Assembly (NCBI GenBank): GCA_002717565.1
Contig: PBAZ01000020.1
Span: 1-52,670 of the forward strand
DNA: 52,670 nt
Origin: Chloroflexota bacterium
Lineage (GTDB): Bacteria; Chloroflexota; Dehalococcoidia; Lucifugimonadales; GCA-2717565
Direction: 5' to 3'
In this document: positions 1 to 52,670 of the stretch, in pieces
How the letters are laid out: each line of letters opens with the position of its first letter
Numbering within the stretch: position 1 is the stretch's first letter
Made by a program: the position numbers and the translations under genes
The notes under the pieces: generated by a model
Database searches by the model: none
Told to the model about the DNA's origin: nothing
Seen by the model: the letters and a program-made list of their open reading frames with translations, nothing else

Positions 1-195
1 ATCACTACTCAAGACCTGATAGCCGAGGGGTTCGATGTGAGAGAGGAGGAGTTCGAGGATCACCCCCACCTATTCGTAGCATCAAAGAGAGAGTGGCAAA
101 CGAACCACCGACTGATGCTACGGATGGCCGGATTTGAGTACGCATATTACCGGGTGAAAGAGGGCTACATCCCAGGATGGGCTTACAAGATATAG
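1..195 (+). CDS. hypothetical protein, 3' fragment (5' end outside window)
   Basis: Frame 1 is open from the window edge to TAG at 193-195 (...GYIPGWAYKI*). The next gene starts 10 nt later. Confidence 0.4.
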   Translation: MTTQDLIAEGFDVREEEFEDHPHLFVASKREWQTNHRLMLRMAGFEYAYYRVKEGYIPGWAYKI

Positions 196-205
196 GAGGA
201 TTGAC

Positions 206-526
206 ATGGAAATCTACTACGAACGGACGATAAATTACCTAATCCGCGTAACCCCAGAGACGCTTCTTAAATACGCACGAAATCACCAGATATGGATCGA
301 GTCTCTCTGGGATGAGGACAAGGTTCCTGCCGAGGACAGAACTCATGATCCCCTGTGGCTTGAAGATATTATTGATGAGCTGGTAGAGGGCGAGATGGGC
401 GAAGAGGAGGTAGGGTGGGGACGGGCAAGAGATCCGCACTTCGACCCTGATGCGCCCGACCCCTTCGAAGGTGGCACCATCCAGGAACTGGAAGAGAACC
501 TGAAACAATTCAAAGAGGAGGACTGA
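206..526 (+). CDS. conserved hypothetical protein (acidic C-terminus)
   Basis: 106-aa ORF. The C-terminus GGTIQELEENLKQFKEED matches SSCTIEELEENLKKFKEED of 33408..33752 in segment B. The N-termini are also alike (MEIYYERTINY / MIITYERTVEY). Confidence 0.7.
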   Translation: MEIYYERTINYLIRVTPETLLKYARNHQIWIESLWDEDKVPAEDRTHDPLWLEDIIDELVEGEMGEEEVGWGRARDPHFDPDAPDPFEGGTIQELEENLKQFKEED

Positions 527-527
527 T
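513..527 (+). repeat. 15-bp direct repeat AAGAGGAGGACTGAT, left copy (flanks the Mini-A-like gene)
   Basis: An identical 15-mer occurs at 1403-1417. It contains an SD-like GAGGAGG plus the TGA stop of the upstream gene. Confidence 0.9.
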
Positions 528-1416
528 GAAGATCCAGTACGACGTGATCAACTTTAGAAAAGACAGGCTTGTCCTCATCGACCAAGCCAACGCAATCATT
601 AAGGAATACCAGGACCAAGGGTTTCTGCTCACACTCAGGCAACTGTACTACCAGTTTGTCGCAAGAGACTTGATCGAGAACACGCAACGATCCTACAAGC
701 GACTTGGTTCGGTGATCAACGATGCGAGAATGGCTGGCAAGATTAGCTGGGAGGCAATCGAGGACCGAACCAGGAACCTTCAATCCCTCGCTCACTGGGA
801 CTCACCCAGCCAGATCGTCGGGGCCTGCGCTGATCAATTCCGATTCGACAAGTGGGAGGATCAGGATGTCAGGGTCGAGGTTTGGTGCGAGAAGGAAGCC
901 CTGATCGGAGTCTTCTCTCGCATCTGCGACGAACTCGATGTCCCGTACTTCGCCTGCCGTGGCTACGTCTCGCAGTCGGAGCAGTGGAGGGCTGGGCGGC
1001 GCTTCATGCACTACCACGACCGTGGCCAGCGCCCGGTTGTCTTGCACTTTGGAGACCATGACCCCAGCGGGATCGACATGACACGAGACAACCTCGAACG
1101 ACTGTCGATCTTCGCTGAGAATGATGTTGAAGTCCGGCGACTTGCACTCAACATGGATCAGGTGGAGGAACACCAGCCCCCACCGAACCCGGCCAAGATT
1201 ACGGACGCGAGGTTCAGAAGCTACGCCTCCAAGTACGGGGAGGAGTCGTGGGAACTCGACGCCCTGCAACCGAGCATGTTGGTCGATCTCGTGCGAGGTG
1301 CCGTGGAAAACCTAAGAGACCAGGATCTCTGGGACGAGGCCGTCTCCAGAGAAGAGGAGGCTCGTGACCGCATTCTGGCTATTGCCAACGATATGCACGA
1401 CGAAGAGGAGGACTGA
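526..1416 (+). CDS. Topoisomerase VI subunit A / Spo11-like protein (5Y-CAP + Toprim, 'Mini-A'-type)
   Basis: 296 aa. Motif LTLRQLYYQF resembles the catalytic-Tyr motif of the 5Y-CAP domain. Toprim-like glutamate in VWCEKEALIGVF and DxD in HFGDHDPSGIDM. No ATPase (B-subunit-like) partner gene is seen nearby. Confidence 0.7.
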   Translation: MKIQYDVINFRKDRLVLIDQANAIIKEYQDQGFLLTLRQLYYQFVARDLIENTQRSYKRLGSVINDARMAGKISWEAIEDRTRNLQSLAHWDSPSQIVGACADQFRFDKWEDQDVRVEVWCEKEALIGVFSRICDELDVPYFACRGYVSQSEQWRAGRRFMHYHDRGQRPVVLHFGDHDPSGIDMTRDNLERLSIFAENDVEVRRLALNMDQVEEHQPPPNPAKITDARFRSYASKYGEESWELDALQPSMLVDLVRGAVENLRDQDLWDEAVSREEEARDRILAIANDMHDEEED

Positions 1417-1417
1417 T
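1403..1417 (+). repeat. 15-bp direct repeat AAGAGGAGGACTGAT, right copy
   Basis: Identical to 513-527. It sits at the stop of the Mini-A-like gene, immediately before ATG 1418. Confidence 0.9.
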
Positions 1418-1705
1418 ATGCGAATGAGCAAGAAAGGGATGCGCGACATGGTGGCGTGGGCTATCAAGTGGTCGCTCCACCCAGGGCGTGACGAGGTTAG
1501 TGTAGTCCGCAGGCTGTCGAGCGGAGAGCAGGCGACACTTGCTTGGAATGAGTTTGTAAAAGAGATGAGGAAGACATGGCCCGGACTATCCTTTATCCTT
1601 GCGAGGGACAATGAGGTGGTCTGTACCCTGAAGAACGACCAAGTCTTCTCGATCAAGATCACGATACCAAGGAGCCCACAACAAGATGACCGAAAAGAAA
1701 AATAG
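1418..1705 (+). CDS. conserved hypothetical protein
   Basis: Internal ATG of ORF 1364..1705, preceded by GAGGAGG. MRMSKKGMRDMVAW...QVFSIKITIPRS parallels MSKKLTKAEMAEIAAW...QTFSIKISMPRT of 33752..33973. ATG 1424 is an alternative start. Confidence 0.65.
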   Translation: MRMSKKGMRDMVAWAIKWSLHPGRDEVSVVRRLSSGEQATLAWNEFVKEMRKTWPGLSFILARDNEVVCTLKNDQVFSIKITIPRSPQQDDRKEK

Positions 1706-2090
1706 CCTCTCGCTATCCTTTAGCATAGGCGGCGAGACTTATCAGACCGATGAGGATGACCACTCGGTTGCCCTATTTGTCACAGGAGATGGGTGCAAGT
1801 CCATCGCCCCACTCGCCGTATTGTTCATCCGTGAATACTGGGACAAGAGGCGTGTTCCCATACCGCAGACAATGCTTGTCGATTTCATAGTGTTTCTTGT
1901 GGCAGACCACGGGATACACCACTCTCGACTCAAGCTGTTCCCGTCTACAATGTACGGACCTGAAACAAATATGGGGCACTTTGTGTTCCACACCACGGGG
2001 AGTGCCATCGAACACTACACCGACACACCTTGGCCGGACCTGATCCACCACAAGGACGTCCTGGTCATAGAGGACGACTCGCATAAATAA
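1686..2090 (+). CDS. hypothetical protein
   Basis: 134-aa ORF, co-oriented, with a 20-nt overlap with the upstream gene. No recognisable motif. Confidence 0.5.
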   Translation: MTEKKNSLSLSFSIGGETYQTDEDDHSVALFVTGDGCKSIAPLAVLFIREYWDKRRVPIPQTMLVDFIVFLVADHGIHHSRLKLFPSTMYGPETNMGHFVFHTTGSAIEHYTDTPWPDLIHHKDVLVIEDDSHK

Positions 2091-2096
2091 AAGGTG

Positions 2097-2125
2097 TTGA
2101 CTTCTCAATTAAAGCAGAGTATTTT
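2097..2125 (+). promoter_or_regulatory. sigma70-type promoter candidate TTGACT-N17-TATTTT
   Basis: -35 TTGACT at 2097-2102, 17-nt spacer, -10 TATTTT at 2120-2125. It lies in a 168-nt intergenic gap upstream of 2259..2633. The same hexamers recur at 38176-38203. Confidence 0.5.
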
Positions 2126-2134
2126 GGTTTCGTT

Positions 2135-2195
2135 GCGCTTAAGAAAGCGCTGATGGTCGCTAATATTAGCGAATATATTCGCTAACTTTCGCAAA
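2135..2195. promoter_or_regulatory. operator-like cluster of palindromes and TCGC(T/A)AA half-sites
   Basis: GCGCTT-AAGA-AAGCGC at 2135-2150. Perfect 16-bp palindrome TCGCTAATATTAGCGA at 2157-2172. Overlapping perfect 14-bp palindrome GCGAATATATTCGC at 2169-2182. Further half-sites TTCGCTAA at 2179-2186 and TTCGCAAA at 2188-2195. All lie just downstream of the promoter candidate. Confidence 0.5.
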
Positions 2196-2258
2196 TATTC
2201 TCTCTCTTTTTCTTCTAGGGATCAGGGAGATAACTGGTAGCAAACACAGGAGGTAGCT

Positions 2259-2633
2259 ATGGCTGATTTTGATAAGGGCGCGTTCGCGCAAGAGGCAGAA
2301 CGGAGACGGGCCGCTGGTCTCAAGATCTTTGGTAAGACGTTTCCGGTCAAGGACAGGATTAAGGAAGGCGGTGGGATCTGGGATTCTCGGATGCGGTGCT
2401 GGCTCCTTCCATCAGAGGAGTTCGCGCTCTCTCTTGGAGCAGAGAAGAAGGAGGGGAAACACGGCGTCTACTGGTTGCTCGGAACCCCAAAGGGGCATGG
2501 CGGCAACGGTGGCGCTCCCTCCTCGACACCGCCTGCGGCGATCCCCACACCCGGACAAGACTGTCCGGCGTGTGGAGGCGAGCCGCTGGACGACCAGCTA
2601 TATTGCTGGGAGTGTGGGTATCGGGGCGCGTAA
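2259..2633 (+). CDS. hypothetical protein with C-terminal zinc-ribbon (N-terminal DUF5710-like module, tentative)
   Basis: 124 aa with RBS AGGAGG. The N-terminal FGKTFPVKDRIKEGGGIWDSRMRCWLLP recalls the small KxxAKxxGARWDxxxKxWxxP module. The C-terminal CPACGG...CWECG is a CxxC...CxxC pair. Confidence 0.55.
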   Translation: MADFDKGAFAQEAERRRAAGLKIFGKTFPVKDRIKEGGGIWDSRMRCWLLPSEEFALSLGAEKKEGKHGVYWLLGTPKGHGGNGGAPSSTPPAAIPTPGQDCPACGGEPLDDQLYCWECGYRGA

Positions 2634-2649
2634 TGAACCTCTTTCCTTT

Positions 2650-2772
2650 GGGGCGATTGCACTGTATCGCCCCGAATGACGTGTCACCTACGTAGTGGTG
2701 AGCCATGAGGAAGCAGAGCCTCGGTGTTAGTCCGGGTGCGACCTGGGCCCCAACTCGGGTCGCACTTTTTTT
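2650..2772 (+). promoter_or_regulatory. conserved structured leader / candidate cis-regulatory RNA, copy A
   Basis: 5' hairpin GGGGCGAT/ATCGCCCC (2650-2673). Core 2681-2724 is GTGTCACCTACGTAGTGGTGAGCCATGAGGAAGCAGAGCCTCGG, near-identical to the reverse complement of 28342-28388. A terminator hairpin plus T-run ends at 2772, 22 nt before GTG 2795. Confidence 0.6.
2736..2772 (+). terminator. intrinsic terminator (3' part of leader copy A)
   Basis: Stem GTGCGACC (2736-2743) pairs with GGTCGCAC (2758-2765), followed by TTTTTTT (2766-2772). Confidence 0.65.
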
Positions 2773-2794
2773 ACAACAACGGTGGAGGTAGCAA

Positions 2795-3016
2795 GTGACC
2801 GACGAGCAAGACAAGGTCATCACGTTTGAGTGCGACTACGAGCCCGAACAAATCAGGACGATCCTGATGGCGATGCCGCAACTCTTTGATGCCCTGTTTG
2901 AGATCCTTAGCTGGCACGAGTCAGCCTTGAAGAACCAGCGGGATGCCTTGGCGAGGTTCCCGCTTCAGTCGATAGAAAAATTAGTAGAAGAGTACGAAAA
3001 GGGAGGTAGTAGATGA
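2795..3016 (+). CDS. hypothetical protein
   Basis: 73-aa ORF with a GTG start preceded by GGAGG (2784-2788). ATGA overlap with the next gene. Confidence 0.5.
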   Translation: MTDEQDKVITFECDYEPEQIRTILMAMPQLFDALFEILSWHESALKNQRDALARFPLQSIEKLVEEYEKGGSR

Positions 3017-4014
3017 CCGACATAGTGACAACCGACCCCAGCCAACCCGTGGAGTCGGCGCAACCACCTGTCCCTGAGACGCAACGAGAGCGCTACTGGG
3101 GGGCAGAAGAGATTTACAAGGGTGCTGGGGAGTTAGAAGTGGATGACGCCACCATGGCCATCCTGATGGCTCCTATAGATGAAAGCATGGTGTGCATCCG
3201 GCCCGATGGTATCGTATATCTGCCGTGGGCGTTCTTCGCAGACCGCTTACGCAAGGCGTTCTCCCTCTCGTGGGCACTGGTCGCTGGCGACAAGCCCGTG
3301 CTGGAGGGGAACCAGGTGATCTGGCTCCATCACCTCCGAATCCGGGGGTGCTACGTTGCAAGTGCTTACGGGCAGTGCAATTACCACGCAAACAATCGGG
3401 GCATGAGCTACGGTGACTCCATAGAAGGGGCCAAGTCCGATGCCCTCACTCGGTGCTGCAAGCCGCTCGGCATTGCAGCAGAGCTTTGGGATCCGGCCTT
3501 CATTCGGGAATGGAAGAAGCGGTGGGCAGAGTCTGGCGGTGGTGGATATGGTGGCAAGTGGCGCAAGAAGCGAGCGGAGGATGTCGGCTGGGATCAGGCG
3601 TTCCTGAACCGAATGGAGACAATGAACCGGAAATACTTCAGGCAGAAGGTGGTCGAGGCTCTCCCCGAGGAGGCACCAAGCAAGAAGGCTCTCCCCGAGG
3701 TGGCTCCGGATCGTGCCCCCAACAGCCCGGAACCTGAGCGTGTTTCTGACACCCCTCTGCACCCAAGCGAGTGCGCGGATGACCTACGCAGCCTGAAGAA
3801 ACAAATCAAAACCGAGATGGGGAAGCACGGGATCAAGCGGCAGCAGTGGAGGCAGGCCCTGAAGATAGCCAGCGAGGGTGCAGTCCACGCATTCCCGGAC
3901 CTGGACAAGCTTGGCCTGGATAATGTGAAAGCTCTCCTCGCAGTCTTCGCCCTTTCGGGCGATCAGGTTGCAGAAAAACTGGTGATAGATGCCAACGAGC
4001 CCAACGCAACGTAG
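3013..4014 (+). CDS. Rad52-like single-strand annealing protein (SSAP)
   Basis: 333 aa. ...SAYGQCNYHANNRGMSYGDSIEGAKSDALTRCCKPLGIAAELWD matches the Rad52/Sak-type pattern G..(x)n..E.A.K.A.tDAlkR..k.lGi..eLw. Long low-complexity C-terminal tail. Confidence 0.6.
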   Translation: MTDIVTTDPSQPVESAQPPVPETQRERYWGAEEIYKGAGELEVDDATMAILMAPIDESMVCIRPDGIVYLPWAFFADRLRKAFSLSWALVAGDKPVLEGNQVIWLHHLRIRGCYVASAYGQCNYHANNRGMSYGDSIEGAKSDALTRCCKPLGIAAELWDPAFIREWKKRWAESGGGGYGGKWRKKRAEDVGWDQAFLNRMETMNRKYFRQKVVEALPEEAPSKKALPEVAPDRAPNSPEPERVSDTPLHPSECADDLRSLKKQIKTEMGKHGIKRQQWRQALKIASEGAVHAFPDLDKLGLDNVKALLAVFALSGDQVAEKLVIDANEPNAT

Positions 4015-4465
4015 CTTGGCGCTACTCAGGAAGCAAGGATATGATCTCGTGCAGGTGGTTGAGAAGTGGGTGCCCCAAGCTCGCAAGCGCATCGACCTCT
4101 TCGGGATCATAGACATTGTTGCAATCCGTAAAGACGTTCCTGGAATACTTGGAATCCAAGCTACTTCGATGGCTAATATCTCGCATCGAATCAGAAAGGC
4201 TCAGGAATCGCCTGCTTACCCGCTGTGGTTGGCCAACGGAAACAGATTTGAAGTGTGGGGATGGGGGAAAAGGGGACCGCGAGGAAAACGAAAACTCTGG
4301 TCAGTAAGGGTGGTGAACGATGCCGACATTCACGTATACGGACGACGAACTCCTGGCGATGATCGAGAGGCAGCCACTCCCGATCACGGCGGGGAGATTC
4401 TCGATACTGCTGAACAATCGAATCTCGAAGGACACAGCATACCGAAGACTCAAGGCGATGACTGA
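3989..4465 (+). CDS. Hjc-like / PD-(D/E)xK-type nuclease (putative Holliday junction resolvase)
   Basis: MPTSPTQRSLALLRKQGYDLVQVVEKW...RIDLFGIIDIVAI...GIQATS has archaeal-Hjc-like layout. Homolog at 40017..40433 (MPSASPTQRSLQLMRSEGY...DFLGFIDILCL...GVQSTS). The start is supported by that homolog. Confidence 0.55.
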   Translation: MPTSPTQRSLALLRKQGYDLVQVVEKWVPQARKRIDLFGIIDIVAIRKDVPGILGIQATSMANISHRIRKAQESPAYPLWLANGNRFEVWGWGKRGPRGKRKLWSVRVVNDADIHVYGRRTPGDDREAATPDHGGEILDTAEQSNLEGHSIPKTQGDD

Positions 4466-4613
4466 GAGGGGCAAGCTGTTGTCCCGAAAGATGAGGCATC
4501 GCCATCACAACATAAGACAAGTCACGGTCTACGGAAACGGAGAGCAGATGGCTGCACTGGATAGGGAGGGAATAAATGGTTTGTGGAAAAGAGAGGGGGA
4601 GTGGTATGGTTAA
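4320..4613 (+). CDS. small winged-helix-like DNA-binding protein (tentative)
   Basis: 97 aa. Homolog at 40351..40650 (QPLPITAGRFSILL... vs QPLPLSAKMIRKLL...). Both overlap the 3' end of the resolvase-like gene out of frame. Confidence 0.5.
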   Translation: MPTFTYTDDELLAMIERQPLPITAGRFSILLNNRISKDTAYRRLKAMTERGKLLSRKMRHRHHNIRQVTVYGNGEQMAALDREGINGLWKREGEWYG

Positions 4614-5103
4614 TGGTGCTACCTCAGAGAGCGTAGCGAGTAGAGTGATGTCAGTCCTCCTCCTCGCTGCGCTTTCTATTTTGGGATGCCGAGCACCCGC
4701 GCCAGTACTTGAGGCCGAGGATTTAGCAACCAAGATAGAGAACGAATACGTCTCCGCAGTCCAAACAAGGCTAACCCAGTGGAGGCAAGAGCTGTCGCAC
4801 TCATGGGAGAAAGAGTTGCGATATGTTCTCGAACGAGAGTTGTCCGCTAAAGCCGATGACTCGGGGAAGGTGACCGTCGATGACGTTCTTTCTCTCCTCG
4901 CTCTCCAAGGAGAGGCGAGAGAGAAGAACGTGCAACGTCTGGCCCTTGAGGGAGAAGCTGACCAGGCAGCAACCGCTGGCTGGCGAGAGAGCAGACGCAT
5001 CCGAGATTCTGTCCGGCGATGGATGGAGGCAGGGATGACGCAAGAACAAAAGGACAAGATCTATTCCACTGTACTGGAGGTGGCAAGTGACCGGGAGAGA
5101 TAA
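4606..5103 (+). CDS. putative lipoprotein, conserved in both segments
   Basis: Signal-like ...RVMSVLLLAALSILGC followed by RAPAPVLEAEDLA. The segment B homolog has ...LALLLLPSC followed by QAPAPIIEAQDLA. The start is chosen at ATG 4606 after GGGGGAG; 4576 and 4648 are alternatives. Confidence 0.55.
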   Translation: MVNGATSESVASRVMSVLLLAALSILGCRAPAPVLEAEDLATKIENEYVSAVQTRLTQWRQELSHSWEKELRYVLERELSAKADDSGKVTVDDVLSLLALQGEAREKNVQRLALEGEADQAATAGWRESRRIRDSVRRWMEAGMTQEQKDKIYSTVLEVASDRER

Positions 5104-5383
5104 GCAAAAGATTCGGGCAAACGTGAAGCGAATCTTAATCGAGATAGACAAGGCCGCTCGTGCGGTCGAGGAAAGTGATTCTCCCTTCGACGCAGTAGGA
5201 TCGACAGATGCTCGATTCATATCCGCAGAAGGGGCCTACAAGACAATGTTAGAGGAGGTGAATTGGGAACAAGTTTCTACCGTTATCAACACGATAAATG
5301 AACGTAACTGGCGCGACGAGGAGTATGCGAAAATCCTCACGGCCATGGTGGCTTGCGCCAGCAAGATCGCAGCAATCGCATAA
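5087..5383 (+). CDS. conserved hypothetical protein
   Basis: 98 aa. C-terminal ...NERNWRDEEYAKILTAMVA parallels ...ESRTWADEEYAKAAAFLVQ of 41094..41408. Confidence 0.6.
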   Translation: MTGRDKQKIRANVKRILIEIDKAARAVEESDSPFDAVGSTDARFISAEGAYKTMLEEVNWEQVSTVINTINERNWRDEEYAKILTAMVACASKIAAIA

Positions 5384-5401
5384 ACAAGGAGAGGTAGCAA
5401 G

Positions 5402-5977
5402 ATGATTAAGCGTTTTAAGATTGAGATTACGGGGACGACCCCACTGATCTGCAACAGGTTCACTGATGAGGCTTCGCTTGCGGCAGGCTCCAGCGAACGG
5501 GGGGCGGTGACCCTCTCAGAGATGACTCCCATGGAGGAGTCGGAGACGAAGCTCTACAAGAACGAGGATGGAAGCCTGATGATTCCAGGTGCCAACCTCA
5601 TGGCTTGCGTGACGGAGGGCGGCAAGTTCTTCAAGATCGGGAAGAACAAAGTCACCACACTGAAGACCAGCATGGTCTCTGGGGCCGTGATGATGGAGAC
5701 CGTAACCATCCCGCTCCAGTCCAGAGAGGGGTGGACAGTGGACACTCGTCCCGTCCGAATCCCTACCACTGGCGGGAGAATCCCCAGGCACCGACCGATC
5801 TTCAACGATTGGGTGCTGGCATTCGAGTGCGAACTCGATGCGTCCCTCATCTCCCCCAAGATGTTTCGAGAGATCGTTGACGCCGCCGGAAAACGGATCG
5901 GCCTCGGTGATTTCCGTCCAGCTTGCAAGGGGATGTACGGGAAGTTCAAAGTAACCAAATGGGAGAACGGAGCGTAA
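5402..5977 (+). CDS. hypothetical protein (weak RAMP/RRM-like features, unverified)
   Basis: 191 aa with RBS AGGAGAGG. Strings FKIEITGTTPLICNRF, LMIPGANLMACV and the glycine-rich IGLGDFRPACKGMYGKFKV are noted. No counterpart in segment B. Lies 67 nt upstream of the pentamer array. Confidence 0.6.
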   Translation: MIKRFKIEITGTTPLICNRFTDEASLAAGSSERGAVTLSEMTPMEESETKLYKNEDGSLMIPGANLMACVTEGGKFFKIGKNKVTTLKTSMVSGAVMMETVTIPLQSREGWTVDTRPVRIPTTGGRIPRHRPIFNDWVLAFECELDASLISPKMFREIVDAAGKRIGLGDFRPACKGMYGKFKVTKWENGA

Positions 5978-6043
5978 GCTCCGGGCACGTAGCGCCCGGC
6001 CACAGGCTGGGCGCTTCATGCCATGACTCCAAAGATCTATTAC

Positions 6044-7007
6044 GGCGGTGCGGGGCGGGGCTTGGCAGCGACTGGCAAGGTAGGGCTTGGCCTGGCACGG
6101 CAAGGTGCGGCAAGGTTCTTCCACAGATTCAACGCGGCGATGCTGGGCGAAGTAAGGCTGGGTCTGGCACGGTGAGGCCAGGCGCGGCGGGGCAAGGCGC
6201 GGCAAGGCAACGCACGGTTCTTCCACTACAAATTCAACGCGGCAATGCCCGGCAACGCTTGGCAAGGCTGTGCTGGGCAGCGCGAGGTTAGGCACGGCAA
6301 GGCTATGCTGGGCAGCGCGGGGCCTGGCAAGGCAAGGTACGGTTTCTCCTACGAATTCAACGAGGCTTGGCTGGGCCAGGTGAGGCCAGGCTTGGCGAGG
6401 TATGGTATGGCATCGCATGGCAAGGTAAGGTTCTTCCATTACAAATTCATCGGGCCCTGGCTGGGCAGGGCCAGGCATCGCCAGGCAGGGCTGGGCGAGG
6501 CGTTGCCGGGCAGGGCCAGCCAACGCAAGGCAAGGCAAGGTACGGTTCTCTCATGCACAACTTTCTGGGCGAGGCCCCGCCGGGTTTGGCAGGGCAAGGT
6601 CCGGCAAGGCGGCGCGAGGTTAGGCGCGGCAATGCGAGGCAAGGCAAGGCAAGGCGAGGATTCTCTCATGCAGATTCAACAGACGGGACGCGGCACGGCA
6701 AGGCTTGGCTAGGCAGGGCGTGGCACGGCTTCGCATGGCTAGGCATGGCGGGGCCGGGCCCGGCGGGGCAACGCAACGCAAGGCATGGTTCTCTCATTAC
6801 AAGTTCAACTCGGAAGGGCGGGGCCGGGCTTGGCACGGCGGGGCACCGCAAAGCGGGGCCGGGCTAGGCAACGCTCGGCAAGGCATGGCGAGGTTAGGCG
6901 AGGCAACGCATGGTTCTCTCATACGCAACTTTCCCGCCGAGGTCTGGCAGGGCGAGGCCGGGATAGGCAAGGCGAGGTTAGGCAAGGCTGGGCAAGGCAA
7001 GGCAAGG
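6044..7007 (+). repeat. non-coding array: nine blocks of phase-locked GGCNN pentamers (about 150 units) separated by eight anchors TTCTYYCAYNNCAANTTCAAC
   Basis: Anchors at 6116-6133, 6218-6238, 6343-6361, 6431-6451, 6546-6566, 6661-6680, 6789-6809 and 6914-6934. Anchor start spacing is 102, 125, 88, 115, 115, 128 and 125 nt. Blocks parse into 13-20 consecutive pentamers with G-G-C fixed and positions 4-5 variable. G-rich on the + strand. Ends inside the RBS of 7017..7553. Confidence 0.9.
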
Positions 7008-7016
7008 AGTATTAAG

Positions 7017-7553
7017 ATGACACAGTCAACACCAGAACAATTCATTCACTGGTTTCGAGAGGCGATGAACTACCAGCTTGGCGTGAGGTACTCACCCGAC
7101 TGGAAGAAAGACACCGCTCGTGCGAGGGAACTCCTCCAGGATTTTGGGGAGGATACTCTCAAGCAAATGTCTCGGGCTTTAATAGAAGATCCCGACGAGT
7201 TTTCAAGGAGCAAGACGGGGGTCTCTATCCAGCGACTCTACGCAAGGCGCAATCATCTTGCGCAGTCCCTGGTAAAACCGAAGATGTCCGTAGCCTGCGG
7301 AGGGCCCAAGCTCACACTCGAACAGGTGGACTGGAGAATCAAGTACATCGAGGACATGCTGGATAAGCCAACCATGGGGCCCGAACACCCATACTCCCCG
7401 AAGAGAGAGGACTACCTAAAACTACACGACTACTACACTCGGATGAGGCCGAGAGCAGAGGCAGAGTCTAACGCCCAAAAAGAGAAGTGGGGGGTGGTGG
7501 ACCAAGACCCGGACCCAACGGCTGCGATTGCGGAGCAGATGCGTTCCGATTAG
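7017..7553 (+). CDS. hypothetical protein
   Basis: Internal ATG 7017 of ORF 6705..7553, preceded by AAGGAG (7004-7009). The part of the ORF upstream of 7017 is pentamer-array translation. 178 aa, no recognisable motif, no counterpart in segment B. Confidence 0.6.
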   Translation: MTQSTPEQFIHWFREAMNYQLGVRYSPDWKKDTARARELLQDFGEDTLKQMSRALIEDPDEFSRSKTGVSIQRLYARRNHLAQSLVKPKMSVACGGPKLTLEQVDWRIKYIEDMLDKPTMGPEHPYSPKREDYLKLHDYYTRMRPRAEAESNAQKEKWGVVDQDPDPTAAIAEQMRSD

Positions 7554-10500
7554 GGACTGGGTCCGGGGACCCCACCCCAGGCCCCGGCTTCACGGGCTTT
7601 GTCTTCGGGGTCTTCCCCTTCAGAAGCTCGTTGTAATGGCGAAGCATCTCGGAAGCCTCTGGGGGCAGCTCGCCCTTACCAAAGAAGACCTCCAGCTTTC
7701 CGACATCCCCGGCTCGAACTTGATCCTTCAGCCACTCCCCGAGCTGCCTCCTAAGCTCCCTGTCCTGGTTCACCGTGGCGATGCGAATACCGCTCGAACT
7801 TTCCATTACCCTGGAAGCCCAACCCTTCCTCTCGTCCAGCACCCGGTCAATCTCCGTACTCAACCGATTAAATGGGGTCAACCCCAACAACGGGTGAAAC
7901 CAACGAGGTACTTTGTAGTAATCCTTTCCCGCCTTCGAGGTCTCCTTCGTGAGAAGACCGGAAGCGGTGAGGGCCTTTTCCATTCCGGGCAACTGCGTCA
8001 TCCACGCAGGAGCGCGGCGATAATCGCCAAGCTCTGTTCCGAAGTAGAGGTTTCGGTTTGTCCCGTACTCGACAATCCCCTGTAGCCACGGATGAAGGGC
8101 CGAACCAACAGCGACCCTCGTCCAGTCAGCGGGGGTAACACCCTTGCCCGTTACCGCCGCCCTCACATCCCCGAACCCCGACAAGAGCAGGTCTACATCC
8201 TCGTGGATCAGGCCGAAAGATGTGAGGAACATCATGTTCCCCTCCTTGTCTAATCCAATGGGCAGCGCCGTCTTTCCACTGAGCCACTCCGGGACCAACT
8301 CCCCCTCGGTTCCCCTCATCGAGTGCGTGGCCTTCATGAGTGGCGTCACGGTGCCGGGCCTCGTAAGGGCTTGCTCCATCACAACAGGCAAGGTTCCTTT
8401 TCTAAAAGCGAGGAACGGAAAAACTGATCTCAGGTTCCTGTCAAATTCGGACGTAAATTTGTAGTCCACATGGATTCTGTTTACCCTCTCTGATGCGTTC
8501 TTGGCAGAGATGCCCTTGCTACGCATGGACAGGAAGCTGTTGATCCGCATGGTATCCTCGACAGCGGATGCAATGCGGCGAGGCAGCGTGTTGTTCTTGA
8601 TAGCCAGCCAGATGTCCCGAGGAAGATTCTTGGGAGGGTCATCACTCGTCCCACGCAGCGCCTTCCGCACCTGCTCCAGGACTTTCGGGTCTTGGATTCG
8701 CTGCTTGAAAAGCTCGACCGCCGCGTAGTCCTTTCCGACGATACTGTTCGCCGCGATTTCCCTGTACATCTCCACCGGAGAAAGCCCAGCAATCTTGGCT
8801 CCAGATTTCTCTAATTCCTGGAGCGCCAGCGCCGAGGGGTTATTGTTTTTGAGTAGCCTCGCATAGACCCCGTCGAAGTCTTCCACCCACGGAGATCGAA
8901 GCTCTGCACTTTCGAGGGCCTTTCTGAAGAGACGCACTTCTTTTGCCTTGGTTGTCTGGAATGGGGCGCTCATCCAGCGAGTCAAAGGGAAGTCGTGCAT
9001 GAGTGTCAACAGGGGGCGAACCGCATCAGCGGCAGAAGTAGACGGGTCCATTAGCGCCTGCACCATTCCACCCATCAGGTTTCTGGTAGAGAACGCGAGG
9101 AACGGGACACCACCAATACCCACCGTCATGCTCTGCTTCAGCCAGTGATTGACGCTGTCCCACTGCCTACCAAACTCGCTCCTCCGGCCAAGACCCTTCA
9201 GTGCCTCCCGAACGAAAGCCTCCGCTCCCTCTACGGGCCACTCGACCTGCCCTATGTTGCGGATCGACTTGAGATCTTCGTCTGTAAACCCACCAACTTT
9301 TTTGAGAACTTCCCTCTGCTCGTCGATTGCTATCTCCAGCGCCCTTATTTCTTCCGGCGAGAGGTTTCCCCGATTGTCCAGCAGGCTTTGGAGGCGTTCA
9401 AATTCAAACTCCTCGAACCGGACGTCATCCAGCTTCCCGCCCCACGCGGCGAGCGACTGCTCGGCTCCCGGTCTTCTGCCGATTATGGATGCCGCCTCCT
9501 CCAGGAACATCTTGTTTGTCATCGCCCGGTTATGGGCGGTCTGCCTGCGCAATATCAGGTCGAAGAGGTCTTCCTTTGCGGGGTCTGTCACAACCTTAGA
9601 GGGTGTTATCCCAGCCCTCTCTGCCAGATCCACGATGGCTTTCCTGAAATCCTCCACGCTCCCGGTCTCTCTGAACTTTTCGTAAGCGGTTTCCGCGCCT
9701 GATGCGGAGAACGTCTGACCACCCTTTCCCCGCCCAGTAGACCGAGCAATCAACTCCGAAAGCTCCGTGTTCATCTGCGTGGGCATGTAGAAATTCAGGC
9801 CAATCCTCCCGAAGCGCCTCCCGACCTCGACCTTCTCCTTCGCAGCCTTGCCGCCCAGCCGAGGACCAAGAACATGAGGAGGAAGCGGCTTGCGTTTTGC
9901 CTTCTCTGCCTTCGAGGTTGCCAGCATCTTCCAGTCATCCTGGGCTTCCCGGAGCATCTTGCGGTGGTGCTTGTGAATCCAATCCTGGAGCTTGACCAGA
10001 TCGTCCCTGATCTCTGACGCCTGCTCTGCGGTCCACCCAGCCGCCCCCCGCCGAGACTCAACCACCCTGTCCGCAATGCCGTCGAACTTGGCGGTAATGA
10101 GATCGTCAACCCTGGATTGCAGGTTGTCGTACATCATTCCATACCCAAGCTCCAAGTCGCCACCTCCCAACTCCTCGGCCACTTGCCTGGAAAAGAACAA
10201 GCCTTCCCGCTTCTTGCGCTTCTTCCCCTTCTTCACAACCTCGCCCATCGAATACGAGTACCCAGACGGACTACGCAGATCTCCGTAAGCAGTCTTGATG
10301 AGGTCGTCCATCTCCTTCATGCCGAAGACTTCTTCGAATGACTTCTTAAGTTCTTTGGTTGTATCTGGATCAAAGCCCCCAAACACCCGGTTTAGTATTG
10401 CCGTGAAGTCCTTGGCGTTTCGGTACTGGAGTTCCTGGGACGCTCTCGCCGCGTCTTCCAGTCGATAAAGAAGACCCCTATCACCCTTGGCTATCCCGCG

Positions 10501-11622
10501 TAACTTTCCGTGCATTGGGTTGAACAGCTTCCGAATGGTTGCATCGAAAGGCATTCTCATTGCCTCCTGCACCTTGGGCGCAAACCTACCCGCTGCCTGG
10601 TATGCCCACCCCGGCCCGGTCGCTTTCTCTAAGAGCTTCCCAGCCGGACCCGCCCAGAACCCACGATTGGCGAGGGTCTCATCGAAAGCACCGCCAAGAC
10701 TTGACAAGAGCCTTGGCTCCATAGCTCCCTCCTCGATTAGCCCCAGGGCGCGAAGTGGTGCGCGAATCAACCAAGGATCGTATCGCAAGCCAGCCTTCAG
10801 GATGTCCCCGGACTCTTCGAGTCCCTGTAGGGTTGCGATGTAGCCTTCGGGGTCTGCGGATTGACCCATCTTCTTCATCACAATCCTCGCCGCCTCTTCC
10901 TCTATATCCGCACCCTTGGCAATTTTAACCTTCCCGGAAGGGCCGCCGACAAACGTGGGGCGAACTTTAGACGCTTCATCCAATGCGTCCTGCCACCGTG
11001 CCCTCCCCGCCTTGGTGGTGGAGAGCGCCGTGCTTAGATCGCCAGCCCAGTTGGGCATCTTCTTGAGGCTTTTCACCCCCCTGGCCATGGCGATTGCCCT
11101 GGCCGTAGAACTTCCCCCAAGGGCCACGCGACTGAGGGGATCAAGAAAGAGACCGCCAACAATATCAATCCCCGCCCTGAGCCCACGGTGCCGTGGGGCA
11201 CCTATCCCGACATCTTCAAGAACCTCGCTGACAGTGGGCTGCTCTTCTCTACTGGCGAACCTAGTGCCGAGCCCGGTTATGGGGTCCAGCGTGACAGCAC
11301 CCGTAGCCGTATCGGCAAGGTTCTTGATTGCCGCGCCAGGACGCAAACGCAAGAGATTCAGGAGAGCGTACCCCGGTCCACCGAAAGTGCGACCAAGTTT
11401 CCCAAGAAAGGTCTCGGCTTGTTCCTCCTCCAGTTTCTTGCGAATCTCGTCCTCTTCCATCCTCCTCCTGACCCGCTCCTCTGCCGCCTGCTCTACGTTC
11501 GGGCCTGCAAAGATAGGCGATCTCCCGGAGGGGAAGAGATTCCCCCCAAGTGGACTGGCCGCCCCCGGAGATCCCCCAAAGGGATCGCCGGGTACTCGGT
11601 GCTCGTCTATACGAAGTCCCAT
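7468..11622 (-). CDS. large virion-associated protein (putative internal/ejection protein)
   Basis: 1384 aa, the last gene of the - strand virion operon. N-terminal (MGLR..., ...TLDPITG...), central (FSTRNLMGGMVQALMDP...AADAVRP...LMHDFPLTRW) and C-terminal (...GR*) regions match 43036..50016. Confidence 0.6.
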   Translation of the reverse strand: MGLRIDEHRVPGDPFGGSPGAASPLGGNLFPSGRSPIFAGPNVEQAAEERVRRRMEEDEIRKKLEEEQAETFLGKLGRTFGGPGYALLNLLRLRPGAAIKNLADTATGAVTLDPITGLGTRFASREEQPTVSEVLEDVGIGAPRHRGLRAGIDIVGGLFLDPLSRVALGGSSTARAIAMARGVKSLKKMPNWAGDLSTALSTTKAGRARWQDALDEASKVRPTFVGGPSGKVKIAKGADIEEEAARIVMKKMGQSADPEGYIATLQGLEESGDILKAGLRYDPWLIRAPLRALGLIEEGAMEPRLLSSLGGAFDETLANRGFWAGPAGKLLEKATGPGWAYQAAGRFAPKVQEAMRMPFDATIRKLFNPMHGKLRGIAKGDRGLLYRLEDAARASQELQYRNAKDFTAILNRVFGGFDPDTTKELKKSFEEVFGMKEMDDLIKTAYGDLRSPSGYSYSMGEVVKKGKKRKKREGLFFSRQVAEELGGGDLELGYGMMYDNLQSRVDDLITAKFDGIADRVVESRRGAAGWTAEQASEIRDDLVKLQDWIHKHHRKMLREAQDDWKMLATSKAEKAKRKPLPPHVLGPRLGGKAAKEKVEVGRRFGRIGLNFYMPTQMNTELSELIARSTGRGKGGQTFSASGAETAYEKFRETGSVEDFRKAIVDLAERAGITPSKVVTDPAKEDLFDLILRRQTAHNRAMTNKMFLEEAASIIGRRPGAEQSLAAWGGKLDDVRFEEFEFERLQSLLDNRGNLSPEEIRALEIAIDEQREVLKKVGGFTDEDLKSIRNIGQVEWPVEGAEAFVREALKGLGRRSEFGRQWDSVNHWLKQSMTVGIGGVPFLAFSTRNLMGGMVQALMDPSTSAADAVRPLLTLMHDFPLTRWMSAPFQTTKAKEVRLFRKALESAELRSPWVEDFDGVYARLLKNNNPSALALQELEKSGAKIAGLSPVEMYREIAANSIVGKDYAAVELFKQRIQDPKVLEQVRKALRGTSDDPPKNLPRDIWLAIKNNTLPRRIASAVEDTMRINSFLSMRSKGISAKNASERVNRIHVDYKFTSEFDRNLRSVFPFLAFRKGTLPVVMEQALTRPGTVTPLMKATHSMRGTEGELVPEWLSGKTALPIGLDKEGNMMFLTSFGLIHEDVDLLLSGFGDVRAAVTGKGVTPADWTRVAVGSALHPWLQGIVEYGTNRNLYFGTELGDYRRAPAWMTQLPGMEKALTASGLLTKETSKAGKDYYKVPRWFHPLLGLTPFNRLSTEIDRVLDERKGWASRVMESSSGIRIATVNQDRELRRQLGEWLKDQVRAGDVGKLEVFFGKGELPPEASEMLRHYNELLKGKTPKTKPVKPGPGVGSPDPVPNRNASAPQSQPLGPGLGPPPPTSLFGR

Positions 11623-11626
11623 CTAA

Positions 11627-11938
11627 CTATGCGAACGGAAGGTTTCCTGGTCCGGCTCCTGGGGGCAGGCCGGGCGGCACCAACCCTGGGGGGAGTTCCG
11701 GGGGCATCCCTGGGGGCTGGATCGAAGCCGCCATTAGCTCCTCTTCGAGGGGAGCATCCACTGGAGGAGCTGCCGCCCCCAACGAAGCCATGAGGGCTTC
11801 CTCCAAGCCAGGAGGTGGACCCTGATTGGCACCTTCCCCGGATATTTCGCTCCTAAGGAAAGAACTCACAACGTCACCCATCACCTGGGCTTCCATCAGA
11901 ACCTTTAACGCATCCGCTACTGATTGTGGATATGGCAT
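11627..11938 (-). CDS. Pro/Gly-rich small virion-module protein
   Basis: 103 aa. Same position and composition as 50020..50310. Confidence 0.5.
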   Translation of the reverse strand: MPYPQSVADALKVLMEAQVMGDVVSSFLRSEISGEGANQGPPPGLEEALMASLGAAAPPVDAPLEEELMAASIQPPGMPPELPPGLVPPGLPPGAGPGNLPFA

Positions 11939-11941
11939 CGC

Positions 11942-13429
11942 TTACCTACCTTCCATCATTATTTTGATTTGATCCCGCAACTCTTTTGCACTGGGCGACG
12001 AACCCGTGATCTTCGGCCCCAGGAGGTTCTCCCTGCTTTGATCATCGAGGCCGAACATCGGGTGGGCCAACAGTATCTTGAAGAATGATTTGTCAAGTTC
12101 TCGGCGTTTTGTGCGCTTAAAGCCTACGCCGAATGCCTGCCCCAGAACACCCTGAACGATCTTGTCCCTTCTAGACCCCTCACCGCCCCGGCCAATTTCA
12201 AGGTTCTCGTATCCGGGAACAATGATCCTGAGAATGTCCCGCCCTGGATCAGCAATGGCGGTTGCCAGAGCTGCCAAGTCCATCCCATTTGGGCGAGTCT
12301 CTTCAATATACGCCTTCACTTGCTGGGCAATGTTATTAACAACCTCAGTGGCCCCTGGGTCTTCCGCAAGATCTTCGGCAATTCCCGACGGGTAAAGCCC
12401 ACCAGAAACATTCGCCATCCAGTCGGCGAGATCATCGTAGAGAGCCTGCATCCTTGCGGTCTTTCCGTGATTCAGGACGGCCTCTCTCTGCTGGAGATTG
12501 TCCAACTCTGCGAATGTCTTTGGCTTAATTACGCCGAGGTACTCCATCACCTCAAGCTGAATAGCTTGCGGCATCCTGCTAAATTCGCCGCCTGCCATGT
12601 CAAGAGCCGCTCTCGCCCTTTCGCCAAGCTCTCCGGGAATGGCCGCGATCCGCGCCGCTCCTCTTCCAGCTTTTTGCTCGGCCTTCCAAAGGCGCTCCCT
12701 CTGATCGTTTATTTTCCATAGGCCGAGATTGAATTCCCTTCTCTTCCACGCCTCGGCATCTTCACGTCTCTGCAGTTGGTCCTCTCGGGTATCCCTGTAT
12801 CTCTGCTGGGCATCCTCGTATGTGCGATCCCGCCAGTCCATGGACTCCTTGTGCTTCTCCTCTTCCCTCCTCATAGCTCGGATCTGGCGAATCATGTCGA
12901 AGTTCTTCCTGGGGATCATGACCGGACCCTGGCCGAAATCAACCTCGACAAGCTCGTCCTGCTGCTTCTCCTTCCTTCTCGCCCTAGCCTGGGCCTCTTC
13001 CTCTCCACGGATGCCAAGCTGTGCGGCGCGAAGCTTGGCAGCCCTCAGTGGTTCCCCGGCATCATACCTCGCCTGCTCCCTCTCCCGCTCCGCAGCATAT
13101 CTTTCCTGAGCGGAACGGTACCTCGACTGCTCTCTCGCCCGCATCTGTTGCGACTCGATCAGCTTGGCGCGAAGAGCGTCCCGCTGACGCTCCTCGCGCT
13201 GCTCTGCCAGAGACGCCTGCCTCGCAAACTGTTGTTGGGCAAGGCCCATCTTCTGGAGTTCCCGCCGAGACCTTGCAGCCTCCTGGGCTTGCTGCTGCTC
13301 TAACTGCTCGCGAGCAATCTGATCCCGCAATACAACATTCTGTCTCTGTGTTTCTGCACCAAACTCAGCAGGAGTGTATTTCCCATAAGGATTCATCCCG
13401 CTAAGAGTCCACGCCGTATATGGAGGCAT
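11942..13429 (-). CDS. Arg/Glu/Gln-rich coiled-coil virion-module protein (putative internal protein)
   Basis: 495 aa. The N-terminus MPPYTAWTLSGMNPYGKYTPAEFGAE matches MPPYKAWTITPRALYGDYKPEEYQAE of 50322..51500. Confidence 0.6.
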   Translation of the reverse strand: MPPYTAWTLSGMNPYGKYTPAEFGAETQRQNVVLRDQIAREQLEQQQAQEAARSRRELQKMGLAQQQFARQASLAEQREERQRDALRAKLIESQQMRAREQSRYRSAQERYAAEREREQARYDAGEPLRAAKLRAAQLGIRGEEEAQARARRKEKQQDELVEVDFGQGPVMIPRKNFDMIRQIRAMRREEEKHKESMDWRDRTYEDAQQRYRDTREDQLQRREDAEAWKRREFNLGLWKINDQRERLWKAEQKAGRGAARIAAIPGELGERARAALDMAGGEFSRMPQAIQLEVMEYLGVIKPKTFAELDNLQQREAVLNHGKTARMQALYDDLADWMANVSGGLYPSGIAEDLAEDPGATEVVNNIAQQVKAYIEETRPNGMDLAALATAIADPGRDILRIIVPGYENLEIGRGGEGSRRDKIVQGVLGQAFGVGFKRTKRRELDKSFFKILLAHPMFGLDDQSRENLLGPKITGSSPSAKELRDQIKIMMEGR

Positions 13430-13467
13430 CTACCTATTCCCCTCTAATAACTTGATCTGCATGTCGA

Positions 13468-14604
13468 TTATCCCATTCCCGCCTGATTGTAAACACGCTG
13501 TGCGTGCGACCCAAACAAAGAGGTGGGGCCAGAACCGCCACGAGAACCTGTTGCAGGATAGCTAATATTCGCAAGCATCTGAGCCTCTGCAAGATTGTAT
13601 GGTTGCTCGGCTGCGGCTCTCCGGGCTGCAAGGTTAGCCGCCTGCTGCTGGGCTTGCTGGAGTGCGGCGAAGTTCTGTCGAGCAGCTTCTGCTCCGATAG
13701 CTCTCCGAGCGTCTGCCAACTGACCTGCCCTCTGGGACTGGAGCATCATGGACGTGCTTGGGGCCGCGCCACCACGGAGGTTGGCTCCAGCCAGCGCACC
13801 CTGTGCTGCCCCCAGTTGGGCACCCATGGATTTCGCCAACATATCAGAAATGGCTCCATAGTTCGCACCCTGGAGTGCCCCGCCATAGGGCTGCATTTGT
13901 CCCGAGAGAATCGCCTGAAGACCCGACTCAATGTCCGAATAAAGAGGGTTCTGAGAGAACCCCTCTCTACCCGACTGCAAGAGACCAAGAGCTTTCGCCT
14001 GATTGGCGAGTGCCATCTGGGTCCATTTCGGATCCGGCAACGCACCACCCATTCCACCACCCACGAATCGGACCTTGCCTGGGTTTAATCCCCCTCTACC
14101 ACCCGGAGATGCGCCCCACCCCAGGTTTAATGGGCCGAGCCATGGATCGCGAAGATCCCGTGGAGCACCGCCACCCCTCCCAAGCTCATCCGCAAAAGGA
14201 CCAACCTTTTTTGGGAGAGCTTTTCCGAAATCCCTAAAGATGCTTCCCAGGTTGGCAACATAGGTGGACGGAGAATATGGTTGTGGCCCGTACACTGAAC
14301 CACTTTGGGCCCGATAAGGGGTCCGGGTCTCACTTTGTGCTGCACCCCGGTTGCGAATTTCTGCGATCCTTTGCCTTGTCCTTCTTGCGCTTGCAAGTTT
14401 GTCGGCAGGCGATGGCGCAGCGGATGGGCTGCTCCCAAAGCCGGGAACTGCGGTGTACTTTTGTCCAATCATCGAGGCTACAGCGGAACCATACATTGAT
14501 GGCCTAGCAGCCCCCCACGCCTCTGGACCACCCGCACCCTTCTTCCCGTATCTTCTCTCGTAGTACGCCCTCCCGAGTGGGGCAGATTCTGCTCCATTAG
14601 CCAT
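13468..14604 (-). CDS. Gly/Ala/Gln-rich virion-module protein (putative internal protein)
   Basis: 378 aa with RBS GGAGG. C-terminal ...RRAAAEQPYNLAEAQ resembles ...GRAAAAQPFTLQESR of 51510..52211. Confidence 0.55.
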   Translation of the reverse strand: MANGAESAPLGRAYYERRYGKKGAGGPEAWGAARPSMYGSAVASMIGQKYTAVPGFGSSPSAAPSPADKLASARRTRQRIAEIRNRGAAQSETRTPYRAQSGSVYGPQPYSPSTYVANLGSIFRDFGKALPKKVGPFADELGRGGGAPRDLRDPWLGPLNLGWGASPGGRGGLNPGKVRFVGGGMGGALPDPKWTQMALANQAKALGLLQSGREGFSQNPLYSDIESGLQAILSGQMQPYGGALQGANYGAISDMLAKSMGAQLGAAQGALAGANLRGGAAPSTSMMLQSQRAGQLADARRAIGAEAARQNFAALQQAQQQAANLAARRAAAEQPYNLAEAQMLANISYPATGSRGGSGPTSLFGSHAQRVYNQAGMG

Positions 14605-14613
14605 CCCGACCTC

Positions 14614-14955
14614 CTACGCCAAATCCTTGCGGACGTGTGCCTGGAAGGTAACCTTCGCTCCAGACAAGTCCGTGGGTGTTCCGTTCTTAGTCACCTGAAT
14701 CCTGAGTGTGTCCCCAACCGCAAGGTATTTGTTCGTTGCGTTCAGGGTACCCAGGTCGTATTCCGTGTTCGCCGCTATCTCCGCACCGCTCGTGGTTTTA
14801 GCAGATGCCAACAATGCGGTACTCGCATTCTTGTATGCGTCGAACTGCCAATTGTCCGACCCACTGGACGATGTGGTCGCAGTATCAGACACAATGCTGA
14901 GTTTCGTCAGCACCGATTTGACTGTCACCGATCCGAGTAATTGGTTCTCTGGCAT
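14614..14955 (-). CDS. hypothetical virion-module protein
   Basis: 113-aa ORF, Ser/Thr-rich, tightly packed in the operon. Confidence 0.5.
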   Translation of the reverse strand: MPENQLLGSVTVKSVLTKLSIVSDTATTSSSGSDNWQFDAYKNASTALLASAKTTSGAEIAANTEYDLGTLNATNKYLAVGDTLRIQVTKNGTPTDLSGAKVTFQAHVRKDLA

Positions 14956-15218
14956 TATCCCGTAACCCCATCTGATTGTATTTGCAGGGTAACATATTCG
15001 ACAACCCTGGATGATTCCAGCGTTGAGATCTTCGGCACCCTCTGCACACCCATCTGGTTGTCCGTAAGGTCAGTCATGATGTCTGGGTCGAGATAGTCCG
15101 TTCCGATCCCATTCGCCATAACCTGGTAAATATTGTCTATATCCTGTTGGATCAACTCAAGAGACACTGCATTCAGGGGTGCCACCTGATTTCTTCCTGA
15201 TCTGGCTATCTTAACCAT
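14955..15218 (-). CDS. hypothetical virion-module protein
   Basis: 87-aa ORF with 1-nt overlaps on both sides. Confidence 0.5.
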   Translation of the reverse strand: MVKIARSGRNQVAPLNAVSLELIQQDIDNIYQVMANGIGTDYLDPDIMTDLTDNQMGVQRVPKISTLESSRVVEYVTLQIQSDGVTG

Positions 15219-17359
15219 CAGACCACATCCACCGGAACTTCGGTTGCGTACCCATCAATCGCAATCTTGAGAATGCGAGGCCCAAGGTAACCAGATGTCG
15301 GAGGCTTGCTCGTAGAGATTGCTGCCTGGAGATACCGGCTCTGAAAAGATCCTATGGGGATCTTTTTGTAGCCGGTATCGTCACCCAAATCCAAGGTGAT
15401 CTTGGCCTGCCCCGACGTAAAGGAGATCCCCTCCTCCGAGCGAGTAGTCCAGTCAGTCTTTGGTCCATCCAGGTCGTACTTGGGACCGATACCCTCATAA
15501 AGACTCACTGTTATGTCCGAATTGGCCACTATCGGGTACGAGGCAGAGAACTCGTTCTTGGCGGGAATGAACCAGATATGCAAGTACCGAGGCCAATTCT
15601 TGTCTATGGAGTCCCGCAAGATGAAATTTCGCGTGTACAGAGAGGCTGGTACACGGCCAAAGTAGAGCGTATCGCCGGCCGCAGGAGCCTGACTGAACCC
15701 AGGACTAATCAGGGTCACGACTGTTGCAGTATTGGAGGCGATAATCCGGGTCTCATTTAGCCCCACCGAGTAGCAAGGAGCACCCTTCATCTGATCCAGA
15801 GTGGCGTTTGTCTGCCCACTGATATTTGTCACATACAACCCACCCTCGGAAACAGTAAACACTGTTGCCGTGGGTGATGGGCTCGCAGCCACAGTACCAA
15901 CTGTCGTTACAATCGTCCCGTTACCATCAAGCTGCGGAAACCCCTCCACCGGGCTGGTGTCTGCCTTCCACACATACCCATTCTGGCCACCATAAGCTGC
16001 AAACTGGCCGCCAAGATCGAACGCTTGGCAAGAAGAACCCATCTGGACGTGGTGAATACCCGTTGTCCACTGCCTGGTGTCTGGGTAGAAGTCGACAAAG
16101 TATTGCCCAGAAAGACCCAGGGTCCAGCGAACAGCTCTCTCTTTTGGCGACCAACATACGTGCGGCAAAAGATCTTGGTTCTTCAGCAGCATGGGACGCA
16201 GGTAGGCGTCTACCGGTTCGGAGATGTGCGCCGGTCGCCCACCATCCCAGGCCCAGCACCCAGTGAAGTCCATTCCATAGACCACACCCTCAACCTCAAT
16301 AACGCAATTCGGATTTAGCGACCCCCGATTTGAACTAATAAGGGAGATCTGCGCGTCCGGTAGACGACCACCCACTGCCTCGAAAGGCTCATTCGTAAAC
16401 GTGAGCCTCTCCATGGTGTAGTAGCCACAGATGACAAGCTCATTGAAAAACGGAACAAGTGCCGTCGCCTGGTCTGTCCTGTCAAGCAGCACCTCAGAGA
16501 AAGATAGCGGTGCCCAACTCTCGGGACGGTTTGCCTGGGAGCAATAAAGCACGTTCAGCTTCTCGGGCTGTATTGCGTAGGCAATCCCACTACCACTCGA
16601 ACCTCCCCACGCAGAATCAAGGGAGATAGAAGTTGCGCTCGAATATCCACCAATCTTGGCGGTTCTTCCAGTGTCGCTTGGATTCAGGTATCGGCCAACC
16701 ACCGCAGCACTCCACTCAGTTGACGTGCCAGTAACCCCGGTTCCACCATTAGTGAGCTGTATTGTTCCGGTATTGTGAATGATGTGCCCGAGACCCCACA
16801 TTCTTCCACGATGAGAAGCTACGTGTCGGAAGTATGGAGGCACATCGTGACCGAAATCCCGATAAAGAATCGGAGCGCCAGAGAGGGATGCGTCAGAGAG
16901 ACTCAACACGATTGACGAGCCGCTATTAGAAACAGTACCGGCGGTATACCAGGCCGAACCATCAACAAGAGTCATCTCGACAATGATCTCGTCAACCTTT
17001 GAATCCGCAGAATGAACGATGTTTGCCGTACCAGAGGATGCTACAGCGAAAGTTAGCTGCTGTGCTCCAGCAACAACAGTAATCGAAACCTCGTTACTCG
17101 GGTTGCTCACAAATCCGGTACGACTATTCGTATACCTGTAACGAAACCGGTGGGTTCCTGGCTCTATCAACCCGCTCGCGGTGCTTGGCGTTGGGTTCCA
17201 GTCCTGGGGACAGGCGTCTATGCCTGCATCCTGGGCAGCACTCGTAATGCCATCCCAAAGCCACATCTTGTCCCAGTCGTTCGCAGCGTAAGATACACCC
17301 ATAAACGTAGCGAAGGTGGTTCGATGGCGTGTCGATAGCCCGCTCTTTAGTGTCGTCAT
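15218..17359 (-). CDS. large tail protein (tail tubular B / nozzle-like by position and size)
   Basis: 713 aa, beta-rich composition. It lies downstream of the adaptor-like gene and upstream of the internal-protein genes, as in podovirus-type modules. Assigned by position only. Confidence 0.4.
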   Translation of the reverse strand: MTTLKSGLSTRHRTTFATFMGVSYAANDWDKMWLWDGITSAAQDAGIDACPQDWNPTPSTASGLIEPGTHRFRYRYTNSRTGFVSNPSNEVSITVVAGAQQLTFAVASSGTANIVHSADSKVDEIIVEMTLVDGSAWYTAGTVSNSGSSIVLSLSDASLSGAPILYRDFGHDVPPYFRHVASHRGRMWGLGHIIHNTGTIQLTNGGTGVTGTSTEWSAAVVGRYLNPSDTGRTAKIGGYSSATSISLDSAWGGSSGSGIAYAIQPEKLNVLYCSQANRPESWAPLSFSEVLLDRTDQATALVPFFNELVICGYYTMERLTFTNEPFEAVGGRLPDAQISLISSNRGSLNPNCVIEVEGVVYGMDFTGCWAWDGGRPAHISEPVDAYLRPMLLKNQDLLPHVCWSPKERAVRWTLGLSGQYFVDFYPDTRQWTTGIHHVQMGSSCQAFDLGGQFAAYGGQNGYVWKADTSPVEGFPQLDGNGTIVTTVGTVAASPSPTATVFTVSEGGLYVTNISGQTNATLDQMKGAPCYSVGLNETRIIASNTATVVTLISPGFSQAPAAGDTLYFGRVPASLYTRNFILRDSIDKNWPRYLHIWFIPAKNEFSASYPIVANSDITVSLYEGIGPKYDLDGPKTDWTTRSEEGISFTSGQAKITLDLGDDTGYKKIPIGSFQSRYLQAAISTSKPPTSGYLGPRILKIAIDGYATEVPVDVV

Positions 17360-17703
17360 TCTTGTGGCTCCGGGTTGGCGAAGCCTTCCGCAACACCGTT
17401 GGCAATAAAGATCAGGTTGGAGAGACGGACCGCACCATTCTCATACTGGGAGGCAAAGTTCTGGGAGCCACTCCCAAGAGGAAGGAACTGGTGGACAGCA
17501 TCAATCTTTGAGCCAGAGGCCGCCTGAGCAACACCACCACCAACACGAACGACCCCAAGCCTCTGGCCCCAGCTTCCAACCTGATTGTGTCGACCGTTCT
17601 CATCAATAACAAAGAAGCCATCGGCCAGCTTGGTCGGGGCTACCCCCTGATCCATGCCATTGAAAACGCTAACCTCTGCTCTTGAGAACCTTCCCTCACC
17701 CAT
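17356..17703 (-). CDS. hypothetical virion-module protein
   Basis: 115-aa ORF with a 4-nt overlap with the downstream gene. Confidence 0.5.
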   Translation of the reverse strand: MGEGRFSRAEVSVFNGMDQGVAPTKLADGFFVIDENGRHNQVGSWGQRLGVVRVGGGVAQAASGSKIDAVHQFLPLGSGSQNFASQYENGAVRLSNLIFIANGVAEGFANPEPQE

Positions 17704-17705
17704 GG

Positions 17706-18584
17706 CTAAGTAATGCTCCCCCTGCGGATCTGCATGTTAGGAATGATCGGCATACCCAGAACATCCAGACGAGCGGTTCTGCGGGTGAACTGCCGGGTGT
17801 TATCCATAGCCTTGTATTCCATCAGCGTCTGCTGAAAAACACTGGCTCTTTCTGCCAAAAGTTTCCCGGTCCTGACCCCGATCTCGTAGTCGATAGCCCG
17901 ATACGCCAAGTCCACCCAATCCTCAACCCAATCCATGGTATCGCCATCGGTAGTCAAGGCGGTAGGCCAGCGGTAATAGAGAAAGTCGATTACCTTCGCC
18001 TCATCAGGATACGGCCAGACCTTCATCTTCCGATTCCCAACGATGGTGTAGAAGGTTGGAGTCCCCGTGTCATCGTTGTTCGTTAGCTGATAGAACTCGA
18101 AATCAGTGGGAACCATGTACCACAGAAACTGATCTTCGCTTTCGTGGTCGTACATCTTTCGGAAGTCTGAAGGCAGATCGTACACGTAGTAATAGAGCTT
18201 GTACGTTCCACCCGAAACATTCGAGTCGAGCCACTTCTGACCATCCTTGAACGTCACCTGGGTTCCGCTGTCTCGTGTCTTCACCTCAAACTGGACGTTT
18301 GAGTTGGCATCTACCACGATGTGATTCCCAACCGCGTCGAGAGGCCAAGTCCCCCCCGACAGCGTGAGAGCAGTAGCGTTCGTGTTGATAGACACGGTCC
18401 CGGTATCGTACTTGACCGCCGTGTTCACACGCCCGGTCTTCAGGTAGAAAGACCAGTCGTGTGCCCTGGCTATTCTCCTGAACGCATCGTTGACAAACCT
18501 GCCAATCTCCCGAACCGCCTTCGTGTCGGTCGAGTCGTGGTAATTGTCCTGAGCGTAGGTTTTCAGATTTGCATACGTTGTCAT
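17706..18584 (-). CDS. virion protein (head-tail adaptor / tail tubular A-like by position)
   Basis: 292 aa. Assigned by position only. Confidence 0.4.
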   Translation of the reverse strand: MTTYANLKTYAQDNYHDSTDTKAVREIGRFVNDAFRRIARAHDWSFYLKTGRVNTAVKYDTGTVSINTNATALTLSGGTWPLDAVGNHIVVDANSNVQFEVKTRDSGTQVTFKDGQKWLDSNVSGGTYKLYYYVYDLPSDFRKMYDHESEDQFLWYMVPTDFEFYQLTNNDDTGTPTFYTIVGNRKMKVWPYPDEAKVIDFLYYRWPTALTTDGDTMDWVEDWVDLAYRAIDYEIGVRTGKLLAERASVFQQTLMEYKAMDNTRQFTRRTARLDVLGMPIIPNMQIRRGSIT

Positions 18585-18796
18585 TCGTATCTCACGGTGT
18601 TGACCTTGACGGCAGTGCGGCTGGCTGTGTACCCGAGAGCACCCAGGACAGAGACGACAGCACCAATTGCCTTGCCAACAGTAGATGTTTCGGAAACAAC
18701 ATCGCCAGCCACGATTGCGCCGCAGATAACTGCGACCAAACTCAGCCAGAACTCAGTACTCTGCCACCCAGGTTTTGTAGGTTTCTTGCTACTCAT
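18581..18796 (-). CDS. holin-like small membrane protein
   Basis: 71 aa. Two hydrophobic stretches (FWLSLVAVICGAIVAG and VGKAIGAVVSVLGALGY), basic N-terminus. Confidence 0.5.
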   Translation of the reverse strand: MSSKKPTKPGWQSTEFWLSLVAVICGAIVAGDVVSETSTVGKAIGAVVSVLGALGYTASRTAVKVNTVRYE

Positions 18797-19161
18797 TTAT
18801 CTGCCTTTTCTCTTTTGAGTCTCTCGGCTCTTCGCCTGAGATTTTCGAGTCTTGTTTCTTCTGTCTCATCCATGGTTGAGCTAATGCGCTCTTGCTCTTC
18901 GAGGACCGTGCCCAATTGCTCCTCATCAAGAAGGCCTTGGTCCAATAGGATTTCTCCAACTCGTGGGACCGCACGGCCATTACCGCGAAACGTCTCCTGC
19001 AACGACAGGGCCTGCTGTAGTTGCTTTTGAGTAATGACCCCAAGAACTTGCGCAATCTCCCCAAACATGGACGCCACGGGGGAAATCTGCAAACCGAATA
19101 GCTTCATAGCATAAACGCGCATTCGGTTTCTTTGCAATTCGGTCTCGCTCGTATTCATCAT
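18793..19161 (-). CDS. small protein with tandem T2SSE_N / MshEN-like motifs
   Basis: 122 aa. Motifs FGEIAQVLGVITQKQLQQALSLQ and RVGEILLDQGLLDEEQLGTVLEEQ fit (R)LGxxLLxxGLLxxxxLxxxLxxQ. Charged coiled-coil tail. Confidence 0.55.
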   Translation of the reverse strand: MMNTSETELQRNRMRVYAMKLFGLQISPVASMFGEIAQVLGVITQKQLQQALSLQETFRGNGRAVPRVGEILLDQGLLDEEQLGTVLEEQERISSTMDETEETRLENLRRRAERLKREKADK

Positions 19162-19448
19162 CCCCCACCGTCATCTATCTTCTCCAGAACTCTCTCCATA
19201 ATCTCAGTTGATGTGTCCAACGTGGACTTCACCTTTGAGGTCATATTCGTGTATGTACGCACCACTTCTTTATAGTCAGACAACTGCTGATTCAACAACA
19301 CATGATACCTGCTGCGAATGTCTTGCAACTCATCACGCATGACATCTGCCTCTTTCGACATTCGCACTAATATGAACTTGTACACAATGCCCCCGAGGAT
19401 GAGGACAGATATACCGAGTATGCCGTATTCTAAAAATGCTCTTTCCAT
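19158..19448 (-). CDS. N-terminally membrane-anchored coiled-coil protein (lysis-cassette candidate)
   Basis: 96 aa. N-terminal hydrophobic segment GILGISVLILGGIVYKFILV, then a helical charged region. Confidence 0.45.
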   Translation of the reverse strand: MERAFLEYGILGISVLILGGIVYKFILVRMSKEADVMRDELQDIRSRYHVLLNQQLSDYKEVVRTYTNMTSKVKSTLDTSTEIMERVLEKIDDGGG

Positions 19449-19454
19449 AGGAGA

Positions 19455-19886
19455 TCACACTATTGGTCCCATCTGTTCCGAAACCCAATCTTCATCGGTC
19501 CAAGCCCCACCTTCATACTTTGAACGCTTTATCCACCTAATCTCTGGATTCGATCCCCACGTAAATAACACCAAAACAAAGAAGCCTGTGACAAGATCGT
19601 CATGACCAAGGTGACAACCCTCGCAAACAAACTCATCACACCGGACAGAATACGGAATACTATCAGGGAGAGTCACTCCGAAATCCTCCCACGACGGCAT
19701 TGGTCGTCTTGCAAGGTCCGGATCAACCGTTCCGCTAACCCCATTGCGCGGAAGCTCTTGTGGATTTTGTCGACCTTGCCAATATCTAGTGTGGGACTCG
19801 GCCCACTCCTCCTGTAGAGGCAGTAGTGTTACCTTCAGTGCCTCCAATTGAATCTCTGCTGATGCCTTGACGGTTTCGATACTCAT
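19455..19886 (-). CDS. hypothetical protein
   Basis: 143-aa ORF, in operon. Confidence 0.5.
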   Translation of the reverse strand: MSIETVKASAEIQLEALKVTLLPLQEEWAESHTRYWQGRQNPQELPRNGVSGTVDPDLARRPMPSWEDFGVTLPDSIPYSVRCDEFVCEGCHLGHDDLVTGFFVLVLFTWGSNPEIRWIKRSKYEGGAWTDEDWVSEQMGPIV

Positions 19887-20905
19887 CAGAACGGATAGCC
19901 TCCACCACCGAGGGTCGTGTTATAGATTTCCAAAACCTCCGCATCAGTTATAACGCGATCCCAATAACCGACCATTGCCAGTCTCCCTGTCGCTGTGCCC
20001 GCTCCACCGAATGTAATTCCTGCGCCAGTTTGCAAAGATTCCCCGCAGCAATCTTGAGTTCCTGTTTCCGCAATCGACCCTGACCCCGCAGACCCGGAAA
20101 CACGATTCACTCTTTTACCGTTGACCCATGAACCAACAGAGCCATCGCTCTCATAACCATGCCCGTAGTACCTAAAAGCGAAAAAGTACCAAGTGGAATC
20201 AGACAGCCCACTACCCGACGTATTGGCAAGTCGCCAATACGACCCATTCGCTTTTACGCCGCAGTGCATCTGATGACCACCCGACGGATATTTGTAGCAT
20301 TGCCACTGATTCGTATCTCCCATGATCCAAGTATGGGCCCCGGACGCCATGTAAACCCAAAAGGTGCAGGTGAATGGATAATACGTTTCTGGACCCGCTC
20401 CAGTAGATTCCGCAACAGTCCGAAAATACGAATCAGTTGAGTGGACGTAATTGCTATCACCCGCAGACACTCCCATCGAAGTTTCTGAGACTCCTGCTGG
20501 ACCAGTTTCGCTCGTTGGAGAATTGACTGCCGTCAGCGTCTTGCCGGTAACCGAGTCAGCATACTCACCACCCGCCAAAGGGAACCACCATTTGAGACCT
20601 TCGAGAATCGGGTTTGCGCCAGCAGCACCCTGTGCGGGCTCAAACCCACGGGCCTTCCCGTCGGCACCCCGATAGTGACCAAAATCTGGATCAAAGCTCA
20701 TCCAACCTTCCCCTTCTTCCTCTTCTTCAGAATGTGCAGAAGCCTCATTTGTCTTTCCGCAGACTTTCTCGTCTTGTGGCGTCCAAACACAGTCCCCGTT
20801 TCCGAGTTCCTTAGAACGAACTTCCCACCAGATTTTGAGATCGCGTAGGGCATTTGAATCCCCTCTGATCAGATGATCCCAATCAGATTCCTCCCGAACA
20901 GACAT
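19886..20905 (-). CDS. LamG/concanavalin-A-like lectin-domain protein (receptor-binding / fibre candidate)
   Basis: The C-terminal half has the LamG-like pattern ...WYFFAFRYYG...GSWVNGKRV...ITFGG...GRLAMVGYWDRVITDAEVLEIYN. The start is set at the internal ATG (MSVREES...) to limit overlap with 20883..21212, so it is uncertain. Confidence 0.55.
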   Translation of the reverse strand: MSVREESDWDHLIRGDSNALRDLKIWWEVRSKELGNGDCVWTPQDEKVCGKTNEASAHSEEEEEGEGWMSFDPDFGHYRGADGKARGFEPAQGAAGANPILEGLKWWFPLAGGEYADSVTGKTLTAVNSPTSETGPAGVSETSMGVSAGDSNYVHSTDSYFRTVAESTGAGPETYYPFTCTFWVYMASGAHTWIMGDTNQWQCYKYPSGGHQMHCGVKANGSYWRLANTSGSGLSDSTWYFFAFRYYGHGYESDGSVGSWVNGKRVNRVSGSAGSGSIAETGTQDCCGESLQTGAGITFGGAGTATGRLAMVGYWDRVITDAEVLEIYNTTLGGGGYPF

Positions 20906-21212
20906 CCCGAACAGAACACCAGAGTACCGTGGCTGATCCCGACGGTTGCAGGTTATACGTGTACGAACTATGAGCCGGAAACGTAAACGTATGACCAGCA
21001 TTTGCAGTCAAATTGCTATCGTCATTCAAAACAACAGTTACCGTTGTTCCACCCGATTTTATCAGCAAATTCAACTTAACAGCAGCAGACACCGCAACAC
21101 CAATGGTAAAAACAGAATCTGGCCCCTGAGGAACCAGATCAGAACCAAAAATATCAGCGGAACCACCGTTTGCCGTGTTGAACACAGGCGTAAAAGCATT
21201 AATCCTCGACAT
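20883..21212 (-). CDS. hypothetical small beta-rich virion protein
   Basis: 109-aa ORF downstream of the capsid and decoration genes. Confidence 0.5.
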   Translation of the reverse strand: MSRINAFTPVFNTANGGSADIFGSDLVPQGPDSVFTIGVAVSAAVKLNLLIKSGGTTVTVVLNDDSNLTANAGHTFTFPAHSSYTYNLQPSGSATVLWCSVRDVCSGGI

Positions 21213-21268
21213 GTATATCTCCCAAGACTAGAGGTCGAGCCCGAAAGCTCGACCCCCAAATCTTTGAA

Positions 21269-21763
21269 TTAATTCAAGACCCTCAAAAGTTGGACCTGAT
21301 ATTCATCATCTGCCGAGGCCGCCGCAGTGATAGCCTGACCACAGACGATGGCTTCCGTAAAGGTCGAACCAGCAGCCACATGGCGCTTGGTTTTTCCGCT
21401 ATCGGAATCATCATCTGGACCAATGCCGTCACCAACGGTAATAGCAGTACCATCGTCTCCACGAATCGCAGTAGTTAAACCGCCGATTTGCATGAGAAAA
21501 TAATCGCTATTGGCCGGACCAGTCGCACTCTGCTCAGTCGGAACAAATCCACAGATTTCCTCCGTCGCAGCGTCAACTCGTTCGACAGTATAAGCGGTCC
21601 GACTCACCCAAGTCAGAGCGGAACAGCGGGGAACCGCTGCGCCGTCCGCATTGAGAACGAGCCTATACGAATTGCCATTTGGCAGAACAAAAACAGCACC
21701 CAGCGCATCAGTATTGATTTCGGTCGTACTATGCGAGAGAGCCAGTGGTAATGAAGTAGCCAT
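21269..21763 (-). CDS. head decoration-like protein (tentative)
   Basis: Internal ATG (MATSLPLAL...) preceded by AAAGGAGAG. 164 aa, immediately downstream of the capsid gene. Gly/Ala/Asp-rich. Confidence 0.4.
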   Translation of the reverse strand: MATSLPLALSHSTTEINTDALGAVFVLPNGNSYRLVLNADGAAVPRCSALTWVSRTAYTVERVDAATEEICGFVPTEQSATGPANSDYFLMQIGGLTTAIRGDDGTAITVGDGIGPDDDSDSGKTKRHVAAGSTFTEAIVCGQAITAAASADDEYQVQLLRVLN

Positions 21764-21780
21764 ATTACTTACTCTCCTTT

Positions 21781-22839
21781 CTAAGCGAAGCTTTTGAATG
21801 CACAGAACTTGCGAGGGGAGATCCACTTGCAATTTCCGAAAGTAGACAACAAGAACTTATGAGCGAGTTGATCCTCATCGAAAACCATACGACCAGTTGC
21901 AATCGTATCGTTCAGGAAGAGGAGTTGCATCGCACTGAAGTTCAGTCCGTATCCGATTACCGTATCAGTCGCGGCTTGTTCATCAACGGTTGGTACATCA
22001 ATATCCCAAGTGACCGGACAGCCGTCGATTTCGACGTGATCGCCAAAACCCATTGCCATCAGATCCGCATTTTTGGAAGAAGCGATAATCCGCTCACTAC
22101 CATCAATGAGATTGAGAAGATCGACATAGGAACCACGATTCAAGAGAACCAAGTCCAGCTTGTCGTCGTGTCCAAAAGTGGTGTGCTTGATTCCGGTGCG
22201 AAGACGCTCCAGACCTCCCGCTGCCCACTCGGTCGAGTTGTACCCAGTATTCACAAGGACCGGACTCCAGAAATCGTACTCAGGAGAATTGTCGGTAGCA
22301 GATCCACCGTAGGTTCCCTTGACGCTACTAATGCCCGCATAAGAGCCAGCATTCGTTCCGATTTCATCGCCGTTCGCAGTACCGGATTCGTTCATGATCG
22401 TGTCAATGCCTTGGAACCGTTTCGAGTTCGCAGCAAGGTCACCATCAATGAAAAGCTCACCACAGAAGCGGCGCTTCCAGGCGGCTTTCATCCGATCCAA
22501 CTTGTCCTCGATGATATTAACAATCGCCGCTTTGCCACGATTCATCAGCTTTTCCTTCTCGGAAACAGCGTCAGTCATGACATAGCCACGATAATCAATC
22601 GTCGCCTTTTTCTCAGTGACAACACGAGCGAAATTAATCGTTTCCATGTCACCGTAACCAGTCAACTCATGGTCTTTAAAACCAACAGTCCAACTGGTTT
22701 GAGGGGCTGAAACATTGAATTTCAACCGCTTTTTCTTTTCGAGCATCGCAAGAGCCACGCGGTTCTTGATCTGCTCTTCGTGTAAGCCCTTCGCCCAGTC
22801 TTCAATCGACGTGGCTAAGACTCGTTCAAATTCAGCCAT
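21781..22839 (-). CDS. major capsid protein
   Basis: 352 aa, directly downstream of the scaffold-like gene and the portal. Size and position are typical of HK97-fold capsid genes. A long antisense ORF (21859..22710) is typical of a real highly expressed gene. Confidence 0.65.
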   Translation of the reverse strand: MAEFERVLATSIEDWAKGLHEEQIKNRVALAMLEKKKRLKFNVSAPQTSWTVGFKDHELTGYGDMETINFARVVTEKKATIDYRGYVMTDAVSEKEKLMNRGKAAIVNIIEDKLDRMKAAWKRRFCGELFIDGDLAANSKRFQGIDTIMNESGTANGDEIGTNAGSYAGISSVKGTYGGSATDNSPEYDFWSPVLVNTGYNSTEWAAGGLERLRTGIKHTTFGHDDKLDLVLLNRGSYVDLLNLIDGSERIIASSKNADLMAMGFGDHVEIDGCPVTWDIDVPTVDEQAATDTVIGYGLNFSAMQLLFLNDTIATGRMVFDEDQLAHKFLLSTFGNCKWISPRKFCAFKSFA

Positions 22840-22851
22840 CTATTTTGTCTC

Positions 22852-23769
22852 CTAAAGTTTAGAAGACGCCCCCAAAGAACTCTCTTCACCAAAGACAGCA
22901 CCAACAGAATCGGAGACATCATTAAAGATTTCCCCAAAACTCTTTCCACTCGGATCTGGACGATTCGAGCTTGATGGTCCGCCACTGCGCTGAGAGCGAC
23001 TAGAGGAACGTCCTTTTAGTCGATCTTTCTTGCGCTGGAGTTCATCCTTCTGTGATTCCACCTCTTTGCGTTCCGACGCAACTTTCCGAAGTTGAATGAG
23101 TTCTCTTGCAGCAGCGGTTGGTACACCAGACCGCAGCAAATCCTGAAACTCACCCATGTTATCCTTCAGTTCGTCAGCATGTTCCCGCCAAAAAGAGGCA
23201 GCACCCATTTGTGCCTCTAGTTCCGCAAAACGATTTCCAATCATCTGCTCGACGACAGGTGCAACCATGTCTTCAGCAAATTGATGTGGATTCGTTTGCC
23301 ATGAGCGCCACTTTTGATTGTAGTAGTTGAGGTATTCCTCCGCTCTACTACGTTCCTGAACGGGTAAAGCATCCCATCCCTCAGTCCCTAAAAGATCAAT
23401 AGCTCTTTGAACACTACCAATCTCATGTGGTGGATTCCATACAGGTTCAGGCTGAGAAGCTTGTTCTTGCCCTTTTTGCCACTTATCAAAAGCGTCCCAC
23501 TGCGGAGCAATGTGACGACCTAAAGTGGCATAATCATCCTGCTGGGAAATCTTTTTTTGCGCTTCCCTATAGGCACTTTCTAGGTCTTCGACAGAACGAT
23601 ATTTGTCTGCATACAGTTCCAATTCTTCATCATCATCAACCATATCTGGAGACGTATCGTCATCAAACGGATCTTCAAATGGGGTCGTGACTTCAGAGTC
23701 TTGGGGCTCATCTTCGATGGTATCCTCAAGGGCATCGAGTTCAGAGGTGTCCCGTTCTTCATCGGACAT
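22852..23769 (-). CDS. scaffolding protein
   Basis: 305 aa. Very acidic N-terminus, helical charged middle, Ser/Arg-rich C-terminus. Lies between the portal and capsid genes. Confidence 0.55.
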   Translation of the reverse strand: MSDEERDTSELDALEDTIEDEPQDSEVTTPFEDPFDDDTSPDMVDDDEELELYADKYRSVEDLESAYREAQKKISQQDDYATLGRHIAPQWDAFDKWQKGQEQASQPEPVWNPPHEIGSVQRAIDLLGTEGWDALPVQERSRAEEYLNYYNQKWRSWQTNPHQFAEDMVAPVVEQMIGNRFAELEAQMGAASFWREHADELKDNMGEFQDLLRSGVPTAAARELIQLRKVASERKEVESQKDELQRKKDRLKGRSSSRSQRSGGPSSSNRPDPSGKSFGEIFNDVSDSVGAVFGEESSLGASSKL

Positions 23770-24039
23770 CTATGCTTTCCTCCAGTTTGTATCAAAGGTT
23801 TCCGAAAAACTTTCCGCAGAGTGTTCCCGGCGAATGCCAGGAAGAACATCCTCTACGTTTCTAATTGTTTTCCCCTGAGCTTCTGCCTTCCTTTCAGCTT
23901 CTGCCATAGAGGTAACATTAGCTCTAGGATCATTGGGAAATTTGGCAAGACTCGAAATGTAACGAGTTTCTCCAGCAGGATGTCGAATAATCGCCCCTGG
24001 TGCCTGTCGAGCCTCTATCATTTCTTTAATCTTATCCAT
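23770..24039 (-). CDS. hypothetical protein
   Basis: Internal ATG (MDKIKEMIEARQ...) preceded by AGGAGG. 89 aa. Confidence 0.5.
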   Translation of the reverse strand: MDKIKEMIEARQAPGAIIRHPAGETRYISSLAKFPNDPRANVTSMAEAERKAEAQGKTIRNVEDVLPGIRREHSAESFSETFDTNWRKA

Positions 24040-24086
24040 CTCAATCCTCCTATAACTACAGATCATTGTAATGATCGATCATCATC

Positions 24087-26105
24087 TTACAACATTCCCG
24101 CCCCACTTGTAGGCAAATTGGGCATTGGAATGCCCATTTCCGATGTATTTAGTGGTCCTTGTGGGATATTTGCTTGCGAAAGCTCAAGATTGTTGCCTTC
24201 GCCAGCGACTCCCTGCCCCGGAATCACTTGTGGAAGTTCTGGTTGTGGGGTCAAATAAACCCTCTGCGGATGTGCGATCATGAATGCGTCATACAACACA
24301 TCGAGACTTTTGTTGTACGTTTCAACATCAACTTCTGGTGGCAGTTGCAGTGACATTTGACCCACCATCTCCATAACCATCTGCGCCTGCTCGACACGCA
24401 GTTCTTGGTCGGGTCTTCTTGCCGATCCCGCTTCAATCCTGTAAGAGAACTCTCGAATAATATCGATATTATCCTCTAGTGTCCCCGTGTCCTGCCAAAC
24501 GACACTTGCGGTAACCGGAATAATGTTTATTTGAGACAGAGGTCTTGTCATTTGCAGCATTGGCATAATTGTTTGAAGAGCTTCTGCTGCCTCTTCTTCT
24601 GTCTCGAAGTATGTACCAATATCCCCCGAAATTTCTTTTAGCTCTTTCAGGGTCATCGGTTCGCCATTGGAAACGACATCTACACGATATCCATAAACAA
24701 CGTCTCCGCCGACAACTGCCTCCACTTCTTCTCCATCCAAGAGGAATCGTGCGAGAATTGCCTCTTTCCGAGCAGCCTCATTCATCCAGTATTCAACCAT
24801 CTCGGCTTTATCGTCAATTCTTGCACGACTGTTTCTATCTTTAACCGTAATCGCTCTCGCAGAGCGTTCGGCAACATTCGTTCGACCGTACAAGATTTCC
24901 TGAAGCCCAGTGCGTTGCTGAAAGAGTTCGATCAACAAGCGGAATGTTTCTTTTAGGTCTGATGGAATCCCTGGATGCTCTAACCAAGAGATCACCTCAT
25001 TAATAGAGCGACCTTGGGCTCCGGTCAATGAAACAACCTCCAGATCTCGACCACTGGAGATTTGAGAAATCACGTTCTCGTCAACCGAGGGATCAACACC
25101 AATAACATCTCGCGAAGCGTTTTTGGCTTTTGCCAGCATGAATGTTGCGAGAAAGTCGATTGCCTTCTGTTCACCTAAGGCAGGTTTGAGAGGAGCAATC
25201 GGATACAGTTCGCTTGGATGAGCGTGAAAATAAAGCGGTGTATGAAACCACTTCCCATCCAAAAACAATGGAGCGGGCCAAGACTCTATCGAAAGAGGTC
25301 TATCATGACCCGGACAAAAGATAATATGAACATTGTCTTCCTTGTCCTCCACCTCATCGGTTACTTCTTCTGGAGCATCTTTATATCGAACTCCAACACC
25401 CATTTTGGAATAGACTTCATAATAAACGACAAGATCCTGACTCACGCTTTTTTCTGTATGCTTCTCATTCGCCCCAAGGTTCAGGGACTTGCCCATATAT
25501 GAGGTTTTATTACCCTTGATCCCCTTTGCTGTTTCGGGGAAAAGTCTTTCGACGACCCAGACGGGTTCAACTCGACGACGAGCAACCCACCACATGTCTT
25601 TGAACCTTTTTGCATCCGGGTCAAATACCATGTTTTCCACTGACTCGAAGGTTGATCCAACGAGGCCGGTATCACGATCATACGATGTCCACAGCATTCC
25701 AAGTCCAGAGATCAGCGCATCATTGATCGCTTCTCTCGCCTCAATTTTCAGCCCCAGTTCATTAGGAGTGTAATTAAGATACGCTTCCATCACCCGTGAA
25801 AGAGCGTGCTTGACTGGATCTTTGCCACGAGAAGTAATCGTTCTTATCGGATTGTTCTGGTACAGAATCGGCCCGAACACTTCGATCATCTCGAACGTCA
25901 GGTTGATTGTCATCTGCGCCCAGGATTCACTTTTCGCCCACCCGGCAGCTTCCGCTTCATCATAGATGAATGAATGATCACCGGAATAAAACCGCATGAT
26001 GTCCCTGCGGTCTTTATTAAAGCGTTTGTTTTTAAGCTTCATCCCTGACTCGACCAGATCGGTCCAGATAGAAACAATACGCTTGTTAATCTCTTTCTTA
26101 TCCAA
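24087..26105 (-). CDS. portal protein
   Basis: 672 aa, immediately downstream of TerL (8-nt overlap) and upstream of scaffold and capsid. Assigned by size and position. Confidence 0.65.
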   Translation of the reverse strand: MDKKEINKRIVSIWTDLVESGMKLKNKRFNKDRRDIMRFYSGDHSFIYDEAEAAGWAKSESWAQMTINLTFEMIEVFGPILYQNNPIRTITSRGKDPVKHALSRVMEAYLNYTPNELGLKIEAREAINDALISGLGMLWTSYDRDTGLVGSTFESVENMVFDPDAKRFKDMWWVARRRVEPVWVVERLFPETAKGIKGNKTSYMGKSLNLGANEKHTEKSVSQDLVVYYEVYSKMGVGVRYKDAPEEVTDEVEDKEDNVHIIFCPGHDRPLSIESWPAPLFLDGKWFHTPLYFHAHPSELYPIAPLKPALGEQKAIDFLATFMLAKAKNASRDVIGVDPSVDENVISQISSGRDLEVVSLTGAQGRSINEVISWLEHPGIPSDLKETFRLLIELFQQRTGLQEILYGRTNVAERSARAITVKDRNSRARIDDKAEMVEYWMNEAARKEAILARFLLDGEEVEAVVGGDVVYGYRVDVVSNGEPMTLKELKEISGDIGTYFETEEEAAEALQTIMPMLQMTRPLSQINIIPVTASVVWQDTGTLEDNIDIIREFSYRIEAGSARRPDQELRVEQAQMVMEMVGQMSLQLPPEVDVETYNKSLDVLYDAFMIAHPQRVYLTPQPELPQVIPGQGVAGEGNNLELSQANIPQGPLNTSEMGIPMPNLPTSGAGML

Positions 26106-27939
26106 AGGTCAATCTCCCCGTTTTTTTGTTAGACCCCGAGTGCTTTTTCCAATACGACTCAAATTCTTTGTACCGGGAAAACCCGTCTTCAACTTTTGGT
26201 CGCAATCGGTCTGAGCGATCTTTGTATGGGCTCAGGTCTAAAAGCATCAATCCGATAGCCATAGCCATAATTCTGTCATCGTGTTTACCTGGGGTCGCTT
26301 GCCATTTGCGTGTATTTACGTTCCACGCAAAATCCTCCATCTCCTCTACGAACCCCTCATCATATATACGTAGTAGATGTTGTCGAGTAACCATTTTCAA
26401 AACATCTAACATTTCTCGACGGGTCTTGACGTTCGTATTCCACCCCGGTCGATTTGCCTTAGATCTTGGGTTGTTGATATCCCTTTGCCAGTACACATTG
26501 GGGTATCTCATGTGATAGGACAATCGACGACAAACTTCAGGGTTATGGTTATTCTCCGGGGCAATGACGGCTTTGTTATACCAGAGTCCAAGCCTGTATA
26601 ACTGGTCAACGAGTTCATCGGCATCAACCAGACATGATAAAGCAGCAACTGCCTCTATGGAGGAGCGCTTTAGAACATAGGCACTGTGATAATCGCCACC
26701 CGGAATTCCTTCCGACACGTCCACGGCAATAACGTATTTTTCTCTAGAGATCGGTTTTTCCCATACGTGGAGAGAGCCGTGTTTATTCGGGTCGAATACC
26801 GGATATCCACCCTCGGAAATCCCCATATCTCCAACGACTTTGGGTGGAGCGACGCTCTCTCGGTAGTGTTTCTTCACCGATTCGGGGAAAAATCTCTTTT
26901 CGCTGACGGCAAACGCATCTCTGAGGGTTGCCGGATAGTATCGATCCCAGATACCGACTTCGCCACCACACTTGTTTTTAATGCACCAGCGACGATATTC
27001 AAACTGCTCATCTGAAATCAGATATCCCTCTGTATCGAGGATTTCTCCCTTAATATGGTCCTCTTCTTGGGTGATTCTCCACCCAGAATCGGTGATTTCA
27101 CGGGTATATTTGTCGTTCAAATACCACGGCAAAAAGACCACTTCATAGTCATTATCACCCTTGATTGCCCCCATACACATGCGGTAAAAGAAGGGATCTC
27201 GTCCATTTGCGGTGGATTCGAGGATAATCGCAGTTTCATGGTGATCGGGGATCGAGGATGCGATGGATGTCCACGCTTTCCACGGATCTTGACCTGAATC
27301 TGCCCAGTTTGCGACCTCAGACCCATGAAATAGGGTCGGAGTTGTACCTTTTGCCAGGGCATCACCGGATCGAGCGGTCATGACCATATACTTGGAACCG
27401 TGCGGTTCTATGTACTCTAGCTCGGTTTTTGCGCTATATTTCAGCCCACGCTGCATATCCTGGGGCAAAAAGTCGTAAAAACGGCGAGATATCTGGAAGA
27501 TATAGCTACTTGACTCTGCGTTATGGGCAACGACAGCAGCTTCTTCATGGTCATTATTATAGAGTCGTTCAAAGAATAAGGCTTGGATTAGGGTTGTTAT
27601 CCCCTGTTTCCGGGCTTTCGGAATCAGCAACCGGGTCGGTTTCTTCATCTCCTGATAATATTTCATCTTCCGGTACAGGATCAGTTGGCTTTCGTTCAGC
27701 CGGAAGGGGATGATCTTCTGATTCATCTGATCCGGTCCCCCGTCCGACAGATCCTCGTCCGTTGCCTGCCTCTGTTCCGCTGATATCTTCAGGTAGTTTT
27801 CGATCCAGATTGCGGGCTCCTTCATCAGGCCCGCTGCCATCTCCTGAAGGTTTTGATCCGACACCAAGGATATCGACGTATCGGTTGATTGCACTCTTAG
27901 CCTCCTCGACCGAGGGTAATGCCCTCTCTTGATGTACAT
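26098..27939 (-). CDS. terL: terminase large subunit
   Basis: Walker-A-like LLIPKARKQGITT. Nuclease-domain-like VIAVDVSEG and GKHDDRIMAMAIGL. Up to 613 aa. The true start is uncertain (ATGs at 27939, 27840, 27825, 27726, 27666 and 27648). Confidence 0.8.
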   Translation of the reverse strand: MYIKRGHYPRSRRLRVQSTDTSISLVSDQNLQEMAAGLMKEPAIWIENYLKISAEQRQATDEDLSDGGPDQMNQKIIPFRLNESQLILYRKMKYYQEMKKPTRLLIPKARKQGITTLIQALFFERLYNNDHEEAAVVAHNAESSSYIFQISRRFYDFLPQDMQRGLKYSAKTELEYIEPHGSKYMVMTARSGDALAKGTTPTLFHGSEVANWADSGQDPWKAWTSIASSIPDHHETAIILESTANGRDPFFYRMCMGAIKGDNDYEVVFLPWYLNDKYTREITDSGWRITQEEDHIKGEILDTEGYLISDEQFEYRRWCIKNKCGGEVGIWDRYYPATLRDAFAVSEKRFFPESVKKHYRESVAPPKVVGDMGISEGGYPVFDPNKHGSLHVWEKPISREKYVIAVDVSEGIPGGDYHSAYVLKRSSIEAVAALSCLVDADELVDQLYRLGLWYNKAVIAPENNHNPEVCRRLSYHMRYPNVYWQRDINNPRSKANRPGWNTNVKTRREMLDVLKMVTRQHLLRIYDEGFVEEMEDFAWNVNTRKWQATPGKHDDRIMAMAIGLMLLDLSPYKDRSDRLRPKVEDGFSRYKEFESYWKKHSGSNKKTGRLTFG

Positions 27940-28270
27940 TATTGTTTATCTGGACATTCATCATGCTGTCCGGCACACCGGAACAGAGCTTGTTCTCTAG
28001 TGATAATGCCTCCATCGCCAACCCAATACCCGCTTCGTGCATACCCGACAGAATCTTGGCGGCACTTAACAATACATTCGGGGTCTTCTTCTTCCGAGCC
28101 ATCTCCACAGCCTCATCCAGAAGCGAACGAATATCGGCGGGTGAACTGACCTGCAACGCTTGTTCGGCTTTCTTCTGGATGAATCCAAGGTTGTCCTTCA
28201 AAGTCAAAGACTTTTCCAGGGCAGTCATGGTCGGAAGTTCCAGTGCGGATGCCTTCGTCTTCCTTATCAT
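27569..28270 (-). CDS. small terminase subunit candidate with long acidic low-complexity tail
   Basis: 233 aa, first gene of the packaging operon, RBS AAGGAG. The N-terminal half is helical. The 3' end overlaps TerL out of frame. Confidence 0.4.
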   Translation of the reverse strand: MIRKTKASALELPTMTALEKSLTLKDNLGFIQKKAEQALQVSSPADIRSLLDEAVEMARKKKTPNVLLSAAKILSGMHEAGIGLAMEALSLENKLCSGVPDSMMNVQINNNVHQERALPSVEEAKSAINRYVDILGVGSKPSGDGSGPDEGARNLDRKLPEDISGTEAGNGRGSVGRGTGSDESEDHPLPAERKPTDPVPEDEILSGDEETDPVADSESPETGDNNPNPSLIL

Positions 28271-28290
28271 TCACTCTTCTCCTTTTATCT

Positions 28291-28419
28291 GGCAAAAAAA
28301 AACAGGGTCGCACATCCCGATGTGCTCCATGAATGTACGACCCGGAGGCTCTGCTTCCTCTGGACTCACCACTTGGGTAGGTGACACCGTGTGAATACAA
28401 CCAGTGGGGCGTGTATCAC
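28291..28419 (-). promoter_or_regulatory. conserved structured leader / candidate cis-regulatory RNA, copy B
   Basis: On the - strand, in order: 5' hairpin (28391-28419); core (28342-28388) GTGTCACCTACCCAAGTGGTGAGTCCAGAGGAAGCAGAGCCTCCGG; terminator; T-run ending 23 nt before ATG 28270. Confidence 0.6.
28294..28343 (-). terminator. intrinsic terminator (3' part of leader copy B)
   Basis: On the - strand, GGGTCGTACA (28334-28343) pairs with TGTGCGACCC (28305-28314), followed by TG plus nine T (28294-28302). An alternative inner hairpin is GCACATC/GATGTGC (28310-28325). Confidence 0.6.
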
Positions 28420-28500
28420 GAAGACATGATACAAACAACACCCAGTAAAAAAAATCCCAAAATCCACGAAATATACTGTTGAAGTTTTAAATCTCGATGT

Positions 28501-28637
28501 TAAAATCAGCGTCAAAGCACACTGATCAGATGTTTACTTCTCCCCTATCTAGGCGCTCTTAACTATTTCCCCGATCCAGCGGGAACGTAAGTGGGAGTCT
28601 GGTCGGGGCAAATAAACAAATAAAGACGCTGATTTTA
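28501..28637. repeat. 13-bp inverted repeat TAAAATCAGCGTC (28501-28513 / 28625-37)
   Basis: Exact reverse-complement match. It encloses the hairpin CCCCGATCCAG...CTGGTCGGGG (28570-28608). Confidence 0.8.
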
Positions 28638-28780
28638 CTATCTTCACTTATGTCAGGCAAGACCTGGCTTTTTTTATGCCTATAGTCAAGCAACTACTAG
28701 TATCTAGTAACCCATATCGAATTGTACGGAAAAAATAGAAGTAAGTGGGGTCTTCGTCGACTCCCGCTTACGCTCCCGCT
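28578..28780. repeat. 22-bp inverted repeat (28578-28599 / 28759-28780), built from AGYGGGA half-sites
   Basis: AGCGGGAACGTAAGTGGGAGTC versus the reverse complement AGCGGGAGCGTAAGCGGGAGTC (20/22). An extra GTAAGTGGGG copy lies at 28741-28750. Confidence 0.75.
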
Positions 28781-29203
28781 CCTACGACCCCAAGGTAGAA
28801 GAGAAGTGAAGGGATGAGGAGAAAGGCGTTTTTAGGAAAAAATAGAGAATTTTTATAGAGAGGCTAAATATATATTTTCACGATCCGCTTGGGGGCATGG
28901 GGCCTTCTGTTTTTGGGTACCCCCTCCGCCCTTGCAGGTACTCTCACTCACCGACAGCATCCCTACTGTACTTGACCTCCTCTCTCGCCAGAGTGCCGGG
29001 ATTTAACATCCTCTTTATCTCACTCATAAACCCCAACTGTTACAGCTTAGCCTACCGGGGGGTACCGTAGTCATCCACATTAACCAGTAGCTTTCTCACC
29101 CGCTGCCACAACCCCTCTGCTGAAAGGCAGTTAAGGAAGGGGCGGGGCAAGCCCCTGCACCCAAAGGCAAAAGGCATTGACCAAAGGAAGAATTGCAAAC
29201 TCA

Positions 29204-29309
29204 ATGCCAAAACTCACCGACTTTCTAACAATTCCCATGCCATCCACCCCGAACCCCAAGAACAAACCACATGCCAAAACTACTCGCCTTTTGAACAATT
29301 CCCATGCCA
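29204..29309 (+). repeat. two 39-bp direct repeats (29204-29242, 29271-29309), giving four (C)ATGCCA sites at about 33-bp spacing
   Basis: ATGCCAAAACTCACCGACTTTCTAACAATTCCCATGCCA versus ATGCCAAAACTACTCGCCTTTTGAACAATTCCCATGCCA (33/39). Confidence 0.8.
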
Positions 29310-29553
29310 AACTTTTTATTCTTTTTCCTATCATTTTCTACGGGAGTATGGTAGGGGATTTTCCTCCTCCCCAATTCCCCGAGATCAACTGTTTCCAGAA
29401 ATGCAAACATAAAAATATCTTTTAAAAATCCGGTATTTTACTGGATATACCCAAAAAGGACAGTATACTTAGGGAGTCCCGCACGAACAGACGAGCGGGG
29501 CACCCCAAACTGGGGTAGTAACTTTTCGCCTTTCTTTTAAGGAGCTTTCAGAC

Positions 29554-30024
29554 ATGTCAACAATCGATGAACTCAAACCAATCGCCGTTCCCCTACAGGG
29601 TTGGATCAAGAAAGCGGTCCACAAAAAAACCTCCGGACGCTGGACCTTTCACGAGGTCCTCATCCACCGCTTCACCAAGAAAGGTGAGGAAAAACCCTTT
29701 GAAGTCACCATTTGGGATCGTGAGGATCTAGTCGAGGAATTAGAAGACTATCGCATCGGCGACTTCATTTCCCTCACCGCTCTCCTCGATTCTCGCACCA
29801 ACGACACCGAGAAGCGGACCTATATTAATTTGTCCCTTCTCATGAACGAGAATGACGCTTGTGTCATTCACCCCCGCAAGGTCGTTGTGCGTGAACTTAC
29901 CGCACTCGAAAAGGCAGAGAACGAGAACAAGGATCTACGCTCGATTATAGCTGACATTCAGGGCCAGCTGAATGAGCTTAAAGATGCGGCCAAGCCCAAG
30001 AGTAAAGCGAAGGCAGGAAAATAG
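29554..30024 (+). CDS. hypothetical protein (first early gene of segment B)
   Basis: 156 aa with RBS AAGGAG. Basic coiled-coil C-terminus. Confidence 0.55.
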   Translation: MSTIDELKPIAVPLQGWIKKAVHKKTSGRWTFHEVLIHRFTKKGEEKPFEVTIWDREDLVEELEDYRIGDFISLTALLDSRTNDTEKRTYINLSLLMNENDACVIHPRKVVVRELTALEKAENENKDLRSIIADIQGQLNELKDAAKPKSKAKAGK

Positions 30025-30033
30025 GCCAAACCT

Positions 30034-30076
30034 GACCCTTCCTAAGTACCTGTCACACAGGTGGTTAGGGAGGGTC
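30034..30076. terminator. long compound hairpin after 29554..30024 (terminator or operator candidate)
   Basis: GACCCTTCCTAA pairs with TTAGGGAGGGTC (11/12), enclosing ACCTGT-CAC-ACAGGT. An A9/T5 tract follows about 15 nt downstream. Confidence 0.35.
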
Positions 30077-30188
30077 TGCCTATATCCCAAAAAAAAATTT
30101 TTCAAAGGCATTTCCAGGTAAAACGCCAGAAATACGGGATCAGTACGCCTTAAACAATTAATCATCTAACTAAATGAGAGGACTCACA

Positions 30189-30467
30189 ATGAGCTACGAA
30201 GAAGAAATCAAACTACACAATCGTGAATGTGAAGAGTATCTCGACTCAATCCTCCAACGACTCCAGAGATACGAGACAAACGGGACCACTGAATCTCGTC
30301 CATCTGATAGAGAATTCAGGGTGCTATATGATGCAGGGTACTGCACATGTGACGAAAACGTCGGATATACCTGCACAATATGCGGCTCAATCGGACTCAC
30401 ATTCCGACAATACCTCACCGAAAATTCCGAATACAACTACGAAACTCTCTCCTGGGAAAACAAATAA
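30189..30467 (+). CDS. hypothetical Cys-containing small protein
   Basis: ORF 30174..30467. The second ATG (30189) has the better SD (GAGAGGA). Contains CTC...CTIC motifs. Confidence 0.5.
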   Translation: MSYEEEIKLHNRECEEYLDSILQRLQRYETNGTTESRPSDREFRVLYDAGYCTCDENVGYTCTICGSIGLTFRQYLTENSEYNYETLSWENK

Positions 30468-30468
30468 C

Positions 30469-30858
30469 ATGAATGAAACACAAACCCGTGCAATCGAATA
30501 CGCTGACTACCTCATGACCTACACACTACCAATGTCCTCCATACCCAAACGGGATCCCGAAAACATCCGACAAGCAATCATCAGTCTAATTCGAGACGGG
30601 ATCGAGCCAGCTACCTTGACAACCGAACTCATCCGTTGGCCGGTAGACTGCGACAACATCAGCGGAGAACTCTGGAAAAGATTCAAAGACTCTGCTCCAA
30701 GAAACTTCTGTCCAACATGCGAAACAGAAGTAGAACTCTGCGAAGTAGATGTCGAACCAGACGTAATCCTATCTCATGCAATTGAATCACTCGTAGACGG
30801 AAGAATTTACTGTTCCGCTAAATGCATAGACCTTTCAATCAAACAATGGGATCAATGA
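30469..30858 (+). CDS. hypothetical protein with CxxC pair
   Basis: Internal ATG 30469 (MNETQTRAIEY...), directly after the TAA of the upstream gene. 129 aa. Contains CPTCE...CSAKC. Confidence 0.5.
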   Translation: MNETQTRAIEYADYLMTYTLPMSSIPKRDPENIRQAIISLIRDGIEPATLTTELIRWPVDCDNISGELWKRFKDSAPRNFCPTCETEVELCEVDVEPDVILSHAIESLVDGRIYCSAKCIDLSIKQWDQ

Positions 30859-30859
30859 A

Positions 30860-31348
30860 ATGCAAACCTTACAATCCTCTTCCAATCTTCATCCTCTCCT
30901 CCTAATCATCAGGGGACTACCGGGATCAGGCAAAAGCACTGAAGCAAAACGATATGCACAGGAACACGCTATTGCCACTACCGATGACTACCCCGGACTA
31001 TATTCTAGGTGGGGTGACTTAGCTGGGGAGCCACTGGAATTCAATGGATCAAAAATGCTTGGCGAATTCCCATTGATCGCACACGCACACAAAGCAAATG
31101 AAGTGAAAGTGCGTAAGTTAATGCAAGACGGTGAACCATGTATCGTCGTCCCAAACACAAGCACCAGGCACTGGGAGTACCACATATATACAGAAATGGC
31201 AAAAGAGTTTGGCTACAACGAGGAACAGATTGACCTATACGATGCCGGTCTATCTGACGAAGAACTATACGAACGCTGCGTTCACAATGTTCCAATCGAA
31301 GTCATTGCAAAGATGCGCTCACGTTATCAACGAGGACCAAAAAAATGA
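30860..31348 (+). CDS. P-loop NTPase / kinase-like protein (AAA_33-like)
   Basis: 162 aa. Walker A motif IIRGLPGSGKST near the N-terminus. The small size is typical of nucleotide or polynucleotide kinase-like proteins. Confidence 0.6.
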   Translation: MQTLQSSSNLHPLLLIIRGLPGSGKSTEAKRYAQEHAIATTDDYPGLYSRWGDLAGEPLEFNGSKMLGEFPLIAHAHKANEVKVRKLMQDGEPCIVVPNTSTRHWEYHIYTEMAKEFGYNEEQIDLYDAGLSDEELYERCVHNVPIEVIAKMRSRYQRGPKK

Positions 31349-31632
31349 AAACGCTACACATGACTACTCTTGAAGACGGAGATCTATACCAACGAGTGGA
31401 GGATTCCACCAAAGCTGAATGGAAACACATTAACAAACTCATCTCCAAAGGATGGAAGTTCATTAACAAAGGAGCATACAAAGACTTTGCGGTAAAAGTA
31501 CTTGTCCTTGACACCAACATACCTCTTTATTGCCTGTCCGAACCCGTTCAAAGACGATACAAAGCCAGAAAGAAACATAACAGCGACTTTGCAAACAGTC
31601 CCGCCATGAAATTCGCAGAAGCTTACGAATAA
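31345..31632 (+). CDS. hypothetical protein
   Basis: 95-aa ORF with ATGA overlap with the upstream gene. Confidence 0.5.
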   Translation: MKTLHMTTLEDGDLYQRVEDSTKAEWKHINKLISKGWKFINKGAYKDFAVKVLVLDTNIPLYCLSEPVQRRYKARKKHNSDFANSPAMKFAEAYE

Positions 31633-31666
31633 CACGAAACCGAAATCAGAGAAGGCTACGAAAACA

Positions 31667-32047
31667 ATGGATAAACCAAAAAGAATAACAGAGCAAATCG
31701 AATCTCGGAGACGAGAAAATCCCTTTAGTAAAACCGGTAGAGCAAAACCAGATGACTGGTTCCTGATCTCTGGCAATTCAATCAACCATCTCTACTCGAT
31801 CATCCATAAACTCAACAAGACATTGAGAGGAGAAGATCAATACAACATCCAGAAAATAATAGGAGAAGCAATTCTCCCTGAGATTCTGGAAAAAGGAGAG
31901 TTAAGCCCATACTGGACGACTGACGAACAGGGCAATATTAAAGAGCAAGCAAGGAGGACAAATGGAACATCCTTGTACCGAACTCCAAGCGATCTTCCAT
32001 CAACTCAACAGCACATTAAGAGGAAAAGATCAAATGATCCACGATGA
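31667..32047 (+). CDS. hypothetical protein (shares HKLNKTLRGEDQ motif with the next gene)
   Basis: 126 aa. The N-terminus ITEQIESRRRENPFSKTG is encoded by DNA patches near-identical to parts of 41094..41408. Confidence 0.5.
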   Translation: MDKPKRITEQIESRRRENPFSKTGRAKPDDWFLISGNSINHLYSIIHKLNKTLRGEDQYNIQKIIGEAILPEILEKGELSPYWTTDEQGNIKEQARRTNGTSLYRTPSDLPSTQQHIKRKRSNDPR

Positions 32048-32207
32048 CATTTGGAGTGACAAATCCCCGAAACAACTCCTCCTCTCTTACCCTTACGGAC
32101 CTCCATCCTGCATAGACGACGAGGACATCAGATGCACGGGATCACTGCTCGGACTCCAACCCACCTTTGTCGAAGCAATAATCCAAGTAACTAAACCACA
32201 ACGATAA
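31962..32207 (+). CDS. hypothetical protein (paralog-like of 31667..32047)
   Basis: 81 aa. Strong RBS AAGGAGG 4 nt before the ATG. Contains the motif HQLNSTLRGKDQ. Overlaps the upstream ORF by 86 nt. Confidence 0.5.
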   Translation: MEHPCTELQAIFHQLNSTLRGKDQMIHDDIWSDKSPKQLLLSYPYGPPSCIDDEDIRCTGSLLGLQPTFVEAIIQVTKPQR

Positions 32208-32224
32208 GCTATAGCAAAACACTC

Positions 32225-32268
32225 GTTGCCCCGTGGCTGGGTGCCGGGGCAACTCGTGTTGTTTTACT
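32225..32268 (+). terminator. intrinsic terminator
   Basis: Stem GTTGCCCCG (32225-32233) pairs with CGGGGCAAC (32245-32253). The stem is extendable with flanking ACAC/GTGT. Followed by a T-rich TCGTGTTGTTTT. Confidence 0.6.
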
Positions 32269-32298
32269 AAACCATTTGAATAAGGACTAACGACTAAA

Positions 32299-32487
32299 AT
32301 GAAGAGCAAAGAACCATGGATCGTAACTATCCAATGCATAGTCACAAATAGCGACGACAGTCCAGCAACTTGGTCAGAATGGGAACTCATCGACTTTCTA
32401 GCAGCCAGCACCTGCGACACCTGCGCACAATCACCTGTTGTAAACGTGACTGCCGAGAGACTTGTCCCAGAAAAGGAAAAGAAATGA
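32299..32487 (+). CDS. hypothetical protein
   Basis: 62-aa ORF with ATGA overlap with the next gene. Confidence 0.45.
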   Translation: MKSKEPWIVTIQCIVTNSDDSPATWSEWELIDFLAASTCDTCAQSPVVNVTAERLVPEKEKK

Positions 32488-32720
32488 AAAAAATATCCCT
32501 GTTAGACCAAGCAATCCGTTGCAAAAACCCATATGCCGCAGTAGCCATAAGCGACAAGATGGAAAGAATCGGACTAAACTATCACGAACAATTTGCCTAC
32601 CTGAAATCTAAATACCCAGATCTCACGTTAGCCGAGTGGGATGGCCTCCTCTACGCAGGAGAACACGACAGCGAACTAAGAAACTACGACATTTTTACAA
32701 AGTTTAGGAGGAAGAAATAA
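32484..32720 (+). CDS. hypothetical protein
   Basis: Internal ATG 32484 (MKKISLLDQ...) of ORF 32370..32720. 78 aa. Confidence 0.5.
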   Translation: MKKISLLDQAIRCKNPYAAVAISDKMERIGLNYHEQFAYLKSKYPDLTLAEWDGLLYAGEHDSELRNYDIFTKFRRKK

Positions 32721-32725
32721 CTGAT

Positions 32726-33007
32726 ATGTCTGCACTATACCTAGGAGCAATGGTCGAAGAATGTGACGTAAAAAACATCACCTATCCAGAACCTGTAGTC
32801 GGAGCCCAGATCTGGGTCAAAAGCGCAATCGGGAACTGGGGATGGGTAATGAGCGTCGGTCCCGAATACATAAAGGAGCACAACTGCACCGTACTCACAT
32901 ACGACGAAGCCCAAAAATACTGGCAAAAAGATGGAGGAGAAGTCTACTACAAAGATCACGCAGCTAAAGGAATTGAACCTAACTTTCACACACACAATTC
33001 AAACTAA
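32726..33007 (+). CDS. hypothetical protein
   Basis: 93-aa ORF. Confidence 0.5.
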   Translation: MSALYLGAMVEECDVKNITYPEPVVGAQIWVKSAIGNWGWVMSVGPEYIKEHNCTVLTYDEAQKYWQKDGGEVYYKDHAAKGIEPNFHTHNSN

Positions 33008-33030
33008 CAATAAGCCCAAAGGAGATAGCC

Positions 33031-33411
33031 ATGTCTGGAATCAGAATTAATGTTTACGACATCGATCCTGTCCAAGAAAGAGAGAAGCTCGAAGAAAGGT
33101 ACGGAAAAGATAACGTCTGGGATACACAGGAAATGACAAAAGAATTCTCTGTCGAATCATTCTCAGCACCATACGTCACCGTAACTCGTAAAGGAAAAAC
33201 CATTGACACCTGTTGTGAATGTGGAGGTCGTGGATATATAGACAATCCAGACCAAGAAGAAGCAGCTATCGCTGGTATAAGGTCAATGTCCTGCTATCAC
33301 TGCCGAGAAGCAGGAGAAACAGAAAAAGATTGCTGCACGGGACGCTCTCAAGGAACACTTCAATTCCAACACTCCCCTCGACTGTACTTCAACTACAAGG
33401 AACTGACATGA
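33031..33411 (+). CDS. hypothetical Cys-rich (zinc-binding-like) protein
   Basis: 126 aa with RBS AAGGAG. Contains CCECGG...CYHC...CC. Confidence 0.5.
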   Translation: MSGIRINVYDIDPVQEREKLEERYGKDNVWDTQEMTKEFSVESFSAPYVTVTRKGKTIDTCCECGGRGYIDNPDQEEAAIAGIRSMSCYHCREAGETEKDCCTGRSQGTLQFQHSPRLYFNYKELT

Positions 33412-33752
33412 TAATCACATACGAAAGAACAGTGGAATATGAAATAGATGTTCCTCCAAAGTGCATCCTGATCTATGCGAAATACTTCCATCAACACCAT
33501 ACGAGAAAGAGAAAACGAAAAGCATGCAAGGGCCCCATCGAAATCTCTCTTCAGGACATCATAGACGACATAGCACAGGACTCCCTGGGTATTTATGACC
33601 CAACGGGTAGATCTGAATACCAAATAGGTTACGCAGAACCTGAAAACCCATGCTTCCCCATGTCCTACGGAGAATTCGACCCATTCAACGGTAGCTCATG
33701 CACCATCGAAGAACTCGAAGAGAACCTAAAGAAATTCAAAGAAGAAGACTAA
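33408..33752 (+). CDS. conserved hypothetical protein (homolog of 206..526)
   Basis: Internal ATG 33408 (MIITYERTVEY...) with ATGA overlap with the upstream gene. The C-terminus matches 206..526. Confidence 0.65.
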   Translation: MIITYERTVEYEIDVPPKCILIYAKYFHQHHTRKRKRKACKGPIEISLQDIIDDIAQDSLGIYDPTGRSEYQIGYAEPENPCFPMSYGEFDPFNGSSCTIEELEENLKKFKEED

Positions 33753-33973
33753 TGAGCAAAAAACTAACTAAAGCCGAAATGGCAGAAATAGCAGCATGGG
33801 GATATCTCGTGGCTACAGATGACAAGAACGGAAGTCAAATTGTAACCAACAGATTTCCTCATTGGCCCGGAATGGAAAGAGTCAACCAAAATGGAGGATC
33901 AATAGATCTTCTATTAAAAAACGGACAAACATTCTCGATTAAAATCTCAATGCCAAGGACAAAAAAACCATGA
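33752..33973 (+). CDS. conserved hypothetical protein (homolog of 1418..1705)
   Basis: ATG 33752 overlaps TAA 33750-52 of the upstream gene. No Mini-A-like gene lies between the two here. Confidence 0.65.
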   Translation: MSKKLTKAEMAEIAAWGYLVATDDKNGSQIVTNRFPHWPGMERVNQNGGSIDLLLKNGQTFSIKISMPRTKKP

Positions 33974-34563
33974 GATACACAAAAAAACAAATAGAAGAAA
34001 TGGATAAAACCGAAAGACCGTGGAAAGCCACGGTCTCTCATAAATGGTTACGTTTCCTCTGCAATAACAAGAAAGCTCGTATTCTTGATTTTGGATGCGG
34101 AAAAAGAGCAACAATGCCACAAGTCCTACGTGACCAAGGATACAAAAACGCTTTCGGTTACGACATCATGTTTGAAGAACACAAAACAGAAGATCAAGAC
34201 CGCTTCAATGGCACATTAGAAAAGTCGGCATTCAATGCTCTTGGTACAGCAACCATGTGGGGATCTGAATGGCAAGATCACAAAACCTTCTTCTGGCACT
34301 ACATCGTTGTGTCAAACGTAATAAACATCCAACCCACAAAAGAACACATCTATTCAACACTGAAGACTATAAACTCACTAATCAAACCAAAAACAACAGC
34401 AATCATTAACTACCCAACCAACCCAAGAACACTACCCGAGATAAGCAACGGAATGTTCCGAGACATGATAGATGATGTTTTTAATGCAAACCCAAAACAT
34501 AAAGTCCTGTGCACCTTCGGCAGTCACGGAGTCATCGCATTAATCAAGGGAGGTGGAAAATGA
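33970..34563 (+). CDS. class I SAM-dependent methyltransferase
   Basis: 197 aa. Motif I ARILDFGCGKRA, acidic post-I FGYD, and later YIVVSNVINIQP. No DPPY/NPPY or PC-type DNA-MTase motif was seen. Confidence 0.6.
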   Translation: MRYTKKQIEEMDKTERPWKATVSHKWLRFLCNNKKARILDFGCGKRATMPQVLRDQGYKNAFGYDIMFEEHKTEDQDRFNGTLEKSAFNALGTATMWGSEWQDHKTFFWHYIVVSNVINIQPTKEHIYSTLKTINSLIKPKTTAIINYPTNPRTLPEISNGMFRDMIDDVFNANPKHKVLCTFGSHGVIALIKGGGK

Positions 34564-34880
34564 AAAAAGAACTACCATACACGACAGCGTGGCAAGTCAT
34601 CATCTTCGACATGCAAGATTATTGCGAAAGTATTTTCTTTAAGGATTGGGCACATGCTCAAACATACGCAAAAAGAAAAAACGATACATTCCTAATGACA
34701 AGCAACTGCTTCAAACATGCAGAAACAAAACTCATCCCGATATTTAAACAACCATTAACACATGACAATGAAATCTTCGCAAAAAAGACACTCGATGAAA
34801 TTGAAGAGGAAGTAGATATTCTTCTCTTCAAAGCAGAACAAAGAGAACGAAAGGAGGCTACCAAGGAGAAAGAAAACTAA
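34560..34880 (+). CDS. hypothetical protein
   Basis: Internal ATG 34560 (MKKELPYTT...) with ATGA overlap. 106 aa. Confidence 0.5.
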   Translation: MKKELPYTTAWQVIIFDMQDYCESIFFKDWAHAQTYAKRKNDTFLMTSNCFKHAETKLIPIFKQPLTHDNEIFAKKTLDEIEEEVDILLFKAEQRERKEATKEKEN

Positions 34881-34923
34881 AAGACCGTAATGATCTAAAT
34901 ACTTCTAACAAAAGGACTTAACA

Positions 34924-35271
34924 ATGAGTAGTGCAAATGTTGTAGTTTTGATGGGCAATCTAACAAGAGATCCCGAACTCAAAGAAATCTCGAAAGGGAC
35001 TTCTGTATGTGAGTTTGGCCTCGCAGTCAATCATGAGTACACAGACAAAAAAGGCGAAAGACAAAAAGATGTCTCCTTTTTCGACATCAACGCTTGGAAT
35101 AAAACAGGTGAAGCATGTCACGAATACCTTGAAAAAGGTAGAGGAGTACACGTAGTTGGTCGTCTCAAACAAGAACGATGGGAAACGGATCAAGGCGACA
35201 AGCGTAGTCGCATCCGAGTCGTTGCCCACAGCGTTCAGTTTCTTCCTCGTGCTCAGAACAATGAGGAATAA
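34924..35271 (+). CDS. ssb: single-stranded DNA-binding protein (OB-fold SSB)
   Basis: NVVVLMGNLTRDPELKEISKGTSVCEFGLAVN...DVSFFDINAWNKTGEACHEYLEKGRGVHVVGRLKQERWETDQGDKRSRIRVVAHSVQFL is the canonical bacterial/phage SSB pattern. Short C-terminal tail. Confidence 0.85.
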   Translation: MSSANVVVLMGNLTRDPELKEISKGTSVCEFGLAVNHEYTDKKGERQKDVSFFDINAWNKTGEACHEYLEKGRGVHVVGRLKQERWETDQGDKRSRIRVVAHSVQFLPRAQNNEE

Positions 35272-35277
35272 AACAAC

Positions 35278-35478
35278 ATGAAATGCTGCATCTGCAAAAA
35301 AGAAATAACTCCAGAACCCAATGGGTGGGATGGCGGGCATAATCCCGACCCCTACCCTCATGAGGATGGAGAAGCATGTTGCACTCGATGCAATTTCTCT
35401 GTTGTTTTACCTTTACGAATGACGCAAATCAAAAGTGAAAATGTTTCACGCATTGCTGATGTTCTGAAGGACAAATAA
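35278..35478 (+). CDS. small zinc-finger-like protein
   Basis: 66 aa. Contains CCICKK...CCTRC. Confidence 0.45.
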   Translation: MKCCICKKEITPEPNGWDGGHNPDPYPHEDGEACCTRCNFSVVLPLRMTQIKSENVSRIADVLKDK

Positions 35479-35485
35479 TACAAAA

Positions 35486-35517
35486 CCCCTCGCAGTCATT
35501 TCGATGATTGCGGGGGG
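35486..35517 (+). terminator. hairpin / weak terminator candidate
   Basis: CCCCTCGCAGTC pairs with GATTGCGGGGGG (12 bp including 2 G-U). Followed by an A/T-rich tract without a clean T-run. Confidence 0.3.
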
Positions 35518-35566
35518 ACCATTTCAAAATTACTTTAACTGCCTCAACAAACCAAGGAGAAAGAAA

Positions 35567-36718
35567 ATGGAAACTTTACTTCATCACAACTCAAAGACTT
35601 ACAAAGAAGCTGCAAGCGAAGCATCTAAATGGGCCAAAGATAAACTCTACAAAACCATTCACGACGGAGAAAAATCTGTAGAGCAAACTCTCAACAGAAT
35701 CTTTACTCAAATCCCAGAAGATGTAATTGTTCCAACGAACAAAATCGAGTTTCTCGCCGACGCAGGATCAAAGAAGAGAATCATTGTTGGTCATCCAAAA
35801 GACACTCACACCACAGAACGCAAATGGCAGGGAGTACACGAAAACGCACTCAGCCAACTATGCTCCAAAGCGCATCTTCCAATCAGGTACGCAAGAGATC
35901 TTCTCTCACAATTCGATCAAAAAGAAGACAATGGGGATTGGTGGGGACCAGAACTACTTGCACACAACCTGACCGAACTGATGAAAAACGGCAAGGGAAG
36001 ACATCTTCTCCGTTCCTATAACGGAGAACTTCGAGGCTTCCTGAGTGATCGATACAAGCGACTTGATTCTCAACAACTCGCTGCCACATTCGTAGAAAAC
36101 ATGAACAAAGTCGGTGCCGTACCAGTAGAAGGCAACTTCTCCGATACCACTTTTCATCTACGAGCACTACTACCTCAAGTCTACGAACCAATCCCGAATG
36201 AAGTTCTCGCATTCGGAATGTCTTGGTCAAACTCAGATTATGGACGTGGAGCAAACGTCATCGAAGTTTTTGCTCTTCGCCTGTGGTGCACAAACTATGC
36301 AATCGGTCAGAACTGTATGCGTCAAGTACACATTGGCAAAAGGTTCGAACCAGGAAACATTCAGTTTAGCCAAAAAACCCATGACTTAGACACTGAAGCC
36401 AGCGTCTCGGCAATGGAAGATGTCATCCAGGGAGGACTCAAGGAAGACAATATCCATAGAATCATCTCTTCTATCCAAGAAGCATACGAAGAAGAAGTTC
36501 ATCCCAAAAGCATATTTGCCGATCTTCGCAAAGCTATCGGAAAAGGAATGGCAGAGGAAGTCATAGAAACCTACAACTCTGCTGACATCGTGAACCTACC
36601 CGCAGGAAACTCAAAGTGGCGCATGAGCAATGCGTTATCTTGGGTTGCAAAAGAAAAGACTGTCGATGAGCAGTTCAAACTAATGCGGCTTGCCGGTCAG
36701 TACGCAAACATGTCCTAA
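35567..36718 (+). CDS. DUF932-like phage/plasmid protein (tentative)
   Basis: Internal ATG 35567 after AAGGAG. 383 aa. Pattern ...LSDRYKRLDSQQL...SNSDYGRGANVIEVFALRLWCTNYA recalls DUF932-family proteins. Confidence 0.45.
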   Translation: METLLHHNSKTYKEAASEASKWAKDKLYKTIHDGEKSVEQTLNRIFTQIPEDVIVPTNKIEFLADAGSKKRIIVGHPKDTHTTERKWQGVHENALSQLCSKAHLPIRYARDLLSQFDQKEDNGDWWGPELLAHNLTELMKNGKGRHLLRSYNGELRGFLSDRYKRLDSQQLAATFVENMNKVGAVPVEGNFSDTTFHLRALLPQVYEPIPNEVLAFGMSWSNSDYGRGANVIEVFALRLWCTNYAIGQNCMRQVHIGKRFEPGNIQFSQKTHDLDTEASVSAMEDVIQGGLKEDNIHRIISSIQEAYEEEVHPKSIFADLRKAIGKGMAEEVIETYNSADIVNLPAGNSKWRMSNALSWVAKEKTVDEQFKLMRLAGQYANMS

Positions 36719-36727
36719 AACAAATAG

Positions 36728-36765
36728 AACTGGGATGAGGAAAAACTATAAACCTCATCCCAGTT
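36728..36765 (+). terminator. 13-bp-stem hairpin after the DUF932-like gene
   Basis: AACTGGGATGAGG (36728-36740) pairs with CCTCATCCCAGTT (36753-36765). The downstream tract is only moderately T-rich. Confidence 0.45.
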
Positions 36766-36791
36766 CGTCATGTTCTCAAAGGAGATAGCCA

Positions 36792-37571
36792 ATGAGACTA
36801 ACCAAAGGATATGTGATCTGGCAAGGACTGTCAATGCTGGATCACAAAACAGAAGTTGCAATGGTTGCAACCTGCGTTGGTACACCCTCTACTAATCCCA
36901 AAACAGGAGATGCTATCCAAGTCTTCTTCCTGGTTGTTGACGAGAATCCTTGGGAGTCAGTCATTACCGGGATGGACGAGGGAGTTTGTGGAGACTGCAT
37001 CCACAGAAAAGTCCACAAAGGGACGTGATATGTCTGGTTGCGTTCAGTCGCCCAAGTTTGGACGGCATTCAAAGCAGGAACCTACGATGTACTCACAACA
37101 CCCGAAGACAAGATCAGAGTTGGATCATTCAAGGAAGTCCGACTTGGCGCTTGGGGAGATCCAACGTGTGTACCTATAGAGCAAATCAAACTCATCACCC
37201 AGGAATCGCCTGAATGGTATGGATACACCCAGAACTGGAAGCAATTTCCAGAATTCAGACCCTACTTAATGGCAAGTACATGCTCAATTCCAGAAACCAT
37301 AGAAGCCCTGAAACTCGGATGGAGAACCTACAGAATCAAACCTAAGGATGCACCATTAATGGATAACGAGATCCAGTGCCCATACGAGAAAAGCAAGAAG
37401 CGCATCAAATGCGTCAGATGTCCTACCCCGTGCAACGGTGCCGGACCAGGAAAAACACAAAAATCAATAGTATGCAACCCAGGAGGAAGAAGCGCACATA
37501 AGGTCTTCCTCGACAAAGGAGAAAAAGAATGGCTCTTAGATCAGAAACAACCGATGAAATCAAGCGCTTGA
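36792..37571 (+). pseudogene. Cys-rich gene interrupted by one in-frame TGA (37026-37028): pseudogene or recoded/readthrough CDS
   Basis: ORFs 36792..37028 and 37038..37571 are in the same frame. The reading is ...CGDCIHRKVHKGT*YVWLRSVAQVWTAFKAGTYD.... The downstream part has no ATG or RBS (only TTG 37038). Later motif CVRCPTPC. Confidence 0.6.
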
Positions 37572-37705
37572 TCATGGAACACAATACAATCATGATAAGG
37601 AAAATGGCTCTCTATTTCCTTACTTTGTCCAATGACGAGCAATTAGAATTCACGAAAAAAATAGATGAATTCGGCTCCAACGGGGAACCTACAGAATCAA
37701 ACTAA
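37529..37705 (+). CDS. small hypothetical ORF (58 aa, below the ORF-track cutoff)
   Basis: ATG 37529 to TAA 37703-05 (MALRSETTDEIKRLIMEHNT...). It fills the gap between neighbouring genes. Weak support. Confidence 0.3.
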   Translation: MALRSETTDEIKRLIMEHNTIMIRKMALYFLTLSNDEQLEFTKKIDEFGSNGEPTESN

Positions 37706-37706
37706 A

Positions 37707-38144
37707 ATGACAACACCTAAAGATAAACCAATCATTTTAATGCGACGTGAACAACCCAACAAAGAGGATTTCGATAATGCAATGATTAAAGTACTGGATA
37801 CTCTCGATGGGCTACCAGTAACCATCACAACAACCAGTATCGAAAACCTCCGACACGGGATTCACACACAAATGAGTGTCGAAGGAGAGTTGGAAGTCGG
37901 AAAAATTCAAGAAGACGGCATTCCATTCCTTGTATACAAACACGCAAGGGTCATGAGTCCAGACGACACAAGCCATGCCTTTTTCGGAATAGACGACATC
38001 CAAACAGTAATCGTCTACCCAGAAAAGGAAGTCATTAAACAAGGAGGCATACAAGCCATCCTGTACATAAAAATACAGGACAATGGTGACCAAAACTTAA
38101 CTGCCATATCATGGCAGAATCGCTTAACAAAATACTTAAATTAA
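37707..38144 (+). CDS. hypothetical protein
   Basis: ORF 37665..38144. ATG 37707 (MTTPKDKPI...) is chosen because it abuts the preceding small ORF; 37665 is an alternative. Confidence 0.45.
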   Translation: MTTPKDKPIILMRREQPNKEDFDNAMIKVLDTLDGLPVTITTTSIENLRHGIHTQMSVEGELEVGKIQEDGIPFLVYKHARVMSPDDTSHAFFGIDDIQTVIVYPEKEVIKQGGIQAILYIKIQDNGDQNLTAISWQNRLTKYLN

Positions 38145-38175
38145 CAAAGAATGGGAAAGCCAGGGATTTTATTCC

Positions 38176-38203
38176 TTGACTTTCCCATGTCTTCTAGTAT
38201 TTT
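38176..38203 (+). promoter_or_regulatory. sigma70-type promoter candidate TTGACT-N16-TATTTT
   Basis: -35 at 38176-38181, -10 at 38198-38203, 20 nt upstream of ATG 38224. It is embedded in a hairpin, ATGGGAAAG (38151-59) pairing with CTTTCCCAT (38180-88). Confidence 0.45.
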
Positions 38204-38223
38204 CTACCAGAAGGAGAAAGACA

Positions 38224-38937
38224 ATGGTAAAGAAAAAGAAGGTCGAAGGTATCGTTGACATACATGGCAAGGAGTACAGAACTGTTGCCTATCGAAACAA
38301 CGAACTACGACAACAATATACTATCAAGGATGGGTGGGGAATTGAAACGGAGATGTTGGTAAATGATGAAACAAAAGTCATCATGTACGCCAAGCTTGTT
38401 GATCCCAACGGAAAAATCTCTGGTAGTGGACACGCTGAAGAGTTTCGCAAAGCTACTCGCATCAACAAAACAAGCGCAGTAGAAAACGCCGAAACATCAG
38501 CTATCGGTCGAGCACTCGCATCAGCGGGTTTCGCTGGCACCGAATTCGCCAGCGCAGACGAACTGTCTAACGCTCTCATTAATCAAAAAAATGAAACAGC
38601 GGTAGAAACAGCCATCGACCTCTTTGATGGAGAAGTCGTTAGCGGAACTGAGTGGCATCATTCCAAAGTCATCAAAGACTTCAAGGGATGGGCAAAGCTC
38701 GTTTGCAATAAACGAAACAACTGCCCTGATATGGAAAACGCAACCTATGATGAAGCTACAAAGAACCCCGTCACCCTAGACATCTTGGAATGGGCAGCAA
38801 GCGACAAGTTTGAAGCAAATCGAACTACCCAAATCTTCAAAGCTAGAGCACAATCAATCACCGAGGAAATTCAAGAAGCCAAACGACATGATCCGGGTGA
38901 AGAAAGTCAAGAAGATTTTGGAGAAACACCATTCTAA
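38224..38937 (+). CDS. putative single-strand annealing protein (Rad52-like motif, tentative)
   Basis: ATG 38224 after AGGAGAAAG. 237 aa. ...SGSGHAEEFRKATRINKTSAVENAETSAIGRALASAGFAGTEFASADE resembles the Rad52/Sak-type E.A.tsA.gRAL...G motif. Confidence 0.45.
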   Translation: MVKKKKVEGIVDIHGKEYRTVAYRNNELRQQYTIKDGWGIETEMLVNDETKVIMYAKLVDPNGKISGSGHAEEFRKATRINKTSAVENAETSAIGRALASAGFAGTEFASADELSNALINQKNETAVETAIDLFDGEVVSGTEWHHSKVIKDFKGWAKLVCNKRNNCPDMENATYDEATKNPVTLDILEWAASDKFEANRTTQIFKARAQSITEEIQEAKRHDPGEESQEDFGETPF

Positions 38938-39131
38938 TGAGATGGATCTACGCAGAAAAAGGAATCATCTATGTCTGTCCAAGATGCTCTGAGCCATCAC
39001 TCAAAGCTCATGACTCAGACCATGGAACCATATACGAATGCGTCAATCGATGCTGGACAGGATTCACACCAGACGAAATTCCAGAATCCGAATTACCGGA
39101 AGGAGATAGCAAAAATGGAAACTTACGATGA
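38937..39131 (+). CDS. small zinc-ribbon-like protein
   Basis: 64 aa. Contains CPRC...CVNRC. Confidence 0.45.
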   Translation: MRWIYAEKGIIYVCPRCSEPSLKAHDSDHGTIYECVNRCWTGFTPDEIPESELPEGDSKNGNLR

Positions 39132-39441
39132 AGCAGTAGAGGCGGCAAAAAAAAGAGACATGGAGGCTCACGTAGTAATCTCCCCCGGACTCTATATCCA
39201 TTGGAATTGTGTTGAAACGAATCCCCCCCCTGGCAAAGAACCACCTATTTTCTTCCATGGAGTAGAGGCAATCGGAAAGGCAGACAATTCCGGCATGGCG
39301 TCCATTTCGGAAGATATAAATGCTTTAATGATCGCTTGGGGATCAGTCATGGTTTCAATAGCCGAACTCAAAGTCAAAAAAGTAAACATTAACTACGAAG
39401 ATCCAATCGACCTTAACAAGACGACAGTCTATTTCATGTAA
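39115..39441 (+). CDS. hypothetical protein
   Basis: Internal ATG 39115 (METYDEAVEAAKK...) of ORF 38971..39441. 108 aa. Confidence 0.45.
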   Translation: METYDEAVEAAKKRDMEAHVVISPGLYIHWNCVETNPPPGKEPPIFFHGVEAIGKADNSGMASISEDINALMIAWGSVMVSIAELKVKKVNINYEDPIDLNKTTVYFM

Positions 39442-39449
39442 CCAACCCG

Positions 39450-39941
39450 ATGAACACTGAAGTTATCACTCACCCAAAACGAAGGGATTTCCCTCTCTGG
39501 ATCAAAGGCAGAGAAGGAGGACCATTCATAGCAATAGGTATCGACCACCAAGAAAATAAAGCTTGGCAACCATACGAATACTCTGCCTGCTTTCTCTTCA
39601 AAGTCCCTTGCGAGATTGGCCGTCGTTTCCCTCATCATCAACCTCCTGCTCATGATGGAGAAGAATCCGTTACTGTCGAGTCTGCAACAATCATATTCGG
39701 ATTCGAGATAAAGGAATTTAGCAAACTAAAGCAAGCCATAATCCAAGACATTCCGCTATGTCACTGCTACTATTCCTCGGATAAATGCTATGAATCACCA
39801 ATGGTTCCATACTACAGAAAAGAGATCTTTCAATGCGAACTACAAATCGCTTCCCAATGGAAAGACATTGATCTCGAAGCACCTGATGTTGTCAAATTCG
39901 GAGCAGGTTTAGAGCCTTTCCTCCACAACCCACAAATCTAA
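39450..39941 (+). CDS. hypothetical protein
   Basis: 163-aa ORF. Confidence 0.5.
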   Translation: MNTEVITHPKRRDFPLWIKGREGGPFIAIGIDHQENKAWQPYEYSACFLFKVPCEIGRRFPHHQPPAHDGEESVTVESATIIFGFEIKEFSKLKQAIIQDIPLCHCYYSSDKCYESPMVPYYRKEIFQCELQIASQWKDIDLEAPDVVKFGAGLEPFLHNPQI

Positions 39942-40016
39942 ACCAAAGCCCAACAGGTGCTCCTTTTTTTAAGCTAACCTTCCAAAGTTTAAAGATTCTT
40001 ATAAACACGGGAACCG

Positions 40017-40433
40017 ATGCCTTCAGCCTCACCAACACAAAGAAGCTTGCAACTCATGAGATCCGAAGGATACACCTCGTGTGTGGTTGAGCGATACATA
40101 GCCCCAATCAAACAAAGGAAAGACTTCCTAGGGTTCATCGATATTCTATGTCTGAAACCAGATGAAAAGGGAATGGTGGGTGTTCAGAGCACGTCGGGGG
40201 GCAACTTCAATTCCAGACTCAAGAAATCCCTATCCATGGAAACACTCGATCTATTCATCAAGAACGGAAATGTGTTCGAGGTTCATGGATGGGCAAAGCG
40301 GGGGGCAAGAGGGAAACGAAAAACGTGGCAATGCAGGAGATTACGCATAGATGAGAATAATTTACGACAGATACGATGTCCTGAAGTGGCTGCTGACGCA
40401 ACCCCTCCCCCTGAGTGCGAAGATGATTCGTAA
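40017..40433 (+). CDS. Hjc-like / PD-(D/E)xK-type nuclease (homolog of 3989..4465)
   Basis: See 3989..4465. Conserved ...NGNVFEVHGWAKRGARGKRKTW versus ...NGNRFEVWGWGKRGPRGKRKLW. Confidence 0.55.
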   Translation: MPSASPTQRSLQLMRSEGYTSCVVERYIAPIKQRKDFLGFIDILCLKPDEKGMVGVQSTSGGNFNSRLKKSLSMETLDLFIKNGNVFEVHGWAKRGARGKRKTWQCRRLRIDENNLRQIRCPEVAADATPPPECEDDS

Positions 40434-40650
40434 GCTATTACCATTCAACATAAACGAAAAGATGCTCAAGCGAGGACTCACCCTCTTGACAAAAGAAGGC
40501 CTGTTAATCCGAGCACACTACTCCGTACCAGCCCCAACTGTAGGCAGGACAGTCCTTTACGGTGTGGGGAGACAGTTTGACTCGCTCTGCGAAAGGATAC
40601 AAAAAGATGAAAAGTTCCTTCTACACCACACTCAGCGCAAAACTGACTAG
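40351..40650 (+). CDS. small winged-helix-like protein (homolog of 4320..4613)
   Basis: 99 aa. Overlaps the resolvase-like gene by 83 nt out of frame, as in segment A. Confidence 0.5.
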   Translation: MRIIYDRYDVLKWLLTQPLPLSAKMIRKLLPFNINEKMLKRGLTLLTKEGLLIRAHYSVPAPTVGRTVLYGVGRQFDSLCERIQKDEKFLLHHTQRKTD

Positions 40651-41107
40651 CATTACACTCGCTTTACTCCTGCTACCATCTTGCCAAGCGCCAGCACCGA
40701 TCATAGAAGCGCAAGACCTTGCAGGGCAACTCGACCAAATGTTCCGTGGTGGAGTCCAAATGCGATTAGATCAATACTCAAGAGAACTCGCCTCCTCATG
40801 GGAACGAGAACTCAACCATGTGATTCGTGCTGAATTGTCCAAAGCCTCAGAAGGTGGAATGATCCCAGAGGAAACGGTCCTGACGTTGCTACAGCAACAA
40901 AGTGAAGCAAGAAAGCACAACCAAGAGCGCATAGCTCTGGAAAGAAAAGCTGATCAAGAAGCAGCAAAAGCTACCAGTGAAATTGATAAACTCCGGGCTT
41001 CCATCAGGCGATGGATGGCAGCGGGGATGACTACCGAGGAGAGAGATCGGGTTTACCAGATAGCCGGAGAATCGGCAAGGAGAATGATTAGCAATGATAA
41101 TAACTAA
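40606..41107 (+). CDS. putative lipoprotein (homolog of 4606..5103)
   Basis: ATG 40606 (MKSSFYTTLSAKLTSITLALLLLPSC). Conserved mature N-terminus and C-terminal ...IRRWMAAGMTTEERDRVY versus ...VRRWMEAGMTQEQKDKIY. Confidence 0.55.
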
Positions 41108-41408
41108 ACGCAGTCAACAAAAACTACGGGCATCGCTTCGACGTGTTCTTAGCGAAATCGAAACAACCATGGAGACCATGGAGACGGAAAGGCTTAGACG
41201 AGAAAACCCCTTTAGTAAAACCGGAGCAATGGAGGCGGAATATCTTGATGCTGTCAACGCATATCAAGAAATCGCAACCAACATTGACCCAGAAAGAATC
41301 CAACATATCACCGAGCAAATCGAATCTCGGACATGGGCAGATGAAGAATATGCAAAAGCAGCGGCATTCCTCGTTCAAATCGCCCATCACCTCGGTGCAT
41401 TCGTATGA
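41094..41408 (+). CDS. conserved hypothetical protein (homolog of 5087..5383)
   Basis: 104 aa. Shared W.DEEYAK motif. Confidence 0.6.
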   Translation: MIITKRSQQKLRASLRRVLSEIETTMETMETERLRRENPFSKTGAMEAEYLDAVNAYQEIATNIDPERIQHITEQIESRTWADEEYAKAAAFLVQIAHHLGAFV

Positions 41409-43039
41409 AAAAGGCCGACCTCACCGGGCTCGACCCCCGATATCATCAATTCTTTGAGGGAATGGCTATAGAACAACAAGGGTTTGTGAATCTCAGCGAT
41501 GTTCTGGAGACAATTCACAATCGAATGGACAACGCTGAAGGAAAAAAGCTGCAAAAATGGTATCAAGGCAAGCTCGTACAACAAGCATTAGAGGACTGGG
41601 CAGCACCCATCTCCATTCAAGAGCAAGAGAATCTGCCATCATTTCCTGTAAACGCATTGCCAAAGTGGATGTCCGAATGGGCGTCTCATGCAGCAGAAGC
41701 ATATCAAGTTCAGGTTGACCTGCCCGCCATCATAGCCCTTGGGCTTTATGCTGGCAGCATAGCCAGAAGGGTCCGAGTCAATCCAGCCCCTGGTTGGTTT
41801 GAGGAGGTCAACCTGTACCAAATGATTGTCTCGCCACCGGGAGAAGGGAAATCGCCTGTTTTCTCAGAAGCAAAAATACCTCTCGCCAAAACCGAAGAGG
41901 CTCTTGCAGAATTCATGCGACCGGAAATAGCCAAAAAAATCGCAGAGAAAGTATCAACAGAAGAACAACTCAAACATCAAGAAAAAGCGTTAGCACGGGA
42001 GACGGACCCCAACCAAAGGGCGATCATACTCTCCGAGTGTGCAAAAATGAGAACAAGTCTCTACGAGATGGGACAAATCTCAGAGACCCGGCTTTATTGC
42101 GACGACACAACACCAGAGCGACTTGTAACTCTGATGGCAGCAAACAATGGTCGAATGATAATGCCTAGCTCAGAGAGTGATGGGTTGCTCACCGCTATTG
42201 GCCGGTATGGAGATTCCCCCAATCTAGGGGTTCTGCTAAAGGCTTGGAGTGGCGAGGAGTGTCGAGTCGATAGAGCAACAAGCGAGTCGACAATCATCAA
42301 AAAACCATCCCTAAACATCCTCATTACTGTACAACCACAAGCAGCAGAAGACCTCTTGAATATCCATGGATTCAAGGGGCGAGGATTAGCAGATCGATTC
42401 CTGTACTCAATCCCCCGCTTAATGTCTGGCAAAAGGAATTCTAGGCCCAAGCCCATTCCAGAAAGCGTGAGAAAACAATACGAAGGCTATATGGCAGCTA
42501 GTTGGAGCATGATTGACGAGGGAGAGCCACAAACATTGAGTCTATCCGAAGATGCCTCAATAGCTTGGCACAAATTCATCGACTGGATGGAACCCAAGCT
42601 CTCGCCTGATGGCGAACTTTCGCCTATATCAGGATGGGCAAACAAACTCAAGTCTTATTCAGTACGATTCGCCGGGATTATCAGCATGGCATCCCAGCCA
42701 GAAGCCAAGATCGTCAGGAAAAAGGACATGGAGGCAGCTATCGAGATCTGCAAATACTATATCTCTCACACATACAAGCTTCTTTCGCAAGAACCCAAGG
42801 AAGACTTAATCCAGTTAGCCATGAAAATCTCATCGTGGATAAAGCGATACCGTCACACCCAAGTTTCAACAAAGCAAGTGACCAAGGCTTTTTCACATGT
42901 GGCGAATGAGATCGAGATAGACAAAGGACTCGAAATCCTAGAGAAATACAATCAGGTTCGTCTCGACCCACAAACAGATCAATACCTCAACAAGCACTGG
43001 ACAGTTAATCCACTACTTTTAGCACTTTACTGGTACTAA
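41405..43039 (+). CDS. DUF3987-like P-loop protein (putative replicative helicase / replication initiator)
   Basis: 544 aa. Walker-A-like VSPPGEGKSPVF in the middle of the protein, as in YfjI/DUF3987-type proteins of phages and plasmids. It occupies the slot that holds 5402..7553 in segment A. Confidence 0.5.
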   Translation: MKKADLTGLDPRYHQFFEGMAIEQQGFVNLSDVLETIHNRMDNAEGKKLQKWYQGKLVQQALEDWAAPISIQEQENLPSFPVNALPKWMSEWASHAAEAYQVQVDLPAIIALGLYAGSIARRVRVNPAPGWFEEVNLYQMIVSPPGEGKSPVFSEAKIPLAKTEEALAEFMRPEIAKKIAEKVSTEEQLKHQEKALARETDPNQRAIILSECAKMRTSLYEMGQISETRLYCDDTTPERLVTLMAANNGRMIMPSSESDGLLTAIGRYGDSPNLGVLLKAWSGEECRVDRATSESTIIKKPSLNILITVQPQAAEDLLNIHGFKGRGLADRFLYSIPRLMSGKRNSRPKPIPESVRKQYEGYMAASWSMIDEGEPQTLSLSEDASIAWHKFIDWMEPKLSPDGELSPISGWANKLKSYSVRFAGIISMASQPEAKIVRKKDMEAAIEICKYYISHTYKLLSQEPKEDLIQLAMKISSWIKRYRHTQVSTKQVTKAFSHVANEIEIDKGLEILEKYNQVRLDPQTDQYLNKHWTVNPLLLALYWY

Positions 43040-46000
43040 CGACCCGAATAAATATCAGACAGGGATCGGCTTGGGATTGGGCCCGGTAAACCCAGTCCCG
43101 AGCCTCTTTGATACGTGGGCCGATCCGGTGATCCAGACGATTTCTTGGAATAGTAGCTCTTTCTCGCAGCACGATACGCCTTGAGAAGCTCCGTTATATC
43201 TTCAGGAGTTTCTCCTGTCGAATAAAACCGACTCATCTGCTTAACTTGACCACTCATATGTGCTGCCTTGACTGCCTTCTGAAGCACCCGCATCAACTCT
43301 TCTCGCTCATCAACATCTTTTATCTTTATGCCTGTTGCAGAGTTGATTACCCGATGCCACCAGTCCTTCTCTTTATCAAAAAGCTTCCCAATCTCATCAG
43401 ACAACCTGTTGAGTCCGACTGAAGTGGAAAGCGGGTGATACCACTTGTCTACCTGGTAATAGGGGGTTCCATCCCTCTTTATTTTCTCTGTCAACAACCC
43501 GGCATTCACAGCAGCTTGCCTAAACGGAGATCTCAGCATCCAGTCGGGAGCCTCTCGGTGAGCGAAAAATGGCTTATCTCGGAAGAAGTTTCTATCCCCT
43601 ATGAACTCAAAGAAAGTCCTGATTACTGGGTGTAATCGTGCGCCTATCTGCTGCTGACTCCATCGACGAAGCTTCATCGGATCAGCAATGTCTGTTGCCA
43701 CAGGCTCCATTAGGTTCTCCAACTCCTCGTGAATAATCCCGAAAGAAGAGATAAACCTTACCCTGCCGTCCTCGCCCTCATCCAGTGGTATTGCGAAAGA
43801 CTTGATGAGATAGTCAGGAGCGATCACTCCACTTCCACTATGCGTTTTCTGCATGATGTTCAGCATATACGAGAACGGCAAAACATCCTTTGGGTTGTTT
43901 AACGCTGCATTTATTAGTCGAGGCGAAGTCCCTATTCTGAAGCGCACAAACGGCATCCAGTCCCGAAGCATTCTGTCAGCTTCAGACACATAGTGATAAT
44001 TAATGTGAGCAGCATTTACTCGACGAACTGCTGCCTTGACATCTACGCCTGCCTCAAGAAGCGACATGAAAGAGTTAATACGAAGAGTATCTTCTGCTGC
44101 CGATGCTAACTGAAGAGGCAACATATTTGTTTTAGCATTCCGATAGAACCAAGTTGGAACTCTCTTCAGATTCTTGGGGCTTATGTCTGCACCACGACCA
44201 ATCATGCTCATGATCATTGGGATAAAAGCTTCAGGCTCCGACACCTCCTGCTTCAGCCTTTCAACTGTAGCGAAGTCGGTTCCAACGACCCCGTGCTTCT
44301 TTATCAGCTTTGTCACCTTTGTCAGCGGGATGTTCCCTACAGAAAGATTTAGTTTCTCCAATTCTTTCATTGCAAATTGAACATCAGCTTGATCTTTACC
44401 CAACGCTCTCCGCATAAGGGAAACGCCACGAGCCTTGTTCGACATTGGCACTTTCCCAGCAATCCACCGAGTCAGTGGGAAATCATGCAATACTGCCATA
44501 GCAGGTCTTACCGCATCGGCTGCTCTCATCTCTGGATCAGTCATCGCTTGCAGCATCCCGCCAACAATATTTCTAGAGGTGAAAGACGGGAACGGCAAAC
44601 CAAGAACACCAAAGGTCAAGGACATGCGAATAAACTCATTCAGCTTCGCAAAGCTTCTTGAGACACCTTTCCTCGGCGCAAGCCCAATCGCATACTCCTG
44701 CACAAACTTCTGAATGTTTAAAGTGTCCTCTGGGTAATGAAAACCGATGGGCTCTTTGATATAGACCCCTGCCTCCTCGGCACTCTCGACCCTACGCATT
44801 CCCCAGTCGACATCCGAATGCTTGAGGACAGTACCAACACCTCGTCTCTGATCCCTTTGCAACCTTGAGAGGAACTCATCAACAACAGGCTCAAGCCTCC
44901 CTGTACCAAAGGCTTCTGCGGATTTCTCTGCAAATATCCCTGCCTCATGCTCAACCTCGTGGGGCAAGATTCTTCTACCCACCTTCGGTGACCCAAACAA
45001 CGATGCCATTCGGCGGACAAACTTCGAGTCATACTTTAGGCGATTAAACGCCTCTCCACGAGATAACAACAGATCAATCAAATCATCTTTTACCACATCC
45101 TCTGTCGGTGTAATCCCAAGCTCTTCCGACATCTGAATCAAAGCTCTTCTGTAATCCTCTGACGTGACCGCTGTCCTTCGCTTTTCATATTTACTCGTCA
45201 ATGCCCCCAACCGAGCCATGAGCATCTTGATTATCTTGGGGTCTTGAGCATTTATCGACGACAGAATATTGGCAAGCTCATCACTTACTTGACGGGGCAT
45301 ATACAAAAGAAGTTCTAGTCGAGTAACCCCAGTTGGAAGTGCGCCCAAGGCTTGAGTCTGCCTTAGAATCTTTTTGTTAAAACTAGCCACATAGTTCAGA
45401 GCGTCCTTAATCCTTCTCGGATTCATCTCTGGATAAAGACGACTTACCTCATGAAACATCTGTCGGTGCTGATAATTCAAAGCCCCAGAATCAATCATCT
45501 TGTCGATTGAATCCGAGTATGCTCTAAGCATACCTGGCTTCTTGAAATAACTTTTCTCTCCGCTTTCCAGAGACGAAACAATCGATCTTTTCAGAGCGTC
45601 GACCTGACTCTTTGCAGCATCCTTTAACTCTTTCGCTATGGTTTCCGGCCTCTTGGTACGACTACGCCAACGGAAGCCAGTACCTCGAACTGCATGCTTT
45701 AAATCCGGAACAAGCTTTTGAAAAATCATTTGCACTGAATGACTCGGCTTGTATTTGCCGGCGGTAAACAGTCGACTCATCAGTTCCTTGGCTTTGTGCC
45801 AGACTTTCTCGAAGTAGAACACCAAAGTTTTAGAGAAAGTCATTCCTTCAGATAGCCACCGAGCAAATTCTTCCGCAAAGAACTCTCTAACGTCTTCTGT
45901 CCCTGACAGCCCCTTCTCTCTTGCTGCCTTGTGTGCCCTCCCAATAACCCCATGGTCTGTTGTGCTCAACATGGCGTGATAACCAGCATGACCTAGCTCG

Positions 46001-49000
46001 TGGGAAAATGTGCTAACTGTTTGTTCATCGGTAAAGATCCCAACAACACGGGAAGCTGACTCCTCTGGCGACTCGAAATAGAATCCCCGTGGATCACCGG
46101 GTCTACGTTTTGACTTGCGCTTCTTTCGTATCGCCTTGAAAGCAGGTCGCAATTCTTTGGGAACAGTACCAAGGTGTACGCCTTCCTTTCTCGCAACAAA
46201 CCGAAGATCCCCAATCGGCCGCTTTTTCGAAGCTTTTCCAAATACCCGACGGTCAAACAAGTCAGCAACAAGGAACATTGCCCAGAATTCGTCGTGTTCT
46301 AGATGACCCTTTACCCGGTTGTCGATCATCTCTAGGAGGAAATTGGCTTTAGCCTTATACTTCTTGCCAGCATAGAGAGACCCAACTCTCTCGATGATAG
46401 CCTTAGACCATTCCTCTCGATCCCCCATTTTCTCGGTGGAGATTCCGCCCCAAAACCCCTGGCGATCTGTAACCTGTTTGTTAAGCCTACTGACTTCCTT
46501 CTCCCAGTTCAGTATTCCCCCCTCAAGACCACTAATCGAGTCCTCTAACTCCTTTTTCATACTCCTTATTCTGTTACCAGCCCTAGTCTCCTCCGCCTTG
46601 AGCTTTGGAATTTCTTTCCGAAGACTTCTGATCTCTTTCGCTACGTTAGTTTTCGACCTTCCGATAATCTGCTCGGAACTTAATTCAGGGAATTCAGTAA
46701 TCTCAATTCGTCCCTGAAGCGGTTTCTTCCGAAAGGCATTCTCAAAAGCCCTTTGGTCAAGAGGTCTCTTTGTAAGAATAGATGGAGCATGAACCTTTGT
46801 AATTACATAGTGCTTCTCTGGCCTAAGTCGACGAGGATCATCCCAGGCCCCAACCTTAATTGTCTTCCCGGTGAAAAGAGGCCAAGCCCCCTCTGAAGGA
46901 GTAATGTCCTTCATAAACTCAGAGCCGACCTTGATCCTTTCGTCAAACTTAATGCCCAAGTCATCCATCCACGCAATCGTTGCGTCATAAAGCTCACGCT
47001 CAAGTGGAGTCAATAAGCCTCGATGAGGATACTTATGCACCATACCCCAAACGGCATAGGCAGCATCAACTACATCACCTTCTTCCAAAAAAACAGCCCG
47101 ATATGCACGGTCAGTAAACTTGTCAATTACCTTCTTTTCTTTTGGAGTAAGCTTTCTCGCCCTTGTCTTTCTGGGTTTTGCCGCCTTCTCTCGACCCTTG
47201 TCGAGTATCCGAAATTGTGGGTCTTCAAGAAGAGTCTCTAACCTCTTTTCAAGCCCCTCTCGTATTAATGTGTTCTCTATAAGATCTGCCTGAGCCCCCC
47301 CAACCTCATAAACCAACCTTTCTTTAGCCTCATGCAAAGACAATCGCATGGAGTCGAGTACTTTAACGGCCTCATCCAAGGCAATTCTATCCTCAGGGGG
47401 AACCCCATACTGCTCTGGGATTATATCTACCCGATCCTCTCTTACCTCGGCCCAGCGATTCGACCATGCCTCAGGGTAAGCTGTCATCTTTGCCTCTTTG
47501 GCCATCTTTGCAGTGGCTTGTTCCACTGCCTCAATGAAACCACTACGCTTAAAGATGTCCTCCAGAAATTCGTCTACAGCATTAAGCTTATAAGCCTCCA
47601 ACAAATCCGTTATAAATTTTGCCTTACCGTACTGGCTAATAATTACCGATAGGAATTCTTTTCCCAGATAGTCTGGAAGATTCGATCTCCCCCTTCTCAG
47701 CGATGTCAAGAAGTCCTCAACAAACCCCCTCATATCGATCAATGAATCTGTATCAATAAACGTCTCTCCAAGGTGAAGCTTGATTCTTTCTGCAACACGC
47801 TTTTGAACTAGAGTCTTCCGGCCTTTGTTGCCCGAAATAACCGTGTTTAGCGCAGACTCAGCAAGCTCGTGATCTGGGTGCATGTTATGTCTCTTGGCAA
47901 CCATATCAACAACCCTAGCCCACTGGTCCTTGAACCCCTCCTTCCACCCTTTTTCCCAACCCTTAACACCCCTCCAGATGGAATCCCAGTCAGCTTCTTT
48001 ATCTATACTCTTAATCTCGAACCGAAGATCTCGCTTGAACCCCGCCATTTGCTCTTTTGCAGTAGCGTTGTCAAACCGAACCATTGGTCTTTTGATCTTT
48101 GATCCAAACGCTGGCAGATATTCTTTTGTGTGTTCTCCGAAAATCCAATCCCGAAATTCTATACCCGGTTTTATTTCCTCTACCTTTTTGAACTTGTCAA
48201 GAACGGATTCAGTAGCCTCTGCTACACGGACTTCTGCACCAACCATAAACCCGACGAATTCCTCAAAGGTATTGAAAGCATCAGGAGGAACATTCTCCCC
48301 ATAAAACGGACCTTTAGTCCAAGCCCTCTGAGCATAAAGCTCTTCCAGCTTAGGCAGGTCAACGTAAACTAGCTTTCTGTCCTTCCAAACATTGATGGCT
48401 CCGAGAGTGCCCTGATCATGAACGCTTGGGCCCTTCCTGGTCAACCCAACATCCTTATACACTACGCTGTAATATTTGCTCCCAAAGTGAAGTGTCTTTG
48501 ATGTAGTGCGAGGATAAGCGGCAATCTTAGTCCCAAGAGGCATCTTCCTTGGAGAGTAAGTCTTCTCAAATTCGAGAATATCATTTACCGCTCTTATCAA
48601 CTGATCTGACATTTTATGAGTAGCGTGAACAATCGACTTGCCCACTTCTTCAGGAATGTCGCTCAAGTTCCTGCCCAAAGAACGAGCAAGCTGGGTATTC
48701 GCAGAATAAAGCTCTTGTTTCGTTATCTCGGCAGCATCAGTTGCCAGCTTATGCTCTGCCCTTCCCTTGATACCATAAAGCCCCTTCTTGAATAGATTGT
48801 TGCCAATCCACTTAAGCCCACTCTCTATGAGATCCGTTGTTCCTGGGGAAATCTTTCTTAACCCACGACGATAAGCCAACCCCGGAAGGCTTCTCCCAAT
48901 AAGCCCGTATGGACCTGGGTCCAAAAACCCAGTCCCCCCCCAAATCGGGTGATCCTTTGTCTTAATAAATGGATAGCGAGCGTGATGACCCCCAACCGTC

Positions 49001-50016
49001 TTATGACCAATAAGCTTTTGGGTATCCTTGTAGTATTCCGGTTGACGAGTGAGTCTCTTTTCTACCCTCCTGGCAATCGGGCTAATCGGCCAAGGTATAT
49101 CAATTCCAATACCAGCACGTTCAAGCAATCCCTCCTGCCGTAAACCCTCAAGAGTATTCTCTAAGAGATCCCCTCCCCTACCCTTCTCCTTTGACAAACT
49201 AGACATGGATCGCCCAAGACGATCCTCCAGAATCTCCTGGGCAGCTTTCTGCCTTGAAGATCTCTGCATCGACAGAAGAACCTCTGGATGCTCCTCCAAT
49301 CCCTTCTTTGAAAGCCTTTTCAGTCTATCCAGATACTTGGGATGCTCCTTCATCCTGGCAAAAACATTAGACGATCTTTCGAGAATCGCCTGCGTCCCTC
49401 GGTTTGTCGCCATGAATGCGGTAAGAAGCTCGTCTCTGGGAAGCTTGCCCGTTCTCTTGAATATGTCAGCAAGGAACGGCACCGCTTTGCCAGCAAACTT
49501 TGTATAAACCAGAGGGTCAGAGAAAACTCCCCCAGCAAGATCTAACCCAAAACGAGCAAACTTGTTCTCTGGAACCCATCGCTGAAGCCCAACATTCTCC
49601 ATCGACTCAGTAAATGTCGGACGTTCCCAGGGTTCGGTAATCCCGCCCCCGGTAACCTTGGTATAAACCCCCGTAATTGGGTCAAGGGTAAAAAGACTCC
49701 CTGCCATTTCTACGAGGTTCTTGGCAGCAGCCCCCAGGTATTTCGGTTCAAACTGAGAATGCTTACTTGCTGCTGTACCGAGTGCTGTACCTATATTCTG
49801 GACAGCATAACCTAGCCCACCAACCGTCTTTCCAAATCGCTCTAAAAACCCAGGACGCTCATCTTCCTTTACCTCGGAATAGACCCCCCTCATACCCGGA
49901 TCTAATTCACGAGATCCAGTAGTCTTTCCGTAAGAAGGAAGACCCAATCCACTTGATCCTCCAAATCTCAGGCCCAATCCACTGCTAGGGTCATCCGACC
50001 CAAAGCGAAGCCCCAC
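43036..50016 (-). CDS. giant virion-associated (polyvalent-type) protein with internal HExxH metallopeptidase-like region
   Basis: 2326 aa. Its ends and several blocks are homologous to 7468..11622. About 940 extra residues include ...TVSTFSHELGHAGYHAM...REFFAEEFARWL (HELGH encoded at 45988-46002, His at about residue 1339). Confidence 0.6.
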   Translation of the reverse strand: MGLRFGSDDPSSGLGLRFGGSSGLGLPSYGKTTGSRELDPGMRGVYSEVKEDERPGFLERFGKTVGGLGYAVQNIGTALGTAASKHSQFEPKYLGAAAKNLVEMAGSLFTLDPITGVYTKVTGGGITEPWERPTFTESMENVGLQRWVPENKFARFGLDLAGGVFSDPLVYTKFAGKAVPFLADIFKRTGKLPRDELLTAFMATNRGTQAILERSSNVFARMKEHPKYLDRLKRLSKKGLEEHPEVLLSMQRSSRQKAAQEILEDRLGRSMSSLSKEKGRGGDLLENTLEGLRQEGLLERAGIGIDIPWPISPIARRVEKRLTRQPEYYKDTQKLIGHKTVGGHHARYPFIKTKDHPIWGGTGFLDPGPYGLIGRSLPGLAYRRGLRKISPGTTDLIESGLKWIGNNLFKKGLYGIKGRAEHKLATDAAEITKQELYSANTQLARSLGRNLSDIPEEVGKSIVHATHKMSDQLIRAVNDILEFEKTYSPRKMPLGTKIAAYPRTTSKTLHFGSKYYSVVYKDVGLTRKGPSVHDQGTLGAINVWKDRKLVYVDLPKLEELYAQRAWTKGPFYGENVPPDAFNTFEEFVGFMVGAEVRVAEATESVLDKFKKVEEIKPGIEFRDWIFGEHTKEYLPAFGSKIKRPMVRFDNATAKEQMAGFKRDLRFEIKSIDKEADWDSIWRGVKGWEKGWKEGFKDQWARVVDMVAKRHNMHPDHELAESALNTVISGNKGRKTLVQKRVAERIKLHLGETFIDTDSLIDMRGFVEDFLTSLRRGRSNLPDYLGKEFLSVIISQYGKAKFITDLLEAYKLNAVDEFLEDIFKRSGFIEAVEQATAKMAKEAKMTAYPEAWSNRWAEVREDRVDIIPEQYGVPPEDRIALDEAVKVLDSMRLSLHEAKERLVYEVGGAQADLIENTLIREGLEKRLETLLEDPQFRILDKGREKAAKPRKTRARKLTPKEKKVIDKFTDRAYRAVFLEEGDVVDAAYAVWGMVHKYPHRGLLTPLERELYDATIAWMDDLGIKFDERIKVGSEFMKDITPSEGAWPLFTGKTIKVGAWDDPRRLRPEKHYVITKVHAPSILTKRPLDQRAFENAFRKKPLQGRIEITEFPELSSEQIIGRSKTNVAKEIRSLRKEIPKLKAEETRAGNRIRSMKKELEDSISGLEGGILNWEKEVSRLNKQVTDRQGFWGGISTEKMGDREEWSKAIIERVGSLYAGKKYKAKANFLLEMIDNRVKGHLEHDEFWAMFLVADLFDRRVFGKASKKRPIGDLRFVARKEGVHLGTVPKELRPAFKAIRKKRKSKRRPGDPRGFYFESPEESASRVVGIFTDEQTVSTFSHELGHAGYHAMLSTTDHGVIGRAHKAAREKGLSGTEDVREFFAEEFARWLSEGMTFSKTLVFYFEKVWHKAKELMSRLFTAGKYKPSHSVQMIFQKLVPDLKHAVRGTGFRWRSRTKRPETIAKELKDAAKSQVDALKRSIVSSLESGEKSYFKKPGMLRAYSDSIDKMIDSGALNYQHRQMFHEVSRLYPEMNPRRIKDALNYVASFNKKILRQTQALGALPTGVTRLELLLYMPRQVSDELANILSSINAQDPKIIKMLMARLGALTSKYEKRRTAVTSEDYRRALIQMSEELGITPTEDVVKDDLIDLLLSRGEAFNRLKYDSKFVRRMASLFGSPKVGRRILPHEVEHEAGIFAEKSAEAFGTGRLEPVVDEFLSRLQRDQRRGVGTVLKHSDVDWGMRRVESAEEAGVYIKEPIGFHYPEDTLNIQKFVQEYAIGLAPRKGVSRSFAKLNEFIRMSLTFGVLGLPFPSFTSRNIVGGMLQAMTDPEMRAADAVRPAMAVLHDFPLTRWIAGKVPMSNKARGVSLMRRALGKDQADVQFAMKELEKLNLSVGNIPLTKVTKLIKKHGVVGTDFATVERLKQEVSEPEAFIPMIMSMIGRGADISPKNLKRVPTWFYRNAKTNMLPLQLASAAEDTLRINSFMSLLEAGVDVKAAVRRVNAAHINYHYVSEADRMLRDWMPFVRFRIGTSPRLINAALNNPKDVLPFSYMLNIMQKTHSGSGVIAPDYLIKSFAIPLDEGEDGRVRFISSFGIIHEELENLMEPVATDIADPMKLRRWSQQQIGARLHPVIRTFFEFIGDRNFFRDKPFFAHREAPDWMLRSPFRQAAVNAGLLTEKIKRDGTPYYQVDKWYHPLSTSVGLNRLSDEIGKLFDKEKDWWHRVINSATGIKIKDVDEREELMRVLQKAVKAAHMSGQVKQMSRFYSTGETPEDITELLKAYRAARKSYYSKKSSGSPDRPTYQRGSGLGLPGPIPSRSLSDIYSGR

Positions 50017-50019
50017 AGG

Positions 50020-50310
50020 TTAGACCATCCGGCCTTGACCCTGCATAGCAGCAAGAATGGCTTCTTCTTCAGGACCAAGGCGACCAGCCATGCCTTCATC
50101 ACCAACCGGAGGACCGGCTGGAGCCATTCCGCCCCCGCCCATTCCCATAGGCATAGGCGGACCTGCTTGCCCCATACCGGCAAGTATATCTTCCTCTGTC
50201 GTTATGGGCATCTCCCCCTCAAGACCATAGCCAGATTCATCCGTCATCCTTTGAAGGATAGCATGAAGATCCTTCCACATTCCCATTATCATTCCCTGAT
50301 TCTCAGGCAT
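50020..50310 (-). CDS. Gly/Pro/Met-rich small virion-module protein (counterpart of 11627..11938)
   Basis: 96 aa. Same position and similar composition. Confidence 0.5.
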   Translation of the reverse strand: MPENQGMIMGMWKDLHAILQRMTDESGYGLEGEMPITTEEDILAGMGQAGPPMPMGMGGGGMAPAGPPVGDEGMAGRLGPEEEAILAAMQGQGRMV

Positions 50311-50321
50311 ATCCCTATCCC

Positions 50322-51500
50322 TTATTTAGAAGAAAACTTATTGACCGCAACGGCATAGGCCAACTGAAATTGTTTAGAGCGCTGTGTTCTAATCTCTGGC
50401 GGACCGTGCCTCCCAGCATCAACGTATTGAAAAATATTTTCCATCACATTTGAGTTACTCAAAAATTCAGAAAAAGACATACGAAGAGCAGACTCCATCT
50501 CATTGGAAAGTCTACCAATTTGTCCTTCCACTCTACGCCTCAGATCAGCGACAGTCCTCTCTATAGCGGCAGATATTACAGGGGTTACATCCTTGTTCCA
50601 ATCCCTAAGTGAACGATTCAGGTTCAAACCAATACTGGCAGCGGAAGTAACAACTAATGGGTCAAACAGCGTCGACGCCTTAGCTATTTTCGCCATCGTC
50701 TCCTCTGGAGTCGGTCCCCTTAAAGCCTTGTCTAACCGAATCCCTTCTACCACCCCCCTCTTCTTGACATTATCCTCCTCGGCTCTCTGTTGTTCGAGCT
50801 TCCTCCTTAGAAACTCGCTATTCATATCCCTCATCTTAATCACATCTTCTACGGGGACTCGAATAGCATGATCATATTTCGCGTCTTCTATCCTCTGCCT
50901 ATCTTCATATTCCCTTTTGCCAACACTATACTCCCTCACTTTGGGCATTCCAGGGGGATCGACCGCTCTCCTGGCAGCATCCTTTTTGCCCAATGCCCCC
51001 AGAGCAGCACCCTGTGCAAAATCAGGTAAGGCTCCCTCTTTATTCAGGTAATCCTTCATGGCATCAGCGTCTAGTAGCCAGGGACGCCATTTCCTTCTTT
51101 TCTCTTCCTTTTCTGTTAACCGATTCGCCGCCGCCCGTGCTTCATCTTCCCGCCCAGCCCGAAACCTCTCTATTTCAAGCTCCTGCCTTCTATCTCTATA
51201 CTTCTTATCCATCATATGCTCAAGAAGCGCCTGTTCTTGTGCTTTTATCTCGTGTTCTCGTTGCCGATTAAGCAACTCTATGGGGATCTCTCTTGCCCAC
51301 TGTCGACGAGCGTCTTCCTCAATCAGGGCATGCTTTTGTTCGCTCAAGCGTTGAGCAGCAGCCAATCTTTCCGCTTCAGCTTCCGCTCTCATTCGATCAA
51401 CCTGCGCTCTCCCCGCAGAGATCTCTGCCTGATACTCTTCTGGCTTATAGTCCCCGTAAAGCGCACGAGGAGTAATTGTCCAGGCTTTATATGGTGGCAT
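50322..51500 (-). CDS. Arg/Glu-rich coiled-coil virion-module protein (homolog of 11942..13429)
   Basis: 392 aa. The N-terminus is conserved (MPPYKAWT...). Confidence 0.6.
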   Translation of the reverse strand: MPPYKAWTITPRALYGDYKPEEYQAEISAGRAQVDRMRAEAEAERLAAAQRLSEQKHALIEEDARRQWAREIPIELLNRQREHEIKAQEQALLEHMMDKKYRDRRQELEIERFRAGREDEARAAANRLTEKEEKRRKWRPWLLDADAMKDYLNKEGALPDFAQGAALGALGKKDAARRAVDPPGMPKVREYSVGKREYEDRQRIEDAKYDHAIRVPVEDVIKMRDMNSEFLRRKLEQQRAEEDNVKKRGVVEGIRLDKALRGPTPEETMAKIAKASTLFDPLVVTSAASIGLNLNRSLRDWNKDVTPVISAAIERTVADLRRRVEGQIGRLSNEMESALRMSFSEFLSNSNVMENIFQYVDAGRHGPPEIRTQRSKQFQLAYAVAVNKFSSK

Positions 51501-51509
51501 TTCTATCTC

Positions 51510-52211
51510 CTAAACATTCGGGAACGATTGCCCGAATCTTTCTCTTGATTCCTGTAAGGTGAAAGGTTGTGCAGCAGCAGCACGACCAGAAGCCACACCA
51601 AGGCCAAGATTGCCAGCAGCAGCCATGGCTTGTTGAGCGTTCCTGATCATGTTCCCAGCTATGCCCGCCCTTGCAGCATCAAGTGCTGCTGCCCTTTCAT
51701 GTCCATACTTTTCTTTCCCATGAGCAAGTGTGCTTTTTGCTAGTTGCCCAGTAGCCCCAATCCCCGCCGAACCAGCAACATTTGCCAAATTAGCCATATT
51801 CGACTTGTACCTTTGATCCCAAGCACGTTCAACCTGCTTGTTTAGCAAGCCCTTCTGCTCTTCATTTAGAGCAGGCATTTGCCCAGCAACTTCAGGCAAC
51901 ATTTGCTTGATGTACTTGTCAACAAGAGCAAGCGTCTGGTCCTGACCCATGCGGTCTTCGCCACGCTTAATCGCTTTGTAACCCAACTCTTGTTCCCTTT
52001 TGGCATCACCCAGGTATTTACCCGATTTTCCACCAAATGGATTACCTGCACCTAGCCACCCATGCGCTTGAAACCCAGGGGTAAATGTAATTTTCCCCCT
52101 CCTGCCTGTCGAGCCCTGCTTCCCCACACGCCAACTACTGCCACCGCTGCTTCTTTTTGATGGCTTGTATCGATGAGCAGTGTTAATGTCGAACGGATTT
52201 GCTTTTGCCAT
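51510..52211 (-). CDS. Gly/Ala-rich virion-module protein (homolog of 13468..14604)
   Basis: 233 aa. C-terminal similarity, same position. Confidence 0.55.
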   Translation of the reverse strand: MAKANPFDINTAHRYKPSKRSSGGSSWRVGKQGSTGRRGKITFTPGFQAHGWLGAGNPFGGKSGKYLGDAKREQELGYKAIKRGEDRMGQDQTLALVDKYIKQMLPEVAGQMPALNEEQKGLLNKQVERAWDQRYKSNMANLANVAGSAGIGATGQLAKSTLAHGKEKYGHERAAALDAARAGIAGNMIRNAQQAMAAAGNLGLGVASGRAAAAQPFTLQESRERFGQSFPNV

Positions 52212-52230
52212 GATTTATCCCTTATCGGTA

Positions 52231-52670
52231 CTATCGAAGTCTCCATCCACCCACAGATGCAGGAGGCTGTGTGTATCGGCCTAATCCAGTCAAATATTCC
52301 ATGGCATACTCAGGCACCTTCCTGGTTGTCCTGTGAGTCCAAGGCTCTTTTAATCCCTGAAGATGAGGATGGTCGTATGGTAGGTCACGCTCAAGGGGTG
52401 GAAGCTTCTGCTGTTCCTCTTGGAACTTTCTTGATTCCTCTAGGTACTTCTCAACCTGCCTTCGACCTACAAGATCCGCACCCCTCTGGGCTTGAGCCCT
52501 TTCGTGAGGAGTCATCTTCTCATGCCAAGGGACTACTGGGTCGAGCGGGTTTGACCCATACCGGCCTTCCTTAAAATCCCGAATCGCCCGGTTGTGCATT
52601 ATCTCTGCTCGACGCAAGTTGTAATCTATTTCCTTATTCCTGGCGTCTTGATCTATCAAGCCAATAGGCC
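52231..52670 (-). CDS. hypothetical virion-module protein, possibly 5'-truncated by the window edge
   Basis: The frame stays open upstream of the TTG at 52659 to the last base of the window. No ATG start lies inside the window. Confidence 0.4.
   Translation of the reverse strand, partial: PIGLIDQDARNKEIDYNLRRAEIMHNRAIRDFKEGRYGSNPLDPVVPWHEKMTPHERAQAQRGADLVGRRQVEKYLEESRKFQEEQQKLPPLERDLPYDHPHLQGLKEPWTHRTTRKVPEYAMEYLTGLGRYTQPPASVGGWRLR

Follow-up and report, generated by a model that had tools for sequence, protein, structure and literature searches.

A conserved pseudoknot–hairpin RNA motif upstream of the terminators that precede two phage operons, a candidate element for the control of read-through

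What is the function of a leader that stands twice, on opposite strands, ahead of two operons of the same phage? The window analysed here, a stretch of 52,670 nucleotides, contains one such leader at 2650–2772 (+ strand, copy A) and another at 28291–28419 (− strand, copy B). Our analysis confirmed that the two are look-alikes with a shared core, GTGTCACCTAC..AGTGGTGAG..GAGGAAGCAGAGCCTC, located at 2675–2726 (+) in copy A and at 28393–28341 (−) in copy B. Both cores were identified by sequence reading and by a covariance model built from other genomes, which matched copy A with 58.3 bits (E 1.4e-13) and copy B with 57.0 bits (E 3.1e-13). A 43-nt degenerate pattern of the core did not occur in 100 shuffles of the window. 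Since the third-ranked covariance-model match in the window scored only 11 bits, we conclude that exactly two copies are present, on opposite strands.

In the preliminary description the core was drawn as two independent hairpins, the first with a loop that varies between the copies. This arrangement is not upheld. The three or four nucleotides directly upstream of GUCACC form the 5′ arm of a helix, S1, whose 3′ arm lies in the supposedly free loop of hairpin 1 (ACGU/ACGU in copy A, GGU/ACC in copy B). Because S1 pairs with this loop, the fold is an H-type pseudoknot, and it is followed by a hairpin, P2. In copy A, S1 pairs 2679–2682 with 2690–2693, S2 (UCACC/GGUGA) pairs 2684–2688 with 2697–2701, the linker GCCAU occupies 2702–2706, and P2 pairs 2707–2710 with 2719–2722. 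In copy B, on the opposite strand, S1 pairs 28388–28386 with 28378–28376, S2 pairs 28384–28380 with 28370–28366, and P2, which is separated from S2 by the linker GUCCA, pairs 28360–28357 with 28348–28345; the P2 loop is AAGCAGAG in both copies. The family consensus derived below has the same organization over approximately 50 nt: an S1 of 3–5 bp interleaved with the invariant S2, then GCC and about two further nucleotides, then P2, a hairpin of 4–6 bp with the loop R-AGCAGA-N. The outer CC..GG extension that had been attributed to the second hairpin is not conserved, as pairs 5 and 6 are formed in about 32% of the members.

By pattern scanning and with the covariance model we found 92 distinct copies, originating from viral contigs, metagenomes, a Phenylobacterium prophage and Patescibacteria-type (CPR-type) chromosomal contigs; the element is thus not peculiar to the phage in the window. 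Compensatory changes were observed in all eight of the S1 and P2 pairs among these 92 copies, and 91.5% of the S1/P2 alignment cells are paired, compared with 67% in shuffles (none of 500 shuffles was as high). When the pairing registers are slid, the paired fraction drops to 29–50%. On the sense strand G-U pairs exceed A-C pairs by approximately 16 to 2, as summed by hand over the six well-supported pairs. The fold of S1 and P2 is established through this covariation. The S2 helix was chosen independently by RNAalifold. It is sequence-invariant, since two scans of viral contigs in which the S2 positions were left free returned only chance matches beyond the known members. One divergent family copy has UCACAC/GUGUGA as S2, and another variant has a continuous hairpin in place of the pseudoknot while keeping S2; S2 is therefore plausible as a helix, on the basis of its complementarity and these two variant copies.

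The compensatory changes and the excess of G-U over A-C pairs on the sense strand argue for a structured RNA rather than a protein-binding DNA repeat. An element acting at the DNA level, whether bound by a protein, serving as a hairpin signal in single-stranded DNA or dispersed as a mobile repeat, would account for the location of the copies in or beside control regions and for the polymorphism of the cassette among relatives. However, it would not be expected to show covariation of pseudoknot-interleaved helices or to tolerate G-U pairs on one strand only, and the element is mostly co-oriented with its upstream gene. Moreover, the core is near-invariant across very different bacterial lineages while its flanking sequences are unrelated, which is not the signature of a recently mobile copy. 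We regard a DNA-level function as highly improbable.

No protein was found to accompany the motif when the ORFs within 6 kb on each side of 89 loci were clustered all against all; the largest protein family near the motif occurs at 12 of the 89 loci, all of them in one CPR subfamily. When INPHARED phages and PLSDB plasmids were searched by short-query blastn, the only candidates were the Sinorhizobium phiM12 group and Vibrio campbellii; both were rejected as non-members at about 10 bits with the covariance model. Megablast of both window regions against GenBank phages gave no match. In a protein-guided search of viral contigs, the single-strand annealing protein (SSAP) of the window returned no matches and the terS-like protein led to one contig.

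As the preliminary description had anticipated, the motif could not be assigned to a known RNA family. Rfam 15 (4227 models, including riboswitches, ribozymes, phage RNAs, SRP, 6S, RNase P and tmRNA) gave no match in the window at gathering thresholds. With E values up to 10, only chance matches to the two copies appeared (ctRNA_pGA1 on the terminator, SNORA17, and NsiR1 on a U-run), and nothing overlapped the motif at 27 other loci. A tRNA or tmRNA identity was rejected, given that both Rfam and ARAGORN were negative, the latter in the window and at the motif positions of 24 loci, where it found only genuine neighbouring tRNAs (L033, L049 and L032). A number of partial resemblances were also considered. 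The sequence GAAGCAG is common to SRP RNA domain IV and the 1067 loop of 23S rRNA; this likeness was dropped, as in the motif GAAGCAG is the loop of a hairpin whose stem covaries. UCACCU corresponds to the 16S 3′ tail, and the idea of a mimic of the SD/anti-SD pairing was considered and then dropped. The HDV-like fold has a different helix order from that of the motif and was set aside for this reason. A REP or MITE repeat is unlikely in view of the conservation of the core across distant lineages with unrelated flanks. Within the literature accessible to topical and sequence-string searching, no description of the motif was found. The sequence strings retrieved only unrelated primers. Both copies are members of a structured-RNA family that was previously unannotated.

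Several properties of the core bear on the possibility that it directs RNA processing, either as a new class of self-cleaving ribozyme or as a substrate mimic for a universal RNase, so that cleavage would split polycistronic phage mRNAs or set stable ends. The pseudoknotted acceptor arms of TYMV-type tRNA-like structures are substrates of RNase P, and their topology recurs in the S1/S2 pseudoknot with the G-C-C behind it. This GCC is nearly invariant, with A as the following base in 39 of 87 copies. Small ribozymes typically occur in unrelated genetic contexts, in several copies per genome and in phages, and the motif exhibits all three features, together with a compact core that has many invariant unpaired nucleotides. 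One copy starts 5 nt past the 3′ end of a tRNA-Arg (L049) and another lies about 200 nt after two tRNAs (L033), while copy A and the prophage copy (L030) are intercistronic. However, tRNA adjacency is confined to two or three loci, and neither Rfam, at E values up to 10, nor ARAGORN detected a ribozyme or tRNA-like structure in the motif. Hammerhead, twister, twister-sister, pistol, hatchet and HDV-like ribozymes gave no Rfam match, and known ribozymes are absent nearby. Recognition by RNase P would also leave the invariant UCACC/GGUGA and the AGCAGA loop unexplained. A processing element therefore seems improbable to us.

We turn to the sequences that flank the core. The 5′ hairpin that had been proposed to precede each copy is present in both cases, at 2650–2673 (+) in copy A (GGGGCGAU..AUCGCCCC, in both the MFE and the centroid fold) and at 28432–28413 (−) in the fold of copy B (GUAUCAUG..CGUGAUAC), the latter lying partly outside the stretch originally assigned to that copy. 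In the family as a whole, the stretch of 52 nt that precedes the motif has more structure than its shuffled versions, and its sequence is not conserved. Downstream, the terminator hairpin and T-run described for each copy were recovered. In copy A, a scan located an intrinsic terminator at 2734–2772 (+) with a 14-bp stem and U7 at 2766–2772 (−24.1 kcal/mol, z −3.7), and in copy B folding gave one at 28294–28343 (−) with its stem at 28343–28305 and U9 at 28302–28294 (−23.4 kcal/mol, z −4.3). The latter ranks third in stability, by a crude ranking, among the T-run-linked hairpins of the window. The spacer between P2 and the terminator is 11–12 nt in copy A and 1 nt in copy B. A further terminator-like hairpin lies within the structural operon at 21140–21116 (−).

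As described previously, the T-run ends 22 nt before GTG 2795 in copy A and 23 nt before ATG 28270 in copy B, and each element stands directly upstream of a strong terminator and the first gene of an operon. Copy A is located between two cistrons, its 5′ hairpin beginning 16 nt past the stop codon of the ORF at 2259–2633. It is followed by an RBS, GGAGG, and a 73-aa ORF (together 2783–3016, +), and then by a gene for an Mgm101/Rad52-like SSAP (3013–4014, +). Copy B belongs to the leader of the operon for packaging and structural proteins, which is headed by an RBS, AAGGAG, and a terS-like gene of 233 aa (together 27569–28285, −), with the terminase, portal and structural genes behind it. At both sites the 22–23 nt between the T-run and the start codon include the RBS. 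There is thus no room for a separate promoter, and expression of the downstream genes must pass through the terminator. With PHROGs and Pfam, no gene for Q, N, sigma or RNA polymerase was recognisable among 40 ORFs of the window; most ORFs have no annotation.

From the location of each copy just before a strong terminator and an operon, it seems probable that the element controls read-through. We tentatively favour a cis-acting RNA domain whose fold sets the read-through of the adjacent terminator, in the manner of a riboswitch or of a ‘tug-of-war’ between structures. At both sites the domain would be transcribed within the mRNA, and the strong intrinsic terminator that follows it directly would be its target in cis. 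The folded domain, alone or stabilised by a putative ligand or host factor, may compete with the terminator hairpin as this nucleates at the RNA exit channel, such that RNA polymerase would read through into the operon. With the domain unfolded, transcription would end 22–23 nt before the start codon. That the RNA alters termination efficiency at all, in which direction, and with which partner, is what we infer here, and copies A and B may in this way co-regulate the two operons. The attenuator or antitermination-target reading in the preliminary description is reasonable in so far as it concerns a structured RNA ahead of terminators and operons, and the likeness to put and nut that accompanied it is not upheld, as discussed below.

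Terminators are enriched downstream of the motif in the family as a whole. A terminator-like hairpin with a U-run was detected at most about 120–135 nt downstream in 28 of 85 copies, compared with 13% of random positions and 17% on the antisense side, and a looser detector found a terminator downstream of 34–36 of 86 copies (about 42%). Since only this fraction carries one, the terminator is an optional platform and not part of the motif. The spacer between P2 and the terminator is at most 5 nt in 11 of 34 cases, including copy B and its orthologue (L001). In one member (L063) P2 itself, together with U6, makes the terminator, with the RBS immediately after it, and in the copies of L021 the same core is joined to SD-containing hairpins, as it is elsewhere to terminators. 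Such a combination of one aptamer with several expression platforms would be typical of riboswitches. The conserved junction and loop nucleotides between covarying helices are likewise those of an aptamer-like domain. At site B, moreover, the module travels as a unit: close relatives that lack the motif (terS 77% identical) have no stable structure ahead of terS either.

A number of observations count against cis control of read-through. Approximately 58% of the family members have no recognisable intrinsic terminator, and no switching structure is apparent: we found no alternative pairing that overlaps both core and terminator. The 11–12 nt spacer of copy A exceeds the range below 5 nt reported for tug-of-war arrangements. 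Orientation is better explained by the upstream gene, with which the motif is co-oriented in 57 cases against 17, than by the downstream gene (45:26); these are crude gene calls, from ORFs filtered by G1–G2 periodicity with a filter that is still imperfect. Also counted here are the unrelated downstream genes, the autonomous-looking copies at L015, L018 and L091, which have a promoter and a terminator of their own with a new promoter behind, and a relative of site A without the motif (L153), which still has a long hairpin and a weak U-tract.

Alternatively, the motif would be the body of a stand-alone small RNA of about 100–180 nt, with its own promoter and ended by the U-run hairpin, acting in trans as a decoy, a sponge or a partner of a conserved host machine; in the window, the downstream genes would then be expressed by leaky read-through. 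At L015/L016 a promoter (TTTACT-N16-TGaTAGAAT, about 33 nt upstream of the motif in L015), the motif and a terminator form a unit that is inverted as a whole relative to terS. At L091, where TGGTATAAT lies about 22 nt upstream of the motif, and at L018, a promoter, the RNA and a terminator are followed by a new promoter, and at a CPR-type locus (L050) about 170 nt of AT-rich DNA separates the RNA and terminator from the next gene. Close relatives differ in whether the cassette is present, absent or inverted, and of the 60 cases that could be scored, again by crude gene calls, 20 have a convergent gene next. On the other hand, more than half of the copies are without a terminator, and from these an ORF is reached downstream after some tens to a few hundred nucleotides; it is also common for one locus to have several copies that precede different genes. 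Copy A, beginning 16 nt past a stop codon, has no recognisable promoter, the promoter candidates in the window being of consensus level only, and a conserved target in trans is not evident. We consider a small RNA gene somewhat unlikely.

The genes downstream of the motif are unrelated: they include the terS-like gene, the small ORF heading the SSAP operon, and genes for SSB, a MoxR ATPase, the MYG1 exonuclease and a DUF192 protein. They do not constitute the functionally coherent set that a riboswitch is expected to regulate, which is atypical for a metabolite riboswitch. The near-invariance of the nucleotides across lineages suggests a universal partner, such as RNA polymerase, the ribosome, RNase P or a common metabolite. 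It is possible, and we put it forward with reserve, that the motif is the first described member of a new functional RNA class extending from Patescibacteria-type genomes to phages and prophages. Such a class might be a riboswitch or aptamer that senses a general cellular signal and is coupled to terminators, an RNA that reprogrammes termination by binding RNA polymerase without help from a protein (a second, unrelated ‘put’), or a small self-cleaving ribozyme. Provided that it has indeed escaped description, the family extends the small set of structured RNAs common to phages and very different bacteria by a compact and highly conserved pseudoknot RNA, and its more than 90 natural variants can guide experiments. 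In the window the motif stands at both entry points of transcription, to the recombination operon and to the packaging and structural operon, and it may reveal by what means an uncultured marine phage sets the timing of its operons without a recognisable N- or Q-type protein. Identification of the partner would be of general interest and could yield a portable part for the control of termination.

Among known systems, the TYMV-type acceptor arm has the same topology: its hairpin loop pairs with the strand just 3′, and an unpaired purine and CC follow. The motif differs in that its pseudoknot is not at an RNA 3′ end, has no conserved CCA and is followed by the additional conserved hairpin P2; as noted above, it is not matched by ARAGORN or by the tRNA-like models of Rfam. 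The lambda nut site (boxA and boxB, with N) and the pR′-qut-tR′ region (with Q) resemble the window in being leaders that precede terminators at the head of phage operons, and boxB, like P2, is a hairpin with a conserved loop on a stem that covaries in P2. The boxB loop is nevertheless unlike that of P2 in sequence and size, qut is a DNA site, and neither an N- nor a Q-like protein is recognisable in the window. No boxA was found near either copy, and the 20 boxA-like matches in the window compare with 23 expected.

The HK022 putL and putR elements, which lie downstream of divergent promoters and suppress pausing and termination without a protein factor by binding RNA polymerase, offer a parallel in arrangement. 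They are two related cis-acting RNAs on opposite strands, each preceding an operon and standing before terminators; here too a dedicated protein is not evident, and a universal machine would be a plausible target. By analogy, the nascent pseudoknot–hairpin RNA might bind the transcribing RNA polymerase and render it resistant to the adjacent terminator and to further ones without any phage protein. The near-invariant core across lineages, the absence of a co-occurring protein and the promoter-proximal position of some copies (L091, L015) would fit such a processive antiterminator, as would the second terminator-like hairpin inside the structural operon (21140–21116, −), and the model does not need a terminator beside every copy. 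However, all transcripts that reach the adjacent terminator contain the element, so that unconditional antitermination would make the terminator pointless, and in many cases the copy is 3′-terminal in its transcription unit, the next gene being convergent. Put RNA is V-shaped, about 70–73 nt long, with two long stem-loops of which the first is a triplex, and is found only in lambdoid phages of γ-proteobacteria (PMC9378689). In contrast, the motif combines an H-type pseudoknot of about 25 nt, whose stems have 4 and 5 bp, with a hairpin of 4–6 bp; it has no structural or sequence similarity to put and occurs in phages, in a prophage and on CPR-type contigs. The motif is not a homologue of put or nut, and a put-like mechanism is in our estimation unlikely.

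A system close to the favoured reading, cis control of read-through, is the tug-of-war riboswitch, in which a stable tertiary structure stands 0–5 nt upstream of a strong terminator (ΔG below −15 kcal/mol) with no overlap in sequence; natural ZTP riboswitches use this geometry (Bushhouse, Fu and Lucks 2026 preprint, PMC13307975). The genes downstream of the motif are not coherent, the spacer of copy A is longer, and most members have an intervening hairpin or no terminator. Copy B, however, with its 1-nt spacer and a terminator of −23 kcal/mol, shares exactly this geometry, as do ten other members of the family.

The cores of copies A (2675-2726, + strand) and B (28393-28341, - strand), read and aligned at both places, have in common GUGUCACCUAC-(GU / CCA)-AGUGGUGAG-(CCAU / UCCA)-GAGGAAGCAGAGCCUC, and their flanks are otherwise unrelated. 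When the window was shuffled 100 times with its dinucleotide composition preserved, the 43-nt degenerate core pattern never occurred. A covariance model built solely from other genomes scored copies A and B at 58.3 and 57.0 bits, respectively (E about 1e-13), and the third-best match in the 52.7-kb window reached only 11 bits. The near-identical cores claimed in the preliminary description are therefore borne out, as is the 5' hairpin ahead of each copy (2650-2673 for A; 28432-28413 for B). Each core is also followed, as had been proposed, by a strong terminator hairpin with a U-run: at 2734-2772 for copy A (14-bp stem, U7; −24.1 kcal/mol, z −3.7) and at 28343-28294 for copy B (U9; −23.4 kcal/mol, z −4.3). 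The U-runs end 22 nt before the GTG at 2795 and 23 nt before the ATG at 28270, matching the 22-23 nt first reported and leaving space for a ribosome binding site alone. Among the terminator-like hairpins listed for 1-20 kb, that at 2734-2767 is the strongest. The copy B terminator, whose loop exceeds the length allowed in this type of scan and which it consequently leaves out, ranks third among T-run-linked hairpins of the whole window in a crude ranking.

Copy A starts 16 nt past the stop codon of a 124-aa ORF and is followed by a 73-aa ORF and then by the gene for a single-strand annealing protein (SSAP) of the Mgm101/Rad52 type (3013-4014, + strand; Pfam E 6e-32). A separate SSB gene lies in the other plus-strand block (34924-35271, +). 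Copy B is located in a divergent control region, ahead of the terS-like gene and of those for the large terminase and the portal.

Alignment of the family revised the fold of the core. The 3-5 nt directly 5' of GUCACC are complementary to the beginning of what had been described as a variable loop, and the resulting helix, S1, covaries freely (at one position AU 29, GC 28, CG 25). In copy A it pairs 2679-2682 with 2690-2693 (ACGU/ACGU), and in copy B 28388-28386 with 28378-28376 (GGU/ACC). The order of elements is S1-5', G, S2-5', U, S1-3', (N)AGU, S2-3', where S2 is UCACC/GGUGA, and the interleaved helices are predicted to form a classical H-type pseudoknot with loops of 1, 1 and 3-5 nt; formally, S1 and S2 could instead be two hairpins excluding each other. 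Downstream of S2, GCC and about 2 nt lead into the hairpin P2, in which 4/4 core pairs covary and the loop reads R-AGCAGA-N. The two hairpins of the preliminary description, UCACC/GGUGA and GAGG/CCUC, are also those that RNAalifold chooses on energy, but the covariation of S1 turns the first into a pseudoknot, and the outer CC..GG extension proposed for P2 is not conserved in the family.

Compensatory changes, sought with the covariance model as had been suggested, support this fold. Double changes were found in 7/8 pairs of S1 and P2 in 32 gap-free sequences and in 8/8 in 92 distinct model-aligned sequences. In the latter set 91.5% of cells were paired, as against 67% in shuffles (none of 500 as high), and the value dropped to 29-50% when the register was slid. 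S2 does not vary in the set sampled, in part because the search pattern had it fixed; two further scans with the S2 positions free found no natural variants. S2 is supported by its two invariant strands, which are perfectly complementary, by one divergent copy with UCACAC/GUGUGA, and by one copy in which a single continuous hairpin replaces the pseudoknot and S2 is kept. Since G-U pairs are common and A-C pairs rare in the family helices, the sense RNA is the folded strand. That the motif acts as a DNA-level site is contradicted both by the covarying interleaved helices and by the strand-specific G-U pairs, and is highly improbable. The S1/S2 pseudoknot and the G-C-C after it may share their topology with the tRNA-like acceptor arm of TYMV, which would suit a role in RNA processing, whether as a self-cleaving ribozyme of a new kind or as an RNase P-type substrate; we regard this reading as doubtful.

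The element is real, and its scope is broader than the preliminary description envisaged. An exact-pattern scan gave matches in 6 viral, 29 genome and 86 metagenome contigs (these loci, like the relatives compared below, bear L-numbers), corresponding to about 89 non-redundant copies once about 11 chance matches had been removed, and the covariance model found additional, divergent second copies. Marine, freshwater, hypersaline, soil and groundwater samples are all represented. Phage-like carriers include IMG/VR contigs and, in the isolate Phenylobacterium ferrooxidans, a prophage that has SSB and TerL. Other carriers, from Patescibacteria/CPR-type MAGs, appear to be chromosomal, and at one such locus ClpC-like, MraY-like, DUF192 and RecR genes flank the element. 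Copies often cluster, with at least two in a stretch of a few hundred nucleotides to 3 kb (L021, L023, L027, L032, L070, L076, L082, L091, L096, L127). Rfam 15 gave no family match even at E up to 10, in keeping with the earlier failure to assign a known RNA family; ARAGORN found no tRNA or tmRNA at the motif; short-query blastn, of limited sensitivity, found no true member in GenBank phages or PLSDB plasmids; and no description was found in the literature, of which very recent preprints were covered incompletely. The motif thus represents a widespread, strongly covarying pseudoknot-hairpin RNA family.

Some lineages may conserve an RNA larger than the 54-nt core. The 52 nt upstream of the motif are more structured than shuffles (mean −11.6 vs −9.4 kcal/mol; Wilcoxon p = 2.5e-7) without being conserved in sequence, and many copies carry an A-rich, AAAACGA-like stretch 8-12 nt before S1. 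In an Uhrbacteria-type subfamily (L098, 6314-6665) the motif occupies an intergenic region of ~350 nt with at least 6 other hairpins and a recurrent AAAACGA stretch. Two loci place the motif close to tRNA genes: it begins 5 nt past the 3' end of tRNA-Arg(TCT) in a 429-nt Pedobacter contig (L049, 161-280, −), and lies ~200 nt downstream of two tRNAs in L033 (3909-4346). On the CPR-type contig L027, ~1 kb (4100-5058, −) is hairpin-dense, has only short overlapping ORFs (≤75 aa) on the motif strand, and contains two copies, one of them the non-pseudoknot variant; the adjoining genes, named from reading their translations, are presumably HU-like and YmdB-like.

Terminators are enriched across the family. 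A terminator-like hairpin with a U-run lies within about 130 nt 3' of the motif in 28/85 copies, compared with 13% for randomly chosen positions and 17% for the antisense side; a looser detector found one in 34/86, plus 2/86 in which P2 itself abuts a U-run. Of the spacers from P2, 11 are ≤5 nt, 7 are 6-15 nt and 16 are longer; the long ones usually contain an additional hairpin. The downstream platforms vary, and in other subfamilies more hairpins follow the core; in one of these, in L021, the loop holds the Shine-Dalgarno sequence and the stem the start codon, and this hairpin covaries between the two copies of that locus. The motif has no dedicated protein neighbour: adjacent genes are unrelated (terS-like, SSB, MoxR-type ATPase, MYG1 exonuclease, DUF192 and many unknowns), and within 6 kb no protein family is shared by more than 12/89 loci. 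According to imperfect gene calls, co-orientation with the motif prevails for the neighbour upstream (57:17) and for the one downstream (45:26). Copies in L015, L018 and L091 clearly have their own promoter and terminator, as would befit an autonomous small RNA for which the terminator is merely the end, a reading that we consider unlikely. Two copies in L091 flank ~700 nt (2130-2850, −) that run from a TATAAT-type promoter to a clean terminator, show no obvious reading frame by eye and have no Rfam match; this stretch may be a large novel ncRNA or a gene that uses an alternative genetic code.

The window represents an uncultured marine phage that recurs in assemblies of Tara Oceans samples; no close relative was found among GenBank phages. 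At both sites, otherwise syntenic close relatives may have the motif cassette, have it inverted, or lack it; the motif behaves as an exchangeable module. In L001, whose terS is 61% identical, site B retains both motif and terminator stem, with a shortened terminator loop. L013/L014 (77%) have neither motif nor terminator, and the region is unstructured (z = +0.9). L015/L016 (51%) carry promoter, motif, extra hairpin and terminator, all in inverted orientation (about 250-440, − strand), with a compensatory P2, GGUGG/CCACC. The database call for the L015 terS-like homologue (P0006, 369-1220, 283 aa) overlaps the inverted motif; its N-terminal extension is spurious, and the true start is a GTG near L015:530, yielding MIHKTKAQALELP. 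The site A relatives L153/L154, whose SSAP is 74% identical and which share the flanking genes and the ribosome binding site, lack the motif and have instead a long hairpin of about 21-25 bp with a weak U-tract.

Other features of the window were also recorded. The control region at 28440-28900 shares with L001 and L013-L015 the box GCTGATTTTAACATCGAGAYTT, repeats of the half-sites ATCAGCG/CGCTGAT and a long GCCCCGA..TCGGGG hairpin; these conserved boxes upstream of terS are probably phage-repressor operators. GC content shifts sharply from 54-60% (1-18000), where copy A lies, to 41-50% (18000-52670), where copy B lies, suggesting a mosaic genome or a chimeric assembly. A 2326-aa ORF (43036-50016, −) has only a faint tape-measure-like PHROG match, and relatives have even larger ORFs at this position (3349 aa in L153).

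From this well-supported RNA structure and its surroundings we infer a function. The best-supported reading, which we hold tentatively, is that the domain would act in cis on the adjacent terminator. In a recent study, stable structures, one of them a pseudoknot, suppressed termination when placed <5 nt ahead of an intrinsic terminator, and natural ZTP riboswitches use the same 'tug-of-war' design (PMC13307975). Copy B fits this geometry exactly (1-nt spacer, −23 kcal/mol terminator), and copy A less well (11-12 nt spacer). The fold could be constitutive, or stabilized by a ligand or host factor. In this phage the motif stands twice before strong terminators, which would gate its recombination and packaging operons.

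The motif matches none of the curated RNA families. It differs from lambda-type nut/Q systems in that it has no boxA and no recognizable N or Q protein; among 40 window ORFs scanned, most of them unannotated, no N, Q, sigma or RNA polymerase gene was recognizable. The parallel drawn earlier with putL/putR holds for the functional arrangement, which is similar, but the defining structural feature of put is absent, and a put-like RNA that processively modifies RNA polymerase seems rather improbable. Compared with riboswitches, the motif lacks a coherent regulon, but it resembles leader/attenuator riboswitches in its functional arrangement and shares with riboswitches a conserved aptamer-like fold.
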